Translations under genes and position numbers: made by a program
NCBI GenBank assembly: GCA_963755715.1
Contig: CAVWLW010000034.1
Coordinates: forward strand, 32,001 to 96,000
Length of the DNA stretch: 64,000 nt
Source of the DNA: an uncultured delta proteobacterium
Lineage (GTDB): Bacteria > Desulfobacterota > Binatia > UBA9968
Direction of reading: 5' to 3'
Notes under the pieces: generated by a model
What the model was told of the DNA's origin: nothing
Databases searched by the model: none
What the model saw: only the letters and a program-made list of their open reading frames with translations
Shown: positions 1-64,000 of the stretch, piece after piece
How positions within the stretch are numbered: position 1 is the stretch's first letter
How the letters are laid out: each line of letters begins with the position of its first letter

Positions 1-2025
<2,025 letters not shown>

Positions 2026-2074
2026 TCGGAAGTGCGACGTCGATAATGCGGCTGTTCAGACTCGCGGTGCCGCC

Positions 2075-2120
2075 AAAAAATAAAAAACCGCAACGGCCTT
2101 TGGGGAAAGCGCATCACGGG
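2075..2120 (-). terminator. Leader hairpin plus U-tract directly after the kdsB-pyrG promoter (putative attenuator)
   Basis: Minus strand reads CCCGTGATGCGCTTTCCCCAAAGGCCGTTGCGG followed by TTTTTTATTTTTT: a GU-rich stem closed by CCG/CGG. Confidence 0.55.
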
Positions 2121-2125
2121 ATTTC

Positions 2126-2154
2126 AATATACGTGGAGGTGTAATTTGTGTCAA
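2126..2154 (-). promoter_or_regulatory. sigma70-type promoter of kdsB-pyrG
   Basis: TTGACA (2154-2149), 17-nt spacer, TATATT (2131-2126) on the minus strand. Confidence 0.75.
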
Positions 2155-2357
2155 TGAGATTTTGCCGCCGAGCCAAGATAGCTCATCGACACCTGCGTTT
2201 TTTTCAAGTGAATGCAAAGGATTCTGCGTCAAGCAGTGTGAATTGGCCGCATCAGAATCCGGCGCTGGTCGGTCGATGCTTCTGATAGTTTACTGACCGC
2301 CGTGATGAATGCGAGGCGATGCCTCGTTAATCCCTCTAGCGGCTCCGTCAGAGCGAT

Positions 2358-5300
2358 TTAAGAAGGCCGGAGCGACCAATCCGATACACCTTCGTCGCGC
2401 GTCTCTTCAGCCGCCATAACCACGCAGTTGCGACCCAATTCTTTGGCTTGATAGAGCGCCCGGTCCGCCGTGTGCAACAAATCATGATTGGTCCTGCCAT
2501 GGACCGGAAAGTAAGCGATTCCGATCGATACCGTGACGTGACCGATCGCTTGGCCGTCCTCATGCACGTCTATGCGCTCAAGATCGTCTTTTAGTTGAAT
2601 CAAGCGTTGATGCGCGGTGTCAAGGGCGATCTCAGGTAAAATGATGACAAATTCTTCGCCGCCATAGCGGCAAACGATGTCGCTGCCGCGAAATTTTGAC
2701 TTCAAAAGATTGCTCCATTCTCGCAGCACCGCATCGCCGGCGGAATGACCAAAGCGGTCGTTGAGATTTTTGAAATGGTCAAGATCCAACATCGCCACTA
2801 CCAGGGGTTTGCCCGAGCGTTCGGCCCGATTCAATTCACGATCGAGCGAATCTTCCATGTAACGCCGGTTAAACAAGCCGGTCTGTGGGTCGCGGATGCT
2901 TTGATTTCTGAGAGTTTCTCTTAACCGCAAATTGGCCAGAATCAAAGATAGTTGTTCCGTCACCGCCTTCGCTGAGCTGGCAATAATATTCCTGACGCCT
3001 TCGTTCTCATTGTCGTGACGGACGTGGAGTAAAGCCATGATTTCGCCATGAGCGACCATCGGCAAGCACAAACAAGCTTTCATCGGACCTGTGCTTTCCT
3101 CGACATGTTTGCAAATTAACCCACCCGCGTCCGATTCCATGCCGTGCGGCTTATTGCGGCGCAAGGCCCAGCAGTCTTCCGGATCGACGGTCTTTTCGAA
3201 ATCGTAAATCGGGTCGCCCCAGCGTCCGACGGACTCAAGAAAATTGCGCGACGCGGTCATCATATAAAGAGTCCCGCTGGTGTTTTGCAAAAGCAGCGGA
3301 AGGCGTCGACTGATAATTTCGTAGGCCTCTTCCAAACTGCGGCACGACTCCAGCAGCTCGACCATTTCGCTGACCAGTCTCATCTCTTGATTGCGCCGTT
3401 CCAACTCGAGCACCGAACGCTGCAGTTCGTCGTGGGCGTTTTGCAATTCGCTCTCGACCAACCGGCGATGGGAGTTTTCCGTCTGGAGCTCTTTGGTTCG
3501 TTCGGCGACGCGCTGCTCCAAAGTGGCGTTCAACGCCTGGATTTGCTCGGTGCGCTGCTTCACGCGGCGTTCGAGCGTAACGTTGAGCGCGCGGATTTCT
3601 TCTTCGACCAATTTGCGCTCGGTGATATCCACAACCGAAGCCAACACCTGAATGCCGTCCGATGAACCGATCGGATTCAAGCCGATTTCAACTGGAAATT
3701 CGCTGCCGTCCTGCTTCAACGCGAATAGGTCCTGGCCGCGGCCCACGGTGCACGCCTTGGGATTTTTGAAAAACTCGGCGCGAAACTGCTGTTGGGAACC
3801 GCGAAACCGGTGCGGGAGCAACATTTCAACCGAGCGGCCAAGCACATCCTCGCGACGATAACCGAAGAGTTGCTCGATCTGAGTGTTGACGAGGGTGATC
3901 ACGCCCTCTGGATCGACCATCAGCATGCCGTTTGGCGCCGACTCGACGACCAAACGCATTTGCTCCTCGGCCGCCTTCTGTTCGCTGATATCGACATACA
4001 TTGCCCGGGTGCCGATCACCTTGCCTTCGTCGTTCGTGATTGGATAACCTCGCACCAAGGCTGGGATGAAACGTCCATCCTGGGTAACCAGTTCTCGTCC
4101 ACCCGAAATGATTTTTCCAGCCATCACGTCGCGGTACCCGTTGGCGCCCAACAAGCGTAGTCGCGACTCGGGAGAGTGAAACTCGGCAAGCGAATGACCG
4201 ATGACGTTTTTGCGCTCAAACTTGAGCGTGACCAGGAACAACTCGTTACAGTCGGTGATTATCGGCGTGCCTTTTTCATCGCGGGTGGTAACATACATCG
4301 CGGGCGCGGAATCAAAAAGCTCCCGATAATGTCTTTCGGCATTTTGCATGAGCGCCAAGGCGCGATCGCGCATTCTCAAATAAACGATTAGCGCGGCCGT
4401 GATCAAGCCACCGATCAACATGATCCCGACGACGTTCCACAGGCTCTCCGTAGAGGAAACCGTGGAACTGGGCCGCACGACAAACAGCAATTGGCGCCCG
4501 CCGAGCTCGGTTTGCGACGCTTGATTGGAGGACGTTTGCAACTGCGCCAGTTTGTCGGCGCTTACCGCCGGTAAAGATTCGTTCGCCGGGACCGGCCAAG
4601 CCACCGAAGACGCCAGGAACAACGGCTCATCTTCATCCGTCACATCAAAGAGATAGACTTCTCGTTGTCCCTGCGAGCCACCGTCTACAGAGCTTGCGAG
4701 AAAAGCAGCGAGCGGAATTTCGCTACGAATATAACCGAGGAGATGCTCGCGGCGCGCTGCCAAAGAGCTGCTCTCCATCTGATTTTGATAGACCGGGTTG
4801 TAAAGAAAAAGTTGCGGCGCCTGATTTTTTTTGGGCGGCCATGGGCCGGAGAGCGTGGCGGTGAGGCGACCGCTGTCGCGGATGGAATTCAGCACCGCCA
4901 AAACGTCCGGAATCGAACCGAGATCGAATCCCGAATCACCTTCGGCTTCGCCCCGAGGCTCGGTGTAGAGAATAGGATAATACTCCGGCCGCTTTTCCGC
5001 CGTGAGCCGCTGGCCGAGCGCGGTCCGCTCAAAAATCGCAAATTCCGGCATGCCATCGCGCCGCGCCACCTCTTCGAAGGACTTGCGCTCGTCGAGCTTG
5101 ATTCGCGGTATCCATTGAAGCGCCAGCCGCAACTTGTCGTCCTCACCGATGCGCAGGACAAATTTGCGAAAATCGTTATGGCGGACATTTTCCGCGGCGA
5201 CTAAAAGTCCTTCGACCGCCTGCATTTGCATGGCCGCCCGCTCGATGCTGCGCTCGAATTGACGCGCTACCTGTTGTGTGTCCTGGCGCAACCGCTCCGC

Positions 5301-5993
5301 CGTCGCGAGAGTTTTGTTTTGCCAGACGATATAAGAAACGACCAGCGACAGACCCAGCCAAACGGTGGTCAGCGGAAAAACAATCGGCTCGAAGACGTTG
5401 CGCTGACGCCATGTCAAGATAATCACCATCAGAAGCGGCGTGAGCGTCAGGATGCCGGCGTAGTCGCTCACCCACCATATCGCCCAAATCGGCACCGAGT
5501 CTTTCCAGCTGATAAAGCCGCCATACTTGAGGCTCACCACGGCAACCGACGGCGAGAGAATAGAGGCGAGCGCCGTGAGCGCGATGAAAAAAATAATATC
5601 ACGACCCGTGCTCGGGGTTCGGCGCCCACCATCGGCTTGATGGTGAACGGAAAGATACGGCACGTATTTCCGAATCAGCAGCGTCGCCGCTAACATTTCC
5701 AGAGTACAACCGCTCGCCAGCGCCGCCGCCGTAAGCGGCGCAGCCGGACCGAACAATAGAGTATAATTGACGATCAACGAGCCCAGCCACACACCCACGC
5801 CGGCGCGGTAGCCAATGACTAAACCCGCTGCAAGAGCGATCGCCGCAGGCGACCATAATGGCGTACCGCCGCCCTCGGGAAGCGAGATATGCGGCGTAAT
5901 CTGGCCGCTAAGAGCGTAGAGGCCGGCGATTACGAACGCCTCCGCGATGACTCTTAAGGGCAGTCTATTAAAAAAGTTTTTCATTCCGTTCAA
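2358..5993 (-). CDS. Membrane-bound diguanylate cyclase (MASE1-CHASE-PAS-PAS-GAF-GGDEF)
   Basis: N-terminal multi-TM MASE1-like region, CHASE motif (EYYPILYTEP...GFDLGS), two PAS/PAC units, GAF-like CWALRR segment, DLDHFK...RGSDIVCRYGGEEF with an intact RxxD I-site. Confidence 0.92.
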   Translation of the reverse strand: MNGMKNFFNRLPLRVIAEAFVIAGLYALSGQITPHISLPEGGGTPLWSPAAIALAAGLVIGYRAGVGVWLGSLIVNYTLLFGPAAPLTAAALASGCTLEMLAATLLIRKYVPYLSVHHQADGGRRTPSTGRDIIFFIALTALASILSPSVAVVSLKYGGFISWKDSVPIWAIWWVSDYAGILTLTPLLMVIILTWRQRNVFEPIVFPLTTVWLGLSLVVSYIVWQNKTLATAERLRQDTQQVARQFERSIERAAMQMQAVEGLLVAAENVRHNDFRKFVLRIGEDDKLRLALQWIPRIKLDERKSFEEVARRDGMPEFAIFERTALGQRLTAEKRPEYYPILYTEPRGEAEGDSGFDLGSIPDVLAVLNSIRDSGRLTATLSGPWPPKKNQAPQLFLYNPVYQNQMESSSLAARREHLLGYIRSEIPLAAFLASSVDGGSQGQREVYLFDVTDEDEPLFLASSVAWPVPANESLPAVSADKLAQLQTSSNQASQTELGGRQLLFVVRPSSTVSSTESLWNVVGIMLIGGLITAALIVYLRMRDRALALMQNAERHYRELFDSAPAMYVTTRDEKGTPIITDCNELFLVTLKFERKNVIGHSLAEFHSPESRLRLLGANGYRDVMAGKIISGGRELVTQDGRFIPALVRGYPITNDEGKVIGTRAMYVDISEQKAAEEQMRLVVESAPNGMLMVDPEGVITLVNTQIEQLFGYRREDVLGRSVEMLLPHRFRGSQQQFRAEFFKNPKACTVGRGQDLFALKQDGSEFPVEIGLNPIGSSDGIQVLASVVDITERKLVEEEIRALNVTLERRVKQRTEQIQALNATLEQRVAERTKELQTENSHRRLVESELQNAHDELQRSVLELERRNQEMRLVSEMVELLESCRSLEEAYEIISRRLPLLLQNTSGTLYMMTASRNFLESVGRWGDPIYDFEKTVDPEDCWALRRNKPHGMESDAGGLICKHVEESTGPMKACLCLPMVAHGEIMALLHVRHDNENEGVRNIIASSAKAVTEQLSLILANLRLRETLRNQSIRDPQTGLFNRRYMEDSLDRELNRAERSGKPLVVAMLDLDHFKNLNDRFGHSAGDAVLREWSNLLKSKFRGSDIVCRYGGEEFVIILPEIALDTAHQRLIQLKDDLERIDVHEDGQAIGHVTVSIGIAYFPVHGRTNHDLLHTADRALYQAKELGRNCVVMAAEETRDEGVSDWSLRPS

Positions 5994-6649
5994 AAATTGG
6001 CGAACTTGTCCTATCTTTTACCCGAAGCGTCCACAGATACAGGTTTTTGTCGAGATCGAAAATTGGCAGCGACAATTGAAAATGTGGAGAAAGATATTGA
6101 GCGCGCTTACAACCATATCTTAGCGCCCTTTGGGGGTTGGTGTACTCAGAAAAATCTTAGCGCCACGCGAGAATTATGATCAATTATCTGCTCAATTTGA
6201 AACTTGTCAACGGAGGCGGAAAGTTCTCAGTTAATCTACAGGTCGCTGGGCGCCCAATAACGGAGAAAAGTGTGTCAATACGTCAACAATTCGCAAATTC
6301 GGTGCACAAAATTTTCGTCTTCGCGAGCGCAGCCAAAGCAGCGTCACATTGTCGGGTGGGAGCGCCAGCAAAAAGCCGATTTTCACCGTGATGCAGTAAA
6401 GTCAGGCAACTTGTAGCCGTCTTGATGACCGGGCTAGTGATGACATCGAAGTCTTTATCATGGCGCGTTAAGCGCACCGTTGTGGGATTTCATTTGGGAG
6501 CTGGGATGACTCTTGATGTCTCTTTGGAATAGTCTGTCGAAACTCTTGACTCCTGACCGCCGTCACGTGTTAGGAGGTACTCTAGATGATCGACGGACAG
6601 TCGGCAGCGCAACAACTAAACTCGATAGAGATTGTTTTGGAGAATCACG

Positions 6650-7576
6650 ATGACAGCAACAACACCGCTCGCCGCCGGCTTTGCCACCATTGGGCAAGGA
6701 GCGGGGCCGATGATGGTGACTTGGAAAGCCGGGCTCTTTGCCAAGCACGGTTTGGACATCACGCGTCCGCGCCTCATGGGCAGCGCCAAGGGCGTCGTGC
6801 GCGGGCTGATGGCGGGCGAGATCCAGTTCGGCAATCTGGCCGCACCGGCGCCGCTCAGGGCAGATCTCAAGGGCGAGGCGGATGTCGTGTTTTTGACCGG
6901 TGGAATCAACCAGCAATTCGTCATCGGTCGTCCCGGTTTAAATAGCCGTATGGAACTAGCGGGAAAAAAAATCGGCACGGTTGCCGACGGCGGCATCGGC
7001 GATGCACTGGTGAAGTTCGTCATCGCAAAATTGTCCGCAGCTGGAATTAAGGGACTACGCGAAGAACCGATACCACATGGCGCTGCAGCCGAACTCGAAG
7101 CCCTGCTCAACGGCACAGTCGACGCCGTCGTCGGCACGCCGCCGGAGTGCATCGACGCGATCCGGCATGGCTGCAAATATCTGATCGATTTCGCCGAGTA
7201 CGGCCTCAACTACGCGCTCGGCGGCATCGCCGCGCGGCGCGATTATATCGAAAACAATCCCGAGATCACGCGCAAATTCGTGACAGCCTACGTAGAGGGC
7301 ATGCACCGCTACCGCACCGACCGTGAGTTCACCATCGACGTCCAGGCCGATTATAGCGGCATTGCCGACCGAACGATCGCGGCGGAAACCTATGATCTCA
7401 CCCAACCGGGCATGCCGCGCGCGCCTTATCCCGTGGTCGCTTCACTGCAAACTCTGCTCGATTTCATGGCCAACGAGTTGCCGGAGGCGAAGGGTGTCGA
7501 CGCGCAAAGATTTGTCGACGATCGCTTTATCCGCGAGCTCGAAGACAATGGCTTTATCGATTCGTTGACAAGATAG
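6650..7576 (+). CDS. NMT1/THI5/SsuA-like solute-binding-fold protein
   Basis: GLFAKHGLDI, LAGKKIG, ALLNGTVDA, ARRDYIENNPEITRKFVTAYVEG and FVDDRF fit the NMT1/TauA family; GGAGA precedes ATG 6650. Confidence 0.8.
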   Translation: MTATTPLAAGFATIGQGAGPMMVTWKAGLFAKHGLDITRPRLMGSAKGVVRGLMAGEIQFGNLAAPAPLRADLKGEADVVFLTGGINQQFVIGRPGLNSRMELAGKKIGTVADGGIGDALVKFVIAKLSAAGIKGLREEPIPHGAAAELEALLNGTVDAVVGTPPECIDAIRHGCKYLIDFAEYGLNYALGGIAARRDYIENNPEITRKFVTAYVEGMHRYRTDREFTIDVQADYSGIADRTIAAETYDLTQPGMPRAPYPVVASLQTLLDFMANELPEAKGVDAQRFVDDRFIRELEDNGFIDSLTR

Positions 7577-7590
7577 AGGCGCTTTAGCGC

Positions 7591-8607
7591 ATGACTGGAC
7601 GAAAGACTCGACTGCATTTTTGGCTTGCCGTTGTGTTCTTTGCTGCCGCTCCACCGGCTCCCATTATGGCCGCCAGCCAGGACGGCCTGCTCGAAGCCGC
7701 CAGACGCGAAGGCGAGCTGGTTTATTATGCGTCGATGAATGTCGCCGAAGCCAACGCCGTGATCGGCGCCTTTGAAAAGCGCTATCCGTTTATCAAAGTT
7801 AAGCTCAACCGCATCGGCAGTGAGAAACTTTTGACGCGTGTTTTGACAGAGGCGCGCGCCAAGAAAATTTTCGCGGACGTCATTCAGACCGTGGAATTCA
7901 GCATGCACATTTTCAGTCGCAGCGGGATACTGGCTCGCTACACGCCGCAAGCCAATTCGATTTATCCCAAGGAATTTAAAGAGGAGGGATTTTGGACGAC
8001 GGTTTACTACAACGCCTACGTGACCGCCTACAACACCCGACTCGTGACGGCGCGCGCCCTGCCGAAATCTTACGACGACCTGCTCGATCCCAAGTGGAAA
8101 GGCGCATTAATGATGGAGGGAACCAAGGCGGATTGGTTCGCCGGCATGCTGCAGATCATGGGCCAGGAGCGCGGCCTAAAATACATGCGCGCGCTTGCCA
8201 AGCAGCAACCGAGCCCGCGCGAGGGTCATGAATTGTTGGCGCAGCTGATTGTCGCCGGGGAAGGCCTTTTCGATATCAATATTCCCGCGGCGTCGGTGGA
8301 GCGAATGAAAGAGCGCGGCGCGCCCATCGAGTGGACGGCTTTAGGCGAAGTGCCGGCGATCATGGTCGGCATCGGTTTGTCGGCCCAGGCGCCTCATGCG
8401 AACGCGGCGAAAGTGTTTTTGGATTTCGTGCTTTCGCGCGAAGGTCAAAAGCTGATGCAAACTCCCGGACGCCTCATCGCCCGCGGCGATCTGGCCAATG
8501 AGCAAGCCGCCATGCTCAAAGGACTGAAGATTGTTCCGGTCGACCCCGCGCTGGCGGAAAAGTTAGACGAATATGCCAAACAGCTGCGCTCGATCTTTGG
8601 TGGATAA
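7591..8607 (+). CDS. Extracellular solute-binding protein (Fe3+/thiamine/AfuA-like family)
   Basis: Signal peptide, AARREGELVYY, PKSYDDLLDPKWKG, APHANAAKVFLDFVLSREGQ. Confidence 0.88.
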   Translation: MTGRKTRLHFWLAVVFFAAAPPAPIMAASQDGLLEAARREGELVYYASMNVAEANAVIGAFEKRYPFIKVKLNRIGSEKLLTRVLTEARAKKIFADVIQTVEFSMHIFSRSGILARYTPQANSIYPKEFKEEGFWTTVYYNAYVTAYNTRLVTARALPKSYDDLLDPKWKGALMMEGTKADWFAGMLQIMGQERGLKYMRALAKQQPSPREGHELLAQLIVAGEGLFDINIPAASVERMKERGAPIEWTALGEVPAIMVGIGLSAQAPHANAAKVFLDFVLSREGQKLMQTPGRLIARGDLANEQAAMLKGLKIVPVDPALAEKLDEYAKQLRSIFGG

Positions 8608-8663
8608 CAGTGAAATCTTAGCATAGGTCCCATTTATTCTACTCTCAGTTAAGGAGCTAAACC

Positions 8664-9437
8664 ATGCGCTTTATGTTCTTGAATCACTCCTATAAACGCC
8701 ATTCGCCGGAGCTCGAGAGTCATATTGCCCAACTGCTCAAGAGCTACGCTTCGCCGGACACCTCTTTCGAGCTAGCTTATCCGGAAGATCTCGGCGGCGG
8801 CGAAGTCTTAAGCCTGCTCGAAGAGCGCAAAGCGCTCTCCGGATTGCATCACATTCTCGAAACCCCGGCGCTGGTCAAAAAAGCGATCGAAGCGGAGCAG
8901 CGCGGTTTCGATGCGGTGATTCAGAGCAACACCTTCGACCCCGGCGTGGAAGCGAGCCGCTTGGCCGTGCGCATGCCGGTAATCGGCCTTTTGCGCGCTT
9001 CGCTGCACTTTACCGCGAGTATTTGTGACCGTTTCGGCCTGATCGTACCGCTGGAAACCCATATGCCGCACACCATGAGACTCGTGCAAAGCTATGGTAT
9101 GAAGTCCTTCGTCAGCGGCATTCGCACCGTCGCTCTGTACGACACCGGTGATCTTTCCGGCTATCATGATGTCGTCGTCGAGCGTACGCTCGCGGTCGGC
9201 AAAGAACTGGTCGAGCAGGGCGCCGAGGCGATTATTCCGCTGGGCGGAAAAATTTATCCTTATGTCGTCACTCCCGAAGAGCTGGAGCCCCAGCTGGGCG
9301 TGCCGGTAATCAACACCAAAGCGGTCGGCGTGAGTTATGCCGAGCTCATGGCGCGCAATAAAATCAAGCACAGCCTAAAGGCTTATCCTTGTCCTACGGG
9401 ACTGAACCCCGAAGCAGTGTCGCAGCGCGCGAAATGA
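8664..9437 (+). CDS. Asp/Glu/hydantoin racemase family protein lacking both canonical Cys
   Basis: GFDAVIQSNTFDPGVEASR, GAEAIIPLGG, LGVPVIN and HSLKAYP match the hydantoin racemase pattern; AAGGAG SD. Confidence 0.75.
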   Translation: MRFMFLNHSYKRHSPELESHIAQLLKSYASPDTSFELAYPEDLGGGEVLSLLEERKALSGLHHILETPALVKKAIEAEQRGFDAVIQSNTFDPGVEASRLAVRMPVIGLLRASLHFTASICDRFGLIVPLETHMPHTMRLVQSYGMKSFVSGIRTVALYDTGDLSGYHDVVVERTLAVGKELVEQGAEAIIPLGGKIYPYVVTPEELEPQLGVPVINTKAVGVSYAELMARNKIKHSLKAYPCPTGLNPEAVSQRAK

Positions 9438-9550
9438 ATTGTGCACCGGCGCCTACGGTTGAAAATCGCGACAAAAATGGAAAAGGTAGAGACTGATTGA
9501 ATCCGGCATTGACTGTTAGCGAATGATGATTTTGCAGAAAGGTTTGAGCT

Positions 9551-10644
9551 ATGATTATCGACGGTGACGGTCATTTTTTTGAGACCGAAGAAATATTCGA
9601 GAAATACATGGAGCCAGGTCTGCGCAACTATCGGCCCCGACTCCTCGGCGATGAACAAGGACATAATTTTTGGGTCATCGACGGTCAGACTTCCTATAAA
9701 AGACCGACGATCAAGGGTGCCGGCGCGCCGGGAACCGCCGCCCCTCCGGGGAAAGCGTTGCAGTCGGCGCGGCGCGCTTCTCCAGGCAGTCAGACGCTGA
9801 CCAATCTCAAAGAGCGTTTGGACGACCTCGACCGGAAGCCATCGACGTGCAGTTTATCTATCCGAGCTTTCTTCTGCACGCCAACGCCTGGCCTGACGGC
9901 GTATTAGCCAACGCCGTTTGCCGCGCCTACAACACCTGGCTGAACGAAACTTGCAATCAAGCTTCGAACCGACTTAAGGGCGTCGGCGTCGTATCATTGC
10001 TGGATCCTGAAGGTGCAGCCAAAGAAATCACCCGCCTACACGACATGGGCGTGAGGGCAGTAATGATCAACGGCACGGCGGGCGCCCGGCGCCTCGATCA
10101 TCCCGCGCACGAGGCGTTCTTCGCCGAAGCGGATCGGGTAAAGATGCCGATCGCCGTGCACTTCAGTCTGCAGTTCCCCTTTGTCGATACCTTGTTCGAA
10201 CACCACTTTCCCAATCGCGTCCTGGCGGGCATCTTTCCGATCATGGCTGGGCTCACGAGCGTGCTTTGCTCAGGCCTTTTGGATCGATATAAGAATTTGA
10301 AATTTGCCTTTCTCGAGGGCGGTATCAGTTGGGTTCCCGCGCATGTCGAGCGCATGGACGACCACTTTGACAATCCGCGCTATGGCGCCAGGGATCTGAT
10401 CAGCCATCCGCCCAGTGACTATCTTAAAACCGGCCGGGTATTTTTCGGCTGCGAAGGCAACGAACCGCCCCTCGGCAAGATCGTCGAAGAAGTCGGCGAA
10501 GACCTTTTCATGTTTTCGTCCGACTACCCGCACGCCGACCGCACGGAAGGAACCGCAAGAGTTTTGCGCGATCGCGATGACATCCCCGCTCACGTCCGAA
10601 AAAAACTGCTGGACGAGAACGCGCGTCGATTTTACGGGCTCTAG
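9551..10644 (+). CDS. Amidohydrolase_2 family protein (frameshift near 9840)
   Basis: IIDGDGH start joined to RAYNTWL, FLEGGISW, SSDYPHAD and NARRFYGL; two ORFs in adjacent frames. Confidence 0.85.
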
Positions 10645-10671
10645 TCGACCGCTTCAACGAGATGGGAATCA

Positions 10672-10706
10672 TTGAGCTATGCCGCAGCCGTGACGGCATA
10701 GCTCAA
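10672..10706. terminator. 13-bp perfect inverted repeat after the amidohydrolase
   Basis: TTGAGCTATGCCG-9 nt-CGGCATAGCTCAA. Confidence 0.5.
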
Positions 10707-10799
10707 ACCGAATTTCATTGCCTTGTGTTTCGGGAATTTCCGTGGTCATTTGAATTAAATTTCGATCTCAACGTCTAAACTGCGAAAGGAGGTGATACG

Positions 10800-11072
10800 A
10801 TGAACGCAATCAAAGTACTCGTTGTCGCGTTGACTATTCTTGGGTTCAGCACCGTCAGCTTTGCCCAGGCGACGCCCGCCACACCCGCAAAGCCAGCGAC
10901 TCCCCCCGCCACGGAAAAGAAGAGCGAGAAGGCGATGGAGAAATCGGCCGAGAAGCCAGACGACACCAAAGCAAAGGCTAAGGCCAAGGGCAAGACCAAG
11001 AAATCAACCAAAAAGGCAACCGACAACACGGACGAGAAAAAAAGCGATTCCATGGATAAAAAGACCAAGTAA
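10800..11072 (+). CDS. Small secreted Lys/Ala/Thr-rich low-complexity protein
   Basis: SD AAAGGAGGTGAT, Sec signal peptide ending SFA-Q, mature part PATPAKPATPP...KAKAKAKGKTKK. Confidence 0.8.
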   Translation: MNAIKVLVVALTILGFSTVSFAQATPATPAKPATPPATEKKSEKAMEKSAEKPDDTKAKAKAKGKTKKSTKKATDNTDEKKSDSMDKKTK

Positions 11073-11093
11073 TCTTCCCTGAAGCGCCGCGTA

Positions 11094-11130
11094 AAAAAGG
11101 GGTAATCGATAAAATCGATTACCCCTTTTT
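11094..11130 (+). terminator. Intrinsic terminator (possibly bidirectional)
   Basis: AAAAAGGGGTAATCGAT-AAA-ATCGATTACCCCTTTTT. Confidence 0.8.
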
Positions 11131-11243
11131 GTTTATTGGTGGATAAGAGCGTTCCGGTGCGGAACACTTGCTTGATTTAGCCTACTCGCTCGATTACACT
11201 TTTTTTAATCGGCGCAAGTTCTTGGTGATAAGGAGGAGTGGAG

Positions 11244-11426
11244 ATGGACCTGCCGAAATGCCAGAAATGCAACAACGGACTGTTGATTCCTCTCTCGGAC
11301 TACGGTCAAGAAGGCGCTTCAGTGATGTATAAAGCCTGGGCGTGCACCAATCCGGACTGCGGGTTCTCGATCCGAATCGACAAAGGCGAGGTAACTTACG
11401 GGAAAAGAATCGAGCCGAAGCACTGA
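11244..11426 (+). CDS. Small putative Zn-ribbon protein
   Basis: CQKC...CTNPDC; AGGAGGAG SD region; start is GTG 11238 or ATG 11244. Confidence 0.7.
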   Translation: MDLPKCQKCNNGLLIPLSDYGQEGASVMYKAWACTNPDCGFSIRIDKGEVTYGKRIEPKH

Positions 11427-11500
11427 CACGCCGATCGTAAAGTCTAAAATACTCTCAAATCGGGACATTTTCACTCCAAAGACTCCAAAACCTTCCAACC

Positions 11501-12157
11501 TCAGGCCGGCATGCTCCGATTGAAGCTCTGAATCGCCTTGCCGAATAGCTCGCAACCTTTCTGCAACGCCTCCAGGCACTTCCGTTGGGTTGCGCCGTCA
11601 CTTGCGTAGCGCCTGAGTATTTCCGGCGCGATCCATTCGTGGCCCTCCTCATCGGCGAGCAGCGTGTCGCGATAAATCGCCGCGGTCTTCGAATCGATGG
11701 GCGCGACCCGCTCGATGAACGATTTCGAAGTCCTGGGGAAGAATTCTTCATGGCCAAACTGAACACTCGCGATCAATTCGCAGAGCGAGCCCAAAGAAGC
11801 GTGAAAATCCCACAGTTCTTTCAGCTCCTTCAACGGCTGATTCCAGAGCGCGTCGGGATCGCCGTTCAGCTCGGTAATCCTTTGACGCAATATCGATGCG
11901 TGCTTCAACTCGTTGACGACGTATTCCGACATCGGCTGTTGCAGATCGATATCAGGGATCTTGCCGACCCACGGAGCGGTGACTTCGGCGGCCTTGCGTT
12001 CCATCACGACGCCAAACTGCAGCCGGCGCAAAACCACTGCGGGGCTCAAAGGCTTTTCCGCGCCGTAGCTCTTGCGCTCGGCGTTCATCTGTTCCCAGAA
12101 AGCCTCGCGGGTTGCGATCAATTGCTTTAAAAACTCATCCGGCGTCAGAGTATCCAT
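11501..12157 (-). CDS. Ferritin-like diiron domain protein
   Basis: E (MERKAAE)...NELKH...E (GHEEF)...DEEGH: paired ExxH motifs. Confidence 0.7.
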   Translation of the reverse strand: MDTLTPDEFLKQLIATREAFWEQMNAERKSYGAEKPLSPAVVLRRLQFGVVMERKAAEVTAPWVGKIPDIDLQQPMSEYVVNELKHASILRQRITELNGDPDALWNQPLKELKELWDFHASLGSLCELIASVQFGHEEFFPRTSKSFIERVAPIDSKTAAIYRDTLLADEEGHEWIAPEILRRYASDGATQRKCLEALQKGCELFGKAIQSFNRSMPA

Positions 12158-12256
12158 GGTCCCTCCGCCACGGCGCGGCGATTGACACGTAAATTATTTT
12201 AGGTATTAACAATACAGTAAATCAACTCAGTGTAAAAGCTGCAAGACGATCCGGCC

Positions 12257-13030
12257 ATGAGTCAAGCCACGCAAATGAAATCTCCAACGGCATCAGCCGG
12301 CGCCAAGGCATTCGTCGATCATCTCTATCAGGATGTTTACGCTCACTGGGATGAGAGAATCAATCACGGCGCGTTCATGACCCGATTGCGCGAGGGCACG
12401 TTGCCGCTGCCGTGCTTGCGCCGTTTCTTTAAGGATTGGGGTCTTTTTTCCATTGAAGTCGTGGCGCTCAATGCCGTTTCGTACTACGTTCACCTGCCTT
12501 TTTTTGTCGAAAATTACGATTTATTACCGGCGTTTTCCGACAAGATCGCCGAAGAGCTGATCGCACCGAAACCGCCGGGTCATATCTTGATCTTGCTCGA
12601 AACCGCCAACGCTCTCGGCCTTTCCAAAGAGGAGTTGTTCGAGCAACCCGCTTCCGCTCCGGGACGCGCAATCAGCGATTATTGCCGGCGAGTTTTTCAA
12701 GATGGCTCGCTCATCGAGCTTTGGGGCGCCCATGTTTACGAGGAAACTCTTGGGCATTGGGCCGAGCAATGGGGCGAAGCGCTCGTTCGGCATTATGGCA
12801 TGAGCACGCAAAAAGCGATTTACTTCACCGCCCACGCCGAAGCCGATCTTGTGCAACACGAGGACCGCATGGGCCACGGTCCGCTCAACCGCATGATCCT
12901 GCAGCGCATCATCGAACAAGGCAAGACCGCGAAAAAACTCGGCTACGATCCCAAATATTGCGCCTACACGATGGTCGACCTGCATGCGCTCATGGAACAA
13001 CACGCACTCGAAAATCCTTACCCGTCTTAA
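12257..13030 (+). CDS. Heme-oxygenase-like diiron protein (PqqC/CADD/TenA superfamily)
   Basis: HGAFMTRLREGTL, EELIAPKPPGH, YEE, YFTAHAEAD..H..H ligand pattern. Confidence 0.75.
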   Translation: MSQATQMKSPTASAGAKAFVDHLYQDVYAHWDERINHGAFMTRLREGTLPLPCLRRFFKDWGLFSIEVVALNAVSYYVHLPFFVENYDLLPAFSDKIAEELIAPKPPGHILILLETANALGLSKEELFEQPASAPGRAISDYCRRVFQDGSLIELWGAHVYEETLGHWAEQWGEALVRHYGMSTQKAIYFTAHAEADLVQHEDRMGHGPLNRMILQRIIEQGKTAKKLGYDPKYCAYTMVDLHALMEQHALENPYPS

Positions 13031-13083
13031 GCGAGAGAAATTCGATATTCAACGAAATCTGCGACGCTCGCTGATCGCAAAGC

Positions 13084-14041
13084 GTGAATCGAGGCATGCC
13101 GTGGGCCGCCAAGCGCGATTGCAATCCTAAGCCTTTACGTTTTTTTTCTCTTCTCACAGCGCGAAGCGCGCGCGCAGCTGCCAGGGGTCTGGCAACAGCG
13201 CGCGCCCATGCCGTCGGCGCGCACCGAAGTTGCTGCCGTCCAGTTAGACGGAAAAATTTATGTCATGGGTGGTTACGAAAAAGGCGGCGACCTCGTCGAA
13301 GAGTACGACCCGAAAAAAGATTCTTGGCGCAGGCGCGCCGCGCTGCCGAAGGCGCTACACCACATCGGCGCCGCCGCCATAAACGGGAAAATTTACGTCA
13401 TCGGCGGTTACATCTCCGGTATCGGATCCGTCGATACCGTCTACGAATATGATTCGGCCGCCGATCGGTGGAGCGTAAAAACCGCGATGCCAACGGCGCG
13501 CGGCGCGCTAGCCGTTGGCGTGATCGCGGGAAAGATTTTTGCGATCGGCGGGGTCGGTGCCAATGGAAAGAATACCAATGTCAACGAGGAATATGATCCG
13601 GCACAAGATCGTTGGACCAAGCGAGCGCCGCTGCCGACGCCGCGCGACCACCATGCAATCGGCGTCGTAAACGGCAAGCTCTACGCCATCGGCGGGCGCA
13701 TCAACGGCCGGCACGATCGCAGCATTGCCGACAACGAGGAATACGATCCGGCAACCAATCGCTGGAGAGCTCTTGCGCCGCTGCCAACCGTGCGCAGCGG
13801 CATCTCCGCCGCTGCTCTTGACGGCAAGATTTTCGTTTTCGGGGGCGAAACGACTCGAGGAACACACAAGGAAGTCGAATCCTACGATCCGGCACAAAAC
13901 CGCTGGCAGCGTTGGGCGCCTATGCCGACGGCACGACACGGCCTCGGCGTCGCCGTGCTCGGCCAGTCGATCTACGTCATTGCCGGCGGCCCCAAACCCG
14001 GAGCGACGTTTTCATCGGTGAATGAAATGTTTACACCGTAA
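13084..14041 (+). CDS. Secreted Kelch-repeat beta-propeller protein (probable indel near 13100)
   Basis: Six GKIYVxGG...EEYDP...W repeats. The frame upstream of ATG 13208 stays open and encodes a signal-peptide-like AIAILSLYVFFLFSQREARA-Q. Confidence 0.85.
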
Positions 14042-14047
14042 GCGGCC

Positions 14048-15076
14048 TCAGCAAAAGAACTCCAAAATCCGTCTGGGCAGCCAATCAAGGTTGCCGGGAA
14101 AGCTCCCGGAAACGAATCCTGCGTGACCGCCGCTTTTGGGGAAATCTAGTGCGACCGCATCGGAAACTTCTGCTGGGCTGGGCAATACTGCGCTGGGTAA
14201 AAACGGATCGTTCTGCGCGTTGACCAGCAGCGTGGGGACGCGGATGTGCTTTAGCCAGGGTTTGCTGCTCGAGCGCGACCAGTAGTCAGCGGCGTCTTTG
14301 AAACCGTGCAGCGGCGCGGTGAAGAGATCGTCGAATTGACGAAACGTCAGACTGGCGCGAATCGCTCGCGCATCGATGGCTAAGTCGTGGGCCGCGATTT
14401 TTGCCAGCGCCATCGGTTTGAGCAAGTTGAGAAAATGGCTGGTGTAAACCATTCTATTGAAACCAGAGTCGAGCACTCGCGCCGCGGCCGCGAGGTCCAT
14501 CGGCGCCGATACCGCAACCGCGCGCTCAACGATCAATGACGCCGCCACCCCTTCCTCGCCGAGCCATTTCAAAAGCATATTACCGCCCAGCGATACTCCG
14601 ACCACATAAATCTTGGCGTGTCGATTAGCATCTTTCAACCGGCGCAGGATCCAATCGATCTCACGGGAATCGCCCGAATGGTACGAGCGCACAAGCCGAT
14701 TGGCCTCGCCGCTGCAGCCACGAAAGTGCGGCACCACGCCGCGCCAGCCGCTCCGAGTCGCCGCCTTCATTAGGCTGATCGCGTAATGACTTTGCGAGCA
14801 ACCTTCCAAGCCGTGAAACAGCACGATGAGTCTGGAGTCGTCCGCTTCTTGGCCGAGCCAGTCGAGATCGATGAAATCCTGATCAGGGGTCTCCCAGCGT
14901 TCGCGACGAAAAGCGACGCGGCAATTTTTCGCCAGCGAGCGCGCATAGATGGTTTGCAGGTGCCCGCCCGGCAGCCACCACGGAGCACGATAAGCCGAAG
15001 CGAATCCAGACCTGACGGGTCTTTCACGCGGGTTGGGCTTTTCGTCTTGAACGTTTTGAACGACTTGAACGCTCAT
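14048..15076 (-). CDS. YheT-like alpha/beta hydrolase
   Basis: WLPGGHLQT, FHGLEG, GVSLGGN nucleophile elbow, NDPF, GGHAGF. ATG overlaps the putA stop (ATGA). Confidence 0.88.
   Translation of the reverse strand: MSVQVVQNVQDEKPNPRERPVRSGFASAYRAPWWLPGGHLQTIYARSLAKNCRVAFRRERWETPDQDFIDLDWLGQEADDSRLIVLFHGLEGCSQSHYAISLMKAATRSGWRGVVPHFRGCSGEANRLVRSYHSGDSREIDWILRRLKDANRHAKIYVVGVSLGGNMLLKWLGEEGVAASLIVERAVAVSAPMDLAAAARVLDSGFNRMVYTSHFLNLLKPMALAKIAAHDLAIDARAIRASLTFRQFDDLFTAPLHGFKDAADYWSRSSSKPWLKHIRVPTLLVNAQNDPFLPSAVLPSPAEVSDAVALDFPKSGGHAGFVSGSFPGNLDWLPRRILEFFC
15047..15071. repeat. Nonamer-period tandem repeat (TTGAACGNN x3)
   Basis: ttgaacgtt-ttgaacgac-ttgaacg; the same unit occurs at 21563-21594. Confidence 0.6.
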
Positions 15077-18049
15077 TTTCCGGTTATCTTCAGTCGCTCC
15101 GGCGGCACGAACCCATGGCGCAGCGTGTTTTCGGAGACTGTGCGCGGTTCGAGAAACTGTAAAAGATAGTCCGGTCCGCCGGCCTTGGAGCCGATGCCGG
15201 AGAGCTTCAACCCACCGAAAGGCTGGCGCTCGACGATCGCGCCGGTGACCCCGCGGTTGATGTAAAGGTTGCCGACGCGAAATTCCTCGCGCGCTTTCTC
15301 GATGTGCGCCGGCGAGCGCGAAAAAATACCGCCGGTCAACGCGAACGCGGAGTCGTTGGCAATCTCCAGAGCATGATCGAAATCGCGCGCGCGAATCACC
15401 GACAACACCGGTCCGAAAATTTCTTCCTGCGCGATCCGACTCGACGGCTCGACGTCGCCAAAAATTACCGGCCCGACAAAAAATCCGTCTCGCGGCGCCG
15501 CCATTTCCAGGACGCACTCCGCCGACTTCTTGCCCAGGCGAATATACTCGGCAATCCGCTCTTTGGCTTCGCCATCGATCACCGGCCCAAGGACATTGCG
15601 CGGGTCTTCGGGCGCACCGATCTTGAGACTGCGCGCCGCACCGATAAGCCGCGCGAGCAGGCGATCGTAAATTTCGTCTAACAAAATCACCCGCGACGCC
15701 GCCGAACATTTTTGCCCCTGATAGCCGAACGCCGAATCGATGATATGAACCACCGCTTCGTCGAGATCGGCATCGGCGTCGATGATCAGCGCATTCTTGC
15801 CGCCCATTTCGCAAACCACGCGCTTGACGTGGTTTTGCCCGGGACGGTGCGTGTGGGCTTCGCGCAAAATTTCCAAACCAACCTCGCGTGAGCCGGTAAA
15901 CGCGATGAGATGAACCTGCGCTGATCGAACTAAGTGCGCGCCGATCTCGCCGCCGCCTTGAAGCAGTTGGCAGGCATCCTGGGGAAATCCGGCTTCGCGT
16001 AAAATAGCGAGCAGATGCTCGGCCAGGATCGGCGACTGCTCCGCTGGTTTCATCAGCGCGCAGTTGCCGGTCACCAGAGCCGCCGCGGTCATACCGGTAA
16101 GAATCGCCAGCGGAAAATTCCACGGCGCGATGATCGCCGCGACGCCGCGCGGCTGGTAAAAATAAATGTTGGTTTCACCCGGCAACTGTTGGGTCTGGCG
16201 CGGCGCGCTCAGGCGTAACATCTCGCGCGCGTAATACTCCAGATAATCGATCGCCTCGGTAACATCGCCGTCCGCTTCGCGCCATCCCTTGCCGACTTCA
16301 AAAACTTCCCACGCCGCGAGTTCCCAGCGTTTCTTGCGCATGATCGCGGCTGCCTTAGCAAGAAGCTTGGCCCGTTCCGTCGCCGGCGTGGCGCGCCACT
16401 TGGGGAAAAATCGCGCCGCGCTTTCGATCGCCGTTTCGGCTTGATCGATGCTGGCCGCGCGGACCTGCCCGACGACTTCCTTGGGATCGGCGGGGTTCAC
16501 CGACTCCAACCATGAGCCACTGCTGCGCTTGCGTACCCGGCTTTTTTTGAATTGCTCGCGAACTTCTTCGAGCGCTTTGGCAAAACCGCTGGCGATTTTG
16601 CCGCTGCGAAAAATCGATCGGCGGCTCGTTGCGAAACGGCTCGGATAGATCGGCGGGCGCCGCAGACAACTCCGGCGTACCATCGTAGCCCTTCAACGGC
16701 CGTGCCGGCGCCTTGATCAAAGCGCCGATGTCTTTTCGATCGGCATAGGTCTGGCGCAGAAACGAAGTATTGGAGGTGTTCTCCATCAGCCGGCGAATTA
16801 GATAGGAAATACCGGGCAGCAATTCGCCCACCGGCAGATAGACCCGCACTCTCTGGCCGTTTTGAATGATCGCCTGGCGCACCGGCTCGGCCATGCCGTA
16901 AAGCATTTGGATCTCGTAACCGTTGGGCGCAATCCCGAGTTCCTTCGCTACGACGATGGCGTGGGCCAAGCTGCGCAAGTTGTGGCTGCCGAAAGCGGCG
17001 TCGATGACGTCGTGATTTTCCAGCAGGAGCCGGCTGATCCGCTCATAGCTCGCATCGGTTTCCGCTTTGTCCAGGAAAACCGGTATCGGCCAACCCTTCT
17101 GTTTCGCCCAGGCGATCTCGCTGTCCCAGTAGGCGCCCTTGACCAGGCGCACGCCGATCCGCCGTTTTTGCCGATGCGCCCAGCGAATCAACTCGCGAAC
17201 GTCGCTCTCCGCTTCTCTGAGATACGCTTGCAGTGCAATCGCTGCCCGCGGCGCGGCGGAAAATTCTTCTTCCGCCAACACGCCGCGAAAAATTTCCAGG
17301 GTCAGATCTTTGAAAGCGTATTGTTCCATGTCGACGGTAATCGCCGCGCCGAGCTTGGCCGCTTCGCGAAACAGCAAGCGCAGCCGCTCGCGCACGATCG
17401 ACTCCGTGCTCGGATCCAACGGGTCGAAGCGCGCGCACAAGGAGGAAAGCTTGACGGATAAATTAACGCGCGGCAGCTTGCCGTTCGGCGCATCGTCGAT
17501 CTGCGCGCAGGCCGGCCAAGTCTCGCTCAACTTCGACAGCCGGCGTAATAGTTCGAGATAGCGCTGCTGCATCGCCGCCGCTTCCACCTCGCTCACGGTC
17601 GCCTCGCCGACGACGTCGAGAGTGAAGGCCGCGGGCTCTTTGCGCAGGCCGCTCAAAACCTTGTTCAAATGGTCGCCGCTTTCTTCGGCGATGAAGCGGC
17701 GCGCCAGCTTGATGACGTTGCGCCGCACGACCGGCGCCACCAGCGTTCCGGCATGGAGCGCCTGCGCGAGAAAAGCCAGACCGCCAAGGGCGTGATCGAC
17801 GCGTGCGAAGTATTCTTCCAGATGGCGGCCGATTTCCGTCGAAGACTCCAGGCTCGGCAGCACGTCGACAAAACGGAACAAGGCGACGCGCAGAGACTCG
17901 TCTTCGAGCGACCAGTCGATCATGCGGCCCAACAAATCCTTGGCTTCGAAGAGCGACGGCTTGTGCTCGGCCGCTTTTTGATAAAGCGCGCGCGCCAACC
18001 GTTGGACTTCCGGTTCAATTGTGTCGACGGAGAGAGTTTTGCTTGCCAT
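15073..18049 (-). CDS. putA: Bifunctional proline dehydrogenase / L-glutamate gamma-semialdehyde dehydrogenase (frameshift near 16590)
   Basis: LFRFVDVLP, VRLVKGAYWD, FGSHN, YLIRRLMENTSN, then PWNFP, FTGS, EMGGKN, GQKCSA and EEIFGP. Confidence 0.95.
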
Positions 18050-18193
18050 GATTTGTAAGAATTAAAAAATGCGGAGGAGGTAAGCTGTTTGTAATCCTCT
18101 ATCTCATCATAATACGATCGTCCGAGAGAAAAAAAGGTCATGCTATTTTTGGTAGTGGTTCATTTTCAATCTGCCATGAGTCTTGATATCGGA

Positions 18194-18262
18194 GAGATTC
18201 CTCGCTTCCGCTCGGAATGACAACCAATAAGCATTTGTCATCTCGAACGAAGTGAGAGATCT
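18194..18262. repeat. Inverted pair of REP-like palindromic units
   Basis: AGATTCCTCGCTTCCGCTCGGAATGACA ... TGTCATCTCGAACGAAGTGAGAGATCT, an imperfect inverted repeat in an intergenic region. Confidence 0.55.
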
Positions 18263-18336
18263 TTCGCAAACCGAACCACCACCTATTTTCTGCGGACAAT
18301 TTGAATCAGGCGGGAGAATTCTGGAGCAGTGATACT

Positions 18337-20040
18337 ATGGCAATTGCAAGCGAACGGGCGACCGACACTCTGACCGGCGCCGAAGCCGCCGTGGAGATGC
18401 TGAAAGCACACGGCGTCGAGATCCTTTTCGGTCTGTGCGGCGACACCAGCCTACCGTTTTATGACGCGCTGGCGCGCTTACCGCATGGCATGCGTCATAT
18501 CCTCGCGCGGGATGAGCGCTCGGCCGCTTACATGGCAGACGGCTACGCGCGTGTTTCCGGCAAGGTCGGCGTCTGCGAAGGGCCGAGCGGCGGCGGCGTT
18601 ACCTATATTTTGCCGGGACTCGCCGAAGCCAACGAATCATCCGTGCCGCTGCTGTGCATCAATAGCGATATATCGGTCAGCGCGCGCGGCCGTTACACTC
18701 TGACCGAGCTGGACCAAGGTGCGCTCATGCGTCCGGTGACGAAATGGAACATGGTGGTTAACCGTGCAGAAGACGTGCCGCTCGCGTTCCGCGCCGCTTT
18801 CAAACAAATCACCACAGGCCGGCCCGGCGCGGCGCACATCGCGCTCCCCTTCGACGTGCAAAACGGCACGGTCAAGCGAGCGGAAATTTGGGGCGAGCCA
18901 AGCTTTGGCCGCTACCCAGCCGAGCGGCTCGCGCCTGACGCCGCATGCATCGAGCGCGCAAGTTACCTGCTGCAAGATGCAGCGCATCCGGTTTTTATCT
19001 GCGGCGGCGGCGTAATGATGTCGGAGGCCGAGCCGGAGCTGCTCGAGCTCGCCGAGCGCTTGTCCGCGCCGGTCGCCACCACGATCAGCGGCAAAGGTTC
19101 GATCAACGAAGACCATCCGCTGGCCGTCGGCGTCGTCGGCTCCAACGGCGGCACGCCCGAGACGCGCGCGATCGTCGATCAAGCGGATCTGATTATGTTC
19201 ATCGGCTGCCGCGCCGGCTCGGTGACCACCGAACGCCGACGCCATCCCGCACCGGGACAAAGTAAAATCATTCACCTCGACGTCGACCCCGCAGTGCCGG
19301 GCGTCAATTATCCAGCGGATGCGGCGCTGATCGGCGACGCCAAGCTCGGCCTGAGAATGTTGAATCAAGCGCTCGCGAACACAAAACGGCCACTCGACGC
19401 TACTCAGATCGAAGCCGCGAAAGAACAAAAATTTGCAAAATTCCAAGCGCTCGCCGAGTCTGCCGACAGACCGATCAAACCGGAGCGTGTGGTGGCGGAG
19501 CTCAGACGCGTCCTCGATCCGGATGCGATCGTGGTCGTCGACGCCGGCACACCCTGCCCCTATTTTTCAGCTTACTATCAAGTGCACGGCACGGGCCGGC
19601 GGGTTTTCTCCAACCGCGCCCACGGCGCGCTTGGTTATTCGATGGCGGCAGCGATGGGCGCGCATTTCGCGCGGCCCGAAGTCAAATGCGTTTCGGTGAT
19701 GGGCGACGGCAGCTTCGGTTTTACCTGCGGCGAGCTCGAAACCGCGGCGCGTTATCATTTGCCGATTACTTTTATCGTGATCGCAAACGCGAGCTACGGT
19801 TGGATCAAAGCCGGACAAAAGTCGGGTTACGGGCAGCGCTACTTTGCCGTGGATTTCGCGGCCACCGATCATGCCGCGGTCGCCGCCGCTTTCGGCGTCA
19901 AGAGCTGGCGCGTCACCGAACCCAACGATCTCGGCAAAGTGTTAAAAGAAGCGCTCGGCGCGGCGGAACCAACCCTGGTAGATATCGTCTGCCAGCCGCT
20001 TCACGAAGCAAAAGCGCCGGTGTCGGAATGGATTGCGTGA
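18337..20040 (+). CDS. Thiamine pyrophosphate-binding protein (acetolactate synthase-like)
   Basis: RDERSAAYMADGYARVSGK, GRPGAAHI, MGDGSFG...N TPP-binding motif. Confidence 0.9.
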   Translation: MAIASERATDTLTGAEAAVEMLKAHGVEILFGLCGDTSLPFYDALARLPHGMRHILARDERSAAYMADGYARVSGKVGVCEGPSGGGVTYILPGLAEANESSVPLLCINSDISVSARGRYTLTELDQGALMRPVTKWNMVVNRAEDVPLAFRAAFKQITTGRPGAAHIALPFDVQNGTVKRAEIWGEPSFGRYPAERLAPDAACIERASYLLQDAAHPVFICGGGVMMSEAEPELLELAERLSAPVATTISGKGSINEDHPLAVGVVGSNGGTPETRAIVDQADLIMFIGCRAGSVTTERRRHPAPGQSKIIHLDVDPAVPGVNYPADAALIGDAKLGLRMLNQALANTKRPLDATQIEAAKEQKFAKFQALAESADRPIKPERVVAELRRVLDPDAIVVVDAGTPCPYFSAYYQVHGTGRRVFSNRAHGALGYSMAAAMGAHFARPEVKCVSVMGDGSFGFTCGELETAARYHLPITFIVIANASYGWIKAGQKSGYGQRYFAVDFAATDHAAVAAAFGVKSWRVTEPNDLGKVLKEALGAAEPTLVDIVCQPLHEAKAPVSEWIA

Positions 20041-20044
20041 AAGC

Positions 20045-20117
20045 AGGCAATAGGCATTAGGCAACAGTACGGCAGAATCATTCCCTCTTCTTTGCTATTG
20101 CCTGTTGCCTATTGCCT
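20045..20117. repeat. Heptamer tandem repeats arranged as an inverted pair
   Basis: AGGCAAT-AGGCATT-AGGCAAC ... CTATTGC-CTGTTGC-CTATTGC between convergent genes. Confidence 0.6.
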
Positions 20118-20123
20118 TCTTCT

Positions 20124-20585
20124 TCAATTTTCCAACCGCACCTTCGTCCCGAGATTGGCGCAGTCTTCGTCGGTCTTGAGGCCGGCGGCGCGGATGCCGT
20201 GGGCGGCGAGCTCCTCGTCACGCTCCTGCGTATCGCCGGTGACGCCCACGGCGCCAAGCAACTCGCCTTTCTCGCCGCGGATCAGCATGCCACCGCCTTC
20301 GGGAAAAATCTGATCATCCGAGGCGCGCATCAGGTACTGCATGAACAGCGGCCGCTCCTCCGTGCGCATGCGCACCAGCGACGACGATCGACCCAAGGCC
20401 AACGCCGCATACGCTTTACCGTACGCCATTTCGAAACGCATCATCGCCGAGTCGTCTTCTTTTTGAAACGCTTTGACCTTGGCGCCGGGCTCGACCACGA
20501 TGACGCTGAGCGGACGACATGCCAATTCGCGGCCGCGCGCGAAAATGGCCGTGATGATGCGATTCGCTTGTTCTAGTGTAATCAT
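20124..20585 (-). CDS. GlcG/HbpS family heme-binding protein
   Basis: MITLEQANRII, AYGKAYAA, GGMLIRGEKGELLGAVGVTG...DEELA. Confidence 0.88.
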   Translation of the reverse strand: MITLEQANRIITAIFARGRELACRPLSVIVVEPGAKVKAFQKEDDSAMMRFEMAYGKAYAALALGRSSSLVRMRTEERPLFMQYLMRASDDQIFPEGGGMLIRGEKGELLGAVGVTGDTQERDEELAAHGIRAAGLKTDEDCANLGTKVRLEN

Positions 20586-20687
20586 GCTCCTGCAGCCCCC
20601 AAAATACGCGATAAAGAAATCGCGGCTTCTGTTGTTAGCGCGGTGTCTGTAGCCGCGAGGTTTCAAACCCGCTAGGACTTCTCTTTA

Positions 20688-21542
20688 CTATCGGAACAAA
20701 ACCTTGGCCAACTCCGAGCGGTATTTGTCGGTCAACGGGTCGTCGGGGCCGAGCACTTCGAAGATCTGGATCATCGCTTTGCGCGCGCCGTCGTCTTGAA
20801 ATTCGCGATCTGCTTTCACGATAGTTAGAAATTCGTTGAGTGCCTCTTCATACTTCTCGGCCCCGGCGAGCGCCTGGGCGAGCTCGAAGCGAGCCGCGAT
20901 ATTGTTCGGCTCGACTTTGACTTTTTCGCGCAACGCCGCTTCATTCGCCGTCCCGCCGGCCTGAAGATTCAAACGGGCGATCAGCCGATCCGCTTCTTTG
21001 CGCTCGTCGGCGACCATAGGTACTTTATCGAGATGCTCCAGCGCGGTGGCGCTATCGCCTTCGTTCATGGCCAACCGCCCCAGCCCAAGCAGCGCCTTGG
21101 CATGGTTCGGATCGGATTCGAGAATTGTTTGGTAGAGTGCTTTCGCCTCGGCGGTTTTACCCTCTTCTTCGAGAGCTTGAGCCTCGAGCGCCTGCTTATC
21201 TGCCGCTGTCGGCAGAAACTTTGACAGGAACTCACGCAGCATCGGCTCCGGCAGCGCGCCGGTAAACTCCGACGCGAGATCGCCGTCTTTAAACAGCTTC
21301 ACCGCCGGGATGCCTTGGATGCCGAAGGCGCCCGCTAACCCCTGGTTTTCATCGACGTTGACTTTGGCCAGGATGAATTCACCGGCATACTCGTCGGCAA
21401 GTTTTTCGAGCACGGGACCCAGGACTTTGCACGGACCGCACCATTCCGCCCAGAAGTCCACCATGACGGGAACTTCCGTCGAGCGCTCTAAGACTTCCGC
21501 CTCAAAATTTTCTTCGTTAACGTCGATCGTCCACTGATTCAT
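20688..21542 (-). CDS. cnoX: Thioredoxin-TPR chaperedoxin (CnoX/YbbN family)
   Basis: WAEWCGPC thioredoxin domain, TPR repeats and C-terminal DDGARKAMIQIFEVLG...YRSELAKVLF. Confidence 0.88.
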   Translation of the reverse strand: MNQWTIDVNEENFEAEVLERSTEVPVMVDFWAEWCGPCKVLGPVLEKLADEYAGEFILAKVNVDENQGLAGAFGIQGIPAVKLFKDGDLASEFTGALPEPMLREFLSKFLPTAADKQALEAQALEEEGKTAEAKALYQTILESDPNHAKALLGLGRLAMNEGDSATALEHLDKVPMVADERKEADRLIARLNLQAGGTANEAALREKVKVEPNNIAARFELAQALAGAEKYEEALNEFLTIVKADREFQDDGARKAMIQIFEVLGPDDPLTDKYRSELAKVLFR

Positions 21543-21562
21543 ATCGGCTCTACTCTCTTACC

Positions 21563-21594
21563 TTGAACGTTTTGAAGGCTTGAACGATTTGAAC
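21563..21594. repeat. Nonamer-period tandem repeat (about 4 TTGAAC units)
   Basis: ttgaacgtt-ttgaaggc-ttgaacgat-ttgaac, intergenic. Confidence 0.55.
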
Positions 21595-21598
21595 AAAA

Positions 21599-21844
21599 TC
21601 ACTTGGCGATGATCGCCTTGGCGAAGTTGCGCACGTTGGCAGCCACCGGACGCATGGCGTAAACCACCGTCTCCCAAATCTCGTCCTCGCTGGCGCCGAG
21701 CTCGCGCGCCCGACCGAGATGGAGCTTGGCGCCGTGCTCATGGCCGATCGCCAAATTCACTGCGAACAAGATCAGTTGCGCCGCTTTCGGATCGAGCGAT
21801 CCTTCTTTATATTTTACATTGAAAAATTCAGCGTCCGTCGCCAT
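21599..21844 (-). CDS. Carboxymuconolactone decarboxylase/AhpD-like small protein with no Cys
   Basis: GSLDPKAAQLILFAV...KLHLGRARELGASEDEIWE; GGAGGTG SD. Confidence 0.8.
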   Translation of the reverse strand: MATDAEFFNVKYKEGSLDPKAAQLILFAVNLAIGHEHGAKLHLGRARELGASEDEIWETVVYAMRPVAANVRNFAKAIIAK

Positions 21845-21866
21845 TTTATCACCTCCGTGTCGCGAA

Positions 21867-22358
21867 TTATTTTTTGAATGAATCCGGATCAAACGCCGCG
21901 CCGTTGAGCGTGTACTCGCTTTTCACCTCCGTCGGCTTGCGGATGGTCTGAATCACATAACAGCCCGCCTCGGCATTGCGTACGACTTTGGCGATTTTTT
22001 CCGGTGATTCATCGGAGGTTATTTCGCAGCGGGTTTCCACGCCCAATCCTTCCGCCTGTACGGTCTCGCGTAATACTGAGCCCTCGTTCTTGAAGCGCGC
22101 CATGACAAAAACCTTCGCTTTATCGATGTGCGTCTTGAGCATTTCCCCGTACCGGGAAATTTGCGTCAGCAGTCAAAACCCCACCGAAAGGGCGAAATAC
22201 GCGAGCGGCGGCGGCGCGGTATTGGCGCCGCCGATACGTTCACCCTCGTCGCAAAAAACCGTGAAGCCGCGCGCGTGCCCTTCTTTGCGCATCCGCTCCA
22301 AGGTTTCGGCGTCGGCTTCCAAGACAATCTCCCGCTTGATTTGCAGATCCTCGCCCAC
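21867..22358 (-). CDS. OsmC/Ohr-like selenoprotein, about 163 aa, UGA at 22175-22173 read as Sec
   Basis: ORFs 22173..22358 and 21867..22142 are in one frame separated only by TGA: DEGERIGGANTAPPPLAYFALSVGF-U-LLTQISRYGEMLK...AEAGCYV. A hairpin starts 12 nt after the UGA. Confidence 0.85.
22141..22160 (-). promoter_or_regulatory. Putative bacterial SECIS hairpin
   Basis: ATTTCCC-GGTACG-GGGAAAT, 12 nt 3' of the UGA, with G at the start of the apical loop. Confidence 0.7.
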
Positions 22359-22446
22359 GATCCCTCCGGGTAGTCGACCCTCCCACTGCGCGCTTCAATC
22401 AATATATTCACAATCGCCGGTTGTTTCCAGCCGCGAAAAGTTTCCC

Positions 22447-23514
22447 TCACGGGCGCTCGATGTTCGAGTATTCTTCCGAATAGAGATCGAGCAACGCTCG
22501 CAGCAGCGCTAACAGCGCCGGGCCGAGCACGATCCCCACCGCACCGAAAAGCGAGAGACCGCCAAGGATGCCGAAAAAGAGAAATAGGACCGGCAGGCCG
22601 AGACGATTGCCGATGAGAAGCGGCTTGAGAATATTGTCCACCGTGCCGACAAATCCCAAGCACCAGACCAACAGCACGACGCCGCGCACCGTTTCGCCCT
22701 GGAGAAACAAGTAAATCGCGGCCGGTATCGAAACGATCGCCGACCCACCCACCGGCAACAGCGAGACAAAGGCCGTGACCACGCCCCACAATACCGCGTA
22801 CGGGACACCTAAAAACCAATAAGCCCAGCCGGCGAGCAGCCCCTGCACCATCGCGACGACCAGGGAACCGTGCACCACGGCCAAAACGGAGTCGACGATG
22901 TTTTTGAACAGCCGCTGTTGATGCTCTTGGTCCATCGGCAGCAGCCGCTGAATCCGATTGACCAGCTCGGCACCGTCGCGCAGGAAGAAAAATAGCGTAA
23001 ACAAAGCAACGATAAAATTAACCGTGAAAAGCAGCACGTTCTGAGCGATCCCTTTGACTTGTGTAACGATAAACGTCGACGAAGATTGTGCCCCTTGAAT
23101 CAACAAATTCTTCCAGTCGATCTTGAAATCCACCAGTCGGAACGTCGCCATATCCCACCAACCGATCAAGTGCTGCACCCACGGCTGCGCCAGCCATTGC
23201 TGCTTGCCATCTTCGTCCAGGAGCAAACGCACCGACTGAAGCAACGAGACCGCCTCGTCCGCTAAAAACCGCGCCAGCTCGACGCCGGGCGCGATCACGA
23301 TAATCGTGATCACGACGATGACCGTCATCGCTGCGAGCGTCGCGCGCCCGCGCATAAGTTCGAGCAGCCCGGCGTACACCGGGTAGAAGAGAATGGCGAG
23401 AATCGCCGCCCAAGTGATCGCCGTCAAAAACGGCGTCAAGATCAAGAACGCGCCGTACAGAATGAGCAGAAGAAGCGCGAAGAAAAAAGCGGTCACGAGC
23501 CAAGTTCGATTCAC
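22447..23514 (-). CDS. AI-2E family transporter
   Basis: Multi-TM; LFFFLRDG, DNILKP, GILGGLSLFGAVGIVLGP. GTG 23514 follows GGAGAGGA. Confidence 0.9.
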   Translation of the reverse strand: MNRTWLVTAFFFALLLLILYGAFLILTPFLTAITWAAILAILFYPVYAGLLELMRGRATLAAMTVIVVITIIVIAPGVELARFLADEAVSLLQSVRLLLDEDGKQQWLAQPWVQHLIGWWDMATFRLVDFKIDWKNLLIQGAQSSSTFIVTQVKGIAQNVLLFTVNFIVALFTLFFFLRDGAELVNRIQRLLPMDQEHQQRLFKNIVDSVLAVVHGSLVVAMVQGLLAGWAYWFLGVPYAVLWGVVTAFVSLLPVGGSAIVSIPAAIYLFLQGETVRGVVLLVWCLGFVGTVDNILKPLLIGNRLGLPVLFLFFGILGGLSLFGAVGIVLGPALLALLRALLDLYSEEYSNIERP

Positions 23515-23763
23515 CGAGTGGCTTCCTCTCCAATCCGTCAACTGTACGTAGAAGAACTGTCGGTGGCAAGGCGCCACAAACCGCGATAGCCCGTGCGGCG
23601 AAAGCTTAAGCGCAAGCATCGCTGCAATTGCAAAGGGCAAGATTTGAATTGATGGTCAATGTGCCAATCGTAGACAGATCCATCTGATGCCGCGGATTAC
23701 TGCCGCTGATGAAAACGGTCAGGCGAGAAAGTAAAAACTGCGCGGCCCGGATTTCCGGAGCGC

Positions 23764-25036
23764 TCACAGACTGCCGACGAAGCGACCGGGATTGAGCAAT
23801 CCCGCGGGGTCGAATTGGTGCTTGATCCGGCGCATGAGCGCTAGGGTCGGTGGCGATAGCCCCCATACTTCAAGGCCGTGCTTAAGGTCGCTTGGCGCGG
23901 CGAAGATGATAACGTGACCGCCGCGGCTATTCGCCATTTCCGTCAGTTCGGCAAAGCGCGAGGCGTTTGCTTTATTTGCTTGACAAGTCAACCAGACGGT
24001 ACCGATCGCGGCATCGGCGCTGATTGCCGCGCCGTGCCAATTTTTGATCCTCGGGATGAAGTTAAAGACTTCGGCGCGCGGCAGCGTGATGCGAAAGACC
24101 AGACGTTCGCTCTGCAAAGGGACGTTCTGACGCGCTTGCCAAAATTCATTCTGGCCTTCGTCACCGAAAAATTCGGCGGACATCCCTAATCGATCGGCGA
24201 GCGCCCTTACATCACGACGGCATCGGCTTATCGTCTCGACAAATCCTTCAAACCTCGCTGCGATCTGCCAGCGCTCCGACTCCTGGTTTTGTAAAAGCAC
24301 GACCGCCGCCGGCAACAGAGGCGAATGAAGCAACTCTTCGGCGAATTTCTGCGCTTGCGCCAAAGTGCCCGATACGAGCGCGGTCTCGCTGCTTTCGGGA
24401 AGCGGCGTCAAGCGCAAAGTCACTTCGGTGATGACGCCGAGAGTGCCGAGGGAGCCGACAAAAAGTTTGCACATGTCATAGCCCGCGACGTTCTTGACGA
24501 CTTTGCCACCCGCTTTGATCTGTTCGCCGCTGATGAGAACCACTTTCATGCCGATCACCAAATCGCGCACGCTGCCGTAATAACTGCGCCGCGGTCCGTT
24601 GAGATTCCCGGCAACGATGCCGCCGACGGTGGAGCGTTCGGGAAACGGCGGGTCGACGGGCACGAACTGGCGTTGGCCTGCGAGCAGTTGTTGCAGCGCG
24701 GCCAGACTGATCCCGCTTTCTGCCGTCACCGTGAGATTGGCGGGGTCGTGGTCGATCACGCGATCGAGTCTGCCAGTATTGAGCACGACCTCAACTTGGC
24801 GCGGCGGATTGCCCAGCGCCATGGCGGTGCCGCCGCCCCAGGGAGTTACAGTCGCATCCGCTTCCGCGCAGAGACGGAGTGCCGCGCTCACTTGCTCTCG
24901 ATCTGGCGTGCAGACCAATGCCGGTTGCTTGCCGTCCACGCGAGTGAGAAGTGAGCAAGTCGGCATTTAAACTAACCGCGTCGGCGCCTAGCTCGGCGGC
25001 CAATCGCTGCGTCAATTGATCGGGAGTCGATTTCAT
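23764..25036 (-). CDS. glcE: Glycolate oxidase FAD-binding subunit GlcE-like (frameshift near 24950)
   Basis: PWGGGT, GGKVVKNVAGYDMCKLFVGSLGTLG, FDPAGLLNPGR; N-terminus MKSTPDQL in another frame. Confidence 0.82.
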
Positions 25037-26344
25037 TTCGGCGTCGCGGCGCCGCTTTCGCCACAGGCGCGGTCGAGCAGATCCATCAGATGATAAACTT
25101 TCACCGCGGGTCCGTAGCGCTGGGCGCCGTAGCGAAGCTGCAGCATGCAACCGGGGTTGGGCGCGACGACGGCCTCGGCTTTCGTCGCCGCCACCGACTG
25201 CATTTTTTCCTTGAGCAGCTGTTGTGACATGTCTGGGTGGGTCAAGTTGTAAATGCCGGCGCTGCCGCAGCAGCGATCCGAGCCTTCCATCTCGACTAGC
25301 TTCAGGCCGGGGATCGACTGTAATAATTTTCGCGGTTGGCTGCGGATGCGTTGGCCGTGCGCGAGATGGCACGGATCTTGGTAGGTCACGGTGAGATCGA
25401 CGGGACGAAGCTCGCTTTTAAGGCCGAGATCCCCAAGAAATTCACCGGCGTCCTTGACCAGCGCGCTGAAACGCTCCGCCTTGTCGCGATAGGCGGGATC
25501 GTCGCGCAACAAGTAGCCGTATTCTTTCATCGCCGCGCCGCAGCCGGCGGAGTTGACGACGATCGCGTCGACGTTGGTTTCGAGAAAAACATCGATGTTG
25601 TGCCGCGCCATCTGTTTGGCCGCGACGCTCTCGCCGTTATGAATATTCAGCGCGCCGCAGCAGATCTGGTTTTTCGGCAATACGACATCGCAGCCGTTGC
25701 GTCTGAGCACGCGCACGGTGGCTTCATTGACGTCACCGAATAAGAGCGGCATGACGCATCCATTGAGCATGGCGACTTTAGCGCGGCGCGCGCCGACGGC
25801 TGGCAGGACGTCCGCTTCGGCATGAAAAAATTTGGACGGGATGGCAGGCAGCATCGAATCCATTTCGCGCAATTTAGCCGGCAAGAGCGTTCGCGCGAGC
25901 CGCTGCAGTCCGCTCCGTTGGTAGAAACGTAGCAGACCGAAGACAAAACGCAGCCGCCGCGGAAAGGGTAGCAAACGGGTGAAAACAAAATTCAGTACCG
26001 CGCGCGCGAAAGGCGAGCCTGGCGGGCCAAGCTGCTCGCGCGCGGTTTCGGCGATCCGACCATATTGCACGCCGGACGGACACGCTGTCTCGCAGGCGCG
26101 GCAGAGCAGGCAGAGATAGATGTGTTCTTTGAAACGATCGTTAAGCTCGATGCGTCCTTCAGCGGCGGCTTTGACCAGATGAATTCGCCCGCGCGGCGAC
26201 TCGGGTTCGAGGTGCAGCAGCGCGATAGGTCGGACATTGATTCAAACACAGGCCGCAATGCACGCATTGGTAGAGCTCGGGGAGATCTAATGCGGGCACC
26301 TTCGCAGTGGCGGCGTCCTCGGGTTTGTTGTGCGGCAGTTCCAA
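25033..26344 (-). CDS. glcF: Glycolate oxidase Fe-S subunit GlcF-like (frameshift near 26220)
   Basis: CVHCGLCLNQCP and CLLCRACETACP ferredoxin motifs plus two CCG domains (CCGA...AGCG, DPCH...CCGSAG...PGC). Confidence 0.85.
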
Positions 26345-26360
26345 TCGCGACCTTTCGTGA

Positions 26361-26436
26361 GTCTAGAGTCTCGGGGCTAGAGTTGATGAGCGAAGAAATC
26401 TGCTAGACCCGAGACACGGAACTCGAAACTCTAGAC
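26361..26436. repeat. Heptamer-like repeats forming an inverted pair
   Basis: GTCTAGAGTCTCGGGGCTAG ... CTAGACCCGAGAC...ACTCTAGAC between glcD and glcF. Confidence 0.5.
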
Positions 26437-26440
26437 AGTT

Positions 26441-27881
26441 TCATATCCACAACCCCGCCGGGATTTGTGCCGGCTGCAGACGTACTTCGCCGCAGCTCGC
26501 TGGTGTCGGAAAGAGTTTCGCCGGATTGAACCTGTTGTCTGGGTCGAAAACGCGCCGCACTCGCGCCATCGCTTCCAAATCGGCTTCGTTGAAAAGCAAG
26601 CCGATATAAGCCTTCTTCTCCAAGCCGACGCCGTGCTCGCCGGTGATGCTGCCGCCGAGCTCGATACAGGCGCGCAGCGTGGCGGCGCCGGCTTCGATCA
26701 CGCGATCGAGCTCACCGGGCGCGCGCATGTCGAACAAAATGTTCGGATGCAGATTGCCATCGCCGGCGTGAAACACATTGGCGATGCGGAGATTAAATTC
26801 TTTGCTGATCGCGGCGATGCGGCGCATCATCTCCGGCAGCTTGCTGCGCGGCACGACACCGTCTTGGACGTAATAATTCGGCGCCAGCGTGCCCATGGCG
26901 CCAAAAGCGCCTTTGCGGCCTTTCCATAATCGTTGCCGCTCGCTTTCATCGGCGGCGAGCTTCACTTCGCGCGCGCCGTTGCGTTGGCAGATCTCGCGCG
27001 CGAGTCGACGCCGAGCGGTCGGTGTGCTCCGTGAGGCCTTCAATTTCGACGATCAGCACCGCTTCCGCGTCGCGCGGAAAGCCCACCGGCGCGCCGCGCT
27101 CGATGGCCTCGATCGTTGTGCGATCCATCATTTCCAACGCTGCCGGAATGATTCCGGCCGCGGTAATGTCGACAACGGTCTGAGTCGCGTTATCCATCTC
27201 GTCAAAAATGGCTAGTAACGTGCGCACCGACTCGCGCGTCTGCATCAGCCTCACCGCTACTTTGGTGACGATTCCCATGGTGCCTTCCGAGCCGACGAAC
27301 AGGCCGCAGAGATCATAGCCCGGCATGTCCGGAACTTCGCCGCCAAGCCATACGACTGCGCCGTCGTCCAATACGACTTCGACGCCAAGCACGTGGTTGG
27401 TCGTGACGCCGTAGGCGAGCGTATGCGGGCCGCCGGAATTGTTCGCCACGTTGCCGCCGATCGAGCAAGCGGCTTGACTGCTCGGGTCGGGCGCATAGAA
27501 AAGGCCGTCTTTGGCCACCGCCTTGGTGACATCGAGCGTTGATCACGCCCGGGCTCGACGATGGCGATGCGATTTTCGAGATCGATTTTCAAGATGCGAT
27601 TCAACCGCGCTAGTGAGAGAACGATTCCGCCCTCCGCCGGCACCGCGCCGCCGGCTAGGCCGGTCCCCGAACCCCGCGGCACAATCGGTACGCCGGCCTG
27701 TTTCGCTGCTTTCACCACGGCGGCGACTTCTTCAACGTTGCTGGGCAGCACAACGATCTCCGGCATGACTTGAAAGATCGAGCCGTCCTGTTCGTAAACG
27801 ACAACGTCTTCTTTCTCGATCAGAACATAGCGCTCGCCGACGATAGCTGCGCAGATCGCGAATGAGAGTTTCTCGATTCAT
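26441..27881 (-). CDS. glcD: Glycolate oxidase subunit GlcD-like FAD-linked oxidase (frameshifts near 27850, 27545, 27005)
   Basis: RGSGTGLAGG, PDPSSQAACSIGGNVANNSGG, GSEGT, HAGDGNLH, TGEHGVG, FNPAKLFP spread over four frame segments. Confidence 0.88.
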
Positions 27882-28015
27882 TGCTGGGGAGCCTAGCGGA
27901 GAGTGGATCGGGGTGTCAAATGGGACTCACGGAGGAACGACGTTGACGAAAATCTTCGAAGTGTAATATAAGCGGAAGACCAAAGTTCATGATTTGTCGA
28001 AACAGGAGGCAAACT

Positions 28016-29185
28016 ATGTCTGACCAGGCAAAGATCCAGGAGCCAGAGACAAAAAAAGTCTCACGAAGAAATGTTCTCAAAGCCGCCGTTGCCGCCGGCG
28101 GCGCGGCAGTTTTGGGTTTCCCCAATATCGTCAAGGCGCAAGGGGTCACCACGATGCGCTGGCAGAGCACCTGGCCGCAGAAGGATATCTTCCACGAGTT
28201 CGCTCTGGACTTCGCCAAGAAGGTCGTCGACATGACCGGCGGCGATTTGAAAATCGAAGTGCTACCCGCGGGCGCGGTGGTGCCAGCCTTCGGCGTGCTC
28301 GACGCCGTGTCGAAGGGAACCCTCGACGGCGCTCATGGCGTGCTCTCCTACCATTACGGCAAGAGCAACGCGCTCGCGCTCTGGGGATCGAGTCCCGCTT
28401 ACGGCATGGACGCCAACATGATTCTGGCTTGGCACAAGTACGGTGGCGGCAAGGAGATGCTCAACAAGATCTACAACTCGCTCGGCGCCAATGTGGTCTC
28501 TTTCCCGTATGGGCCGATGCCAACGCAGCCGCTCGGCTGGTACAAGAAGCCGGTCACGAAACCAGACGACTTCAAAGGCATGAAGTTCCGCACCGTGGGC
28601 ATCTCGATCGACCTGTTCCAGGGTATGGGCGCGGCGGTGAATGCTCTGCCGGGCGCCGAGATCGTTCCGGCGATGGACCGGGGGCTTCTCGATGCCGCTG
28701 AGTTCAATAACGCGTCCTCCGATCGCGCTCTCGGCTTTGCCGACGTCTCTAAGGTCTGCATGCTGCAGAGCTACCATCAGAACGCCGAGCAGTTCGAGAT
28801 CCTATTCAACAAGACCAAGTTCGACGGCGCTGCCGGAAAAGATGAGAGCGATCATCGCATATGCCGTTGACGCGGCGTCGGCGGACATGTCCTGGAAGGC
28901 CATCGACCGCTACTCGAAAGACTACATCGAGTTGCAGACCAAAGATAAGGTAAGGTTCTACCGGACGCCAGATTCGGTCCTGCAAAAGCAGCTGGAGATT
29001 TTCGACCAGGTGGAGGCGAAGAAGTCGGCCGAGCTTCCCGCTTTTCAAAGAGGTCGCCGAATCGCAGCGCGCTTTTGCCGAGCGGGCGGTAAAGTGGGAC
29101 CTCGACACGAACGTACCCCGCCGCATGGCCTACAACCACTATTTCGCCAAGCCAGCCGCCAAGCCGGCTGGCCAAGAAGGGCTAA
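28016..29185 (+). CDS. TRAP transporter substrate-binding protein DctP (TakP/lactate-type; Tat signal; frameshifts near 28825 and 29035)
   Basis: SRRNVLK twin-arginine signal, RWQSTWP, LPAGAVV, GWYKKP, GLLDAAEF; AGGAGG SD. Exact end uncertain. Confidence 0.85.
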
Positions 29186-29210
29186 ATCGCGGAAGCGATT
29201 GCGGCAATTC

Positions 29211-29249
29211 GCCAGTCATTCGGCAGTGACCGGATGACTGGCTTTTTTT
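29211..29249 (+). terminator. Intrinsic terminator or mRNA-stabilising hairpin between dctP and dctQ
   Basis: GCCAGTCAT...ATGACTGGC followed by TTTTTTT. Confidence 0.65.
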
Positions 29250-29260
29250 CGAGAAAAATC

Positions 29261-29969
29261 ATGAACGCTCAAACGCTGCTCCGCATCATTGACCAGATCA
29301 GTTACTGGATCGGCAAAGCGTTTGCCTGGCTGATCTTGGGATTGACCATGGTGGTTTCCATCGAGGTGTTCAAGCGCTACATCTTGAACGCGCCGACGTC
29401 CTGGATCTTCGATCTGAACAATATGCTCTACGGCACGCTATTCATGATGTGCGGCGCCTACACCTTGGCGCTCGCCGGCCACGTGCGCGCTGACTTTGTC
29501 TATATCTATCTCAAACCGCGCGCCCAGGCCGGCACTCGATCTCGCCTTGTATTTTCTGTTTTTTATCCCAGGCATCCTCGGGCTTATCTATGCGGGCTAC
29601 GGCTACGCCGCCGATTCCTGGCGCATCGCGGAGCATTCGAATGTGACGGCAGAGGGTCCGCCCATCTACTACTTCAAAACAGTCATTCCGATCGCAGGAA
29701 CATTTGTCATGCTTCAGGGCCTCGCTGAAATCGTCCGCTGTATTGTTTGCATTCGCACTGGCGCCTGGCCGGCGCGCTTGGACGATGTGGAAGAAATTGA
29801 CGTTATCGAGACCCAACTCTCCCACAGCGAGTACGTGGACGAAGAGTCGCGCCTTGCTGCGATGGAGACGGCGCATGCCATCGACGACGCCGCGCGCCAC
29901 CGCAGCGTAATGGAAGAAGGCGTGGTGCACGAGAGAGCAATCAAAGAAGACGAGCGGAACAAGCCATGA
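29261..29969 (+). CDS. TRAP small permease DctQ (frameshift near 29530)
   Basis: EVFKRYILNAPT, AYTLALAGHVRAD, PIYYFKTVIP. Confidence 0.85.
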
Positions 29970-32023
29970 GCGATCCAGTACTCGGCCTGACCATGCTGGG
30001 GCTCATTGTGGTTGCGATCATGATGGGTTTTCCCACGGCATTTACACTCATGGGCCTCGGCATGATCTTTGGTTACATCGCTTTCTGGGATCCGGCGCAT
30101 CACTGGTGGCAGAGTCGGATCTTCGATCTTATGGTGCAACGGACGTACGGGGTGATGACGAATGACACCCTGCTATCGGTTCCGCTGTTTGTCTTCATGG
30201 GCTACATCATGGAGCGCGCGGCGCTCGTCGACCGCATGTTTCATAGCGTCCAGCTTGCCTTCCGGGGCGTACCCGCCTCGCTCGCTGTGACCACCATGCT
30301 CGTGTCCGCGTTTTGGGGGATCGCCTCCGGCATCGTCGGCGCAGTGGTCGTGCTCATGGGCGTTATCGCGTTCCGACCAATGCTGAATGCCGGCTACGAC
30401 GTCAAGCTCGCTTCGGGAGTCATTACCGCCGGCGGGACGCTGGGCATCCTTATCCCACCCTCGGTGATGATTATCGTCTATGCCGCGGTGTCTGGGCAGT
30501 CGATCGTGAAGCTCTATGCCGCCGCCATGCTGCCGGGCTTCTTTCTCACCTTCCTCTATCTCGTGTACATCCTCGGCTGGGCGATCATCAATCCGAAGAT
30601 CGCGCCCAAGCTGTCGGCCGACCAGTACAGGGTCACGGTCCCGGATTGGATCAAGCGGCTCGAGAGCAAACGCTCACGCAGCATCGTCCCCCGCCTCATC
30701 GCTGCCGCGTTTCGACCAAGCCTGGTGCGTGACACAACGACGCCAGACGGCCAACCGGTAGGCTATGGCCTCATCCTGAACAACGTGCTCGCGCTCCTGG
30801 TGCCGGTGGCGCTCACAGTCGGTACTTATGGTGCAACCTGGTGGTATGTGGTCATCTACAACGCCCCGGCGGCGCAAATTACATCCGTCGCTGCGCCTCT
30901 GGCCGGGCCCGCCGCGCCCACTCAGGCCGCTACGGAGCCGCCGGTCGCGGTGACCGCGCCCACCGCGGAAAAGCCACAGGAACTCGGAGAGGCGGAATCT
31001 GAGGTCCGAGGGACTGAGGCTCCGCGCGCGGCGGATGCGCCGCCCGAGGAAATGACGACGCTCGGGGAGTCGACGACCCAATCAATAGCGGGCAAGGTTC
31101 CGGCGCATTTTTACCAATGGTTTTGGGGGTTGGCGGCGGTCTCCGCGCTCCTGCTTGCCATCTATCTCTGGCGCATGGACGGCGAACAGTTCGAGATCTT
31201 GAAGGAGCTATCGGCATCGGTGGTCCCCCTCGGCGTCCTCACGTTCGTGGTGCTCGCGGTGATCTTGTTCGGCATCTGCACCGCAACCGAGTCGGCGGCT
31301 ATCGGCGCCCTCGGCGCGATGTATCTCGCGGTGATGACGAAATACCTGCGCGAGGTCCTATGGTGGAGTCTCGTGGGCGCGCTTATTGGCGTCGCGCTCG
31401 GCTGGTACGAGGGCGAGGACTTCGCGTCGCTGCTCGTAGCCGCCTCGATCGGAGGGACGCTCGTGGGCACCGTCGTGCCCGGGCTCTGGAATCTCAGAGC
31501 CTCGCCGGAGCTTCGGCAGAACATGAAGGAAGCGACGTTTCTCACGGCCAAAACGACTGCGATGGTGTGCTGGCTGTTCATCGGCTCGGCGCTGTTCTCC
31601 GCCGTGTTCGCGCTGCACGGCGGCCAAGGATTAATCGAACGCTGGGTGCTTGGCATGAACTTGTCGCCGTTGGGATTCTTGTTTATCTCTCAAATGATCA
31701 TTTTCTTGCTTGGTTGGCCGCTCGAATGGACTGAGATCATCGTTATCTTTTGTCCTATTTTCATTCCGCTGCTGAGTCATTTCAAGGTCGATCCGATCCT
31801 GTTCGGCACCATGGTGGCGGTGAATCTCCAGGCAGCGTTTCTGTCGCCGCCAGTGGCGATGTCGGCCTTCTATCTTAAGGGTGTGGCGCCGAAACATGTT
31901 ACGCTGAATCAAATCTTCGCCGGCATGATGCCCTACATGATCATCGTCTGCATCTGCCTCGTGTTCATGTACATCTGGCCGGGCATGACGCTTTGGTTGC
32001 CGGAGTTTTTGTATGGAAATTGA
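29966..32023 (+). CDS. TRAP large permease DctM with internal insertion
   Basis: GFPTAF, LLSVPLFVFMG, GTLGILIPPS, TATESAAIGA, LSPP. Confidence 0.9.
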   Translation: MSDPVLGLTMLGLIVVAIMMGFPTAFTLMGLGMIFGYIAFWDPAHHWWQSRIFDLMVQRTYGVMTNDTLLSVPLFVFMGYIMERAALVDRMFHSVQLAFRGVPASLAVTTMLVSAFWGIASGIVGAVVVLMGVIAFRPMLNAGYDVKLASGVITAGGTLGILIPPSVMIIVYAAVSGQSIVKLYAAAMLPGFFLTFLYLVYILGWAIINPKIAPKLSADQYRVTVPDWIKRLESKRSRSIVPRLIAAAFRPSLVRDTTTPDGQPVGYGLILNNVLALLVPVALTVGTYGATWWYVVIYNAPAAQITSVAAPLAGPAAPTQAATEPPVAVTAPTAEKPQELGEAESEVRGTEAPRAADAPPEEMTTLGESTTQSIAGKVPAHFYQWFWGLAAVSALLLAIYLWRMDGEQFEILKELSASVVPLGVLTFVVLAVILFGICTATESAAIGALGAMYLAVMTKYLREVLWWSLVGALIGVALGWYEGEDFASLLVAASIGGTLVGTVVPGLWNLRASPELRQNMKEATFLTAKTTAMVCWLFIGSALFSAVFALHGGQGLIERWVLGMNLSPLGFLFISQMIIFLLGWPLEWTEIIVIFCPIFIPLLSHFKVDPILFGTMVAVNLQAAFLSPPVAMSAFYLKGVAPKHVTLNQIFAGMMPYMIIVCICLVFMYIWPGMTLWLPEFLYGN

Positions 32024-32030
32024 TCTGCAG

Positions 32031-32058
32031 GTAGGGGCGATTCATGAATCGCCCCTAC
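32031..32058. repeat. GTAG-type REP palindrome
   Basis: Perfect palindrome GTAGGGGCGATTCATGAATCGCCCCTAC. Confidence 0.7.
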
Positions 32059-32074
32059 GGTTCGCAATCAGACG

Positions 32075-33417
32075 ATGGGCCTAACCGATCTTCATCTGCT
32101 CTCCGCAACCGAGGCAGCCCGCCTGATCCGCGACGGAATAATTAGCTCGGAACAATTCGTCGAAGCTTGCCTGGCGCGCATCCGTGAAATCGATCCGCAG
32201 GTTCAAGCCTGGGCGTTTCTCGACCCCGATCACGCTCTCGCGCAAGCCCGCGCGGCGGACGTGCTTCGTTTGAGCGGTCAACCGATCGGTCCGCTGCACG
32301 GTGTGCCGGTCGCGATCAAAGATATTTTCGATACCGCCGACATGCCGACCGAATATGGCTCGCCGATTTACGCCGGGCGCACGCCGTCGCGCGACGCGAC
32401 GGTCGTTTCGCTGCTGCGCGCAGCCGGCGCGGTGATCATCGGCAAAACAGTTACAACGGAGTTTGCCTACTTTTCCCCTGGCAAGACGCGCAATCCGCAC
32501 AACCCCGAGCACACTCCGGGCGGCTCTTCGAGCGGTTCGGCCGCCGCGGTCGGCGCCAACATGGTGCCGCTCGCGATCGGCAGCCAAACCAACGGTTCGA
32601 CGATTCGGCCTGCGGCGTATTGCGGTGTCGTCGGCTTCAAGCCAACGCACGGGCTGATCTCACGCCATCGCGCGTTCGCGCTGTCGCGCACACTCGATCA
32701 TGTCGGGCTGTTCGCGCGTTCGATCGACGACATTGCGTTGCTCGCCGAGCAATTGACCGGCTATGACGAAAATGATCCCGACATGCGCCCACGGGCGCGG
32801 ATTCCGTTTATTGAAGTTGCCGCCGAAGACCCGCCGCTACCGCCGATGTTTGCGTTCGTCAAAACGCCCGTCTGGGAACGCGCCGATGAAGATACCAAAG
32901 AGGGGTTTGCCGAAATCGAACGAACATCTCGGCAGCACAGCTTGAAGAAGTCGAACTTTTTCCTTCGGCGCTCGATGCCTGGCAATTTCATCACAAGATA
33001 ATGAGCTCCGAGATGGCGACGAACCTTGAGCGCGAATGGGAAAAAAGCCGTGATCGTTTGTCGGCGCAGCTGCGACTGCAGATCGAGCGCGGCCGTGAAG
33101 TGCGCGCCGTCGAATATCAGCAAGCGCTGCGCCAGATTGCACCGATACACGAAAGCTTCGTCGAGCTGTTCGAGCAGCGTTATGACGCGATCATAACGCC
33201 AGCGGCGCCAAGCGCCGCGCCGAAAGGGCTGGATGCCACCGGTGACCCGTCGTTCTGCACGCTCTGGACGCTTTGCGGCATGCCATGCGTCAGCTTACCG
33301 CTGCTTCAAAGCGCGGACGGTTTACCGATCGGCGTGCAACTGGTTGGGCCGCGTGACGGAGACGCGAGGCTGCTGCGGACGGCGCGCTGGCTGGCGGCGA
33401 AGATGGCCGCGGCGTGA
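32075..33417 (+). CDS. Amidase signature family protein (frameshift near 32930)
   Basis: GVPVAIKD, GGSSSGSAAAV, GSQTNGSTIRPAAYCG, GLPIGVQLVG. Confidence 0.9.
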
Positions 33418-33439
33418 ATCGTTATAACGATGAAAGATT

Positions 33440-33464
33440 TAGGGCGACCGCCGGTCGCCCCTAC
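33440..33464. repeat. GTAG-type REP palindrome
   Basis: TAGGGCGACCGCCGGTCGCCCCTAC (minus strand begins GTAGGGGCGA, as at 32031). Confidence 0.65.
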
Positions 33465-33487
33465 AGATCCGCGCTTTGCCGCAAATC

Positions 33488-33853
33488 CTAATCTTTCGAC
33501 AGCTCGACGCGATTTCCGTTCGGGTCGGTGATGTAAACCGAATAGCCCGGGCCTTTGCCGTGCACGCGCGTTTCTTCGACTTTGATCCCTTTGGCTTCGA
33601 GCTCTTTGATCAATTCTTTGGAGTCGCTCGGCCCATCAATGTCGAACGTGTGATGGGGCACGCCGGTAAATTGCTTTTCCGAAGCATCGAACAGGCCGAG
33701 ACCGGTTTCGCCGGCGCGTAAGCGGTTGACTTTAACCCCGGCGAGGGTCTGCTGCGCGCCTAGCTCCGCGCCCAAGGCGAGCTGATAAAAGCGCGTCATG
33801 GCGTCTAAGTTTGGCGCGTGAAAATTCCATGAACGCAGTCGCAATACTTTCAT
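33488..33853 (-). CDS. VOC/glyoxalase family protein
   Basis: FYQLALG, HHTFDI, YITDPNGNRVEL; AGGAGG SD. Confidence 0.88.
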   Translation of the reverse strand: MKVLRLRSWNFHAPNLDAMTRFYQLALGAELGAQQTLAGVKVNRLRAGETGLGLFDASEKQFTGVPHHTFDIDGPSDSKELIKELEAKGIKVEETRVHGKGPGYSVYITDPNGNRVELSKD

Positions 33854-33928
33854 AACAACCTCCTAACTAAACTGTTTGTGAAAAAATATTTCTATACCGC
33901 GTGAGCACATGGTTCGCTGCATCGATAG

Positions 33929-34775
33929 CTACTTGACCGCGCCCATGGTGAAGCCGGCGATAAACCGATCGACGAAGAAATTGTAGAGAATCGCGATCGG
34001 CACGCTGGCGATGAAGCAGCCGGCCATCAGCGAGCCCCAGAAATAGACGTCGCCGTGCACTAAGAAAGTCGGCACGCCGACGCCGACGGTCATATTGCGC
34101 ACGGAAGAAATAAAAGTCACGGCATAAACAAATTCCTGCATCACGAGAGTGAAGCTGAAGATCGCCACCGTCAGTATGCCGGAAAGCGAGATCGGGACGA
34201 CCACTTTGATGAACGCGCCCAAGACGGCTGCAGCCGTCGATCATGGCGGCTTCTTCGACGTCTCTTGGGATCGCTTTGAAAAAGCCCATCATCAGCCACG
34301 CGGAGAACGGCACTGTGAAGGATGGATAGACCAACACGAGAGACCAGAGCGAATCGTCCAAATTTAAATTAACCACGACGCGCGACAACGGAATGAACAA
34401 AAGCGTCGGAGGAACCAAATAGGTGAGAAAGATGCTGATCCCCAACTTCGCGCCCCAATTTCCCGTGAGCCGCGCCAAAGCGTAACCGGCGGGGATCGCG
34501 AGCGCGAGCGTAATCAGCACGACCAGGACACCGACGAAGACAGTATTCAGGAGCCACTGGCCGTAGAGGGTTTCGTAAAACAGCCGATGGATATGTTCGA
34601 AGGTTGGCCATTCGTAGAATAAAAACGGATTGTGCTTAAGGTCATACAAGTCGGAAGTTCGCTTGAACGTCGTGATGAGCATCCAGACAAACGGAAAAGC
34701 GAAAAAGAAGGTGAGCGTGCCGAGGATACCCCAGCGGGTCGATCGCGCGCCCCAGAGTTTGATTCGTTCGATCAT
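33929..34775 (-). CDS. Carbohydrate ABC transporter permease (frameshift near 34222)
   Basis: EEAAMIDGCS EAA loop; C-terminal FIAGFTMGAVK in the second frame. Confidence 0.88.
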
Positions 34776-34779
34776 CGCT

Positions 34780-35727
34780 TTACGTGACCTCAGCGCGGTG
34801 CGCGATGATTAAGAAGCCCAACGCCACGGCGAGGAGCAAAGGAAAAAGAAATAAGGCAATCGCCGCGCCTTCGGCCAAGTCGCCGCCGGCAATGCCGGTG
34901 TAAAATGCCAGGCTGGCCAGCACCTGAGTCGTGTCGAACGGCCCGCCGCGGGTGAGGTTATAAATGATGACCATGTCGGTGAAGGTGAAAATCAATCCGA
35001 AGAGCAGTGCAACTAAGCTGATCGGCAGAACGAGCGGCAGCGTGATTTGAAAAAAATGACGCCAAAACCCGGCGCCATCGACGGCCGCAGCATCATGAAT
35101 ATCCTGCGGAATCGAGCCGTAGCCGGCGAGCAAAATGACCGTGGCAAGAGGCAACTGGCGCCAAACGTGGACGGCGATAACTGAGCCCATCGCGAGGTGC
35201 GGCAATCCCAACCACATGAAACCCTGTCCATGGATCAATCCCGTAAGCCGCAGCATCCAATTCAATACGCTGTAGGTCGAGTCGAAGATCCACAGCCAAG
35301 CAATAGTTCCGATGGAGATCGGCGCCACCCACGGCAGAAGAATAAGAAATCGGATCAGCCGTCTGCCGGGAAATTCATGCTGCAGCGCCAACGCGAGCGC
35401 GTTACTGAGCACCAAGATCACAGCCTGAGAGATTAAGCCAAAGACAATCGTGTTCTTCAGAGCAGTCTGGAACTTGGGCGTGCCGATGACCGCGGTGAAA
35501 TTGCGCAGCCCGACGAAGCCCATTGTGCCGCCGCCTGTGGTGGTGTTGCTGACGCTATAATAGAGCGCCATGAAAAACGGCACTCCGACGAGCAGAAAGA
35601 TGTATAGGACCGCGGGGCCGATGAGGAGCGGCCCGAGCCAGCGCTCGCTATCAAGAATAGCAACGCCGCGCTTTTGCTCGGCAAACGAGCTTTGCGCCGC
35701 TGGCGTGATCGGAACAGGGGATTTCAT
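34780..35727 (-). CDS. Carbohydrate ABC transporter permease
   Basis: FVGLRNF, IPQDIHDAAAVDGAG, LTRGGP. Confidence 0.9.
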   Translation of the reverse strand: MKSPVPITPAAQSSFAEQKRGVAILDSERWLGPLLIGPAVLYIFLLVGVPFFMALYYSVSNTTTGGGTMGFVGLRNFTAVIGTPKFQTALKNTIVFGLISQAVILVLSNALALALQHEFPGRRLIRFLILLPWVAPISIGTIAWLWIFDSTYSVLNWMLRLTGLIHGQGFMWLGLPHLAMGSVIAVHVWRQLPLATVILLAGYGSIPQDIHDAAAVDGAGFWRHFFQITLPLVLPISLVALLFGLIFTFTDMVIIYNLTRGGPFDTTQVLASLAFYTGIAGGDLAEGAAIALFLFPLLLAVALGFLIIAHRAEVT

Positions 35728-35735
35728 GGGCGCGC

Positions 35736-36764
35736 TCAGACCGGTCGCGGCGCGATGCGCAGCTCGGTCGCAGTGTCGAAAAATTTTAGCTCGCTTTCCG
35801 GCACGGTAAAATCATAGCTGGTTGCGGGCTCGATTTTAACCGTAACCGTGGCGGGCAAGCGGGCGATAACTTTTTGCTCTGAAAAGTCGCCTATTAAATT
35901 TCCGTAAATTAGACGATCGGCGCCGAGATACTCGACGCGGGTCACGCTGAAACGGAACGCGACGACTTTCGTGTTACCGTTCAAAATTTTAGGATGAAAA
36001 TTTTCCGGCCGAAAGCCGAGAGTGTAGTCGCGATGACGTACCAGATTCATCGGCGGCGAACCGACGAAACCGGCGACGAAAGTATCGGCCGGCTCATCGT
36101 AGATCTCTTGCGGCGTGCCGATCTGGCGCACGGTGCCGGCTTTCATCACGACGATGCGATCGCCCAGGCCCATGGCTTCGACCTGATCGTGGGTTACGTA
36201 AATCGTCGTCGTGCCGATGCGGCGCTGAAATTGTTGCAGCTCGTCGCGCGCCGAGGCGCGCAGCTGCGCGTCGAGATTGGAAAGCGGTTCGTCGAGTAGG
36301 AAAACCGAGGGCTCGCGCACCAGCGCGCGGGCGAGCGCGACCCGCTGGCGCTCCCCACCGGAAAGCTCGCGCGGCTTGCGTTGTAGCAAATGGCCGATGC
36401 CAAAAAGCGCAGCGGCCCAGTCGACCTTTTGCGGAATCAGCGCTTTGCTCATCCGCTGCGCCTTCAATGGAAAGGCGATATTCTTAAAAACAGTCATGTG
36501 GGGATAAAGGGCGTAGCTCTGAAACACCATGGCGATTTTCCGCGCGCGCGGCGGCAAATCGTTCACTACTGTTCCGCCGATGAGCAGCTCGCCATCCGTG
36601 GGCTTTTCAAAGCCTGCGATCATGCGCAGAAGCGTGCTTTTGCCGCAGCCCGAAGGACCGAGCAGCACGAGGAATTCTCCGTCTCTGGTAAGTAGGTTAA
36701 TCCCATTCACCGCGGCAATGTCGCCGAAAAATTTTCTGATTTCGCGTGTCTCGACTGTGGCCAT
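35736..36764 (-). CDS. Carbohydrate ABC transporter ATP-binding protein (MalK/UgpC-like)
   Basis: GPSGCGKST, VFQSYALYPH, LSGGERQR, DEPLSNLD, VTHDQ. Confidence 0.93.
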   Translation of the reverse strand: MATVETREIRKFFGDIAAVNGINLLTRDGEFLVLLGPSGCGKSTLLRMIAGFEKPTDGELLIGGTVVNDLPPRARKIAMVFQSYALYPHMTVFKNIAFPLKAQRMSKALIPQKVDWAAALFGIGHLLQRKPRELSGGERQRVALARALVREPSVFLLDEPLSNLDAQLRASARDELQQFQRRIGTTTIYVTHDQVEAMGLGDRIVVMKAGTVRQIGTPQEIYDEPADTFVAGFVGSPPMNLVRHRDYTLGFRPENFHPKILNGNTKVVAFRFSVTRVEYLGADRLIYGNLIGDFSEQKVIARLPATVTVKIEPATSYDFTVPESELKFFDTATELRIAPRPV

Positions 36765-36817
36765 GAGATTCTGAATCTCTACTTTGCGTTTGCCTCGTGG
36801 ATTAGTTACCCATGCAA

Positions 36818-36854
36818 AGAAAAGGAGACGCCGAACTCCGGAGTCTCCTTTTCT
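36818..36854 (-). terminator. Hairpin/terminator after the solute-binding gene
   Basis: AGAAAAGGAGAC-13 nt-GTCTCCTTTTCT. Confidence 0.55.
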
Positions 36855-36901
36855 GATGAACACCGCGCGGCCCGGTGCCGCCTTCGCGGGCGACTGCGAA
36901 T

Positions 36902-38245
36902 TTAAATCAGCTTGCGCTCGCGCCACTTATCCCAGATACGCCTGCATTCGGACTCGGCCTCTTTAACCGCATCCTCGGGGCTCAGCACGCCCTGCGCGGC
37001 TTTAGCGAACATCACGTTGATGACCCATTTCTGATAAACTTCGTCGATGGCGGCGTTGGCATAACCCGGGTAGCCGATGTTGGTGGCCCAACTCAGCACA
37101 TCCTCCAGGACCTTGTACTTGTCAGGCGGGTTAGCCTTGCTGTCTTTGCTAAGCAGTTGCTTGAGGTCGGGGACGGTGCGTTGATAGCAGGGAAAGTTGT
37201 AAAACTCGCCGTTCAAAAACGCCTGGCGAAAGTTGCCCACGTAATCGATCAGAAATTTTTTGGCGCCGTCGATGTTCTCGGCGAACTTCCAAATTACGTA
37301 AACATCCATCACGTGTTCGAGGCCGATCCGGCGCACCGGCCCGGCAGCAGCCTTAGCCAAATGGATTTTCTCGGCAAACGCCGGGTTGTCTTTTTCTCCC
37401 GTGCGGGTGATCGAAATCGCATTCAGCGCTAATGAGACTGTACCAGCAAGCATAGCGCGGTTGTTTGAAGACGGGTCCCAAGTAAACACTTCCGGCGTCA
37501 TAGCCTCTTGAAACAACGCCTTAACGAACTTCACCGCCTCGACCGTGTTTTTCGAGTTCAAGGCCAGATAGCCGGCGGCATCCTGCTCGTGGGCGCCGAA
37601 CGAATACATGATAGTGCGCATGGCCATGGCGGTATCGAGCTCCTGCGCCAAGCCAATGCCCAACGGGATGTTGTGTTTCTGTTTGATCTTGCGACCGCCG
37701 TCGAGGATTTTTTCCCAGCTATCGGGCACCACGCCGACCTCGTCCCAGAGATCTTTACGCCAGTTGATCGGATCGGGCACAAAGGAGGGGGAGAAGCCGA
37801 AGTATTTCTTAGTTTTGGGATTGAAGGTGCTCTTGGTCGCAAGATCAATGGGCTTGCCGTATTTTTTCTCGCACTCGGCGTGGACGTCCTTCATATCAAC
37901 CACTTGTTCCTCGTAGAATGGCGGCGGCCACTCAAAGAGGAAGAGATCATGGCCTTTTTGGGCCGACGCCTCGGCAGCCGCGCGAGCGGCTAATCCGGGG
38001 AGCCCGATATTGTCGACGGTCACCTCGGTGTTATTTTTCTCACCCCACTCTTTGATGTATTTCTCATTGAACCACTTGTCGTATGCGGGGACGAAGTGCA
38101 CCCACTGGAGAATTTTTAAAGTCTTCTTCGCGGCGGCGCCGTGAGACCGCCCGGGCAAAATCAAAGGCGCGCCCAGCCCGGCAGTGAACGCCCCAGCTGC
38201 AGCCGTTTTGATGAAATCGCGTCGGGTGAATCGTTTTTTTGCCAT
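36902..38245 (-). CDS. Carbohydrate ABC transporter solute-binding protein (Tat signal)
   Basis: FTRRDFIK twin-arginine motif; SBP_bac_1-like; first gene of the ABC operon. Confidence 0.88.
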   Translation of the reverse strand: MAKKRFTRRDFIKTAAAGAFTAGLGAPLILPGRSHGAAAKKTLKILQWVHFVPAYDKWFNEKYIKEWGEKNNTEVTVDNIGLPGLAARAAAEASAQKGHDLFLFEWPPPFYEEQVVDMKDVHAECEKKYGKPIDLATKSTFNPKTKKYFGFSPSFVPDPINWRKDLWDEVGVVPDSWEKILDGGRKIKQKHNIPLGIGLAQELDTAMAMRTIMYSFGAHEQDAAGYLALNSKNTVEAVKFVKALFQEAMTPEVFTWDPSSNNRAMLAGTVSLALNAISITRTGEKDNPAFAEKIHLAKAAAGPVRRIGLEHVMDVYVIWKFAENIDGAKKFLIDYVGNFRQAFLNGEFYNFPCYQRTVPDLKQLLSKDSKANPPDKYKVLEDVLSWATNIGYPGYANAAIDEVYQKWVINVMFAKAAQGVLSPEDAVKEAESECRRIWDKWRERKLI

Positions 38246-38437
38246 TGCCATGCCTCCTTTTTGTCGGAACGTTCTCACTCGAAGATTAGCGCATCGCGAA
38301 TCTAGCTAAACGCCACCAGGTGGCCACGGTATTTCACCTCCGAAACATAATAGTGCTAGTACGACGTCAATTTCAAATTCGGCTCTTCGTCCGTTCGAAC
38401 GGATCCGATTTTAAAAACTAAAGCTCCGCTTGTTCGT

Positions 38438-39286
38438 TCAACCGACATGGCTCCAGGCGTGATAGGAGCTGCGCACCAATGGGCCGGACTCGACGTGACG
38501 AAAGCCCAATTGGTCGGCCGCCACTTTGAACTGCTGAAACTCTTCCGGCGTTACGTAGCGTTCGACTTTGAGCTGGCGATCAGACGGCTGCAGATATTGG
38601 CCGATGGTGACGATGTCGACGTCGTTGTTCCGCAAATCTCGCAGCGTGGTCATGATTTCTTCGGCGGTCTCGCCGACGCCGACCATGAAACCGGATTTCG
38701 TCAGCATCCCGCTGCGCAGCTTTTTCGCTTCTTTTAAGATATTCAGCGAGCACTCGTAAGTATGGCCCGGGCGGACTTTGCCGTAAAGGCGCGGCACGGT
38801 TTCGATATTGTGATTGAGAATTTCGATGCCTGAATTGACCACCGCTTCGAGCGCTTGCAAGTTGCCGTCGAAGTCGGGAATGAGCAGCTCCACGCGGATG
38901 CCAGGGTTGAGCGACTTGATCCAGAAAACCGTCTTGGCGAAATGCGCCGCGCCGCCGTCGGGAAGATCGTCGCGATTGACCGAAGTGACGACGATGTGAT
39001 CCAAGCCGAGATCTTTGACGACGAGGCCGACGTTGCGCGGCTCTTCGGGGTCGAGCGCGAGCGGCTTGCCCTTATCGATGGCACAAAAACGGCAGCCGCG
39101 CGTGCAAGTGTCGCCGAGAATCAAAAACGTCGCTGTCTTGTTGCCCCAGCACTCACCGATGTTCGGGCAGCGCGCTTCTTCGCAAACCGTGTGCAGGTTT
39201 TTCTCGCGCATGAGCCGTTTGAGGCGAAGGTAGTTGGGATTACCCGGCGCTTTGACTTTGATCCAGTCGGGATGTCGGCGCGGCAT
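38438..39286 (-). CDS. lipA: Lipoyl synthase
   Basis: CEEARCPNIGEC, CTRGCRFC radical-SAM motif, VRSSYHA. Confidence 0.97.
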   Translation of the reverse strand: MPRRHPDWIKVKAPGNPNYLRLKRLMREKNLHTVCEEARCPNIGECWGNKTATFLILGDTCTRGCRFCAIDKGKPLALDPEEPRNVGLVVKDLGLDHIVVTSVNRDDLPDGGAAHFAKTVFWIKSLNPGIRVELLIPDFDGNLQALEAVVNSGIEILNHNIETVPRLYGKVRPGHTYECSLNILKEAKKLRSGMLTKSGFMVGVGETAEEIMTTLRDLRNNDVDIVTIGQYLQPSDRQLKVERYVTPEEFQQFKVAADQLGFRHVESGPLVRSSYHAWSHVG

Positions 39287-39292
39287 GGTCGT

Positions 39293-39970
39293 TCACGCAG
39301 GTCGAGGATCGTGATCCTCCATCCTCGATTCTTCATTCTCGGCCTTTTCCACGTGTGAGTAGCCAAACACTTCAGCAAAGTGGTGGAGAAACCGATTTCG
39401 AATACGCTCCATGCTCTGCTCCATGTCGAGCTCTTGTCTCATGGAAGTCACCTCGGCCCAAGTCAGACCGCAGGGAATGATGCGTTTAAAATAACTCAGA
39501 TCCGGGTTCACATTCAGCGCTAAGCCGTGAAAGGTGATACTCCGGCGCACCGCGATGCCGATGGCCGCGATCTTTTTGTCGCCAATCCAAATGCCGGTGA
39601 AGGGCGGACGGCGCGTGCCGGTAAGTCCGAAATCTTTCAAGGTGCGAATGGCGGATAATTCGAGGTTCCTCACGTAACGATGCACGTCCTTGCGCAGCTT
39701 GGAGCGCAAATCGATGATCGGATAAGCGACCAGCTGCCCCGGTCCGTGATATGTCACATCGCCGCCGCGGCTGGTGCAAATGACCGGAACTTCTTCTGGC
39801 GCGAGCACATTCGATTCCTTACCGCCGCGACCGAGAGTGTAAACATGAGGATGTTCGACGAAGAGCAGAATGTCGGCCGAGGCCTCGCGCTGCTTGGATT
39901 CGACGAGCCGTTCTTGCAACTCAAGCGCGGCGAGATATTCCATGCGGCCGAGGTTTCTGTGAAGAAGCAT
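39293..39970 (-). CDS. lipB: Octanoyltransferase
   Basis: EHPHVYTLGR, RGGDVTYHGPGQLVAYP, KIAAIG, HGLALN, IPCG. Confidence 0.96.
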   Translation of the reverse strand: MLLHRNLGRMEYLAALELQERLVESKQREASADILLFVEHPHVYTLGRGGKESNVLAPEEVPVICTSRGGDVTYHGPGQLVAYPIIDLRSKLRKDVHRYVRNLELSAIRTLKDFGLTGTRRPPFTGIWIGDKKIAAIGIAVRRSITFHGLALNVNPDLSYFKRIIPCGLTWAEVTSMRQELDMEQSMERIRNRFLHHFAEVFGYSHVEKAENEESRMEDHDPRPA

Positions 39971-40096
39971 GATAGTCGCTTTGTTAATTTCTATCGCCCA
40001 TCCCAAGTGGATTCAAGCTCATCGCAACATGGCGGCGATTTGACAGAAAAGTGGGGCGACAGCTACAGTCGGCGAAAATTTATCGGGAGATGTTCC

Positions 40097-41641
40097 ATGC
40101 CGCAAGCGACCTTCAATCCACCCTGGTTCGTGCGTAAAGATCTCGACGGCTTTTTCGGTCTGATGATTGACAACCTGATTCAACTTATTCTGATCGTCAG
40201 TTTTTGCCGCGAGCTGATTCATCTGCCGGACGATTACATTTTTGGCAGGATTCTTCCCGGCGCGGCGATTTCGATTCTGGTCGGCAATTTTTTTTACGCT
40301 TGGCAGGCGCGCCGACTGGCGCGCGAAACGGGACGCGAAGACGTGACCGCGCTGCCCTACGGCATCAACACGGTCAGCCTCTTCGCTTTTGTTTTCTTTA
40401 TTATGCTGCCGATTTATCTCGAGACCAAAGATCCCATCTGGGCTTGGAAGGTCGGCTTGGTCGCCTGTTTTTTAAATGGCGTAATTGAAATCTTCGGCGC
40501 CTTTATCGCCGAGAGCGTACGCCGTGTCACGCCGCGCGCGGCGTTGCTCTCCGCATTGTCCGGCATCGCGATTACTTTCATCGCCATGGATTTTACCTTC
40601 AAGATTTTCGCCCGGCCGCTGGTCGCGCTGGTGCCGATGGCGTTAATCTTCGTCGCCTACTTCTCCCATCAAAAATTGCCGCTCGGTTTGCCCGGCGGCA
40701 TGGTGGCCATCGCCGTCGGTACTTTGCTAGGCTGGACGCTCGGCACGATGAACCCCGGTGCAATCACCACCAGCCATTCGATCGCTCTGCCGATTTTTTC
40801 GGGCGGCGCGCTTTGGCAAGCGCTCACGGATCCGGCCTTCCTCAATTATTTCTCGGTGATTCTCCCCATGGGAATTTTCAATGTCGTCGGCTCACTGCAG
40901 AATATCGAAAGCGCCGAGGCGGCCGGCGATCGCTTTCGCACGTTCCCATCCCTGATGGCAAACGGCATCGGTTCGGTGGTCGCGGCGCTGTTCGGCAGTG
41001 TTTTCCCGACGACGATCTACATCGGTCATCCGGGCTGGAAGCGGCTCGGCGCGCGCTCCGGTTATTCCGCTTTGAACGGCATCTTGATTAGTGTTCTCTG
41101 TCTCACAGGCACGATCCAAACCGTGCTCGGCTTGATTCCGCTCGAAGCGGGCATCGGCATTCTGCTTTACATTGGTATCATCATCGTCGCTCAGGCGTTT
41201 CAAGAAACGCCGAAAGAGCATGCGCCGGCGGTCGCCCTCGGCATTGTCCCGGCGTTGGCGGGCTGGGGCTTGTTGATGGTTGAGACGGGTCTTCGGGCTG
41301 CGGGAAAATCGCTCTTCCAAGTCGGCTTAGCGAAGTTTGATAGCGCAAGTCTGGCGATTCACGGCATGATTTCCCTGGAGCGCGGCTTTATCTTTACTTC
41401 GATGATTCTCGCGGCGATCGGCGTGGCGTTGATCGAGCGCAAGTTCGCGCGCGCCGGAGCGTGGGCGCTGGCGGCCGCGCTGCTTTCGGCCATTGGCATT
41501 ATTCACGCCTATGATCTCACTGACGGTGGGATTACGAGCCGTTTCGGGCTGATGGCGGCGCCGGATTTTTTTATAAGTTATCTGCTTTTGGCACTGTTGT
41601 TTTTCGCTGTTGGCTTCTGGGTAAAAAATGGTACGCCGTAA
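40097..41641 (+). CDS. NCS2-like (xanthine/uracil/vitamin C) permease
   Basis: DLDGFFGL, TALPYGINTVS, ESAEAAGD, PTTIYIGHPGWK; many TM segments. Confidence 0.8.
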   Translation: MPQATFNPPWFVRKDLDGFFGLMIDNLIQLILIVSFCRELIHLPDDYIFGRILPGAAISILVGNFFYAWQARRLARETGREDVTALPYGINTVSLFAFVFFIMLPIYLETKDPIWAWKVGLVACFLNGVIEIFGAFIAESVRRVTPRAALLSALSGIAITFIAMDFTFKIFARPLVALVPMALIFVAYFSHQKLPLGLPGGMVAIAVGTLLGWTLGTMNPGAITTSHSIALPIFSGGALWQALTDPAFLNYFSVILPMGIFNVVGSLQNIESAEAAGDRFRTFPSLMANGIGSVVAALFGSVFPTTIYIGHPGWKRLGARSGYSALNGILISVLCLTGTIQTVLGLIPLEAGIGILLYIGIIIVAQAFQETPKEHAPAVALGIVPALAGWGLLMVETGLRAAGKSLFQVGLAKFDSASLAIHGMISLERGFIFTSMILAAIGVALIERKFARAGAWALAAALLSAIGIIHAYDLTDGGITSRFGLMAAPDFFISYLLLALLFFAVGFWVKNGTP

Positions 41642-41654
41642 ACTTAATAGCGAT

Positions 41655-42281
41655 TTAAGAGCGAGTGACCACCGCTGCGGGCACGTATTCCCGCCCATTG
41701 ACTTCGGTGAGATCCCAACCGGCGCCATCGTAGGCGAGCCTAGCAATGCCGCATGGGTCGAGGTGAAACGTCCGATATTCGTTGAGGTGGGTGCCGGTGA
41801 CGCGGCAAACGATACCCAAGATTGGAAAGTTGTGGCTGACGATGACGATCCGCTCCGCCTCGGCGTGGCGCTGCACGATCTGATTGAGTCCATCCCATGC
41901 GCGCTCGGCGACATCGGCAAGTCTTTCGCCCCCGGGTACGCAAATCTCGGCGGGTTCGCTGCGCCAGCGCACGAGAAAATCTCCATAGGTCGATTTGATT
42001 TCGTTGAAAGTCAGCCCTTCCAGCTCGCCGTGATCCAGCTCGCGCACGGCATCGTCGATCAATACCGGTAAATTGTGCGGATGGCTGATGCGCTCGGCGG
42101 TCTGGCGCGCGCGCTGAAGACCGCTGGAATAGACGGCGTCGACTCCTTCGTTGCTCAACCGCTCGGCAATCTGTTCGGCCTGGCGGATGCCGACTTCACT
42201 GAGGTTGCGATCGCTCGAGCCCTGGCAGCGGCCCTGAAGATTCCAGTCCGTCGCGCCGTGGCGCACCAAGATGATTTGCAC
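41655..42281 (-). CDS. Histidine phosphatase (phosphoglycerate mutase family)
   Basis: LVRHGATDWN, RARQTA, ELDHGELEG, VSH. Confidence 0.9.
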   Translation of the reverse strand: MQIILVRHGATDWNLQGRCQGSSDRNLSEVGIRQAEQIAERLSNEGVDAVYSSGLQRARQTAERISHPHNLPVLIDDAVRELDHGELEGLTFNEIKSTYGDFLVRWRSEPAEICVPGGERLADVAERAWDGLNQIVQRHAEAERIVIVSHNFPILGIVCRVTGTHLNEYRTFHLDPCGIARLAYDGAGWDLTEVNGREYVPAAVVTRS

Positions 42282-42307
42282 TTCAGATGTCTCCGGCTTA
42301 AGCGCGC

Positions 42308-44218
42308 TTAACTTTCTTCGAGAAAAGAATTATTGACCTTGACTTGCGCTTTGGCTTTCAGGCTTTCGAGAAATTTGACCAGGGCTCGTTGGCGCCCTTC
42401 GGCCAGAGCTTGTTTCATCAAAGCGTCTTTTTCCTTTTCGAATTGCTCCATGTTGGCGGCCTGGCTATCTTTGAAATCAAGCACGTAGACGGCGTCTTTC
42501 TGCGTGTAGAGCTTTTCCGGAACGGGTTTTTGCGCCGACAGCGCGATCGGTCCCCCTTTGAGCTCAGCCAGATCGCCGATCTTTGGCAATTGCGCCGCAC
42601 TGCGCTGAAACAAGCCGGTTTCCTCGACTTTCAAACCATTCGCTTGGGCGAGCTTGGCAATATCTTTTTCTTTTTTCAGTTGCTCGAGCAGGCTGTTGCC
42701 CTTTTGCAGAGCCAATTCATAGGCCTTTGATTCTCTGAGCCCTTTTTCGATTTGTCCGCGCACGCTGTCGAGCGGCGGAATCGCCGGCTCTCGTCTCTGC
42801 TTTATGCGCAGCATGTAATAAGCGTTTCTTCCTTCGATGAGCGGGCTGGTCTCTTTCGCGCTCAATGCAAAAGCGTTTTTATAGAATTCCTGATTGTCGC
42901 CGATTTCCGGTAAAGTCTCGCCGCTGGCAAGCCAATTCGTCACCGTGAGCTTAGCACCGCTGTCTTGCGCCAACTTGGCGAAGTCGACTCCGGCGAGCGC
43001 TTTTTCGCGGTCGCGATCGGAGACCTTGGCGGCTTCGCGTTTGGCTTTCTCGGCTTTCAACGTCTTGGTAATTTCTGCGCTCGCTTCTTTGAGGCTCTGG
43101 GTTTTTTCTTCCTTGAAATCTTCTACTTTGAAGATCTGAAGGCCCGCCGGCGTTTCTATAGGATCACTGACGGCGCCCTTTTTCAGAGCAAAGATTGCTT
43201 TTTCGATCGGCGGCGGCAATTGACCCGCAGCCACCCAGCCAAGGTCGCCGCCTTTCTCGGCGCTCGGATCATTGGATTCCAGTTTGGCCAATTGGCTAAA
43301 GTCTTTGCCGCCACGCGCTTCTTTGACGATGCCGTCGGCGCGCGCTTGAGCGGCCTTTTTCTGATTGGCATCAGTGCCGGGTGGGAGGGGAATCGAAATG
43401 TAACGCACTTTCGCTTCTTTGGGGTTATGAAATTTATCCTCACGATGGCTTTGGTAGTAATCCTCGATTTCCTTCTCGCTCACCTGACTGGACGAGGTGA
43501 ATTGCTCGAAGGGATAGCTGAGGTATTCGAGCTGGATTTTTAGCGGCTCTTTGAGCGATTCCTTGTTACGCTCGTAATATTTATTGATGTCGTCCTCGGT
43601 GAGTTTGACTTGCGAAGTCAGATCGCTGATCGGCAGCTTGATGTAATTCAAATTGATTTTTTCCTGGTCGATCCGATAACGATCGCGCACTTCGGCTTCG
43701 GTCACATGGACGGCGTCAAGGATGATGCTGTAAAGACGCTGGATCGTCAGTTGGTCGCGCTGGTCGGCTTCGAACTGCGCGGGCAAAATTTGATTGGCCT
43801 GAAGAATTTGCAAATAGCGCTCTTTATTAAAACGGCCGCCCACCTGAAATTCCGGCGCTTGGGTAATATTCACCGCGAGATCGTCGTCGGTCGCCGTAAG
43901 TCCAAGACTATGAGCCTCCTGCAGTACGAGCTTTTTCTGGATCAGTTCCTCGAGCAGATTGCCTTTGAGGTTCAGGCCTTTGATCATATCCGGCGTGAGC
44001 GAGCCCTTGAGGATTTGGCGATAGCGCTCCACGGCCCGTTCATAGGCTAGGGCAAATTCGCGCTGGCTGATCGTCTCGCCGTTGATTTGGGCCACTTCGG
44101 TGTTCGTTGGATCATGTAACTTGCCGGCGCCGTAGAAGACGACAAAGCTTAAAATAATCAGACCTAAAAAGAAGATAATGATCCAGTTTCTTTTACGCTT
44201 GCGTAAAAAATCGAGCAT
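42308..44218 (-). CDS. ppiD: PpiD-like periplasmic chaperone / peptidyl-prolyl isomerase
   Basis: N-terminal TM anchor, SurA_N domain, parvulin motif DFSQLAK..S.D..SAEKGGDLGW. Confidence 0.85.
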   Translation of the reverse strand: MLDFLRKRKRNWIIIFFLGLIILSFVVFYGAGKLHDPTNTEVAQINGETISQREFALAYERAVERYRQILKGSLTPDMIKGLNLKGNLLEELIQKKLVLQEAHSLGLTATDDDLAVNITQAPEFQVGGRFNKERYLQILQANQILPAQFEADQRDQLTIQRLYSIILDAVHVTEAEVRDRYRIDQEKINLNYIKLPISDLTSQVKLTEDDINKYYERNKESLKEPLKIQLEYLSYPFEQFTSSSQVSEKEIEDYYQSHREDKFHNPKEAKVRYISIPLPPGTDANQKKAAQARADGIVKEARGGKDFSQLAKLESNDPSAEKGGDLGWVAAGQLPPPIEKAIFALKKGAVSDPIETPAGLQIFKVEDFKEEKTQSLKEASAEITKTLKAEKAKREAAKVSDRDREKALAGVDFAKLAQDSGAKLTVTNWLASGETLPEIGDNQEFYKNAFALSAKETSPLIEGRNAYYMLRIKQRREPAIPPLDSVRGQIEKGLRESKAYELALQKGNSLLEQLKKEKDIAKLAQANGLKVEETGLFQRSAAQLPKIGDLAELKGGPIALSAQKPVPEKLYTQKDAVYVLDFKDSQAANMEQFEKEKDALMKQALAEGRQRALVKFLESLKAKAQVKVNNSFLEES

Positions 44219-44384
44219 TTTAACTTGTAACCTTTCGAAAAAAGATGCGGTAAAAAACGGCCCAATTATGATAAAAAATGCCTCTGCGTATTGCAACCTG
44301 CCAAGCGTAGTAAAACGATTTTTCTTTAAGTTTTTCATTATCTTGCTAGATTCAGGGGAATCTGTTATTTTCTCGATGCTTTAG

Positions 44385-45452
<1,068 letters not shown>

Positions 45453-45499
45453 ACCGAGGTCCGCATGCATTCTGATTATTGGAGGCAATCGAGCCTTCC

Positions 45500-46336
45500 A
45501 TGCTCGCTTTTCTTCGTAAGAATCAAGTTCCGCTGAGCGCTTGTTTCTGTCTCCTTCTGTCGATTTACATTTTGATCGCGGCCGCGCGCGGCCAGTTGAA
45601 AAATGAGCCGCTCGGCGCTCTGTTGATGTGGATCATGCGGCCGCTGCAAATCGCTTCCCAGGGAGCGGTTAATTGGATCACCGATTTTCGGGAAAATTAC
45701 GACACGCTCGCGGGATTCCGAACTGAAAATGAGAGACTGCGGCAACGCATCCAAAACCTCGAGATCGAAAGACAGAAACTCTTAGAGGCCGAAGCGACCA
45801 ATCGTCAACTGAAGCAACTGCTCGATTTCCGCAGTCATCTGATACCGCCCGGTGCGATCACCGCGACGATCATCGCCAACAGCGCCGCGAGTTGGTTTCA
45901 AAGTTGTCAGATCGACAAAGGCAGCGCTGACGGTGTGCGCAAAGGGATGGCAGTGGTGACGCCGCTCGGTGTCGTCGGCCAGGTCGTTGCCGTCACGCCG
46001 CGCGCGGCGAAGGTCCTTTTGTTGACCGATCCCAACAGCGGCATCGACGTGCTCGTCCAACGGACCCGCAGTCGGGGCATCGTTTCCGGATCTTTAGAGA
46101 ACGGGATAGTTTTGAAATACATGAAACGGAGCGAAGACGTTCAAGAAGGCGATCGGCTGATTACGTCAGGAATGGACGGCGTATTTCCCAAAGGCTTAAT
46201 GGTTGGCACCGTGATCAAGGTGCTTAAACAGCACATTGGACTGTTCCAGTTCGTCGAAGTGCTGCCGGCGGTGCAAACCCCACGCACCGAGAACGTTCTC
46301 GTGGTTACCACGGACGGCGGCGCGGTAAAAAACTAA
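45500..46336 (+). CDS. mreC: Rod shape-determining protein MreC
   Basis: TM, coiled coil ENERLR, IDKGSADGV, TSGMDGVFPKG; synteny. Confidence 0.95.
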   Translation: MLAFLRKNQVPLSACFCLLLSIYILIAAARGQLKNEPLGALLMWIMRPLQIASQGAVNWITDFRENYDTLAGFRTENERLRQRIQNLEIERQKLLEAEATNRQLKQLLDFRSHLIPPGAITATIIANSAASWFQSCQIDKGSADGVRKGMAVVTPLGVVGQVVAVTPRAAKVLLLTDPNSGIDVLVQRTRSRGIVSGSLENGIVLKYMKRSEDVQEGDRLITSGMDGVFPKGLMVGTVIKVLKQHIGLFQFVEVLPAVQTPRTENVLVVTTDGGAVKN

Positions 46337-46369
46337 CCAACCGAGCCGCTAACCATAGCCATTTCTCCC

Positions 46370-46876
46370 ATGCGGTTGTTCTTGCTCTTTTTCCTAGTTG
46401 CAATTTTCGTGCTCTTGCTGCAAACAACCCTGCTTCATTTATTACCCATCAGCCCCGTTGTTCCTGATTTGACGCTCGTGCTGTGCGTTTATTTAGGGTT
46501 GTACCATCCGACCGTGGGGGCCGCCCTGGGCGCTTTTTTGCTAGGTTACTCGATCGACATCGTCTCGAGCCGGATCATCGGTCTCAATGCCTTTGCCATG
46601 TCACTGGTCTTTTTAACAGTGTACTTGAGCTCGCGCGCAATCTGGCTGCAAAATCCGCTAGTGACGTCGTTCGTCGTGCTGCTCGCGTCGCTCGTTAAGG
46701 GCGTGGCTTTGGTGCTGGTGTCAGCGATTTTCGTGAGCATCGAAGGTTTCTGGATCGGCGCGGGTTGGTATATAATCAAAGAAGCTTTATTGGCGGCGCT
46801 GCTTGCGCCGATCGTTTTCGCGCTCTTACGACGCGGCGAGAGCTACGTCAACAGATTTCGCGCGCCGGCTCAATAA
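46370..46876 (+). CDS. mreD: Rod shape-determining protein MreD
   Basis: Hydrophobic protein with PDL motif between mreC and mrdA. Confidence 0.9.
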   Translation: MRLFLLFFLVAIFVLLLQTTLLHLLPISPVVPDLTLVLCVYLGLYHPTVGAALGAFLLGYSIDIVSSRIIGLNAFAMSLVFLTVYLSSRAIWLQNPLVTSFVVLLASLVKGVALVLVSAIFVSIEGFWIGAGWYIIKEALLAALLAPIVFALLRRGESYVNRFRAPAQ

Positions 46877-46885
46877 TCAGGGACG

Positions 46886-48766
46886 ATGTTGGCACTTGGC
46901 GATATCAACAAGCAAGACGGTGCGCCCGAGCTGCGCCGGCGCGTCCGTCTGCTCTACGTCATTCTAACTCTGGCTTTCCTGACACTCGTCAGCCGGCTGG
47001 TGTTTCTGCAAATCATTCAAGGCGAGCGCTACACGTTTTTATCCGAGAATAACCGCATACGCATCAAGCGAGTGCCCGGCACTCGCGGCATGATCTACGA
47101 CCGCGAAGGCCAATTGCTGGTCGACAGCCGGCCGTCTTTCGATCTCACCTTCGTGCCGGAGGATAGCGAAAGCCCGGAGACGACCCTGCGCTTGCTGGCG
47201 CGCTACTTACAGCGCGATGAAAGCGAACTGCTCAAAACTTTCGAAGAGAATAAGAGCCGAGCGGCCTTCGATGAGTTGGTGATCGGCCGCGATGTCGATT
47301 GGTCAGCGGTCGTCGCCGTGGAAACCCATCAGCTCGATTTGCCGGGCGTGACTCTGCGCGCCCGGCCGCGGCGCAGCTATGCGGATGGCCCAATGGCTGC
47401 GCATGTTCTCGGCTATTTGGGTGAAATCAATCAAAAACAGCTCAAGATCCTAAAAGAGCAGGGATACGTCATCGGCGATGAAATTGGCCAATACGGACTC
47501 GAGCGGCGCTGGGAAGAATTGCTGCGCGGCCAAAGCGGCGGACAACAAGTCGAGGTCGATGCCCTCGGCCGGCGCGTGCGCGTGCTGCACGAGGTCACCG
47601 ACGTGCCCGGCTACACGGTCCACCTGACCTTGGACCGCCAATTGCAGCTCACCGCTTACGAAGCGCTCAACGGTAAACAGGGCACCATCGTTGCGCTGGA
47701 TGTTCACAACGGCGCCATACTTGCGCTGGCCAGCACTCCGGCGTTTGATCCGAATGCTTTTGCCCGCGGAATCAAATCCGAAGAATGGAACGGCCTCATT
47801 AAAGACCAGCTTCGGCCGCTCAACAATCGCGCGATTCAAGGTCAATATCCACCGGGCTCGACTTTCAAAATCATCATGGCGATCGCCGGGCTCGAAGAAG
47901 GCGTCATTCAACCGGAAAGTTCCATTCAAGATCCCGGCTTTTATACTTTCGGTAATCGCAGCTTTCGCGATTGGAAAAAAGGCGGTCACGGCACCGTCAA
48001 TTTACACAAAGCGATCGTCGAGTCCTGCGACACCTATTTTTATCAGCTCGGTCCGAAGCTCGGCGTCGACCGCATCGCCAAGTGGGCGCGCGCCTTTGGC
48101 TTGGGCGAAAAAACCGGAGTGGTCTTGGACGACGAAAAAGGCGGCACGATTCCCGATACGGAATGGAAAAGGAAACGGTTCCGTCAACCCTGGTTTCCCG
48201 GCGAAACGGTTTCCGTAGCCATCGGCCAGGGATATGTCACGGTGACGCCGTTGCAGCTCGCCAATATGATGGCCGCTGTGGCCAACGGCGGTAAGCTGTA
48301 TCGTCCCTACTTGGTCAACAAGGTGGAATCCGTGGATGGCGCGACGGTGCGCGAATATGGACCGGAGCTCATACGCAACATCGAGTTGAAACCGGACACC
48401 TTGAAGCGCGTTCACGAAGCGCTCGCCGATGTCGTCAATGGCGCCGGCGGCACGGGTGGCGCGGCCAGATCCCAGATTGTTCGGGTCGCCGGCAAAACTG
48501 GCACCGCGCAGGTCGTCGAGATGAAGGGGGGCTATGTTAAGACGGAACAACTAGCGTATTTCAACCGCGACCACGCCTGGTTTGTTTCCTATGCGCCCGT
48601 GGACAATCCGCAAATCGCCATCGCTGTCCTGGTAGAGCATGGCGGACATGGCGGCGACGCCGCGGCGCCGATGGCAAAAAAAGTGTTTGAGAAGTTTATC
48701 GAGTTGCAAAAACAAAGCACCGACAAGCAACAGGTGCGGGTGGACGGAGAGAGCCGTGCAAATTGA
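46886..48766 (+). CDS. mrdA: Penicillin-binding protein 2
   Basis: PGSTFK (SxxK), SCD (SxN variant typical of PBP2), KTGT; synteny. Confidence 0.96.
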   Translation: MLALGDINKQDGAPELRRRVRLLYVILTLAFLTLVSRLVFLQIIQGERYTFLSENNRIRIKRVPGTRGMIYDREGQLLVDSRPSFDLTFVPEDSESPETTLRLLARYLQRDESELLKTFEENKSRAAFDELVIGRDVDWSAVVAVETHQLDLPGVTLRARPRRSYADGPMAAHVLGYLGEINQKQLKILKEQGYVIGDEIGQYGLERRWEELLRGQSGGQQVEVDALGRRVRVLHEVTDVPGYTVHLTLDRQLQLTAYEALNGKQGTIVALDVHNGAILALASTPAFDPNAFARGIKSEEWNGLIKDQLRPLNNRAIQGQYPPGSTFKIIMAIAGLEEGVIQPESSIQDPGFYTFGNRSFRDWKKGGHGTVNLHKAIVESCDTYFYQLGPKLGVDRIAKWARAFGLGEKTGVVLDDEKGGTIPDTEWKRKRFRQPWFPGETVSVAIGQGYVTVTPLQLANMMAAVANGGKLYRPYLVNKVESVDGATVREYGPELIRNIELKPDTLKRVHEALADVVNGAGGTGGAARSQIVRVAGKTGTAQVVEMKGGYVKTEQLAYFNRDHAWFVSYAPVDNPQIAIAVLVEHGGHGGDAAAPMAKKVFEKFIELQKQSTDKQQVRVDGESRAN

Positions 48767-49860
48767 TCGCCGCCTGATCTCGCATTTCGACTGGACTCTG
48801 CTTTTCCTCTCGCTAGCGTTCGTCGCTATCGGCGTCACGACGATTTACAGCGCTAACTATGACATGGCAGCGGGGCACGCAGGTCCCTTGCCGATGCGCC
48901 AAGTGACTTGGTTGGGACTCGGGCTGGTCGCCATGATGACCGGCGATAAGTTTTGACTATCACTATATCGACCGGTTGGCGTACCCCTTTTATGGCGCCA
49001 TGCTGCTGCTCTTGGCGCTGGTGCTGATCGTCGGCCACTCGGGTGGCGGCTCGCAGCGTTGGATCAATCTCGGTTTTTTCCGACTGCAACCTTCCGAGCC
49101 GGCCAAGCTCGCCATCGTGCTCGTGATGGCCAAATATTTTCAGACCGACGAACCGCCGCGCGGCTATTTCTTGCGCGATCTTTGGGTGCCATTCGCGCTG
49201 GTTGCGCCGCTGGTGATCTTGACTCTGGTACAGCCTGACTTGGGCACGGCGATCATTCTCGGTATCGTCTTCATCAGCATGATCTTGATGGGCGGTCTGC
49301 GGCTACGCTCCTTTGCCTACCTGGTTGGCGCCGGCTTGGCTTTCTTGCCCATCGCTTGGCATTTCTTAAAGCAATACCAGCGTAACCGCATCTTGACCTT
49401 TCTCGATCCCGATCGCGATCCGTTGGGCGCGGGCTATCACGTCATTCAATCGCAAATCGCGATCGGCTCGGGGCGGCTTTTCGGCAAAGGCTTTCTCCAC
49501 GGCACGCAAAACCGGCTCGACTTTTTGCCCGCGCAGCACACGGATTTTATCTTTGCGGTGTTTTCCGAAGAATGGGGCTTTATCGGCTGCGCGATCTTGC
49601 TTTTTCTCTACTTCGTCATGATCGCTTACTGTCTCAGGCAGGTTCAACGAGCCAAGGACCGCTTCGGCGCGCTGCTGATTTTTGGCATGATCGCCATCGT
49701 GTTTTGGCATGTCGCTATCAACGTCGCCATGGTCGCCGGTGTGATGCCGGTCGTCGGCGTTCCTCTGCCAATGGTGAGCTATGGCGGCTCCGCTCTTGCG
49801 TCCATGATGTTCGCCATCGGCGTCATCATGAACGTGAGCATGCGGCGGTATGTGTTCTGA
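48756..49860 (+). CDS. rodA: Rod shape-determining protein RodA (frameshift near 48940)
   Basis: IDRRLISHFDW, QPSEPAK, QPDLGT, HTDFIF, SYGGS. Confidence 0.93.
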
Positions 49861-50046
49861 TCGCGGCGATTACGAGCGACTTTCTTGACTTCGGCTTGCC
49901 GCGCGAAATTTTCCGCGACGATCCCTGCTCCTCAAACGACCACGATTGCGGCGGGCGAAGCTAGTCGAAAATTTACGCTTCCTTTCAGCGGAGACGGAGT
50001 TCTTTACTTACAAAAGGTTAGATTGCTTGGAAAGCGTCAAGTACTT

Positions 50047-50092
50047 AAAAAAACAACGGCCGCCTGCATTCGGTACGCGATGCAGGCGGCCG
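50047..50092 (-). terminator. Intrinsic terminator after trxA
   Basis: CGGCCGCCTGCAT-loop-ATGCAGGCGGCCG followed by TTGTTTTTTT on the minus strand. Confidence 0.75.
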
Positions 50093-50119
50093 CGCTGCTA
50101 TCGCAGGCGATTGATCTTC

Positions 50120-50446
50120 TTACTGCAATGCCTTCTCGATGGCGCTTACCAATTTCGCTTTCGGCACCGCGCCGACGATTTGTTCCTTCACGGCGCCGCC
50201 TTTGAGAATGATTAAATTCGGAATTCCCCGAATGCCGTAGCGCGAGGCGGTGGCGGGGTGTTCATCGACATTGAGCTTGGTCACTTTGAGTTTGCCTTCA
50301 TATTCGCCGGCGATTTCTTCGACGATCGGCGCGATGGATTTACACGGGCCGCACCAGGGCGCCCAAAAATCGACTAGCACCGGTACCGTTGACTTTAAAA
50401 CTTCAGCTTCGAAATTGTTGTCGCCTACCTCGGTGATTTTTCCCAT
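50120..50446 (-). CDS. trxA: Thioredoxin
   Basis: WAPWCGPCK; AGGAGG SD before ATG 50446. Confidence 0.96.
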   Translation of the reverse strand: MGKITEVGDNNFEAEVLKSTVPVLVDFWAPWCGPCKSIAPIVEEIAGEYEGKLKVTKLNVDEHPATASRYGIRGIPNLIILKGGAVKEQIVGAVPKAKLVSAIEKALQ

Positions 50447-50459
50447 AACCAGGACCTCC

Positions 50460-51938
50460 TTATAATGCAGAGAGAAATTTAAGCAGAGTACGCACGCCGA
50501 ATCCAGTGCCGCCCTTGGGGCAAAGCGCGTTGTCGTTTTCGGCGAACGCCGGCCCGGCGATATCCAGATGCGCCCACGGCACGTCGCCGACAAATTCTTG
50601 CAGGATCAATGCGGCTGTGATCGCCCCGCCGTGAGATCCGCCGATGTTTTTCATGTCGGCGACGCTGCTTTTGATCATTTCTTTGTACTCTTTGACCAGC
50701 GGCAGTTGCCAAAGCTTTTCGCCGGCTTCCCCGGCGCAACGCAGCAGCGTGTCCGCGAGCGGCTGGTGGTTGCTGAAAAGGCCACCGACTTGGGTGCCCA
50801 AAGCGACCATGCAAGCGCCGGTTAAAGTCGCCAGATTGATCATGTAATCGGGATTCTGTTCGCCGCCGAGCGCGAGCGCATCGGCGAGGATCAGCCGCCC
50901 TTCGGCGTCGGTGTTGAGCACTTCGATAGTCTTGCCGTTCCTGTAGCGAATCACGTCGCCCGGTTTCTGCGCATTGTCCCCGGGTAAATTATCGGTTGTA
51001 GGCACGTAACCCGTGACGTCGATATCGAATCCAAGCTTGGGCAAGCAACTCATCGCGGCGATTACGGCGGCGCCGCCAGCCATGTCGAGTTTCATGGTTT
51101 CCATCGACTTCGATGGCTTGAGCGATAAACCGCCCGAATCGAAAGTTATGCCTTTGCCGATCAACACGACTTTCTTTTTCGGCTTGCCCGCAGGCTTGTA
51201 ATGAATTTTTATAAAGCGCGGTTCTTCATAGCTGCCGCGGTTCACCGCCAAGAGTCCGGCCAATTTCATCGACTCGATCTTTCGCTTGTCCCAAACTTCC
51301 GCAGACAATCCCCGGCCACGGCAATATTTTTTTGCCTGTTCGCCGAGGAAACGCGCGGTGGTGACCGACGGCGGTTCATTGACCAGATCGCGCGCCAGAG
51401 AGACTCCGGTGACGACGATCTGCGCGATTTCGATCGAGCGCATCAATGCCGCGGTCGGCCGCAAGCCTGAGTTAAACAGCGTGAAGGACTTGAGCTCGGC
51501 CGGCGGCTTGGAGCTCGAGCGATATTTATTAAATTGGTAGGCGGCCAATAGCGCGCCTTCGACCAGCGCGCCGCCTGCTATTGCCGAATCTTTATCGGGC
51601 GAAAAGAAAAATGCGATGTCTTCGGCGCCGAGCGCTGCGGCTTCCCTGCGCGCTCGCGCGCCGATCTTGCGCCAAGTGTCGCCGGTGATTTCCGCTCCGC
51701 CGCCGAGGCCGATCAACAGCAATTGGGCGGCCGGCAAAAGTCCGGCCGTTTGATAGATCAACGTGCCGCCTTCGGCGCCGGTGAATTTACTTTTTTGCAT
51801 GCGCGCGCGCAGATTACCCCGAAGACGGCGGTCCAGGGCTCGGATTAGCGCATCGTCGAGTTTCTTTTCGCGCACCGGGATGACGAGCAGATCGGTTTTG
51901 ATCCGTTCGGCGTTGCTGTCACGTACCTTGATTTCCAT
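50460..51938 (-). CDS. pepA: Leucyl aminopeptidase (M17)
   Basis: GKGITFDSGG, MKLDMAG, NTDAEGRL, ATLTGA, HLDIAG. Confidence 0.95.
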   Translation of the reverse strand: MEIKVRDSNAERIKTDLLVIPVREKKLDDALIRALDRRLRGNLRARMQKSKFTGAEGGTLIYQTAGLLPAAQLLLIGLGGGAEITGDTWRKIGARARREAAALGAEDIAFFFSPDKDSAIAGGALVEGALLAAYQFNKYRSSSKPPAELKSFTLFNSGLRPTAALMRSIEIAQIVVTGVSLARDLVNEPPSVTTARFLGEQAKKYCRGRGLSAEVWDKRKIESMKLAGLLAVNRGSYEEPRFIKIHYKPAGKPKKKVVLIGKGITFDSGGLSLKPSKSMETMKLDMAGGAAVIAAMSCLPKLGFDIDVTGYVPTTDNLPGDNAQKPGDVIRYRNGKTIEVLNTDAEGRLILADALALGGEQNPDYMINLATLTGACMVALGTQVGGLFSNHQPLADTLLRCAGEAGEKLWQLPLVKEYKEMIKSSVADMKNIGGSHGGAITAALILQEFVGDVPWAHLDIAGPAFAENDNALCPKGGTGFGVRTLLKFLSAL

Positions 51939-51949
51939 CTGGCCTTCGA

Positions 51950-52498
51950 TCATGTCCTTTGGCGGATCAGCGTCATGAATTCGTTGCGAGTGTCCTGGCG
52001 CGTGCGAAAGGCGCCCAGCAGGCTGCTGGTGATCACGTAGGAGTTCTGCTTTTCGACGCCGCGCATGCGCATGCACAAATGCTCCGCCTCGATGACGACG
52101 GCCACGCCCAGGGCGTCCAGCTTTTCCATGATGATGGTGGCGATTTGATTGGTCATGCGCTCTTGCACTTGCAGTCGCCGCGCGTAGATGTCCACGAGTC
52201 GGGCCAGTTTTGAGATGCCGACGATTTTGTGATGCGGGATATAAGCCACGTGGGCCTTGCCAAAAAACGGCAGCAAGTGGTGCTCGCAAAGCGAGTAAAA
52301 ATCGATGTCCTTTTGCACGATCATCTCTTCATAATCTTCCGTGAAGAGCGCATCGTTGATCACTTTCGCCGGGTCCATGTCATAACCGCGGGTCAAAAAA
52401 GTCAGCGCCTGAGCGACGCGCTGCGGCGTCCTCAGCAATCCTTCGCGGTTCGGGTCTTCACCGATCGCTTGGAGTATTTGGCGAATTTGTTCTTCCAT
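51950..52498 (-). CDS. folE: GTP cyclohydrolase I
   Basis: [34 protein letters not shown]. Confidence 0.97.
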
Positions 52499-52622
52499 TG
52501 TTGCTCCATCGGGGTGCGGGCGCTTCGGCTTACGCGGCGAGGCCGGCTCTATCAGAGGCAAAGTTTAAAAAAGCTAACATTTAGCTCAATAGGCGTCAAA
52601 CCGAGCGGCGAACCGGAGAGCT

Positions 52623-53360
52623 TTACAGTCGTTGCAACAACCAGTTGGGCGTGAAGCGCAGCACGTAGGCATTGAGCAGCGTCATGTAGTCGGCAATTAA
52701 AAGAATGCCGACGATGATCAAGAGAACGCCTCCGACCACATGGATGGTTTGAATATAATGACGCAGCCGTTGTGAAAACTGAAAGAAAGAATCGATCGCC
52801 AGCGCGCTCAAAAAAAACGGCAGAGCCAGGCCAGCCGCATAGCTTGTCAGTAACAGCGTGCCGCGGCCCACTTCACCGGCGGTGCTTGCCAGAGCCAGCG
52901 TGGCTCCCAGGATCGGTCCTACGCAAGGTGTCCAAGCCACGGCAAAAGTGATGCCGACAAGAATAGAACCGAGATAGCCCGCCGGTTTGTCCTTGAGATT
53001 GAACTGTAAGTATCGATCGAGCACAGCGATCTTGAATAGGCCGACGAGATAGAGCCCAACCAGCAGGATAAACACGCCGCCGAGTATGCGAATCGCGTTG
53101 CGATAATCCAGGAAGAGACCGCCGAGAAAACTCGCGGAAGCGCCGAGCGAGATAAAGACTAACGAAAAGCCGATAATAAATGCTGCCGAGTTCAAAATCA
53201 CGCGCCAGCGAACCCGCGCGCGCGCTTCTTCGCTGCGCATTTCATCGAGAGAAACACCCGACACAAACGAAAGATAAGATGGAATCAGGGGCAGGACACA
53301 GGGCGAGAGGAACGAGAAAACTCCGGCCGCGAAAGCAACGAAAATGTTGACGTCGGTCAT
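52623..53360 (-). CDS. ccdA: Cytochrome c biogenesis protein CcdA
   Basis: SFLSPCVLPLIP and WTPCVGPILG. Confidence 0.92.
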   Translation of the reverse strand: MTDVNIFVAFAAGVFSFLSPCVLPLIPSYLSFVSGVSLDEMRSEEARARVRWRVILNSAAFIIGFSLVFISLGASASFLGGLFLDYRNAIRILGGVFILLVGLYLVGLFKIAVLDRYLQFNLKDKPAGYLGSILVGITFAVAWTPCVGPILGATLALASTAGEVGRGTLLLTSYAAGLALPFFLSALAIDSFFQFSQRLRHYIQTIHVVGGVLLIIVGILLIADYMTLLNAYVLRFTPNWLLQRL

Positions 53361-53923
53361 CTCTTGCCGTCAGTAAGATCTTTAATGAGCTTGCGCGCGC
53401 CATTGCCGTACCATTCTGCCGGCCCCCAACCGCGCGCCAATCCTTCGCCGTTCGGACCGATGAGATAAGTCGCCGGCAACCCCCAAGCGCCGTAGAGGCT
53501 GCCCACTTGGGCTTCGGGGTCGAGGGCGATCGGATAGGTTATTTTAAGCTCCTTGACGAAGTCGACCGCGTCTTGTTTACGGTCTTTCACCGCCACGGCT
53601 AAGACGACAAAGTTTTTTTGCTTGTACTCCTGGTACAACTTTTCCATGGCCGGCATCTCTTCCCGGCACGGCACGCACCAACTCGCCCAGAAATTTAACA
53701 GCACGACTTTGCCGCGGAAGTCCTTTAAAGAGATCTTTTTGCCGTCGGGCGTGGTTAGATTGAACTCTGGGGTCGGCGCGGTGTCCTTCATCGGCTGAAG
53801 AATCGGCACCGCTTTTTTGTAGTCGACTTTCGTTTGGCTCCATGCCGGAGCAAAACTTAGAACGATTGAGCTTCCAAAAAAGACAAATACGCGCAGGAAA
53901 TCGCCGGTGATTTGCGTTTTCAT
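53357..53923 (-). CDS. TlpA/ResA family thiol-disulfide reductase
   Basis: Signal peptide, [24 protein letters not shown]; overlaps ccdA start. Confidence 0.9.
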
Positions 53924-54084
53924 ACAGGGTTTAACTCTAACCAACAGGCCGAGCCGACGCAATACTCGTCCCGACGCCGAATTCAGGCGCCCGGCAAAGA
54001 GAAGCTAGGAAAAAAATCGTGCTGCTGTTTACATGCGGGATGGATTTAATTTCGTGTCGAACGAATTTGAATCTAACGACGGCC

Positions 54085-54126
54085 AAAAACACAAGGCCCT
54101 CCAAGTTGTCACTGGAGGGCTCTGTG
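54085..54126 (-). terminator. Intrinsic terminator of the poly-Lys sORF transcript
   Basis: Minus strand: CACAGAGCCCTCCA-GTGACAACT-TGGAGGGCCTTGTG-TTTTT. Confidence 0.7.
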
Positions 54127-54207
54127 TATTAGGCAACCAGAACGGTTACCTTGTTGCCTGAGAGTCAGGAGGGTTTAAATCACCACCACAACCCCACAAC
54201 TCCGTAT

Positions 54208-54258
54208 TTACTTCTTTTTCTTTTTGGCTTTCTTCTTGGCTTTCTTTTTAGCAGCCAT
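54208..54258 (-). CDS. 16-aa poly-lysine small protein MAAKKKAKKKAKKKKK
   Basis: ATG GCT GCT AAA AAG AAA GCC AAG AAG AAA GCC AAA AAG AAA AAG AAG TAA, preceded by SD AAAAGGAGGT-GCTT; promoter upstream and terminator downstream. Confidence 0.75.
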   Translation of the reverse strand: MAAKKKAKKKAKKKKK

Positions 54259-54371
54259 AAGCACCTCCTTTTAGGATTCCACGGGCGGGCTTTTCGATTG
54301 ACAGGCGTTGAAAATTGACTCAGGCAAGAGAAACGAAACTAAAAACCCTCCCATATTTTGTAGGTGATCCA

Positions 54372-54401
54372 ATTATTAGGACACAACAGATTGTATGTCA
54401 A
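54372..54401 (-). promoter_or_regulatory. sigma70-type promoter for the poly-Lys sORF
   Basis: TTGACA (54401-54396), 17-18 nt spacer, TAATAAT; AT-rich UP-like tract upstream. Confidence 0.6.
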
Positions 54402-54965
54402 GAAAAAAATATCATTTTACAAAATATTTTGACGCGTGCGCTGAAACTTTGCCGACGAGCAATTCAAACTGTGATCAAGCAATGACGGCGAACTAAGAGA
54501 TAGCGATTAACAGCAGAGCGTTTTATTGCGACGTTTGATGTCAAGGATCAAAAAAGCATGTTGAGGAAAATTTTTGGGCGTCTAAGCGAGGGGCGATCAG
54601 AATCGCAGCTGCACAGTCAAAGCACAGTGGCGCGGAGATTACCGCGCGAACGCTCCGACTTCACTCAATCCGTAGCGCCTTGATCATTTTGGGGCAAGTG
54701 GGGGATGCAGGCGGCGAGCTTTTGCCGCAATAGGCGCTTGCGGGCGCGCTCCGATGGCGCGGATAAACCCATCGCGGAGTAAATGCGCGGCGGCGGCACA
54801 GATAGGCGGCGCTGATGACCACGAAGGCAGGTGATCTATCGGAAGGAGATTTAGGGCTTTGCCAAGAACTGTGCGCTCGACCATACCGCAAGTGGTAATG
54901 ATACGAGCGGCTTGTCGTCAAGATCTGGGGAGCAGGGTTTGTCAGGAAAACATTCTGCGTGGGTG

Positions 54966-55979
54966 CTATCGCGAGGCCGTGGCACGTGCCAATTCTTCAT
55001 CGATGATCCGCGCGAAAGCTTCGAGGGGTTGAGCTCCCGTCAAGGGCCGTCCGTTGATGAAAAACGCCGGCGTGCCAGTGACTCCAAGACGCGTACCCTC
55101 GTCAATATCTTTTTGTAATGCGGTTTTGTGCACGCCGCCTGAGAGGCAGTCGTCAAACTTTTTGACATCGATCCCGGCTTGCGCGGCATAGCGCTTCAAA
55201 TCATCGGGAGCCAATTTAGGCGACTCGGTAAAGAGCGTGTCGTAATATTCCCAAAACTTTCCCTGATCGTTCGCGCAACGCGCCGCCTCGGCGGCCCGCC
55301 GCGCCTGGGGATGGATACTTTCAAGCGGAAAGTCGCGATACACGAGTTTGACTTTGCCTGCATATTTCTCAAGTAATTGCATTAAGGTCGGGTGTGCTCG
55401 CTTGCAGAACGGGCATTCAAAGTCAGAAAATTCGACTATTGTAACTGGAGAGTTCGCCGGTCCTCTAAAAGGTGCTCCGTCCACCGATACTTCGACCCGC
55501 GCCGCCGCCGGCGGCTTTAAGTTGTCTACTATCTTGGCTTGTGAGCGGAGAGATGTGAGAAATTCTTCGCGCTTAGCCGCCAACTTTTGGTTTTGTAAGA
55601 AAGCTCTGATCTGCTCCCGAACCTGAGCCTGCTCTCCTTTGATCTGCGCTTTCTTTTCCTGATAGAATTTTTCGATCTCCTGTTCCGTGACCAGGCCGAC
55701 TTTCGAGGTGATCTCAGCATCCAGTAAAGCCGGCACCGTGAGCTTGCGTTTGGCTGCTTCCTTTTCCAAAAGCTTCTCATTGATCAGCGCGTCGAGTTTC
55801 TGGCGTTTTAGATTGTAAATCTGCTCTTCGAGCTTGCTTAGCTGGCCCGCGAGACTTTTTTCGACTTCTTCCGAAGTGATCGCGGCCCCGTCCACCTCAG
55901 CCAGCGCATCGCCCGCCCCGTGAGCGTTTGTTGGAAAGCTGGATCCCAGCAAGAAAAGTAAAATCCAAAAAATCATCAT
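54966..55979 (-). CDS. DsbA-family oxidoreductase with SurA-like N-terminal domain
   Basis: Signal peptide, EFSDFECPFC, YRDFPL, GVTGTPAFFING. Confidence 0.9.
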   Translation of the reverse strand: MMIFWILLFLLGSSFPTNAHGAGDALAEVDGAAITSEEVEKSLAGQLSKLEEQIYNLKRQKLDALINEKLLEKEAAKRKLTVPALLDAEITSKVGLVTEQEIEKFYQEKKAQIKGEQAQVREQIRAFLQNQKLAAKREEFLTSLRSQAKIVDNLKPPAAARVEVSVDGAPFRGPANSPVTIVEFSDFECPFCKRAHPTLMQLLEKYAGKVKLVYRDFPLESIHPQARRAAEAARCANDQGKFWEYYDTLFTESPKLAPDDLKRYAAQAGIDVKKFDDCLSGGVHKTALQKDIDEGTRLGVTGTPAFFINGRPLTGAQPLEAFARIIDEELARATASR

Positions 55980-56097
55980 TGGGGAAAGCGCTCCTTCGGT
56001 TCAAGCTTTATGAAAGAGAAAAAAGATATTAGCAGAAAAAAGGTCGGCAGCAAAAAGATCTCAGGAACCTTTTTGCAGCGAAAACGCTCCCTGCCTA

Positions 56098-58238
56098 TCA
56101 TTTCTCCTGCATGACCACCAGAACTCCGTTTTCACCCGCCGCCAGCCGGCCAGCATGGAAGGTCGCGGGCGAGTCGGCCGGAAAATCGCGGTGCAGCGCA
56201 GCGAAAAGTTCTGCCGCTTCAGGCTCTTCCTGGCTTAGCGCGGTGTAGGCTTCGGCGTAGCGGGCCAGTAGCGCCGGCGGGTCGGCCGGAGAGACCGGCG
56301 CCAGGATAGCTACTGCATTTTTCCGGCCTTTCACGATTATGTCACCAACAGGACGAAACGTATGGCGCGAGCACTGCGCGGCGGTCTCGCCGCTCACCGC
56401 TACATGGCTGCCGATATACTTGTTCAGCCCCTCCACGCGGGAGGCGGTGTTGAGCGTATCGCCCAGGGCGCCGTATTTCAGCTTGCCGCGGGTGCCGATA
56501 TTGCCGACCAGCGCCATGCCGGTATGGACGCCGATGCGGGTATGGCCCCACTCGATGCCGCGCGCCGCAAGCCGGGCACTGAAGCGTTGGCCCGCTTCGT
56601 CCATCGCAATAGCGGCGGCCACGGCGCGGTCAGCGTGGTCCGGCTGGTGCATCGGCGCACCGAACAACACCACGAGGCCGTCGCCGATGAAGTCGTTCAC
56701 CAACCCGCCATTTTGCACCACCGCATCGGTCAGCACGCCGAAATAGTCACCCAGCAGCGCGGCCACGGTGGCGGCATCCAAGTTCTCGGCCGTGGTGGTG
56801 AAGCCGGCGATGTCGGTGAAGATGGCGGTGATCTCGCGATGCTCGCCACCGAAACTGGGCAGTGTGTCGCCCTGCATCATCTGGCTGATGATGCGCGGGT
56901 CGAGGTAACTCTCGAAGCTGCGGCGCAGCTGGGCGCGTTCCCGCAGCCCCACCGAGTGCATGACGAAGTTGCAACCTGCCGCGCTCAGCACCCAGGCCAG
57001 CGCCACCGGCACGCCGGGCAGTAGCAGACCCGCGCCCGAGAACCCCCAAGCGGTGGCCCCGCCCACCAGGCCAAGGCCCAGCAGCAGTGCCAACAACACC
57101 ACGATCACGCGCCAAACCAGCAGCGCTAACACTGCGCCGGCCATTGCCGCGGCCCAGATGGTGACATCGTCCATCAAGCGCGGCAGCGGCACCGGGTTGC
57201 GCGATTCGCCATTGGCTATGCGTATCAATTGGTCGGCGGTGTGCGCGTGCAGCGCAATCCCGACGAGCGGCCCCTCCCCGCCCCAGCCGGTACTCAACGG
57301 CGTAGCGAAACTATCCTTGATGGAGAGCGCAGCGGTGCCGATCAGCACAATGCGTCCGCGCAGAGTTGCCGCCAGGTCCGGCCGGCCGATGATCTCGGAG
57401 AAGCTTATCTGGCGGAAACGTCGATAGCCGCCGCGATAGTCCAACAGCATCTGGTAGCCAGCGGCATCCAGCTTTGCGTAAGGGCCATAGGGCTGGTCGA
57501 GCAGCGGGATGCGGCCCTGGCCCAGCGCCAGGTCGTTGTCCACAATGCCCAGCCGCTGACCGGTGTATCGTTCGGCCAGGGCGACGCCCATCGCGGGCCA
57601 GTTGCGGTTAGTGCGTTCATCCGCAGCCAATAGCAGGGCCCGGCGCACCACGCTACCCGCATCCGTCACGTGGTCAGAGAGCACCTCGCGCCCGGTGCCG
57701 CGCAGCGCGGGCGGCGGCGGAACCCCGTCATTTCCTACATCCGGCAGCTTGAAGACCCAATACAGGTTGTCGTGGGCACGCTGAATGGCTTGTAACTCCT
57801 GGTTGCCCGGCGCCATCGGCAAATCGCGGTACAAATCCACACCTACCGCCTTCGGCCCACTGGCGAAAACGGCCGCCAGCACGGCAGCAAGGTAGTTGTC
57901 GCGGATGGGGTAGTTCAAGCGGTTGATATCCTCTTCTGTGGTGACCACCAGCACCACTCGGTCGCTTTGTTGCGACCCCGCGAAGAAAGTCACCAGAGTA
58001 TCAAACGCCGAAAGCTCTAGGCTTTGTAGCCAGCCGGTTTCCCGCAGCGATAGCAGCATCAACGCCACCAAGTTGGCTACTATCAGCGCCTTGACGAAAC
58101 GCCGGCGCAACAGGGCGGCCAGCCAATGCCCCGTGCGTGCTGGCGCGCCTCGCGCCGACTCGACCGCGCCCCCATCAATGTACTTCAGCTTTCCCGTTCC
58201 CGTTGACGATACATCCATCTTAGGGGCCTGCTTTGCCA
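56098..58238 (-). CDS. CHASE2-domain class III nucleotide cyclase (probably guanylyl-type)
   Basis: TM, CHASE2 (AVGVDLYRD, RGRIVLIG, GIALHA), 3 TM, FTDIAGFT, DFIGDG, RIGVHTG, GDTLNTASRVEG. Start uncertain (58238 or 58317). Confidence 0.88.
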
Positions 58239-58863
58239 TCGCAATCTTGCTTTCTGTCCAGTCCGGCGGGTTGCGCTCTGCCTGGTTAGGCAGGCGCTTG
58301 GCCGCGGATGCAGCCACGGTTTGGCACTATCGTGTTAACTGTCAACGCGACGATAAGTGTGTAGCAGGCAGCGCTAGCGCGCCATGGACGAACTCTCAAG
58401 CATAAAGGCAATCCAAACATTTCCATCGGATTTGTCCGTGTGCGGCTGAAATACATATCATCTTAATTCAGCCTCCAAAAGACAAACTCCCGAGACCACA
58501 GTCGCCTCGGCGCGGAACTTTTCCAGTCGCCGTATATTACCCAACCACGATGACAAAACTATATGTAATGTCGCACAGCCTTCGCGCTCGCATTATCGAG
58601 CGAGGCTTCTGAGGCGTTTATGGAAGGAGTAGAAGCTAAAATTGAATGGCGAATCAACGAAGATTGCCTAATGGAATTCAGAACGCGACGTTCGGGCGGG
58701 TCGCACGTCGTTCGAGTTATTGTGGCGGCGGCTTTTAGTTGTCTACTATCTTGGCCTGCGACCATTCGCTCCTGGAGGGCAGGTTGGTGGAGCGTTTTCC
58801 CGGTCCTACGTATCGATGAATGACTAACGCCGGCGAATGCCAGCGTTAATCACTACAAGCGAT

Positions 58864-59541
58864 CTATTCGTTGGTCGATGGTAGGCCAACCTGTTTCAGG
58901 AGCGCCGTACGCTCGTTGCGGAGCTCTTGGTTTTGAGGCGCAGCGTCAATTAGATCGGAGATCGACTTCAAAGCATCGTACCAGAGACCTGCCTGCGCGT
59001 AGACAAAAGGTAGCTCCTTGTCCGATGCTTTAGCCAGCTTCGTCTTGACATCTTCCTGCAGATCGACCCGCTCGATGGCCCCGCCAGCCAGGATGTCTTT
59101 CGAGCGCCGATCGGCATCGGGCACCACCGCAACAAACCACCGATACGCTGCACCTGGCGCGAGGCGAACATTATAGTCGGCTAATCGAACCCGCTGAATT
59201 CCCGGCTTGGTAGGGGCAGGAAGCTGCGTTTCCAGGATGGGTTTGACTCCTTGAGGATCCATCAGAGTAAGTTCAATCGGCAGGGAGGTTGGGTTGGAAA
59301 TGAACCAGTAGAGCGAGGGCTGCTCGCTGGTCGTAAATGCGCTGTGATCCGGCGCCAAGACGGACAGGACAAAGACATTTTGGCCACCGCCTCGTGTGCC
59401 GCCGCCTATGCGTCCCCCCGGAGCTCCGCGCGAAGGAGGGTTGTATACCGGCATGTTGGCATCCGCTGCAAATAACGAAACCCGCGTGCTAAGCACAAGA
59501 ACCGCAATTGAAGACCAAACCATCGGTTTTAGGTACTTCAT
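58864..59541 (-). CDS. DUF928 domain secreted protein
   Basis: Signal peptide, YNPPSRGAPGGRIGGGTRG, TTSEQPSLYWF, YAQAGLWYDAL, LLKQVGL. Confidence 0.85.
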   Translation of the reverse strand: MKYLKPMVWSSIAVLVLSTRVSLFAADANMPVYNPPSRGAPGGRIGGGTRGGGQNVFVLSVLAPDHSAFTTSEQPSLYWFISNPTSLPIELTLMDPQGVKPILETQLPAPTKPGIQRVRLADYNVRLAPGAAYRWFVAVVPDADRRSKDILAGGAIERVDLQEDVKTKLAKASDKELPFVYAQAGLWYDALKSISDLIDAAPQNQELRNERTALLKQVGLPSTNE

Positions 59542-59894
59542 GTTCGTTCTCCTTAAATAAGGCTAGTAAGCAAGTGTTACGCCAACTTATAAGATCACAG
59601 CCACAGTGGATTAACAAACTGTTGCCCGGGTACATACATGGACCGGTTCTCGCCGTCAACTTCGTTTACAGCGGCTCGACATCATTGACTGCTGACCATT
59701 ACCATCTTCGGATCGTCGCACCACCCGATCGATCACCACCTTCCGCTTTACCCTTTACGTTGGGTTCTCCGACTTTTTCGGTCCGGAACTGGAGATCGAG
59801 ATAAGACTGAGGGTTCCTACGGAAATCAGAACTGGGATCCAAACACCGACGGTCAATGGAGATCATACACCGACCCCACGGCAGAAACACATCA

Positions 59895-62201
59895 TTAGAG
59901 CCAATTATTAATCATTAAAAAAGGCGACCAAAATCCCGGATGCTCATAGCGCGGATTGTTGATTAACTTTAGCTGCGCGCGCTGTAGCGCGACGGCCCTA
60001 GAAATGGAGGAATCTTTAAGCTCCCGGTAAAAATCTATGACGAGGTCCACTGCAGCTTCATCATTGATGCTCCACAGGGTAGCCAGGGCGCTCCTGGCAC
60101 CCGCTTTGATCGCCACGCCTGCCAGTCCCAACGCCGCCCGGTCATCTCCTGCGGCGGTGTCGCAAGCGCTCAAGGTGAGCAGCTCTAAAGGATCGTCGCG
60201 GAATCGGAACACGCCGATCATCTGATTGAGGCGATCCAATGATACTTTGTCATCGAAAGTGAGAAGAAAAGTATTGTCGACGTCATTACCAAACTCACCG
60301 TGCGAGGCGACGTGGACGATGCTAAATTGTTCTTCTTTCAGTTCCTTTTCAAAATTGGCCGTGAGGAATTCGCGGTCGACAAGATTCTTGCTTCCCAAAA
60401 GAGTGTGCAGCTCTTGAAGCTCCGCTGATACATTCGGCAACGCCGGAAATCCCTGAACAGCTTCCGTCACGCCAACGGCCAAGACCTTCATGCCCTCCCG
60501 TTTGATCGGCCGCGGATCGGTGAGATTCATGCTGGGGGTAATGCCCAGCGCATATTTGGCGATCAGGAATTGTTTGCCATCGTGCAGGGCTGCCATCGGA
60601 ATTGTACGCAGCGCTCCGTCCGGAACGAAGATTAGGGTATCAATGGAAAACGCTGCCAAGTCCGGCTCTATAGGACGGATCAACCAGTCATAGAGTTTTT
60701 GAGCGTGAGGGAGATACTCTCGTGTTGTCCGTTTCTCCAGCTTGCGCCGGAACTCCCGCACCTCTTGCGTAATAGTCTCCATTCCTACCGGAACCGAAAC
60801 TTGCTTCAGCCCGGTTGGCAAGCCGATCAGCAATTCTGTTCGATCCGGCAAAAGGATCGGATAGATGATGACGGTTGTCTTGGCCACAACGTCGAGCTTG
60901 GTAACTTTAGACAAAGCTGTGTCCACGCAGTCGTCGCGAAAATAATCCCGCAACTCGGCCGCCTTGAATAACTCCACCGTGTCGCGCGCTTCAATCAAGT
61001 ATGGAGCAACCTGGTTCGGATCCCGCAGTGACTGTCCGCGTTGTAGAAGCAGATCCACCAACTCGAAGTACAGCGGTCCCATCGTTTCACGGAATGACGT
61101 TTGTGGAGCTCCGTAGCTGGCTGACAGCTCGGGTCGTATCGACTGAAGCGAACGCACCGCGCGCCGGTATGCTCCAATAGCATCGTCGATGTTTCCTTGT
61201 TTCGTGAGCAGACGTCCGGTTTGCCATTCCCAGCGATACAGAGACTCGGGAGCATTTATTTGCTGGGCTGCGAACGTGGCACGACGCGTCAGCTGCAAAG
61301 CCTCGTCATACCTGCGTTCGTCTTCGTACAGCTTACCGAGATAGCCCCAGGCGTAGGATGACGTTCGCCGATCTCCTATACTATCACTGATCGTACCCGC
61401 TTCAGTAAAAGTCTGGTGCGCAAGCAGTAACAAGGAGTCCTTCAAGTCTGGAAGTCTTGACCGAAGATCATCGTAGGCCAACCCGATAGTGATCAAGCCG
61501 GAAGCTTTGTCGTGTGACGGTTCCAACGCGCGAATCTCATCCAACGCATTGTCGAGGAGCGCCTTGGCTTCCTTATATTGCTTATTTTGCATCGATGCTG
61601 TGGCTGCATTGATCAGCGCTTTTCCGGCCAGTACACGGTTATTGCGGGACTTCGCGAGGGCGGCGCTCTCGTTATACGCAGCAATCGCTTCGGGGTATTT
61701 TTTTTGCGCGGTTAGCAGGTTTCCCAAATTGTTGAGGATCGTTGCCGAAAGATCCTGATTGTTCAGTTCCTTAGCGATTCGAAGCCCCTCGGTCAAATTT
61801 TTGAGGGCTGCGTCCTCAGGACCGGTGGCAATGTAGAGATTTCCGAGCGCACCGAGCACGGAGGCTACTTGTGTACGATCGCCGGCTTTTTCGGCCAGGC
61901 TCAGAGCTACATCAAGATTTTTTCCGGCTTCCTTGTATCTACCCAGCGCTTGATTGGCCTGTGAGAGGTAAACCAGCGCTTCGGACTGCCGCCGGATTTC
62001 GCCTCCGCGCTCGTATAACTGAGCAGCTTCTGTCCAGCTCAAAGCAGCCTGTTCGAAGTCACCTCGTTGAAACAATTCCAGGCCGATCTTTATTTGGCGA
62101 TCTGCGGGCGAGACTTCGGCAGCGAATAATGGGGAGCAAAAATCGGCAACAGCACAAAATAAGAGCCCTAATAAAAGAAAGCGAGAATGCTTAACACGCA
62201 T
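59895..62201 (-). CDS. Secreted TPR-CHAT (caspase-like) protease
   Basis: Signal peptide, TPR array, FVPDGALRTIPMAALHDG, HVASHGEF (catalytic His), LTLSACDT (catalytic Cys), HPGFWSPF. Confidence 0.92.
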   Translation of the reverse strand: MRVKHSRFLLLGLLFCAVADFCSPLFAAEVSPADRQIKIGLELFQRGDFEQAALSWTEAAQLYERGGEIRRQSEALVYLSQANQALGRYKEAGKNLDVALSLAEKAGDRTQVASVLGALGNLYIATGPEDAALKNLTEGLRIAKELNNQDLSATILNNLGNLLTAQKKYPEAIAAYNESAALAKSRNNRVLAGKALINAATASMQNKQYKEAKALLDNALDEIRALEPSHDKASGLITIGLAYDDLRSRLPDLKDSLLLLAHQTFTEAGTISDSIGDRRTSSYAWGYLGKLYEDERRYDEALQLTRRATFAAQQINAPESLYRWEWQTGRLLTKQGNIDDAIGAYRRAVRSLQSIRPELSASYGAPQTSFRETMGPLYFELVDLLLQRGQSLRDPNQVAPYLIEARDTVELFKAAELRDYFRDDCVDTALSKVTKLDVVAKTTVIIYPILLPDRTELLIGLPTGLKQVSVPVGMETITQEVREFRRKLEKRTTREYLPHAQKLYDWLIRPIEPDLAAFSIDTLIFVPDGALRTIPMAALHDGKQFLIAKYALGITPSMNLTDPRPIKREGMKVLAVGVTEAVQGFPALPNVSAELQELHTLLGSKNLVDREFLTANFEKELKEEQFSIVHVASHGEFGNDVDNTFLLTFDDKVSLDRLNQMIGVFRFRDDPLELLTLSACDTAAGDDRAALGLAGVAIKAGARSALATLWSINDEAAVDLVIDFYRELKDSSISRAVALQRAQLKLINNPRYEHPGFWSPFLMINNWL

Positions 62202-62213
62202 ATCTTTTCTCCG

Positions 62214-63989
62214 CTACCTACCGAAAAACTCTAGAGCGAACTGTAGATGAAACCCGTGGTCTTGGAGAGAATTCTCAGGATTCACAACTTTTCTCAGTCG
62301 ATAGCCATAGTACATTTCGAACGATGGCCGGATTGGAATAGGCCGTAAAAAGGAAAGCGCCCAACGGACGCCCCAGCCTACACTTGAGATATCCTTAGGA
62401 TCAGGGGTTTTTAGGTTCACAAGCCACCCCTTCCCGTAGTCAATGAACGGGGCCAATTCCAGATAATCAGCCCAGCTCGTATTACTGATGACGGGCAGAC
62501 GAATCTCGAAGGAGGCTAAAGCTGCCTTGTCTCTCAGCATCGTGTTCTCCCGGTATCCGCGCACACTATAGCGCCCTCCTATGGAAACCTGCTCGAGGGA
62601 CAGAAGGGGAGAATCAGCGTATTGGAACTGCGACCGAAATATCCCATAGCTATCCAACAATCCAACATTCTTAACCCATGGATTCTGACCGAGAGGTTGG
62701 AGCCATTGCCCAAAACGTTGAACGAATTGAAATTGGCCTAGCCACGCGAAGAAAATCCCGTCCGGTAAACCATTGTGATTAACGGTCGCTCCCAATGCGT
62801 TCAGCCCGAACGAAAAACGCGATCGTGCAGCGAAAACTTGAGACTGCGTACGATAGACGAATTCCTGGGCGGTGCGCAGAGCGGCTACCACGGATCGGCC
62901 GTGCTGAGCACCGGGCTCGAAAGAGAAGTCCTCCCCCAAGAGCTTCGTCTGTAGCCAGAGGCGCTCGCCGGTAAGCTCCAGAGCCAAATCGCTGTTGAGC
63001 GTCCGATAGACAGGCTGTCTCAACGTAAAGGTGTAAATATCCGATTTGCTATCGACGTTCAGCGGCTCGAATGGCTGCTCGATTACGGACAATGTGTTTC
63101 TGCGATACTCGTAACTCAGAGCCGTGTCGTAGGCGTTGAACGGGAAAGAATATTTAAAATCGAGCAATGGATTGAGACCCTGCGATCGCCCGTATTGGCC
63201 AAAAAACACATCTCCGTTGCCGGTGAGGTTTTCGTGCCACAAGGTTACGAGCCCGCGGTTCTCGCCCACTGAGGGTGACTGGTAATTGTTGTATTCCGTA
63301 ATGAGCCTGTAGGGCGTCCGCTCTTCGACGCGCACGTCCAAAATGCCCTCACCGGGCTTTAGCCCCGGCTTCAGCTCGGCGTTCAGCCGCTGGATGCGCG
63401 AGTCATCGAGCAGGAGTTGCAAGCGCCGCTGCAATGCATTGACGTTCAGCGGCGGGCCGGCATCCAGTAAAAATCTTTTTTGGAAATAACTGTCGCGAAA
63501 CCACCGGTTTCCTTCCACATCAACAGCACTTAACGTGCCCTCGATGATCTGATAAGTCAGCACACCTTCGGTCACTGTTTGATCTGGAAGGATCGCACCG
63601 GAATTGACGTAGCCGTTGTTGACATAGAGGAGGGTCAGGGCCACTCGAAGCGCCTCCAGATCCTCCGATGTGAGTTCCCGGTTCTTATAGGGATCGGTGA
63701 CTTTGGCCAAGTCTTCAGGCGAAAATACCGTGCTGCCAACAACTCTGATCTCGCGGACAAAGGCGCGCAATCCTGGGAATGGCGTCGCTTGTGGCGGAAT
63801 GGGAGTAGGAGGTAGCAGTGTCCCTGGCGGTTGTGCGGGAGCTTCAAATTGCTTGGGCAGCGGCGGTGGTTCACCCGAGCGTCCGGTTGGATCGATCTGA
63901 GAAGGAACGGCGATCGGAACAACCTGAGCACCGGCTGATGAGCAGATTACAAAGAAGACGACCAGCGCAAATGACCGAATGACTTTCAT
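62214..63989 (-). CDS. ShlB/FhaC/HecB (TpsB) outer-membrane two-partner secretion protein
   Basis: Signal peptide, POTRA (LYVNNGYVNS, IIEG), GGRYSVRGYRE (VRGY motif), C-terminal beta-signal. Confidence 0.92.
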   Translation of the reverse strand: MKVIRSFALVVFFVICSSAGAQVVPIAVPSQIDPTGRSGEPPPLPKQFEAPAQPPGTLLPPTPIPPQATPFPGLRAFVREIRVVGSTVFSPEDLAKVTDPYKNRELTSEDLEALRVALTLLYVNNGYVNSGAILPDQTVTEGVLTYQIIEGTLSAVDVEGNRWFRDSYFQKRFLLDAGPPLNVNALQRRLQLLLDDSRIQRLNAELKPGLKPGEGILDVRVEERTPYRLITEYNNYQSPSVGENRGLVTLWHENLTGNGDVFFGQYGRSQGLNPLLDFKYSFPFNAYDTALSYEYRRNTLSVIEQPFEPLNVDSKSDIYTFTLRQPVYRTLNSDLALELTGERLWLQTKLLGEDFSFEPGAQHGRSVVAALRTAQEFVYRTQSQVFAARSRFSFGLNALGATVNHNGLPDGIFFAWLGQFQFVQRFGQWLQPLGQNPWVKNVGLLDSYGIFRSQFQYADSPLLSLEQVSIGGRYSVRGYRENTMLRDKAALASFEIRLPVISNTSWADYLELAPFIDYGKGWLVNLKTPDPKDISSVGWGVRWALSFLRPIPIRPSFEMYYGYRLRKVVNPENSLQDHGFHLQFALEFFGR

Positions 63990-64000
63990 CGCTCGATGTG

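Follow-up and report, generated by a model that had tools for sequence, protein, structure and literature searches.

OsmC-like selenoproteins have been described by computational prediction. The 'OsmC-like protein' selenoprotein family (COG1765, UxxT motif) was described from three sequences in the Sargasso Sea data (Zhang, Fomenko & Gladyshev 2005, Genome Biol 6:R37; PMC1088965). A 2007 study of a worm-symbiont metagenome again counted three sequences (PMC1976440), and a 2026 review tabulates the family under PF02566 with the UxxT motif (PMC13188914). In their entries on this family all three sources give it from sequence analysis, and the first of them names, as a feature of the bacterial SECIS, a small apical loop that contains G. 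The initial annotation of the locus studied here had stated that such selenoproteins were predicted computationally, which agrees with the family and motif given in PMC1088965 and with a curated NCBIfam model, NF041052 "OsmC-related (seleno)protein".

The locus lies within the window, by which we mean the whole 64,000-nucleotide stretch of DNA that was analysed. In OsmC/Ohr proteins the first redox residue is peroxidatic and attacks the hydroperoxide, the second resolves it, and a reductant restores the enzyme; for Ohr and OsmC this reductant is a lipoylated protein. To our knowledge, the pattern met most often among bacterial selenoproteins is Sec standing where a protein of thiol peroxidase type has its catalytic Cys.

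The gene described here is a member of the selenoprotein family known since 2005, and no defining difference was found between it and that family. It shares with the NF041052/'OsmC-like protein' family the HMM score, the UxxT motif, the Sec/Cys pairing, a G-loop SECIS-type hairpin and the COG1765/PF02566 type. Unlike the published members, which the entries cited above draw from marine reads and a worm-symbiont metagenome, it belongs to a soil/sediment lineage. It changes no concept; the family, known from prediction only, gains one further confident member. The additions made here are modest: the register of the hairpin, its frozen synonymous sites, subfamilies of Sec paralogues with compensating stems in the order, a conserved thioredoxin-TPR neighbour, and the fragmentary state of most database entries for close relatives.

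Reading frame, family and fold of the product

The table-11 ORF listing cut the gene in two, giving a 61-aa ORF (22358..22173) and a 91-aa ORF (22142..21867). Direct translation of the minus strand gave a single frame whose sole in-frame interruption is the TGA listed in Table 1, so that the proposal of the initial annotation, two ORFs forming one frame broken by TGA alone, was confirmed to the base. The codon stands in the context ...APPPLAYFALSVGF-U-LLTQISRYGEM..., where the UxxT motif of the 'OsmC-like protein' selenoproteins is present with an in-frame TGA as its Sec codon, and a further Cys follows downstream in ...AEAGCYV.... Judged from sequence, this is very probably one gene for an OsmC-like selenoprotein of the NF041052/COG1765 type, in which UGA-62 would be decoded as Sec.

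Table 1. Features of the OsmC-like selenoprotein locus (positions in the window).
Feature	Position	Strand	Remarks
FAD-linked oxidase	23764-24966	-	upstream of the transporter
AI-2E-family transporter	23640..22447	-	upstream of the selenoprotein gene
Likely ribosome-binding site, purine-rich GGAGGG	22367..22362	-	3 nt upstream of the GTG start; read from the sequence
OsmC-like selenoprotein CDS (predicted)	22358..21867	-	GTG start at 22358, 163 codons, TAA stop 21869-21867; translated with TGA as U
UGA codon, predicted Sec62, opening the UxxT motif (U62-L-L-T65)	22175-22173	-	codon column and homologues
Possible lower helix including the UGA (tentative), 22179-22173 with 22138-22132	22132..22179	-	minimum-free-energy fold
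Apical SECIS hairpin (predicted) inside the CDS, codons I67-M73	22160..22141	-	covariation, frozen synonymous sites
Covariation-supported stem, with loop 22152-22150 (G-U-A)	22159-22153 / 22149-22143	-	columns 17-23/27-33, loop columns 24-26
Small CMD/AhpD-like protein	21844..21599	-	Pfam CMD, E 7.2e-09; next gene downstream
Thioredoxin-TPR fusion, WCGPC	21542..20688	-	Pfam Thioredoxin, E 2.7e-29, plus TPR_20 and TPR_19
HbpS-like haem-degrading-family protein	20666..20124	-	downstream end of the cluster

The GTG start aligned with residue 1 of a full-length database relative of 166 aa (P0002, 76% identical), and a weak sigma-70-like match was found upstream of the gene (22429..22401, minus strand). 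P0002 was the one full-length protein among the 120 best database relatives listed, the other 119 being C-terminal fragments of 90-102 aa; most database entries of close relatives thus hold the C-terminal fragment only. Because standard gene callers split the gene, the proteomes of this soil/sediment lineage under-report both the redox enzyme and the use of selenium. Contigs from one RNA-library run covered just 21600-21804 and 22244-22383, and the UGA lies outside both segments.

With C substituted for U, the product matched the Pfam OsmC profile (PF02566) with an E-value of 1.7e-12 and 48.1 bits (gathering score 27.5), and matched NF041052 with 175.9 bits (curated cut-off 95) over profile positions 2-144 of 144. 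Twenty diverse homologues, sharing 20-71% identity with the window's protein, were aligned, and the only three invariant columns were Y54, U/C62 and C133. The profile built from this alignment was compared with solved chains; the best match was 3cje (E 3.2e-20), followed by 2opl, 9wo1, 2onf, 1lql, 1vla and several Ohr entries. In the five solved OsmC-family chains whose alignments were printed, Cys stood under U62 in 5/5 and under C133 in 4/5. The TGA therefore occupies the position of the first catalytic Cys of OsmC/Ohr, and the second Cys, in AEAGCYV, is kept, both as had been noticed from the letters at the outset.

An AlphaFold2 model built on the same alignment had a mean pLDDT of 94.9. 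U62 lies in a long helix (51-73) of this model and C133 between helices 119-132 and 134-139. The best 13 Foldseek matches of the model were all of OsmC/Ohr type, with E-values from 9e-10 to 6e-08 and TM scores up to 0.76/0.87, at a sequence identity to the solved OsmC/Ohr chains of 10-20%. The product thus resembles the OsmC/Ohr hydroperoxide reductases (PF02566; 1vla, 1lql, 2onf, 6mjn, 1n2f) in its fold and its two redox columns. It is unlike them in having predicted Sec for the first Cys and a thioredoxin-TPR protein as conserved neighbour, and its peroxidase activity is putative.

Conservation of the UGA codon and the selenocysteine genes

TGA was found at the same column in 80/82 motif hits from related genomes, the remaining two having TGC and TGT. 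These hits comprise the readable loci with unpublished ones left out (62 distinct TGA contexts). Since the genomes are related to one another and some records entered twice, the counts overstate independence. Of the 61 genomes searched from the order, the window's own included, 58 gave a match and 55 a match with in-frame TGA; when two unpublished genomes were removed, the latter figure was 53/59. Only three genomes (G010, G016 and G022) had stop-free matches alone, and no match was found in three of the 61 (G017, G028 and G030, which are 91, 84 and 88% complete). Orthologues of the same genus were 95-99% identical in protein to the window's product, and U was kept at the Sec column in paralogues down to ~30% identity. 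The stop-free homologues, the distant ones as well as a paralogue on contig C50 of the same genome, carry Cys at this column, giving the Cys/TGA pairing by which the initial annotation had proposed to judge its claim.

The possibility of a sequencing error at the codon was addressed with Logan contigs. Those of three DNA runs, from three studies, span 22173-22175, and no letters other than TGA were seen; this evidence consists of assembled contigs rather than raw reads, and one of them may derive from the source sample. Metagenome runs from 14 studies, covering soil, rhizosphere and freshwater sediment, contained near-identical DNA.

Genomes of the order hold more than one such gene. Several Sec-containing OsmC-like paralogues were seen (loci L040-L053 and L093), with up to six matches per genome, and locus L093 has two TGA-containing OsmC-like genes ~2 kb apart.

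Genes for selenocysteine synthesis and insertion were sought in the genome (7.4 Mb in 76 contigs, 93.6% complete), and all four of selA, selB, selC and selD are present. The selA match scored 541 bits, the SelB winged-helix domain scored 77.7 bits within a 654-aa open frame adjoining selA, and one tRNA-Sec with the anticodon tca was found. The selD gene lies beside them and carries an in-frame TGA of its own.

In this assembly selD (contig C3, ~71,086-72,013, outside the window) is split over two frames. Compared with the intact gene of a relative, it has exactly one extra base over 1041 aligned bases; in 18/20 relatives selD is a single frame with one TGA, and it is split into two frames in the window's genome alone. 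If the break were real, the strain would make no selenophosphate and hence no Sec-tRNA, and the UGA would terminate translation after 61 residues, making the OsmC-like gene a very recent functional casualty. We consider this quite improbable, and an assembly indel the likelier cause of the split. A lone inserted base is a typical error of assemblies with few, long contigs such as this one; selA, selB and the tRNA-Sec gene are intact; and the OsmC-like gene itself has kept its TGA, its hairpin and the rest of its sequence, close to the same-genus orthologues.

A different objection is that an ordinary Trp or Cys tRNA reads the UGA, or that the codon has been reassigned, so that residue 62 is not selenocysteine. 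P0002 lends this some colour with a Trp at the Sec column, a residue taken from the protein record only, which could reflect either a TGG codon or an annotation pipeline reading TGA as Trp. On the other side, TGA ends 740/1678 open frames of at least 400 codons in the genome and is their commonest terminator, so the codon is not reassigned. The TGA-free homologues have Cys, not Trp, at this column, which speaks against read-through by Trp, and the covarying hairpin after the codon (below) and the full Sec machinery are what SelB-dependent decoding requires. Decoding by a standard tRNA or reassignment is therefore very improbable, and the Sec reading is retained.

The hairpin downstream of the UGA

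Fold stability did not set this region apart. For the 71 nt from 22180 to 22110 the comparison with dinucleotide shuffles gave z = -0.95, with 36/200 shuffles at least as stable, and 195/2000 synonymous recodings of the same peptide were at least as stable as the actual sequence; stability alone is not significant. The SECIS claim therefore rests on conservation and covariation.

Codon usage over the hairpin was compared with the rest of the gene in 48 distinct orthologue sequences from 65 loci, unpublished loci being left out. Under the hairpin, the codon entropies of the six degenerate codons (Ile, Ser, Arg, Tyr, Gly and Glu) were 0-0.29 bit with a mean of 0.09. For 61 further codons whose amino acid is conserved the mean was 1.16 bit, and 0/61 were as low as 0.29. 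The same result was obtained with unpublished loci included. The adjacent Leu, Thr and Gln codons vary freely.

For covariation, 59 distinct sequences of 48 nt, each beginning with the TGA and paralogues included, were aligned without gaps. The helix of columns 16-23/27-34 was paired in 85% of cells and had double-sided changes at 6/8 pairs; double changes occurred in 34 cells, where shuffles averaged 5.7. The covariation score of this helix, 0.258 versus 0.062, was reached by 0/500 shuffles and exceeded that of every slid register. The outermost pair, 16-34, forms in 5/59 sequences, and the working stem is therefore 17-23/27-33. In the loop, G24 never varies, and at least 90% of the 59 sequences have U25. 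Paralogous subfamilies have differing stem sequences that still pair in the same place. These data support the SECIS-like hairpin 3' of the UGA that had been proposed at the outset.

The register first proposed was a 7-bp inverted repeat with a 6-nt loop, beginning 12 nt past the TGA. The repeat is present, and the register (columns 16-22/29-35) had 82% of cells paired; its covariation score of 0.091 was reached by 147/500 shuffles, and it was set aside as lacking support from covariation. The window's own sequence can form both registers. The family evidence favours a predicted 7-bp stem on a 3-nt G-U-N loop, one base off the earlier register. The tentative lower helix that takes in the UGA appeared in minimum-free-energy folds of the window sequence and same-genus orthologues only, and was not recovered by RNAfold in distant orthologues.

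The stability values lie where they would be expected if the hairpin were a coincidence and the TGA had arisen by error in sequencing or assembly, or by nonsense mutation during decay of the gene; the assembly does hold at least one probable indel defect, in selD. Such an origin is scarcely credible in view of the TGA kept in 80/82 motif hits down to ~30% identity and in contigs of three DNA runs from three studies. The frozen synonymous sites and the stem covariation fall exactly over the hairpin, and the two halves of the gene are in frame and jointly make up one OsmC domain. A functional UGA followed by a constrained hairpin remains the preferred reading.

The hairpin is like known bacterial SECIS elements (E. 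coli fdhF type, bSECIS consensus) in being a stem-loop in the coding sequence immediately 3' of the UGA whose small apical loop carries an invariant G and then U, in a genome with the Sec genes. It is unlike them in its family-specific stem and in having no Rfam match, and SelB binding is here predicted. The Rfam scan, run with an E-value threshold over 21500-22600, gave no match, which means that no curated family fits and nothing more.

Some variants of the hairpin were noted. The three DNA-run contigs all carry A where the window has T at 22142 (plus strand). On the coding strand this A to U change at column 34 would turn Met73 into Leu; the favoured register would gain an A16-U34 pair, and the other would lose one of its pairs. 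In one subfamily (L051) the stem lies in another register with a GCUU loop. A Cys-type paralogue with TGT (L054) still folds a 7-bp hairpin near the SECIS position, either as a possible remnant from a Sec-containing ancestor or by chance.

Gene neighbourhood and proposed mechanism

Five genes follow one another on the same strand in the order AI-2E transporter, selenoprotein, CMD/AhpD-like protein, thioredoxin-TPR protein and HbpS-like protein. Synteny was examined with unpublished loci left out; the loci used are kin, and some are records fetched twice. The thioredoxin-TPR gene was found downstream on the same strand in 45/45 close orthologue loci with at least 1000 nt downstream, in 5/7 loci at 62-78% identity, and in 0/7 loci of the paralogue group at ~60% identity or lower. 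The conservation of this neighbour suggests a dedicated reductant.

In the mechanism that we propose, the SECIS hairpin in the coding sequence would put its G-U-containing apical loop ~21-23 nt after the UGA. With the ribosome on the UGA, SelB with Sec-tRNA(Sec) and GTP would recognise the apex of the hairpin and deliver Sec, as in the established bacterial mechanism, the Sec-tRNA(Sec) presumably being made by the products of the genome's selC, selA and selD. By analogy with OsmC/Ohr, Sec62 in the long central helix would act as the nucleophilic (peroxidatic) residue and become oxidised by a hydroperoxide or comparable oxidant. Resolution by Cys133 would then give a selenenylsulfide, which a thiol reductant would reduce. 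Synteny points to the thioredoxin-TPR protein with its WCGPC active site, probably co-transcribed, as the candidate for that reductant.

A bolder and rather doubtful extension is that the Sec-OsmC and the thioredoxin-TPR protein might together form a self-contained selenium-dependent hydroperoxide or disulfide reductase, in which the thioredoxin-TPR protein, and not the lipoyl proteins of Ohr/OsmC, would recycle the selenenylsulfide. The multiplied Sec-OsmC paralogues of the order, each with its own co-evolved SECIS stem, might then serve different oxidants. A compact predicted SECIS with natural compensatory variants, adjoined by a conserved candidate reductant, provides clean material for a first experiment.

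The CMD/AhpD-like gene stands between the OsmC and thioredoxin genes in 31/45 close orthologue loci and is absent from more distant loci. It was considered as a second selenoprotein gene and rejected, having no TGA and scoring 29 bits against a cut-off of 110 with the GSU3128 (seleno)protein model; its product has neither Cys nor Sec at the CxxC position of AhpD-type proteins, where His and Gly stand instead. In many orthologue loci the HbpS-like gene is kept, following the thioredoxin-TPR gene.

Follow-up and report, generated by a model that had tools for sequence, protein, structure and literature searches.

A conserved transcription unit for a predicted lysine-rich micro-peptide, carried on a structured leader RNA, in one order of Binatia

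Anatomy and genomic setting of the unit

Here we describe a compact transcription unit on the minus strand of a 64,000-nt stretch of bacterial DNA (hereafter the window, to which all coordinates refer), in which a promoter, a long leader, a Shine-Dalgarno (SD) sequence, a very short open reading frame (ORF), a trailer and an intrinsic terminator follow one another between positions 54085 and 54410 (Table 1). The original prediction, made from the sequence alone, had listed each of these parts, and all of them were found, with a leader of about 105-107 nt (counted from the predicted start of transcription) and a trailer of 87 nt; the central claim, an ORF of 16 amino acids of which 11 are lysine, was likewise confirmed. 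The promoter agrees with the consensus at 11 of 12 positions. Its -35 hexamer does not vary among the 47 full-length loci aligned, where the T-tract and TTGACA together are invariant, and the -10 element appears in relatives as TATAAT, TATACT or TAATGT. Judging from promoter spacing, transcription would start near 54365. Within the SD, AAGGAGGT is invariant in 46/46 sequences, and the terminator consists of a G+C-rich core stem of 9 bp followed by a T-run, so that the predicted product, driven by the promoter and ended by the terminator, is an RNA of about 280 nt. Promoter and terminator scans taken alone are not significant (1 promoter versus 1.4 expected, 2 terminators versus 2.3).

Table 1. 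Features of the transcription unit, of the genes that follow it and of the RNA-library contigs that lie on it (coordinates of the 64,000-nt window)
Feature	Position	Strand	Basis or remark
A/T tract ATTTTTTTC and -35 element TTGACA	54396-54410 (-35 at 54396-54401)	minus	promoter scan and alignment
-10 element TAATAAT (AATAAT)	54372-54378	minus	18-nt spacer from -35
5' box ACAAAATATGGGAGGG with SD-like G-box (Y, 54346-54352)	54346-54361	minus	nearly invariant in 46 sequences; putative role
Helix P1, 5' strand UGCCUGAG	54319-54326	minus	pairs with 54155-54162
C-rich leader box GCCC(G/A)CCC	54283-54290	minus	candidate anti-SD or partner of Y
Shine-Dalgarno sequence AAGGAGGTG	54262-54270	minus	ATG 3 nt downstream
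Micro-ORF, predicted product MAAKKKAKKKAKKKKK	54208-54258	minus	ATG 54258 to TAA 54208; 11/16 Lys
Post-stop G/U-rich tract	54181-54203	minus	composition conserved; no covariation
Y' box AAACCCUCCU, anti-SD-like	54167-54176	minus	CCCTC invariant or nearly so
Helix P1, 3' strand CUCAGGCA	54155-54162	minus	partner of 54319-54326
Trailer hairpin H2	54131-54152	minus	loop (C)GUUCU(G) conserved; compensatory changes in 5/8 pairs
Intrinsic terminator, extended stem and U-run	54085-54126	minus	compensatory changes in 12/15 pairs
TlpA/ResA-like redoxin gene	53360-53962, probable ATG 53923	minus	Pfam AhpC-TSA/Redoxin; NCBIfam ResA/TlpA below cut-off
CcdA gene	52626-53360	minus	Pfam DsbD_TM
RNA-library contig X15, 219 nt	54121-54337		
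RNA-library contig X16, 310 nt	54022-54314		crosses the terminator by ~60 nt
RNA-library contig X17, 259 nt	54095-54353		no differences
RNA-library contig X20, 219 nt	54128-54346		no differences

The unit stands immediately upstream of an operon. At each of the 19 loci inspected the following gene points in the same direction, and at 13 of them it is a reading frame for about 270-284 aa which we refer to as a hydrolase, a name that rests on Abhydrolase_6 (alpha/beta hydrolase) matches in the two loci scanned and on length and N-terminal likeness in the rest. This gene is usually followed by those for a TlpA/ResA-like redoxin and CcdA. In the genus of the window the hydrolase gene is missing; the redoxin and CcdA genes come directly after the unit, and the next ATG, that of the redoxin gene, lies about 160 nt past the terminator. 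Among 12 loci in which the distance was measured, the hydrolase start codon falls 12-41 nt past the T-run in nine and 107-113 nt past it in three. A spacing of 12-41 nt leaves little room for a promoter, so that the genes must depend either on transcripts that run through the terminator or on a promoter within the unit, which is thus also the leader of an operon. Neither this position of the terminator nor the structure and conservation of the leader and trailer had figured in the original prediction. Among proteins of solved structure, monoacylglycerol lipases are closest to the hydrolase (E about 2e-11), and its NCBIfam matches all lie far below their cut-offs; with nothing to indicate a macrolide esterase, the idea of a macrolide-type '+x+' arrest leader placed before an esterase now looks remote. 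A FolE gene also occurs in the neighborhood of the unit.

RNA from the locus was sought in environmental libraries, six of which contain 13-20% of the words sampled from a 1501-nt stretch around the unit. In all four soil or rhizosphere RNA libraries examined (four studies), contigs of 219-310 nt lie on the unit, within 54022-54353. Such contigs are blind to strand, ends and level, and RNA libraries may include DNA; they provide supportive evidence for expression of the transcript that had been proposed. In library X15, word depth was 52 for the contig on the unit and 2-3 for contigs on the neighboring gene, contig depth not being a measure of level, and the interval 54369-54900 carried no contig in the four RNA runs, where missing cover says nothing about ends. 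DNA runs that contain the window sequence are soil and rhizosphere metagenomes. The string formed by the T-tract and TTGACA occurs one to three times per genome, always including the poly-lysine unit, and its other copies precede genes for a CspA-family protein and an OmpA-like lipoprotein and one gene for a membrane protein; the promoter type and the company it keeps fit a strong promoter. A specific link to cold shock was rejected, in that this type of promoter precedes a Csp gene but also an OmpA-like one.

Conservation, coding signature and RNA structure

Within its 7.4-Mb, 56% G+C genome, the combination of SD and ORF occurs once (control, 0), and the poly-lysine ORF is both the highest ranked and the sole lysine-rich candidate of the 32 micro-ORFs that follow an SD and consist of Lys+Arg to at least 50%. 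From promoter to terminator, the complete unit (about 335 nt) is matched at 67-96% identity in 27 of 41 relatives, a tally that counts the window's own genome; with that genome set aside, matches are present in 21/24 members of the genus (75-96% identity), in 5/5 genomes of a second family (67-70%) and in 0/11 of a third. Because the pattern is unique in its genome, the ORF is the only lysine-rich candidate there and the unit is conserved whole in relatives, the arrangement is not due to chance, and the claim of a discrete unit running from promoter to terminator is borne out.

A search for an SD followed by alanine (GCN) and lysine (AAR) codons, which had been suggested as a check, returned strict matches in 50 of 123 genomes of the order, the reversed control giving 0 in every genome. 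By family, and again leaving out the window's genome, these comprise 44/89 in the first (f1), 5/5 in the second (f2) and 0/28 in the third (f3). Additional loci were chosen by means of a trailer motif, CTCAGGC-N8-14-GTTYTGG, which is noisy, controls matching it too, and which served for this choice only: all 20 loci fetched have an SD and a lysine-rich ORF, 11 of them in genomes that the strict pattern had missed. A conserved SD and ORF with synonymous variation, the feature on which the original prediction was staked, is thus confirmed in 61 of the 123 genomes. Four genomes flagged as unpublished (G005, G076, G079 and G093) are counted in these tallies, G005 also forming one row of the alignments, and none of the statements made here depends on them alone. 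A looser pattern, applied to 401 genomes sampled evenly across the phylum, matched 2, both of family f1 and one of them the window's own, and the SD and ORF were found in 0 of the other 399. For family f3, the string coding for KKKAKKK is absent from 5/5 near-complete genomes, and the 1.5 kb to either side of the single hydrolase homolog found contain no lysine-rich micro-ORF. The interval 53300-55100, scanned on both strands with cmscan against Rfam release 15 at E up to 10, matched 0 families. As judged from these comparisons, the locus is a genuine transcription unit, passed on vertically in a single order of Binatia, to which it is restricted among the genomes searched.

The pattern of change within the ORF is of the coding type. 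Across 48 copies from 47 genomes there are 37 distinct nucleotide versions and 17 distinct peptides, with lengths of 12, 13, 15, 16, 17 or 19 aa and with all insertions and deletions in frame. Every copy keeps the ATG and the SD, contains 9-13 lysine codons among its 12-19, and has its stop codon (TAA in 37, TAG in 11) directly after the last Lys or Arg. The second residue is always alanine, written as GCA in 29 copies, GCT in 17 and GCC in 2; internal alanines use GCC, GCA, GCG or GCT, and lysine codons interchange between AAA and AAG among copies, the A/G changes falling at third positions and the rare changes at first or second positions leading to T, A or R. Throughout the 17 distinct peptides, lysine is replaced by A, T or R and otherwise once each by V and P, and acidic, amide and bulky or large hydrophobic residues do not occur. 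The peptide of the window is composed solely of M, A and K, with a (KKKA)-type periodicity. Given the synonymous changes in AAA/AAG and GCN codons, the exclusively in-frame insertions and deletions and the lack of any acidic residue, the ORF is very probably translated. This pattern of substitution points to selection on amino acids, probably on net charge, and it renders plausible the polycation that had been proposed. The further suggestion that AAA and AAG codons are mixed so that no run of A exceeds five, which would limit ribosome sliding, is correct for the ORF of the window (longest run 5) but describes no conserved property, as 28 of the 48 copies have runs of 6-10 (longest run 5 in 20 copies, 6 in 18, 8 in 9 and 10 in 1). 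In a six-frame search of the unit's own genome at E <= 0.1, neither PF08213 (bS22/COX24_C; positive in a Corynebacterium control) nor TIGR04560 (bTHX; positive in a Thermus control) found a match, which places the peptide outside both families.

Leader and trailer are conserved to the same degree as the ORF, and invariant boxes extend beyond it (ACAAAAU.UGGGAGGG, GCCUGAG, ACCCUCC, CUCAGGC and the GUUCU loop). When the proposed structure was applied to 46 sequences, 93.7% of its positions were paired compared with 89.7% in shuffles, none of 500 shuffles reached the observed value, and the structure was also clearly above slid controls. Three helices are supported by covariation, namely the terminator, H2 (e.g. 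one pair that is GC in 23 sequences, AU in 20 and GU in 3), whose loop bases G, T, T, G and G are invariant, and P1, in which GCCUGAG of the leader pairs with CUCAGGC of the trailer and thereby encloses the SD and ORF; seven pairs of P1 are invariant and one covaries (CG 37, UG 4, UA 3, other 2; n=46). No helix beyond these three emerged from an all-against-all covariation scan. Folding of the single sequence gave a minimum free energy of -86.8 kcal/mol (z -2.5) and a fold that differs from the consensus.

The RNA further contains a set of G-rich boxes (Y near the 5' end, the SD, the post-stop G/U tract and the 3' arm of the terminator) and a set of C-rich boxes (GCCCRCCC in the leader, Y' and the 5' arm of the terminator). 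Y and Y' are complementary over 9 bp, with 94.9% pairing and no double changes, the SD and Y' over 7 bp, and Y' and the 3' arm of the terminator over 6 bp, all invariant. The C-rich leader box has alternative pairings with the SD, with Y or with the post-stop G tract; changes are one-sided except for one compensatory case, in its pairing with Y (an A-U pair in locus L122). For the post-stop G/U tract, the predicted partner is either this leader box or Y'. These candidate pairings exclude one another and would switch the SD between an open and a closed state. The helices concerned, including the Y:Y' pseudoknot, are well paired yet invariant, and for this reason they are candidates rather than proven helices.

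Possible functions of the unit

Taken as a whole, the data describe a real and conserved micro-gene that is very probably translated and expressed and that lies on a structured leader RNA, and its mechanism stands between a polycationic product and a sensor of lysine codons. The explanation that we prefer, tentatively and at somewhat short of an even chance, is a gene for a polycationic peptide controlled by occlusion of its SD, with the role of operon leader as a by-function. A strong promoter of the sigma-70 type would give rise to a structured RNA of about 280 nt that mostly ends at the intrinsic terminator, and a perfect SD inside the domain closed by P1 would drive translation of the ORF of 12-19 codons. 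The product, after probable removal of methionine, would be an Ala/Lys polycation with 9-13 positive charges and would itself be what is selected, a small counter-ion that binds nucleic acids and whose likeliest targets may be the ribosome and rRNA or the nucleoid. The G-rich boxes (Y, SD and post-stop G/U tract) together with the C-rich boxes (leader GCCCRCCC and Y') would set how open the SD is, possibly under feedback from the RNA-binding peptide, and read-through of the terminator would additionally supply the hydrolase-TlpA-CcdA genes. Among the functions put forward originally, that of a polyamine substitute gained no support: Spermine_synth (PF01564) genes are present in 41/41 relatives, with or without the ORF and including the family that lacks it, although the test is coarse because the proteins are mostly long and atypical.

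With its terminator directly upstream of a conserved co-directional operon, the unit also has a serious rival interpretation, which we consider less likely, as the leader-peptide region of a transcription attenuator. The ORF would then sense charged Lys-tRNA or the speed of elongation, the peptide would have no function of its own, and the position of the ribosome would select between the terminator and an alternative fold and thereby control transcription beyond the terminator into the hydrolase-TlpA-CcdA operon. Classical attenuators have the same architecture of strong promoter, short ORF rich in codons for one amino acid and intrinsic terminator, and the uniform direction of the next gene and the absence of space for a promoter of its own in 9 of 12 hydrolase loci agree with it, as does contig X16 with its run past the terminator. 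Lysine-codon richness is moreover stable while peptide length and spacer positions drift, and the mutually exclusive pairings of G- and C-boxes involve terminator arms (Y' with the 3' arm, in competition with SD:Y'). These points weigh in turn against the peptide as the product: variable length and the alanine positions fit a need for many lysine codons as well as a need for many charges, a terminator 12-41 nt from the next start has the anatomy of a leader or attenuator and not of a free-standing gene, and the box pairings on which occlusion of the SD would depend are without compensatory support.

The same lack of covariation affects the antiterminator helix that an attenuator would use, and the terminator arms vary (CCCUCC, CCCUUC, CCCCCC) without matching changes in Y, the SD or Y'. 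In addition, the downstream genes (Abhydrolase_6, AhpC-TSA/Redoxin and DsbD_TM) have no recognizable link to lysine. Further features argue for the polycationic product, a reading in which what matters is inferred to be the peptide and not its translation as such: the spacer residues are constrained at the amino-acid level, with alanine codons changing synonymously and acidic residues never appearing; the SD is perfect and the promoter strong; the structured 105-nt 5' UTR, the enclosure of the ORF by P1 and the additional covarying hairpin H2 with its invariant loop would be superfluous to an attenuator; and the unit survives nearly unchanged in the genus of the window, which has lost the adjacent hydrolase gene and where the next ATG is 160 nt away.

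We judge it improbable that the unit is instead a dual-function or mainly RNA-acting small RNA, working in trans through invariant single-stranded boxes with the ORF in a secondary or auxiliary part, for instance by pairing of the anti-SD-like ACCCUCC with ribosome-binding sites of target mRNAs or by titration of a protein. Conservation of leader and trailer on a par with the ORF, the invariant boxes outside it, the covariation-supported structure, the discrete size and terminator and the presence of short contigs in each of the four RNA libraries would all suit such an RNA, and in Gram-positive bacteria small RNAs are known whose C-rich seeds pair with SD sequences. Nothing found requires a role in trans, however, and the invariant perfect SD and ATG, the in-frame insertions and deletions and the synonymous pattern indicate that translation has been selected; the unit belongs to no Rfam family even at E 10, and the genome, which is 93.6% complete, yielded no Hfq gene, a result on which binding of Hfq to the (ARN)n-like ORF was also rejected. 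Least credible is an untranslated purine-rich, A-tract element of RNA or DNA that merely resembles an ORF, since the low complexity of the sequence and its preponderance of A/G transitions, which a constraint on purine tracts would tolerate, are met by third-position placement of the A/G changes in lysine codons (with only T, A or R arising from the rare others), by an ATG, an SD and an immediate stop in 48/48 copies and by six length classes that all differ by multiples of three.

Within the literature covered, we found no functional bacterial poly-lysine peptide or micro-ORF of 12-19 aa and no small RNA of Binatia, two provisional results given that subscription journals lie outside that coverage; nothing comparable seems to have been described before, the kind of product being new and its parts known. 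In its boldest form, which we regard as doubtful, the preferred explanation would make the 12-19-residue Ala/Lys peptide a functional gene product and the shortest and most basic conserved protein so far known from bacteria, either a minimal polycation that binds the ribosome or rRNA in the manner of eL41 and bL37 or a general counter-ion of nucleoid and RNA, with feedback through its own structured mRNA, which would at once be the leader of a thiol-redox operon. ORFs of this size escape gene callers and protein databases, which is why a gene retained for as long as a bacterial order has existed went unseen. Should the peptide act as such, it would set a new lower size bound for a conserved bacterial protein, represent a natural, genetically encoded oligo-lysine and bear on charge neutralization of RNA and DNA, on very small ribosome-associated proteins and on the behavior of ribosomes on lysine- and A-rich runs; if the unit is a lysine-codon attenuator before a thiol-redox operon, attenuation would be extended to an unexpected amino acid and gene set. 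Under either reading the RNA offers a presumably abundant and easily recognized marker of soil Binatia, which have no cultured members, and the unit is amenable to synthesis and heterologous expression.

Comparison with known systems

The his, phe, thr and trp operons are controlled by classical leader-peptide attenuators, with leader ORFs of about 14-30 codons that contain runs of the sensed codon, and the lysine cluster of Thermus has a lysine-containing leader. In anatomy the unit described here comes closest to these: its promoter is strong, its very short ORF consists mainly of codons for one amino acid, and its terminator stands just before a co-directional operon. It differs in that the operon is not a lysine pathway, so that the correspondence between sensed amino acid and cognate operon fails, in that its ORF is preceded by a long structured 5' UTR and enclosed by a long-range helix, and in that no antiterminator is supported by covariation.

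Small RNAs with a dual function, such as SgrS/SgrT, RNAIII/delta-haemolysin and SR1/SR1P, also encode small proteins. In common with them the unit has a size in the range of about 200-500 nt, its own promoter and terminator, a conserved structure and a micro-ORF, here one with a predicted translation; in contrast, no Hfq was found here, and the product would be a homopolymer-like polycation and not a folded or membrane peptide. The SD-like box close to the 5' end recalls STAB-SD of Bacillus cryIIIA, an SD-like stabilizer at the 5' end of mRNA, in that an invariant GGGAGGG lies some 15 nt from where the RNA is predicted to begin and far upstream of the real start codon, whereas the box of the poly-lysine unit has conserved complements within the RNA; a stabilizing function here is putative.

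In composition the peptide resembles the Lys/Ala-rich histone-H1-like proteins, among them Hc1 of Chlamydia, AlgP of Pseudomonas and the C-terminal tail of mycobacterial HupB, whose (A/K) repeats bind nucleic acids through charge. The likeness is one of composition and not of homology, and the histone-like domains or proteins run to tens or hundreds of residues compared with 12-19 aa here, for which DNA binding is putative.

Tiny and very basic proteins are also found in ribosomes, eL41 and bTHX being examples. Actinobacterial bL37 (24 aa, pI 12.0) and bS22 (33 aa, pI 12.75) are described with eL41/mS38 as relatives (PMC10081302). The poly-lysine peptide falls short of bL37 and bS22 in both length and complexity, its association with the ribosome is putative, and the variation of its length between 12 and 19 aa argues against a fixed binding pocket. 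It shares with them the character of an unannotated or late-found micro-gene, an extreme content of Lys/Arg, restriction to a lineage and an expectation of high expression.

Genomic neighbourhood of the unit

The promoter-to-terminator unit carrying the poly-lysine micro-ORF is flanked on both sides by a run of thiol-redox genes on the minus strand (window 50120-55979; table below), in which the gene order past CcdA continues with FolE and a leucyl aminopeptidase-like ORF, followed by the thioredoxin-like ORF. Upstream, approximately 550 nt lacking a convincing ORF (54411-54965) separate the promoter of the unit from the DsbA-like gene, and a further minus-strand TTGACA is present within this stretch near 54543. 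Other genera have a sigma-54-dependent NtrC-type response regulator, encoded on the same strand, as the gene upstream of the unit.

Thiol-redox genes surrounding the unit (window coordinates)
Feature	Position	Strand	Remark
SurA_N+DsbA-like protein	54969-55979	minus	
TlpA/ResA-like redoxin	53360-53962	minus	
CcdA	52626-53360	minus	
Thioredoxin-like ORF	about 50120-50593	minus	named from WCGPC motif only

A possible second copy of the unit in one relative, and Spermine_synth-domain genes

One relative, G003, was found to possess the unit twice (G003:C25:188369-188705, locus L023, and G003:C26:27874-28210, locus L022), with equal BLAST scores against the unit of the window (75% identity over query positions 1-336); their ORFs are identical at the nucleotide level. 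Since contig ends lie close to both, the pair may have arisen by duplication during assembly and not reflect two real copies in the genome. Among the 41 relatives examined for polyamine genes, Spermine_synth-domain (PF01564) hits reside in unusually long open frames of about 500-1200 aa, which suggests fused or membrane-bound spermidine-synthase-like proteins.

Partial RNA-library matches and a shared promoter string

In two soil/rhizosphere RNA-library runs (X15 and X17), additional contigs match only the Lys/Ala-coding stretch (window 54209-54246) and then diverge from the window; judging by the bases of their unmatched ends, the diverging parts appear Lys/Ala-rich. These contigs presumably derive from basic proteins of other organisms. 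The promoter string of the unit, ATTTTTTTCTTGACA, also precedes a CspA-family cold-shock gene at G000:C74:51050 (locus L149, about 551-942), which has a -10 region of CCTAAT and a 5' UTR of ~150-190 nt.

Follow-up and report, generated by a model that had tools for sequence, protein, structure and literature searches.

A poly-lysine microprotein gene of Binatia and the long-range 5'UTR-3'UTR pairing predicted to loop its mRNA

A strongly promoted transcription unit with a poly-lysine reading frame

The window (the whole stretch of DNA that was analyzed, 64,000 nucleotides) carries on its minus strand a transcription unit of ~285 nt. The unit consists of a promoter, a 5'UTR of ~110 nt, a Shine-Dalgarno sequence (SD), a 16-codon open reading frame (ORF), a 3'UTR of ~110 nt, and an intrinsic terminator. 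The features are given below in the order of transcription, and the fractions refer to an alignment of 58 close homologues.

54372..54440, minus strand: promoter; A/T-rich upstream tract, -35 TTGACA (54401-54396), 18-nt spacer, -10 AATAAT (54377-54372)
54085..54368, minus strand: predicted transcript; start placed from the -10 box, end from the terminator T-run
54343..54352, minus strand: A, GGGAGGGUUU, SD-like block in the 5'UTR; GGAGGG in 58/58
54316..54327, minus strand: B, UUGCCUGAG(UCA), 5' strand of the predicted loop-closing helix; GCCUGAG in 58/58
54281..54294, minus strand: A*, AAAAGCCCGCCCGU, candidate local alternative partner of A in the 5'UTR; consensus GCCCRCCC
54262..54271, minus strand: SD, AAAGGAGGUG; AAGGAGGU in 58/58
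54208..54258, minus strand: ORF, ATG 54258-54256, TAA 54210-54208; encodes MAAKKKAKKKAKKKKK, 16 aa
54179..54200, minus strand: G/U-rich tract GUUGUGGGGUUGUGGUGGUGAU, 3' of the stop codon; composition conserved
54168..54176, minus strand: A', AAACCCUCC, anti-SD-like block in the 3'UTR; CCCUCC in 57/58
54154..54167, minus strand: B', UGACUCUCAGGCAA, 3' strand of the predicted loop-closing helix, core CUCAGGCAA (54162-54154); CUCAGGC in 58/58
54131..54151, minus strand: hairpin H3, AGGUAACC[GUUCU]GGUUGCCU; loop GUUCU in 55/58
54086..54120, minus strand: intrinsic terminator, stem 54120-54096 followed by a T-run; 9 pairs, 6 of them G-C

The promoter scan matched 11 of 12 consensus positions at this site and detected no second promoter-like site in 53300-55100 on either strand. 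The SD is a perfect 10-nt complement to the 3' end of the 16S rRNA of the same genome (CACCUCCUUU), and the ORF starts 3 nt downstream of AAGGAGGUR in 56/58 homologues. These expression signals are among the strongest in the window. A genome search found a single full-length copy of the unit in its own genome. A 38-locus alignment shows a conserved stretch running from the promoter, which is almost invariant, to just past the terminator, with no conserved blocks outside the sense unit. These results establish an independent, strongly promoted transcription unit.

BLAST was used to collect homologues, and full-length matches (E <= 3e-17) were found in 32 of the 36 other genomes of the same family and in 5/5 genomes of a second family. 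Completeness is 60-92% in the four own-family genomes that lack a strong match. In a third family of the same order, neither 19 genomes searched by BLAST nor 8 genomes searched with a covariance model gave a match. A pattern scan of species-representative genomes returned 60 loci, consisting of 56 true homologues by nhmmer profile and 4 chance matches. Duplicate removal left 61 loci, and omission of the truncated rows L032, L063, and L101 gave the 58-row alignment A1. Rows L016 and L038 come from genomes flagged as unpublished, and no conclusion rests on either. Conservation of A', B', and the H3 loop is circular in 21 of the 58 rows because these were found with a pattern that contains those blocks; the remaining 37 rows, obtained by plain BLAST without motif selection, carry these blocks as well.

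A1 also served to build a covariance model that includes B:B', H3, and the terminator; this model matched 75 of 151 sampled genomes of the class at E <= 0.01 (17/17 in family f7, 15/17 in f116, and 8/18 in f6) as well as 4 genomes outside the class at E <= 1e-5. The distant set consists of 40 of the 64 class-level matched genomes that lie outside the two close families plus 3 outside-class loci. A common plan is present in 43/43 distant loci: a TTGAC-type promoter, the helix 5' strand, an SD, a Lys-rich ORF, the helix 3' strand, a hairpin, and a terminator. The helix 5' strand lies 27-53 nt before a strong SD, and the 3' strand lies 40-90 nt after the stop codon. An ORF-anchored exact pattern matched only 2 of 401 genomes across the phylum because it is too strict for the distant forms later found by the covariance model. 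An uncultured lineage of soils and sediments with a global distribution has conserved the unit together with its promoter, SD, terminator, and the layout of its UTRs, which marks the unit as important. The genomes that bear homologues are MAGs, mostly labeled Candidatus Binatia or "Deltaproteobacteria." An earlier sequence-only reading of this DNA overlooked that the unit is independent and strongly promoted, and that it is widespread in Binatia and present in some genomes outside the class.

The ORF is intact in 58/58 close homologues and encodes 19 distinct peptides of 12-19 aa that consist almost entirely of lysine and alanine. Their 294 residues comprise 190 K, 70 A, 19 M, 6 T, 6 R, 2 V, and 1 P. 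The variable sites among the 21 ORFs of 16 aa number 1, 1, and 13 at codon positions 1, 2, and 3, respectively, and every indel behind the length differences among the 58 homologues is in frame. The near confinement of variation to third codon positions, together with the in-frame indels, indicates that the ORF is translated. By this comparative evidence, the ORF is a conserved coding gene under clear coding selection. A Lys-rich ORF of 16-40 aa follows the SD in 40/40 distant class loci and 3/3 outside-class loci (MAAKKKASKSKAKKKAPAKKGGAKKKK and MATKKAKKPAKKKAKPAKKKAKKPAAKKKAKKTTKKKK are examples). The longer homologues carry AKKK and AKKKAPAKK repeats, and the peptides of all relatives span 12-40 aa with about 65% Lys. 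The sequence-only reading had also passed over the poly-Lys ORF as a conserved, translated gene in its own right.

The 16-aa peptide is too short for Pfam and NCBIfam tools, and four homologues of 26-40 aa matched 0 families in either. An exact look-up of four homologous peptides among about 15 billion proteins found none of them, and a homology search with the longer homologous peptides gave no match. An Atlas search with the longer homologues returned only unnamed clusters of 39-43 aa. The nearest Pfam-bearing Atlas cluster has HC2 on 23% of its members (score 0.88) and is a lead only. A Rfam search gave 0 matches at the gathering score on the whole window and 0 at E <= 10 on 54000-54450, in agreement with the sequence-only reading, which could not place the RNA in a known family. 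No description of the poly-Lys microprotein or of a looped mRNA of this kind was found in the accessible portions of the literature on Binatia small RNAs, lysine-rich small proteins, and Binatota metatranscriptomes. We regard the unit as a new microprotein and mRNA-structure family.

The neighboring genes vary. The gene downstream of the unit in the close families encodes a TlpA-like redoxin at 48 of 61 unique loci, and ccdA (CcdA) is downstream at 41/61; the upstream gene is variable, with a DsbA-like gene at 5/61. The distant families have a different downstream gene, with an alpha/beta-hydrolase-like N-terminus that falls below the Pfam cut-off on truncated pieces. Because the downstream gene differs among families, the unit is not tied to any single operon as its leader.

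Six runs of RNA libraries, drawn from five studies, contained 59-71% of the words sampled. Soil metatranscriptome contigs of four of these runs, each from a different study, span 54095-54353, 54128-54346, 54134-54347, and 54022-54314. None of them reaches upstream of 54353, three of the four runs have none downstream of 54095, and one contig continues about 60 nt beyond the terminator; these limits are not usable as transcript ends, since assembled contigs show no ends, strand, or level. RNA libraries may contain DNA, and the contigs therefore support expression weakly. They hint at an abundant, discrete RNA with some read-through. Presence in the soil RNA libraries of four studies is one line of evidence that marks the unit as important to the bacteria.

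Long-range and local pairing around the ORF

Long-range complementarity had been proposed to enclose the poly-Lys ORF, and this proposal holds for the pairing of B in the 5'UTR with B' in the 3'UTR. A repeat search located the arms at 54319-54327 and 54154-54162, which are 9 nt long and 100% complementary. A 12-bp form read from the sequence requires a 2-nt bulge. B:B' is included in the RNAalifold consensus structure of the close homologues, where 97.1% of cells are paired, 7/9 pairs are invariant, and 1 pair is changed on both sides (in 3 sequences).

Covariation, the check suggested in the sequence-only reading, is seen for B and B' in the 40 distant homologues: 6/9 pairs carry changes on both sides, and pairing holds in 99.4% of cells. 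The alignment used for this count was fitted to the covariance model and leans towards structure. Helices with other letters are also evident in the raw sequences without model fitting: CUCGCCUGAG/CUCAGGCGAG, UUCUCGCCUGGGAG/UUCUCAGGCGAGA, CUUGCCUG/CAGGCAAG, and UCUCGCCC-U-GGGAC/GUCCCGGGCGAGA, the last with a U:A to C:G change. Longer examples are GAGUUCGAGACGGGGGA/UCCCCCGUCUCGAACUC (17 bp), GGUCGCCCGGGGUAAUC/GAUUACCCCGGGCGACC (17 bp), and another of 19 bp. The distant closing helix thus measures 10-19 bp, with letters that differ and pairing that is kept. These compensatory changes identify B:B' as a genuine long-range helix at the level of sequence comparison, and it very probably forms in vivo. 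B:B' encloses the ribosome-binding site (RBS) together with the ORF in a ~150-nt loop. B and B' vary less across four families than helix formation alone would require, which hints at an additional sequence-specific partner; no such partner was found. The unit offers a clean natural example of 5'UTR-3'UTR closure around a minimal bacterial ORF, with sequence diversity sufficient for covariation tests.

Two local structures lie downstream of B'. In the 58 homologues, changes on both sides affect 6/8 pairs of hairpin H3, which has 97.0% of cells paired, and 6/9 pairs of the terminator. These data show both to be structures. An unbiased mutual-information scan of all A1 column pairs found no further helix, and base-pair covariation with several standard pair types appears among the top pairs only at H3 and the terminator. 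Two alternative pairings that had been read from the window are present in its sequence but are poorly kept in homologues. The B' segment AGGCAAC can pair with the downstream GUUGCCU, yet this pairing is fully possible in only 11/58 sequences, while its competitor, H3, is pairable in 45/58. The terminator stem does reuse CCCUCC and GGAGGG in the window, but these are kept in only 36/58 and 26/58 sequences, respectively.

Three further candidates were rejected. Pairing of the G/U-rich tract with the 5' end reaches 57.4% of cells paired, and no supported partner of this tract was found. The 3'UTR is not a mimic of 16S h44/h45 plus the anti-SD: the longest word shared with its own 16S is 9 nt, a length reached by 347 of 500 shuffles, and a 12-mer common to the unit and 16S occurs in only 2/58 sequences. 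A hydrophobic ORF on the opposite strand (54151-54318, plus strand) mirrors the Lys codons and lacks conservation; it measures 0-80 aa in the 58 homologues and is shorter than 20 aa in 25 of them.

Crossed complementarity of A and A'

The order A-B-A'-B' on the minus strand is crossed, as the sequence-only reading described it, and both 9-nt complementarities are exact. The arms of A and A' (54343-54351 and 54168-54176) are 9 nt long and 100% complementary in the repeat search. The window has 5 nt between A' and B' and about 15-20 nt between A and B. Watson-Crick 9-mers at least 50 nt apart number two in this sequence, and 2000 dinucleotide-preserving shuffles gave a mean of 0.21 and P(>=2) = 0.047. 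Chance in one sequence is thus not negligible, and conservation carries the argument for the complementarities. The sequence-only reading had staked its crossed architecture on conservation and covariation of the four blocks: all four are conserved, and covariation is found for B and B' but not for A and A'.

In the 58 close homologues, 92.9% of A:A' cells are paired, and none of the 9 pairs has changed on both sides. The folding analysis used 57 sequences; L011 was left out because it lacks the exact A' motif. A:A' is 9-14 bp long in most of these sequences (mean 9.9), and six form 6-7 bp. U:A pairs that flank the SD-like core are likewise kept, for example in 56/58 homologues at one position. 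The spacers are held in 57/57 sequences, with 4-6 nt between A' and B' and 19-25 nt between A and B. A link of 4-6 nt across a 9-bp helix is tight for a pseudoknot. The unconstrained minimum free energy (MFE) structure contains A:A' in 27 sequences, B:B' in 16, and neither in 14, and the average cost of forcing is 1.7 kcal/mol for A:A' and 2.6 kcal/mol for B:B'. The sum of B:B' with A and A' left unpaired (-83.2) and the A:A' duplex (-15.3) would lie below the MFE (-94.1) before any pseudoknot penalty. These computed figures fit a pseudoknot and a bistable switch equally well. The probability that A:A' forms in some state is judged a little above even, divided roughly equally between formation together with B:B' as a pseudoknot and alternation with it as a switch.

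Each block also fits another partner. A is paired with A* in the single-sequence MFE, and the two halves of A:A* have 86.5% and 70.1% of cells paired in the alignment. A' is complementary to the SD, as had been noted from the sequence, with 7 pairs and 94.1% of cells paired. A and A' may therefore be conserved for reasons other than mutual pairing. A state with B:B' and SD:A' averages 8 kcal/mol above the MFE, which indicates that masking of the SD by A' is not thermodynamically favored.

A second crossed helix was sought in the distant families. Complementarity between the segment that precedes B and the one that precedes B' does not exceed that of shuffled sequences, with 1/39 loci at p <= 0.05. 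Only distant rows were used in this test because A:A' was picked instead in many close-family rows, and the helix taken as "B" is non-homologous in L132, L144, L149, L154, and L161. A CCCUCC block before B' is missing from the distant forms, whose 5'UTR opens with a G/U-rich tract instead. No counterpart of A:A' was found outside the two close families, and a crossed second helix, if real, is a lineage addition and not the ancestral design. The proposal of a pseudoknot or switch is accordingly supported by covariation for its B:B' half, whereas its A:A' half shows no compensatory change and is confined to two families.

The same data can be read with A and A' unpaired and only B:B' structural. 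Each block would then be conserved for its own contact: A as an SD-like ribosome standby or stabilizer site of the kind known from STAB-SD elements, and A' as an SD mask or protein site. The crossed complementarity would then follow simply from the likeness of the blocks to SD and anti-SD sequences. This fits the two invariant blocks with no pair changed on both sides, their match to the SD/anti-SD logic of the 16S 3' end of the same genome, and the lack of a second crossed helix in other families. It does not account for the spacers held in every folded sequence, for the 9-14 bp of A:A' in most sequences and its place in the MFE of 27/57, or for the flanking U:A pairs kept outside the SD-like core. 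We consider the unpaired arrangement unlikely.

STAB-SD sequences are 5' mRNA stabilizers, of which the cryIIIA leader is an example. Block A resembles them as an SD-like sequence near the 5' end and far from the start codon. The poly-Lys unit differs in encoding a matching anti-SD-like block in cis in its 3'UTR, and a stabilizing role of A is conjectural.

Proposed function and comparison with known systems

The region probably encodes the mRNA of a Lys/Ala microprotein gene that is unannotated, transcribed on its own, and highly expressed; the conserved B:B' helix would loop this mRNA. Closure of the RBS and ORF by B:B' would be the ancestral, class-wide feature. To this the two-family lineage would have added two blocks: A, the SD-like GGGAGGG, which precedes B, and A', the anti-SD-like CCCUCCUU, which directly precedes B'. 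The closure may stabilize an otherwise unstructured, purine-rich message, or it may regulate its translation. A three-way competition among A, the SD, and A' could set SD accessibility, and A:A' pairing, if it occurs, would either add a pseudoknot on top of B:B' or alternate with it. If the competition among A, A', and the SD is real, the unit would provide a compact model of how anti-SD mimics encoded in cis tune translation.

A more far-reaching version, which we regard as speculative and improbable, is that the unit represents a previously unseen, clade-wide class of bacterial mRNAs that encode microproteins within a "closed loop." In its function the peptide would resemble bS22 or eL41, as a polycation attached to the ribosome or nucleoid, and it would exert feedback on the mRNA that encodes it through contact with the conserved helix that closes the loop. 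In the lineage of the window, the closure would have turned into a true pseudoknot with a pair of SD and anti-SD mimics as its second stem. If this version is true, the ORF is topologically inside a knot that each initiating ribosome resolves.

An alternative to the looped microprotein mRNA is a dual-function or mainly regulatory sRNA. The abundant ~285-nt RNA or a 3' fragment of it would act in trans on other RBSs through the A'-B' seed AAACCCUCCUUACUCUCAGGC, and A and B would serve as decoys within the RNA that cover this single-stranded, anti-SD-like seed. The UTR blocks are more conserved than the freely varying H3 and terminator, A' is complementary to SD sequences, and the RNA assembles even from very small metatranscriptomes, all as expected of an sRNA. 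The clear coding selection on the ORF argues against it, as do the distant homologues that lack A' yet keep the ORF, B:B', and the terminator. The target GCCUGAG-N2-8-GGAGG occurs 4 times in the same genome, one of these being the antisense of the element itself, against 3 occurrences of the reversed control. A regulatory RNA of this type is quite unlikely.

A leader peptide rich in Lys codons in front of a terminator could also form a transcription attenuator that controls the downstream tlpA-like and ccdA genes. The high frequency of these two genes at the close loci and the RNA contig that runs ~60 nt past the terminator are compatible with such control. The stop codon, however, lies ~90 nt before the terminator with the independently covarying H3 in between, there is no conserved antiterminator, and the terminator arms match A and A' in only 36/58 and 26/58 sequences. 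The downstream gene is not constant, being another one in the distant families, and we know of no link between thiol-disulfide genes and lysine supply, which further counts against attenuation. The attenuator was rejected as very improbable.

Type I toxin mRNAs such as hok/Sok, TisB, and AapA1 combine a very short ORF with long-range 5'-3' pairing. The poly-Lys unit resembles them in having a very short ORF within an mRNA with such pairing and in the possibility of alternative SD-like and anti-SD-like pairings. A type I toxin-antitoxin-like locus, in which the 5'-3' fold-back silences the mRNA of a toxic peptide, is nevertheless scarcely credible: the predicted product is a soluble Lys/Ala polycation with no hydrophobic stretch and not a membrane toxin, the locus has one copy per genome, and its strong, conserved expression signals are unsuited to a silenced toxin. 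No plus-strand promoter-like site for an antisense antitoxin was found in 53300-55100, and the antisense ORF is not conserved in the 58 homologues. The 5' partner of the poly-Lys unit is not at the 5' end, unlike that of type I toxin mRNAs, and its 3' partner lies upstream of the hairpin and terminator, so 3' trimming could not release the pairing. The likeness to hok and aapA drawn in the sequence-only reading thus does not extend to membership. Its comparison with tmRNA fails as a class assignment as well: ARAGORN found 0 tRNA or tmRNA genes in 53800-54700, and neither ARAGORN nor the Rfam search detected a tRNA-like domain or tag ORF.

The nearest parallels to the product are small basic proteins. 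The tiny Lys/Arg-rich peptides bS22, bL37, and bTHX (PMC10081302, PMC10085706, PMC10618245, and PMC12123416) share with it their size and charge, expression signals of ribosomal-protein strength, and a lineage-restricted distribution. No sequence relationship to them was detected, as judged from the 0 NCBIfam and Pfam families matched by four longer homologues. The histone H1-like bacterial proteins Hc1 and Hc2 have Lys/Ala/Pro-rich tails whose composition matches that of the poly-Lys homologues; the poly-Lys peptide is 5-10 times shorter and has no Pfam match, and the likeness is one of composition alone. At 12-40 aa and about 65% Lys, the peptide is an extreme addition to the small basic proteins, encoded by a gene of a kind that gene callers overlook.

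Occurrence of the element among genomes

The minus-strand transcription unit that carries the poly-Lys ORF was not found in family f3 (genus g9), which belongs to the same order as the family of the window: 0 of 19 genomes were positive by BLAST and 0 of 8 by the covariance model built from the close-family alignment. The f3 genomes searched are mostly complete and families more distant than f3 carry the element, which suggests that it was lost or strongly diverged in f3. The records L047, L081 and L095, whose titles are Chloroflexota, Verrucomicrobiia and Eisenbacteria, contain true copies of the element, and the copies in L047 and L081 are identical to copies in genomes that belong to the same genus as the window. 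These three carriers are likely mislabelled or mis-binned metagenome-assembled genomes. BLAST located the unit on two contigs of one relative's genome, G003, with equal scores (C25:188369-188705 and C26:27874-28210), reflecting either a genuine duplication or an assembly duplicate.

Gene neighborhood and antisense ORF

The unit is surrounded by a thiol-disulfide gene neighborhood (window 52623-55979, minus strand).

Features at the locus
Within 52623-55979, minus strand: upstream of the unit, a DsbA-like protein whose N-domain is SurA-like
Within 52623-55979, minus strand: TlpA-like redoxin and CcdA (DsbD_TM), downstream of the unit
54151-54318, plus strand: Leu/Phe-rich ORF of 55 amino acids, antisense to the poly-Lys ORF

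The antisense ORF was rejected as a gene. Its Leu/Phe-rich reading frame arises automatically as the mirror image of AAG/AAA codons on the other strand, and it is not conserved.

Sequence variation among homologues

In the window's family the G/U-rich tract of GUGG repeats (54179-54200, minus strand) lies 3' of the stop codon, whereas in the homologues from families f7 and f116 (L121-L149) it forms the extreme 5' end of the transcript, within the 5'UTR. The module seems to have been relocated or to have originated twice. Roughly 25-45 nt past the stop codon, in the 3'UTR, the f7 homologues inspected (L136-L149) keep the motif GCUAGGCACGUA, with the variant forms GAUAGGCACGUA in L148 and GCUAGGCACAUA in L146. 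The window's family is without this motif, and no partner for it was identified.

The closing helix joins the 5'UTR to the 3'UTR around the ORF. In the homologues outside the class (L161-L163), the 3' half of its 5' strand, located in the 5'UTR, reads GGGGUAAC or GGGGUAAUC. The raw sequence indicates that this segment can also pair locally, as a hairpin, with a second copy of its partner close by, GUUACCUC. The result is a choice between local hairpin and long-range helix, which looks like a designed switch.

Follow-up and report, generated by a model that had tools for sequence, protein, structure and literature searches.

What do an outer-membrane pore, a caspase-like protease, a small DUF928 protein and a CHASE2 nucleotide cyclase do together when their genes lie side by side? 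The question is raised by a locus in the window, by which we mean the whole 64,000-nucleotide stretch of a soil bacterium's contig that was analysed here, where four co-directional genes, all on the minus strand, encode the outer-membrane transporter TpsB (591 aa; 62214..63989), a putatively exported TPR-CHAT protease (768 aa; 59895..62201), a probably periplasmic DUF928 protein (225 aa; 58864..59541) and a class III nucleotide cyclase with a CHASE2 receptor domain (739 aa from a GTG, with the true start perhaps further downstream; 56098..58317). An initial annotation had placed these four ORFs, which an ORF check and Pfam matches bore out, and had read them as a signalling system across the envelope in which a secreted TpsA or an external cue activates the protease, which processes DUF928 or the receptor, and cyclic-nucleotide synthesis follows; as a whole, that interpretation is partly supported. 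It represents a single instance of a five-gene envelope module that is widespread and whose parts, judged by sequence, comprise a TpsA filament with its TpsB pore, a caspase-like protease destined for export, a small DUF928 protein of the periplasm and a CHASE2 receptor that makes a cyclic nucleotide. The module is conserved yet unstudied, and our literature search found no paper on it as such.

TpsB is laid out as a signal peptide, a Pro-rich linker, a POTRA_2 domain (PF08479, E = 1.1e-19) and a ShlB-type barrel (PF03865, E = 9.5e-25). The TpsA gene that had been expected just past position 64000 is there, as an ORF with a TPS domain (E = 8.5e-34) beyond the window (1711-4578 of locus L002, equivalent to ~65210-68077 of the window). 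In this assembly it carries frame changes, which a comparison of contigs suggests are assembly errors; less probably, TpsA is a pseudogene in this strain. CHASE2, the TPS domain and DUF928 each occur once in the genome, in every case within this locus, which is also one of the genome's two CHAT loci, a clustering of the module families that far exceeds chance.

Among one-genome-per-species contigs, 574 stretches with DUF928 relatives were confirmed, and the best 80 of the 574, representing 79 distinct loci, were scored with in-house HMMs built from the window proteins. In the 28 DUF928 loci with at least 9 kb on either side, drawn from many phyla, CHASE2 was found in 27, the cyclase in 26, CHAT in 26, TPS in 24 and TpsB in 22, with all five families together in 19; across all 79 loci, many of them incomplete, the counts were 61 for CHASE2, 58 for CHAT, 51 for TpsB and 42 for TPS. 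The linkage outlasts rearrangement, with four different gene orders and orientations in the window and three genomes of the same genus. At the level of the order (113 genomes, each at least 80% complete), 19 genomes had a DUF928 or DUF928-like match with an E-value no worse than 1e-3, which in 10 exceeded the Pfam cut-off, and by hand count 18 of the 19 had a CHASE2 match within ~6 kb on the same contig and 16 a CHAT match within ~8 kb. Co-occurrence of the domains, proposed earlier as a matter for phylogenetic profiling, therefore holds across phyla and through rearrangements. A DsbA-like gene, suspected in the initial annotation of being unrelated, is ruled out as a member, occurring in 2 of the 79 loci, both from MAGs that match same-genus loci.

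Could the genes simply travel together on a mobile island, by chance or history, with no joint function? Their distribution is patchy (4 of 25 genomes of the genus above the cut-off), and the cyclase gene, with a GC content of 0.63-0.66 against 0.51-0.55 in its neighbours, has evidently been swapped during the history of the locus. However, the genes stay linked over many phyla, although they have repeatedly been rearranged and the cyclase repeatedly replaced; many genes of the canonical operon lie a few bases apart or have overlapping ORFs, and the complex model described below supports a physical link. Purely historical linkage, already disfavoured, is thus scarcely credible, and these five parts very probably make up a real, functional signalling module.

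The protease comprises a signal-like N-terminus, TPR repeats (~33-480; several TPR families matched in Pfam) and a CHAT domain (499-764; E = 2.9e-58), and its orthologues across phyla are 42-75% identical. The catalytic His and Cys that had been noted as intact near 60301 and 60163 are His634 (codon 60300..60302, minus strand) and Cys680 (60162..60164, minus strand), both invariant in 38 of 38 aligned CHAT orthologues; acidic residues lie near Cys680 (E/Q/D681; D686 and D687, each in 37/38; D714, in 38/38). With its dyad intact, the protease is, to judge from these residues, catalytically competent. Export of both CHAT and DUF928, also claimed previously, is consistent with signal-like hydrophobic N-terminal segments in 35 of 38 CHAT orthologues and 40 of 41 DUF928 sequences, as called by a Kyte-Doolittle hydrophobicity scan and not by a dedicated signal-peptide predictor; CHAT is thus probably located outside the cytoplasm, and DUF928 in the periplasm.

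DUF928 itself (PF06051, E = 1.7e-38) consists of a signal peptide, an N-terminal Arg/Gly motif, an Ig-like sandwich (58-160) and TPR-like helices (163-224); two PG_binding_1-DUF928 fusions were also seen, in keeping with export. The Gly/Arg-rich stretch first remarked upon, GAPGGRIGGGTRG (residues 39-51), is part of a family-wide motif, YxPPxRGAPxxRxGGGTRG, which in the window reads YNPPSRGAPGGRIGGGTRGG (residues 33-52; 59386..59445, minus strand); in 41 sequences P35 and R50 are invariant, and Y33, P36, G39, P41, R44, G47 and G48 are conserved in at least 90%. In DUF928 from CHASE2-bearing loci R44 is kept in 65 of 68 and a hydrophobic residue 45 in 66 of 68, and both are kept in 10/10 from CHAT-only loci; R38 is kept in 61/68 of the former versus 0/10 of the latter, the CHAT-only side being 10 sequences from five loci and ~3 lineages, with some loci incomplete. 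A sequence profile of DUF928 had no match in the PDB at E = 1 or better, so there is no match to MtxA at the sequence level. An AF2 model (pLDDT 88, pTM 0.82) had as its best solved match the C-terminal domain of MtxA (4z29; Foldseek E = 3.9e-5), on which it superposed with Z = 10.3 and an rmsd of 4.1 over 148 aligned residues. DUF928 is therefore predicted to have an MtxA-like fold, Ig-like plus TPR-like, which is new here.

Complex prediction for CHAT and DUF928, which the initial annotation had suggested, passed its controls. Modelled as CHAT(27-768) with DUF928(27-225), the pair reached an ipSAE, a measure of model confidence and not a measurement, of 0.75 (runs 0.73, 0.75 and 0.75), against 0.03 for the best of three controls; of 157 solved complexes 116 reach the pass mark, as do 2 of 215 mismatched pairs, counts that apply only roughly because we used our own alignments for this pair. 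The runs share at least 87% of contacts, with partner pLDDT at least 83. On the DUF928 side the predicted interface takes in residues 40-45 and the Ig face, and on the CHAT side residues 489-498 together with 681, 683-684 and 710-714, which adjoin the catalytic Cys680; interface columns are more conserved than average (CHAT 0.75 vs 0.61; DUF928 0.61 vs 0.56). Every one of the closest residue pairs lies between CHAT 489-497 and the Ig face, and because the model output gives no partner residues for 40-45, the position of the DUF928 motif at the CHAT active site is one that we infer. The model thus points to DUF928 docking on the CHAT protease, likewise new here.

DUF928 could instead serve CHASE2 as a co-receptor, binding a ligand that comes into the periplasm from outside, much as chemoreceptors are served by periplasmic binding proteins, with CHAT and the TPS pair doing a separate, merely co-regulated job. 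DUF928 or its like does nearly always adjoin CHASE2 (the 18 of 19 and 27 of 28 above), many such pairs having overlapping stop and start codons, and a single ORF (P0240) combines CHASE2, cyclase and DUF928; MtxA is paired with a CHASE2 cyclase (PMC4439547) and the CHASE2 cyclases of Sinorhizobium meliloti answer to a basic protein signal (PMC13001267, PMC7529298). We nevertheless consider a co-receptor role unlikely: CHAT is linked as tightly as CHASE2 (26 of 28), the CHAT:DUF928 model clears its controls by a wide margin, the analysis identified no ligand pocket, and in a mirror-tree analysis of 34 loci DUF928 co-varied better with CHAT (r = 0.86, partial 0.38) and TpsB (r = 0.84, partial 0.26) than with CHASE2 (r = 0.73, partial 0.18).

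The cyclase gene matches CHASE2 (E = 2.2e-42) and Guanylate_cyc (E = 9.4e-20) in Pfam, and its product has a first transmembrane helix (~74-91), CHASE2 (85-394), a transmembrane cluster (~396-460) and the cyclase domain (492-668). Both metal-binding Asp are kept in 59 of 59 module cyclases; for the transition-state Asn, and likewise the Arg, the figure is 58 of 59, with one gap, so the catalytic residues appear intact; the specificity positions are non-canonical (Asp and Gly in the window protein). Genes for cNMP-binding effectors lie near the module, an observation new here: proteins pairing cNMP_binding with varied effector domains occur in at least 17 of the 79 loci (a raw count, with no formal background model), and this genome has 11 cNMP_binding proteins, one of them, a transporter and not Crp, ~9 kb from TpsB. 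Could the module be a sensor of conflict at the envelope, with the filament, or else TPR-CHAT in the periplasm, recognising an invader (phage or competitor) and the cyclic nucleotide serving as an alarm that switches on these effectors? The non-canonical specificity residues, generic PycC matches of the cyclase (E = 7e-22), one patatin lipase among the neighbouring cNMP-binding proteins and the patchy distribution in the genus would fit, as would two precedents: the periplasmic TPR-CHAT protein DdvA controls a CBASS-CRISPR island (PMC11506125), and EACC2-caspase-CHASE2 proteins were proposed as sensor systems (PMC8195603). Most of the neighbouring cNMP effectors, however, are transporters, sigma-54 activators, Crp regulators, kinases and glutaminases, and PADLOC gave no system match beyond shared folds; a defence role is very unlikely.

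The reading that we tentatively prefer, with a probability of roughly 35-45%, is a relay from protease to DUF928 to CHASE2. TpsB would export a beta-helical TpsA filament of ~1,200 residues, whose conserved C-terminal tail would leave the periplasm last, and the exported TPR-CHAT cysteine protease with its His-Cys dyad would bind periplasmic DUF928, the Ig face of which is predicted to dock on the conserved CHAT segment EKRTTRE.LP. Arg44 and hydrophobic residue 45 would sit at the active site, so that DUF928 would be cleaved at that point or else retained as a pseudosubstrate in the manner of securin, and by engaging or cutting DUF928, perhaps with the TpsA tail too, the protease would set the output of the CHASE2 cyclase. 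In the periplasm DUF928 would also be a partner dedicated to the CHASE2 sensor domain, and its state (free, bound or cut) would determine how active the class III cyclase in the cytoplasm is, possibly with release of an N-terminal peptide carrying YxPPxRGAP, and the presumed cyclic nucleotide would be read by the cNMP-binding effectors encoded nearby. Signalling would likely run outside-in, reporting events at the TpsA/TpsB surface machine to the cytoplasm, and the module provides a testable clue to the signals that CHASE2 receptors perceive.

Several observations count against this relay. CHASE2 is far commoner in the order than DUF928 (68 vs 19 of 113 genomes), and DUF928 co-varies less with CHASE2 than with CHAT and TpsB. 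Compared with sister lineages, the window's CHASE2 cyclase shows only ~30% identity, against 68-70% for DUF928, and therefore any DUF928-CHASE2 interface must be generic. In Nostoc PCC 7120 a CHAT-like domain is fused to CHASE2 with no signal peptide and so is cytoplasmic, and the adjoining DUF928 retains the motif. Deletion of MtxA gave no phenotype under standard conditions (PMC4439547).

A somewhat unlikely alternative is control of an adhesin in the manner of the Lap system, where cleavage would release or mature the filament, DUF928 would be an inhibitor or adaptor gating CHAT as securin does, and the CHASE2 cyclase would merely report or co-regulate. The module TpsAs share a C-terminal tail, Cys...SSxVVxGRxGLPxxP, also new here, with the core Cys...GRxGLP present in 28 and the whole motif in 27 of the 32 that have at least 800 aa, and its Arg-Gly site resembles the DUF928 motif. 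The tightest co-variation is among TpsB, CHAT and DUF928 (TpsB-CHAT partial correlation 0.575), loci with CHAT, DUF928 and TPS without CHASE2 occur (L065, L079 and L092), the passing complex model fits an inhibitor too, and there is a precedent in CdrA/CdrB, on which LapG acts as the periplasmic Cys protease (PMC5422565). Yet CHASE2 is present in 27 of the 28 full-flank loci, oftener than TpsB or TPS, and in L012 and L013 the stretches examined contain trios of CHAT, CHASE2 cyclase and a DUF928-like protein but neither TpsB nor TPS; moreover, CHAT and LapG differ in fold and family, and there is no LapD-like receptor.

The relay has precedents for its separate steps. In S. meliloti, the outer-membrane beta-barrel NsrA is needed for the inner-membrane CHASE2 adenylate cyclases CyaK, CyaD1 and CyaD2 to respond to the extracellular basic protein uL2, and the cAMP is read by the cNMP-binding regulator Clr (PMC13001267, PMC7529298). 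TpsA, an exported CHAT protease and DUF928 are not reported for that pathway in the same text, the reader near the window is a transporter in place of Clr, and the window TpsB and CHASE2 domain had no Sinorhizobium match at E = 1e-3 in a plasmid collection. The Pseudomonas CdrA/CdrB-LapG-LapD system resembles the module in its two-partner-secreted adhesin, nucleotide second messenger and inner-membrane receptor, and CdrA's periplasmic C-terminal tail is cut by the dedicated cysteine protease LapG (PMC5422565); tail cleavage belongs to that system, and by analogy the module TpsA tail is a candidate target. LapG is from another protease family than CHAT, the available account has no equivalent of DUF928, and LapD receives c-di-GMP (inside-out), whereas the module's membrane protein is a cyclase that would produce the messenger.

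MtxA of Magnetospirillum gryphiswaldense, a periplasmic protein, shares with DUF928 a signal peptide and an Ig-like plus TPR-like C-terminal domain, and a CHASE2 adenylate cyclase gene follows its gene (PMC4439547). Its N-terminal part differs, the available text mentions no protease or TPS partner, and its authors there report no homologues outside a few Alphaproteobacteria. The EACC2-caspase-CHASE2 proteins, described with an ECF sigma factor and DUF1822 (Kaur et al. 2021, PMC8195603), also tie a caspase-fold protease to a CHASE2 sensor, and cyanobacterial copies adjoin DUF928 and TpsA genes (Nostoc PCC 7120 and UHCC 0302). In these the caspase-like domain is fused N-terminal to CHASE2, with no cyclase and no signal peptide, and so is cytoplasmic, acting as output; in the window the TPR-CHAT protein is separate and putatively exported, and no ECF sigma or DUF1822 was seen among the ORFs scanned. 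The words 'hemagglutinin', 'two-partner' and 'DUF928' do not occur in the available text of that paper.

A comparable protease is found in the DdvA-DdvS system of Myxococcus xanthus, in which a periplasmic separase/craspase-type TPR-CHAT with a His-Cys dyad is proposed to start transmembrane signalling by proteolysis (PMC11506125). DdvA is fused to a single-pass anti-sigma factor, is dimeric, lacks three active-site helices and has an ECF sigma factor as its output; the module's CHAT would be free and exported, with a CHASE2 cyclase as output. In separase-securin and craspase (Csx29-Csx30), as set out in the same source, a TPR-CHAT is gated by or cuts a dedicated partner, securin being an extended partner that lies in the active site. 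These systems are cytoplasmic or nuclear and their partners are unrelated to DUF928, for which our one complex model suggests a comparable part, as pseudosubstrate or substrate.

Four co-directional genes on the minus strand between positions 56098 and 63989 of the window, read in the initial annotation as a TpsB pore, a TPR-CHAT protease, a DUF928 protein and a CHASE2 cyclase, received the same assignments from Pfam. TpsB (62214–63989) carries POTRA_2 (PF08479, E 1.1e-19) and ShlB (PF03865, E 9.5e-25) domains; the 768-aa TPR-CHAT protein (59895–62201) matches CHAT (PF12770, E 2.9e-58); the 225-aa DUF928 protein (58864–59541) scores 132.7 bits against PF06051, for which the cut-off is 26; and the 739-aa cyclase (56098–58317) combines CHASE2 (PF05226, residues 85–394, E 2.2e-42) with a class III cyclase domain (PF00211, residues 492–668, E 9.4e-20). 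The TpsA expected just beyond position 64000 was indeed found directly upstream of TpsB, at 1711–4578 of the stretch of the same contig that lies past the window (L002), as an ORF with a signal-like N-terminus, a TPS domain (PF05860, E 8.5e-34; the sole one in the genome) and Gly-rich beta-helix repeats. Both hallmarks of two-partner secretion (type Vb) are present, namely a TpsB with ShlB-type POTRA and Omp85-type barrel, and an adjacent TPS-domain TpsA. The genome (7.4 Mb in 76 contigs, 93.6% complete) holds one CHASE2, one TPS and one DUF928 domain, all at this locus, while CHAT occurs at two loci, this one included. The MAGs that supply near-identical named DUF928 proteins bear the labels Candidatus Binatia, Deltaproteobacteria and Pyrinomonadaceae.

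The TpsA reading frame is broken in this assembly by four single-base differences within L002:650–2000, all of them extra bases, and an intact 1,210-aa orthologue from another genome (locus L029) aligns to the assembly in four collinear pieces, in frames -3, -1, -3 and -1. Contigs of four soil-metagenome runs (X1–X4) with at least 90% likeness were aligned over the region, and no X3 contig showed an indel. Contigs from X1, X2 and X4, which represent near-identical soil populations, had one base fewer at each of the four places: at ~946–950 (one X2 and three X4 contigs), at 1314 and 1341 (X2 and X4) and at 1785 (X1 and X4). Four single-base insertions of one kind argue for assembly indel errors rather than decay, and such errors are the likely cause of the frame breaks; a pseudogene specific to this strain is the less likely alternative. 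Other genes of this genome may hold similar errors. In the corrected frame, TpsA possesses a C-terminal motif (C..AR...SSxVVxGRxGLP..P) shared by 28 of the 32 module TpsAs of at least 800 aa (in full form by 27), where it sits 11–70 residues before the C-terminus.

To place the locus in a wider context, a DUF928 alignment was scanned against one genome per species, confirming 574 stretches; the best 80 of these 574 gave 79 distinct loci from Binatia, Acidobacteriota, Rokubacteria/Methylomirabilota, Desulfobacterota, Gamma- and Betaproteobacteria, Nitrospirota, Nitrospinota, Verrucomicrobiota, Scalindua, Zixibacteria and Entotheonella, and HMMs built iteratively on the window proteins were run over their 4,346 ORFs. 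Among the 28 loci flanked by 9 kb or more on each side, CHASE2 was present in 27, the cyclase in 26, CHAT in 26, TPS in 24 and TpsB in 22, and 19 held all five families, bearing out the recurrent association of these domains that the initial annotation had put forward for phylogenetic profiling. Across all 79 loci, many of which end early, the corresponding counts were 61, 62, 58, 42 and 51, with all five in 31. The commonest order elsewhere is TpsA-TpsB-CHAT-CHASE2 cyclase-DUF928, and called module ORFs overlap or lie within a few bases of each other in many loci; the window and three same-genus genomes display four different gene orders and orientations.

Within the order, we profiled 113 genomes of at least 80% completeness and found a DUF928 or DUF928-like match in 19, ten of them above cut-off. 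By hand count, 18 of these 19 carried a CHASE2 match within ~6 kb on the same contig and 16 a CHAT match within ~8 kb, against a background of CHASE2 in 68/113 genomes (a tally including G005 and G090, flagged as unpublished) and CHAT in 60/113 (including the likewise flagged G005, G073, G076 and G090); none of the specific claims made here depends on the flagged genomes. CHAT and CHASE2 also occur as neighbours with no detectable DUF928 (e.g. G007:C113, G062:C436 and G110:C518), and distribution within the genus is patchy, with 4 of 25 genomes above cut-off. Two same-genus genomes, G020 and G022, harbour a TPS-less trio (L012:904–8848 and L013:2790–8860) of a divergently oriented exported CHAT protein of ~1,000 aa, a CHASE2 cyclase and a 313–319-aa protein the size of MtxA (described below). 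The 313-aa proteins match DUF928 weakly (hhalign probability 38%, E 3.3e-4; Pfam E ~2e-4) and gave no sequence match to the MtxA structure 4z29; they are probable distant relatives of DUF928, and weak DUF928-like matches beside CHASE2 and CHAT matches in other genomes of the family may represent the same trio.

Further variants were observed. Nitrospirota-type loci (L065:8340–10639, L086 and L092) carry two to three tandem DUF928 genes after CHAT, without CHASE2, and the RGAP half of the motif is missing from these DUF928 proteins. A single MAG ORF at L075:5633–9766 joins TPR-CHAT to CHASE2 (from profile position 56, without the first transmembrane segment) and the cyclase, and a metagenome ORF, P0240, joins CHASE2, cyclase and DUF928. 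These two could be Rosetta-stone fusions, or artefacts of a lost stop codon or read-through; a search for longer CHASE2-cyclase homologues returned no CHAT-CHASE2 fusion among its seven matches, which is weak evidence.

The DUF928 family comprises at least 5,120 clusters at 50% identity (E <=1e-3). An AF2 model of the window protein (pLDDT 88, pTM 0.82) begins with an N-terminal segment of lower confidence, followed by an Ig-like sandwich (residues 58–160) and TPR-like helices (163–224). The solved structure that it matched best was 4z29, the C-terminal MtxA domain (Foldseek E 3.9e-5), with Z 10.3 and rmsd 4.1 for 148 residues aligned over 58–225; the matches ranked next (Z <=9) were to generic FN3 or Ig domains. 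In the accessible part of its description, MtxA is a signal-peptide protein with "no homology", its gene is followed by a CHASE2 adenylate cyclase gene, and its deletion gave no phenotype (PMC4439547). The predicted link between DUF928 and MtxA is new within the literature searched and extends the same partnership to Alphaproteobacteria. Two DUF928 relatives bear a peptidoglycan-binding domain; among 15 longer DUF928 proteins none had an anti-sigma Pfam domain, and three had N-terminal parts of 200–300 aa without a Pfam match.

The cyclase itself appears catalytically competent in layout and residues: as read from the sequence, hydrophobic stretches at ~74–91 and 396–460 flank CHASE2 and precede the cyclase domain, 59/59 module cyclases have both metal-binding Asp, and 58/59 retain each of the transition-state residues, Asn and Arg, with one gap. 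Among solved chains, 2w01, the Cya2 cyclase of Synechocystis, comes closest (E 4.8e-32). Class III cyclases canonically specify their purine through a residue pair, Lys/Asp for ATP and a Glu/Cys-type pair for GTP. The window cyclase has Asp and Gly instead of a canonical purine-specifying pair, and the family varies at both positions (D27/Q14/K10/N4/S3/R1 at the first, T38/V12/A4/G3/N1 at the second).

This cyclase is 78–86% identical to those of three other loci (L014, L015 and L020), and ~30% identical to those of sister Binatia (L016–L018) whose DUF928 is 68–70% identical to that of the window; its gene has a GC content of 0.63–0.66, against 0.51–0.55 in its neighbours. From these comparisons, the cyclase seems to have been replaced by that of another lineage while the module stayed, and retention of a CHASE2 cyclase through such a replacement argues for function and a generic interface. 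The periplasmic CHASE2 domain (57142–58044) was modelled by AF2 with pLDDT 82 and pTM 0.85; against solved structures the best Z was 5.2, and Foldseek returned nothing at E <=1e-3. The missing PDB match for this model is neither proof of a new fold nor a functional lead. Numerous acidic residues are invariant in the domain (E101, D106, D140, D161, D219, D284, D293 and D335), and these could serve to contact the basic motif of DUF928 or to coordinate metal.

The CHAT protein carries the His-Cys dyad of clan CD caspase-like proteases: H634 and C680 are invariant in 38/38 sequences, and the whole protein is unusually conserved, at 42–75% identity across phyla. Acidic residues cluster near C680 (E/Q/D681; D686 and D687 in 37/38 each; D714 in 38/38) and could accommodate an Arg at P1. 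A hydrophobic, signal-like N-terminus is found ahead of the mature domain in 35/38 CHAT and 40/41 DUF928 sequences, and in several CHAT orthologues a Cys shortly after the hydrophobic stretch looks like a lipoprotein signal. Mirror-tree comparison over 34 loci gave r 0.86 (partial 0.38) for DUF928 against CHAT, 0.84 (0.26) against TpsB and 0.73 (0.18) against CHASE2, which is weak evidence because kin share history.

Complex prediction, one of the checks originally proposed for CHAT and DUF928, returned a confident interface: CHAT(27–768) with DUF928(27–225) reached an ipSAE of 0.75 (runs of 0.73, 0.75 and 0.75), compared with 0.03 for the best of three controls. The ipSAE mark was passed by 116/157 solved complexes and 2/215 mismatched pairs, a rough calibration given that our own alignments were used here. 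Runs shared at least 87% of contacts, with partner pLDDT of at least 83. To our knowledge there is no solved complex of this kind, making recall by the structure model unlikely, and the prediction supports binding of DUF928 by CHAT. All of the closest pairs listed connect a conserved CHAT segment (489–497, EKRTTRE.L) to the Ig face of DUF928 (90–104 and 136–149). The interface sets, which name residues on each side rather than the CHAT residues that contact DUF928 40–45, also include that segment (APGGRI, with Arg44) and CHAT 681, 683–684 and 710–714, beside Cys680; on this basis, the DUF928 motif may lie at the CHAT active site. Conservation of interface columns was in modest excess and is given little weight here.

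This N-terminal motif (YxPPxRGAPxxRxGGGTRG) is nearly invariant, and its residues differ in the partners that they track. Arg44 was present in 65/68 sequences from loci with CHASE2 and in 10/10 from loci where CHAT but no CHASE2 was visible, and a hydrophobic residue at 45 in 66/68 and 10/10, whereas Arg38 was found in 61/68 and 0/10; the second group comprises 10 sequences from five loci and ~3 lineages, with some loci incomplete. The pattern fits, without proving, a motif with one CHAT-facing and one CHASE2-facing half. A bolder, speculative reading, to which we assign a probability of about one in five, is a relay built on a protease-activated receptor cyclase in bacteria: CHAT would cut DUF928 after Arg44, the freed N-terminal peptide or the new N-terminus would serve as CHASE2 ligand, and an event at the surface TpsA filament, such as contact, pulling, or an assault from a phage or competitor, would be converted into a pulse of cyclic nucleotide, possibly a non-canonical one.

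Candidate readers of a cyclic-nucleotide output lie nearby. Proteins with cNMP_binding domains occur near the module in at least 17/79 loci, coupled to Na/sulfate symporter, Na/H exchanger, MMPL, sigma-54 activator, Crp regulator, Ser/Thr kinase, glutaminase, patatin and MBL-fold effectors; the count derives from one BLAST cluster of neighbour ORFs (48 ORFs from 28 loci) with no background model, and the enrichment is suggestive. The 7.4-Mb genome has 11 cNMP_binding domains, and one of them, in a cNMP_binding-Na_sulph_symp protein, is encoded ~9 kb from TpsB; that architecture also comes after DUF928 in L037. A signalling-rich stretch upstream of TpsA (L002:6951–16107) encodes a cNMP_binding-TPR-Na_sulph_symp transporter, an ABC substrate-binding protein, an MBL-fold protein, a response-regulator-cyclase and a dCache-HAMP-GAF histidine kinase; genes for MBL-fold and cNMP-binding proteins turn up again beside the module at L026 and L069. 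Directly upstream of TpsA is a 311-aa ORF (L002:4723–5658) without a Pfam or PADLOC match.

On the downstream side, Pfam identified a DsbA-like protein with a SurA-like N-terminus (54966–55979), an AhpC/TSA-redoxin (53357–53962), a DsbD_TM/CcdA-like membrane protein (52623–53360) and an M17 leucyl aminopeptidase. The first three form a periplasmic thiol-redox cluster (52623–55979) that adjoins the module in this genus only. Membership of the DsbA-like gene in the module was rejected, as already suspected from the sequence: it is present in 2/79 DUF928 loci, both from MAGs matching same-genus loci. Tying the cluster to the conserved Cys of the TpsA tail would be pure speculation. The aminopeptidase ORF (50460–52289; 609 aa from a TTG) has ~135 residues before its N-terminal domain and its start codon is probably over-called. 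A promoter and terminator scan gave counts not above those of shuffled sequence.

CHASE2 is a widespread sensor domain that lacks a solved structure and any clear structural relative, and no direct ligand binding is reported for it in the literature examined. The module assigns both CHASE2 and DUF928 a defined partner set and a concrete test; its occurrence in cultured Nostoc strains makes genetic tests feasible. If the relay proved true, it would constitute a new route by which Gram-negative bacteria relay surface information to a second messenger and would extend caspase-like signalling proteases to the periplasm. No description of the module as such, nor, among the papers listed, of CHASE2 together with two-partner secretion, was found in the full-text literature searched outside subscription journals. 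In that literature a single paper mentions DUF928, in passing, for a Nostoc punctiforme neighbourhood (PMC5587647). A part combining EACC2-caspase-CHASE2 with an ECF sigma factor and DUF1822 is described in the available portion of Kaur et al. 2021 (PMC8195603), from which the words 'hemagglutinin', 'two-partner' and 'DUF928' are absent; there the caspase-like and CHASE2 domains share one polypeptide, whereas the window encodes them as separate genes. Such a caspase-like/CHASE2 fusion is present in Nostoc PCC 7120 and in one MAG locus, L075. The Nostoc variant, on pCC7120alpha, comprises TpsA, DUF1822, a sigma factor, a CHAT-like-CHASE2 fusion without signal peptide, and DUF928, and Nostoc UHCC 0302 has DUF1822, CHASE2, DUF928, a 976-aa 'S-layer family' protein, ShlB, CHAT and an FHA-N protein.

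Pycsar, a two-gene defence system, pairs a cytosolic pyrimidine cyclase with a cNMP-activated effector, whereas the window cyclase is a membrane CHASE2 receptor; PycC models match its cyclase domain (best E 7e-22), as expected of any class III cyclase, and a PADLOC scan returned generic fold-level matches only. In DdvA, the sole studied periplasmic TPR-CHAT protein in the accessible portion of PMC11506125, the TPR-CHAT part is joined to an anti-sigma domain that spans the membrane and has a cognate ECF sigma factor, in contrast to the window protein, which consists of a signal-like N-terminus, TPRs and CHAT only. The Lap system (LapA/LapG/LapD) employs a LapG-type protease and the c-di-GMP receptor LapD where the module has CHAT and a CHASE2 cyclase, and the two are alike in function only; the nearest two-partner precedent is CdrA/CdrB with LapG (PMC5422565, as far as its accessible text goes). 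The closest studied pathway is that of S. meliloti, leading from NsrA through CHASE2 cyclases to Clr (PMC13001267 and PMC7529298); in tblastn searches of plasmids, neither the window TpsB nor its CHASE2 domain matched Sinorhizobium at E 1e-3. The module builds on known kinds of system: two-partner secretion with an accessory protease on the one hand and, on the other, a CHASE2 cyclase that takes its input from an outer-membrane protein.
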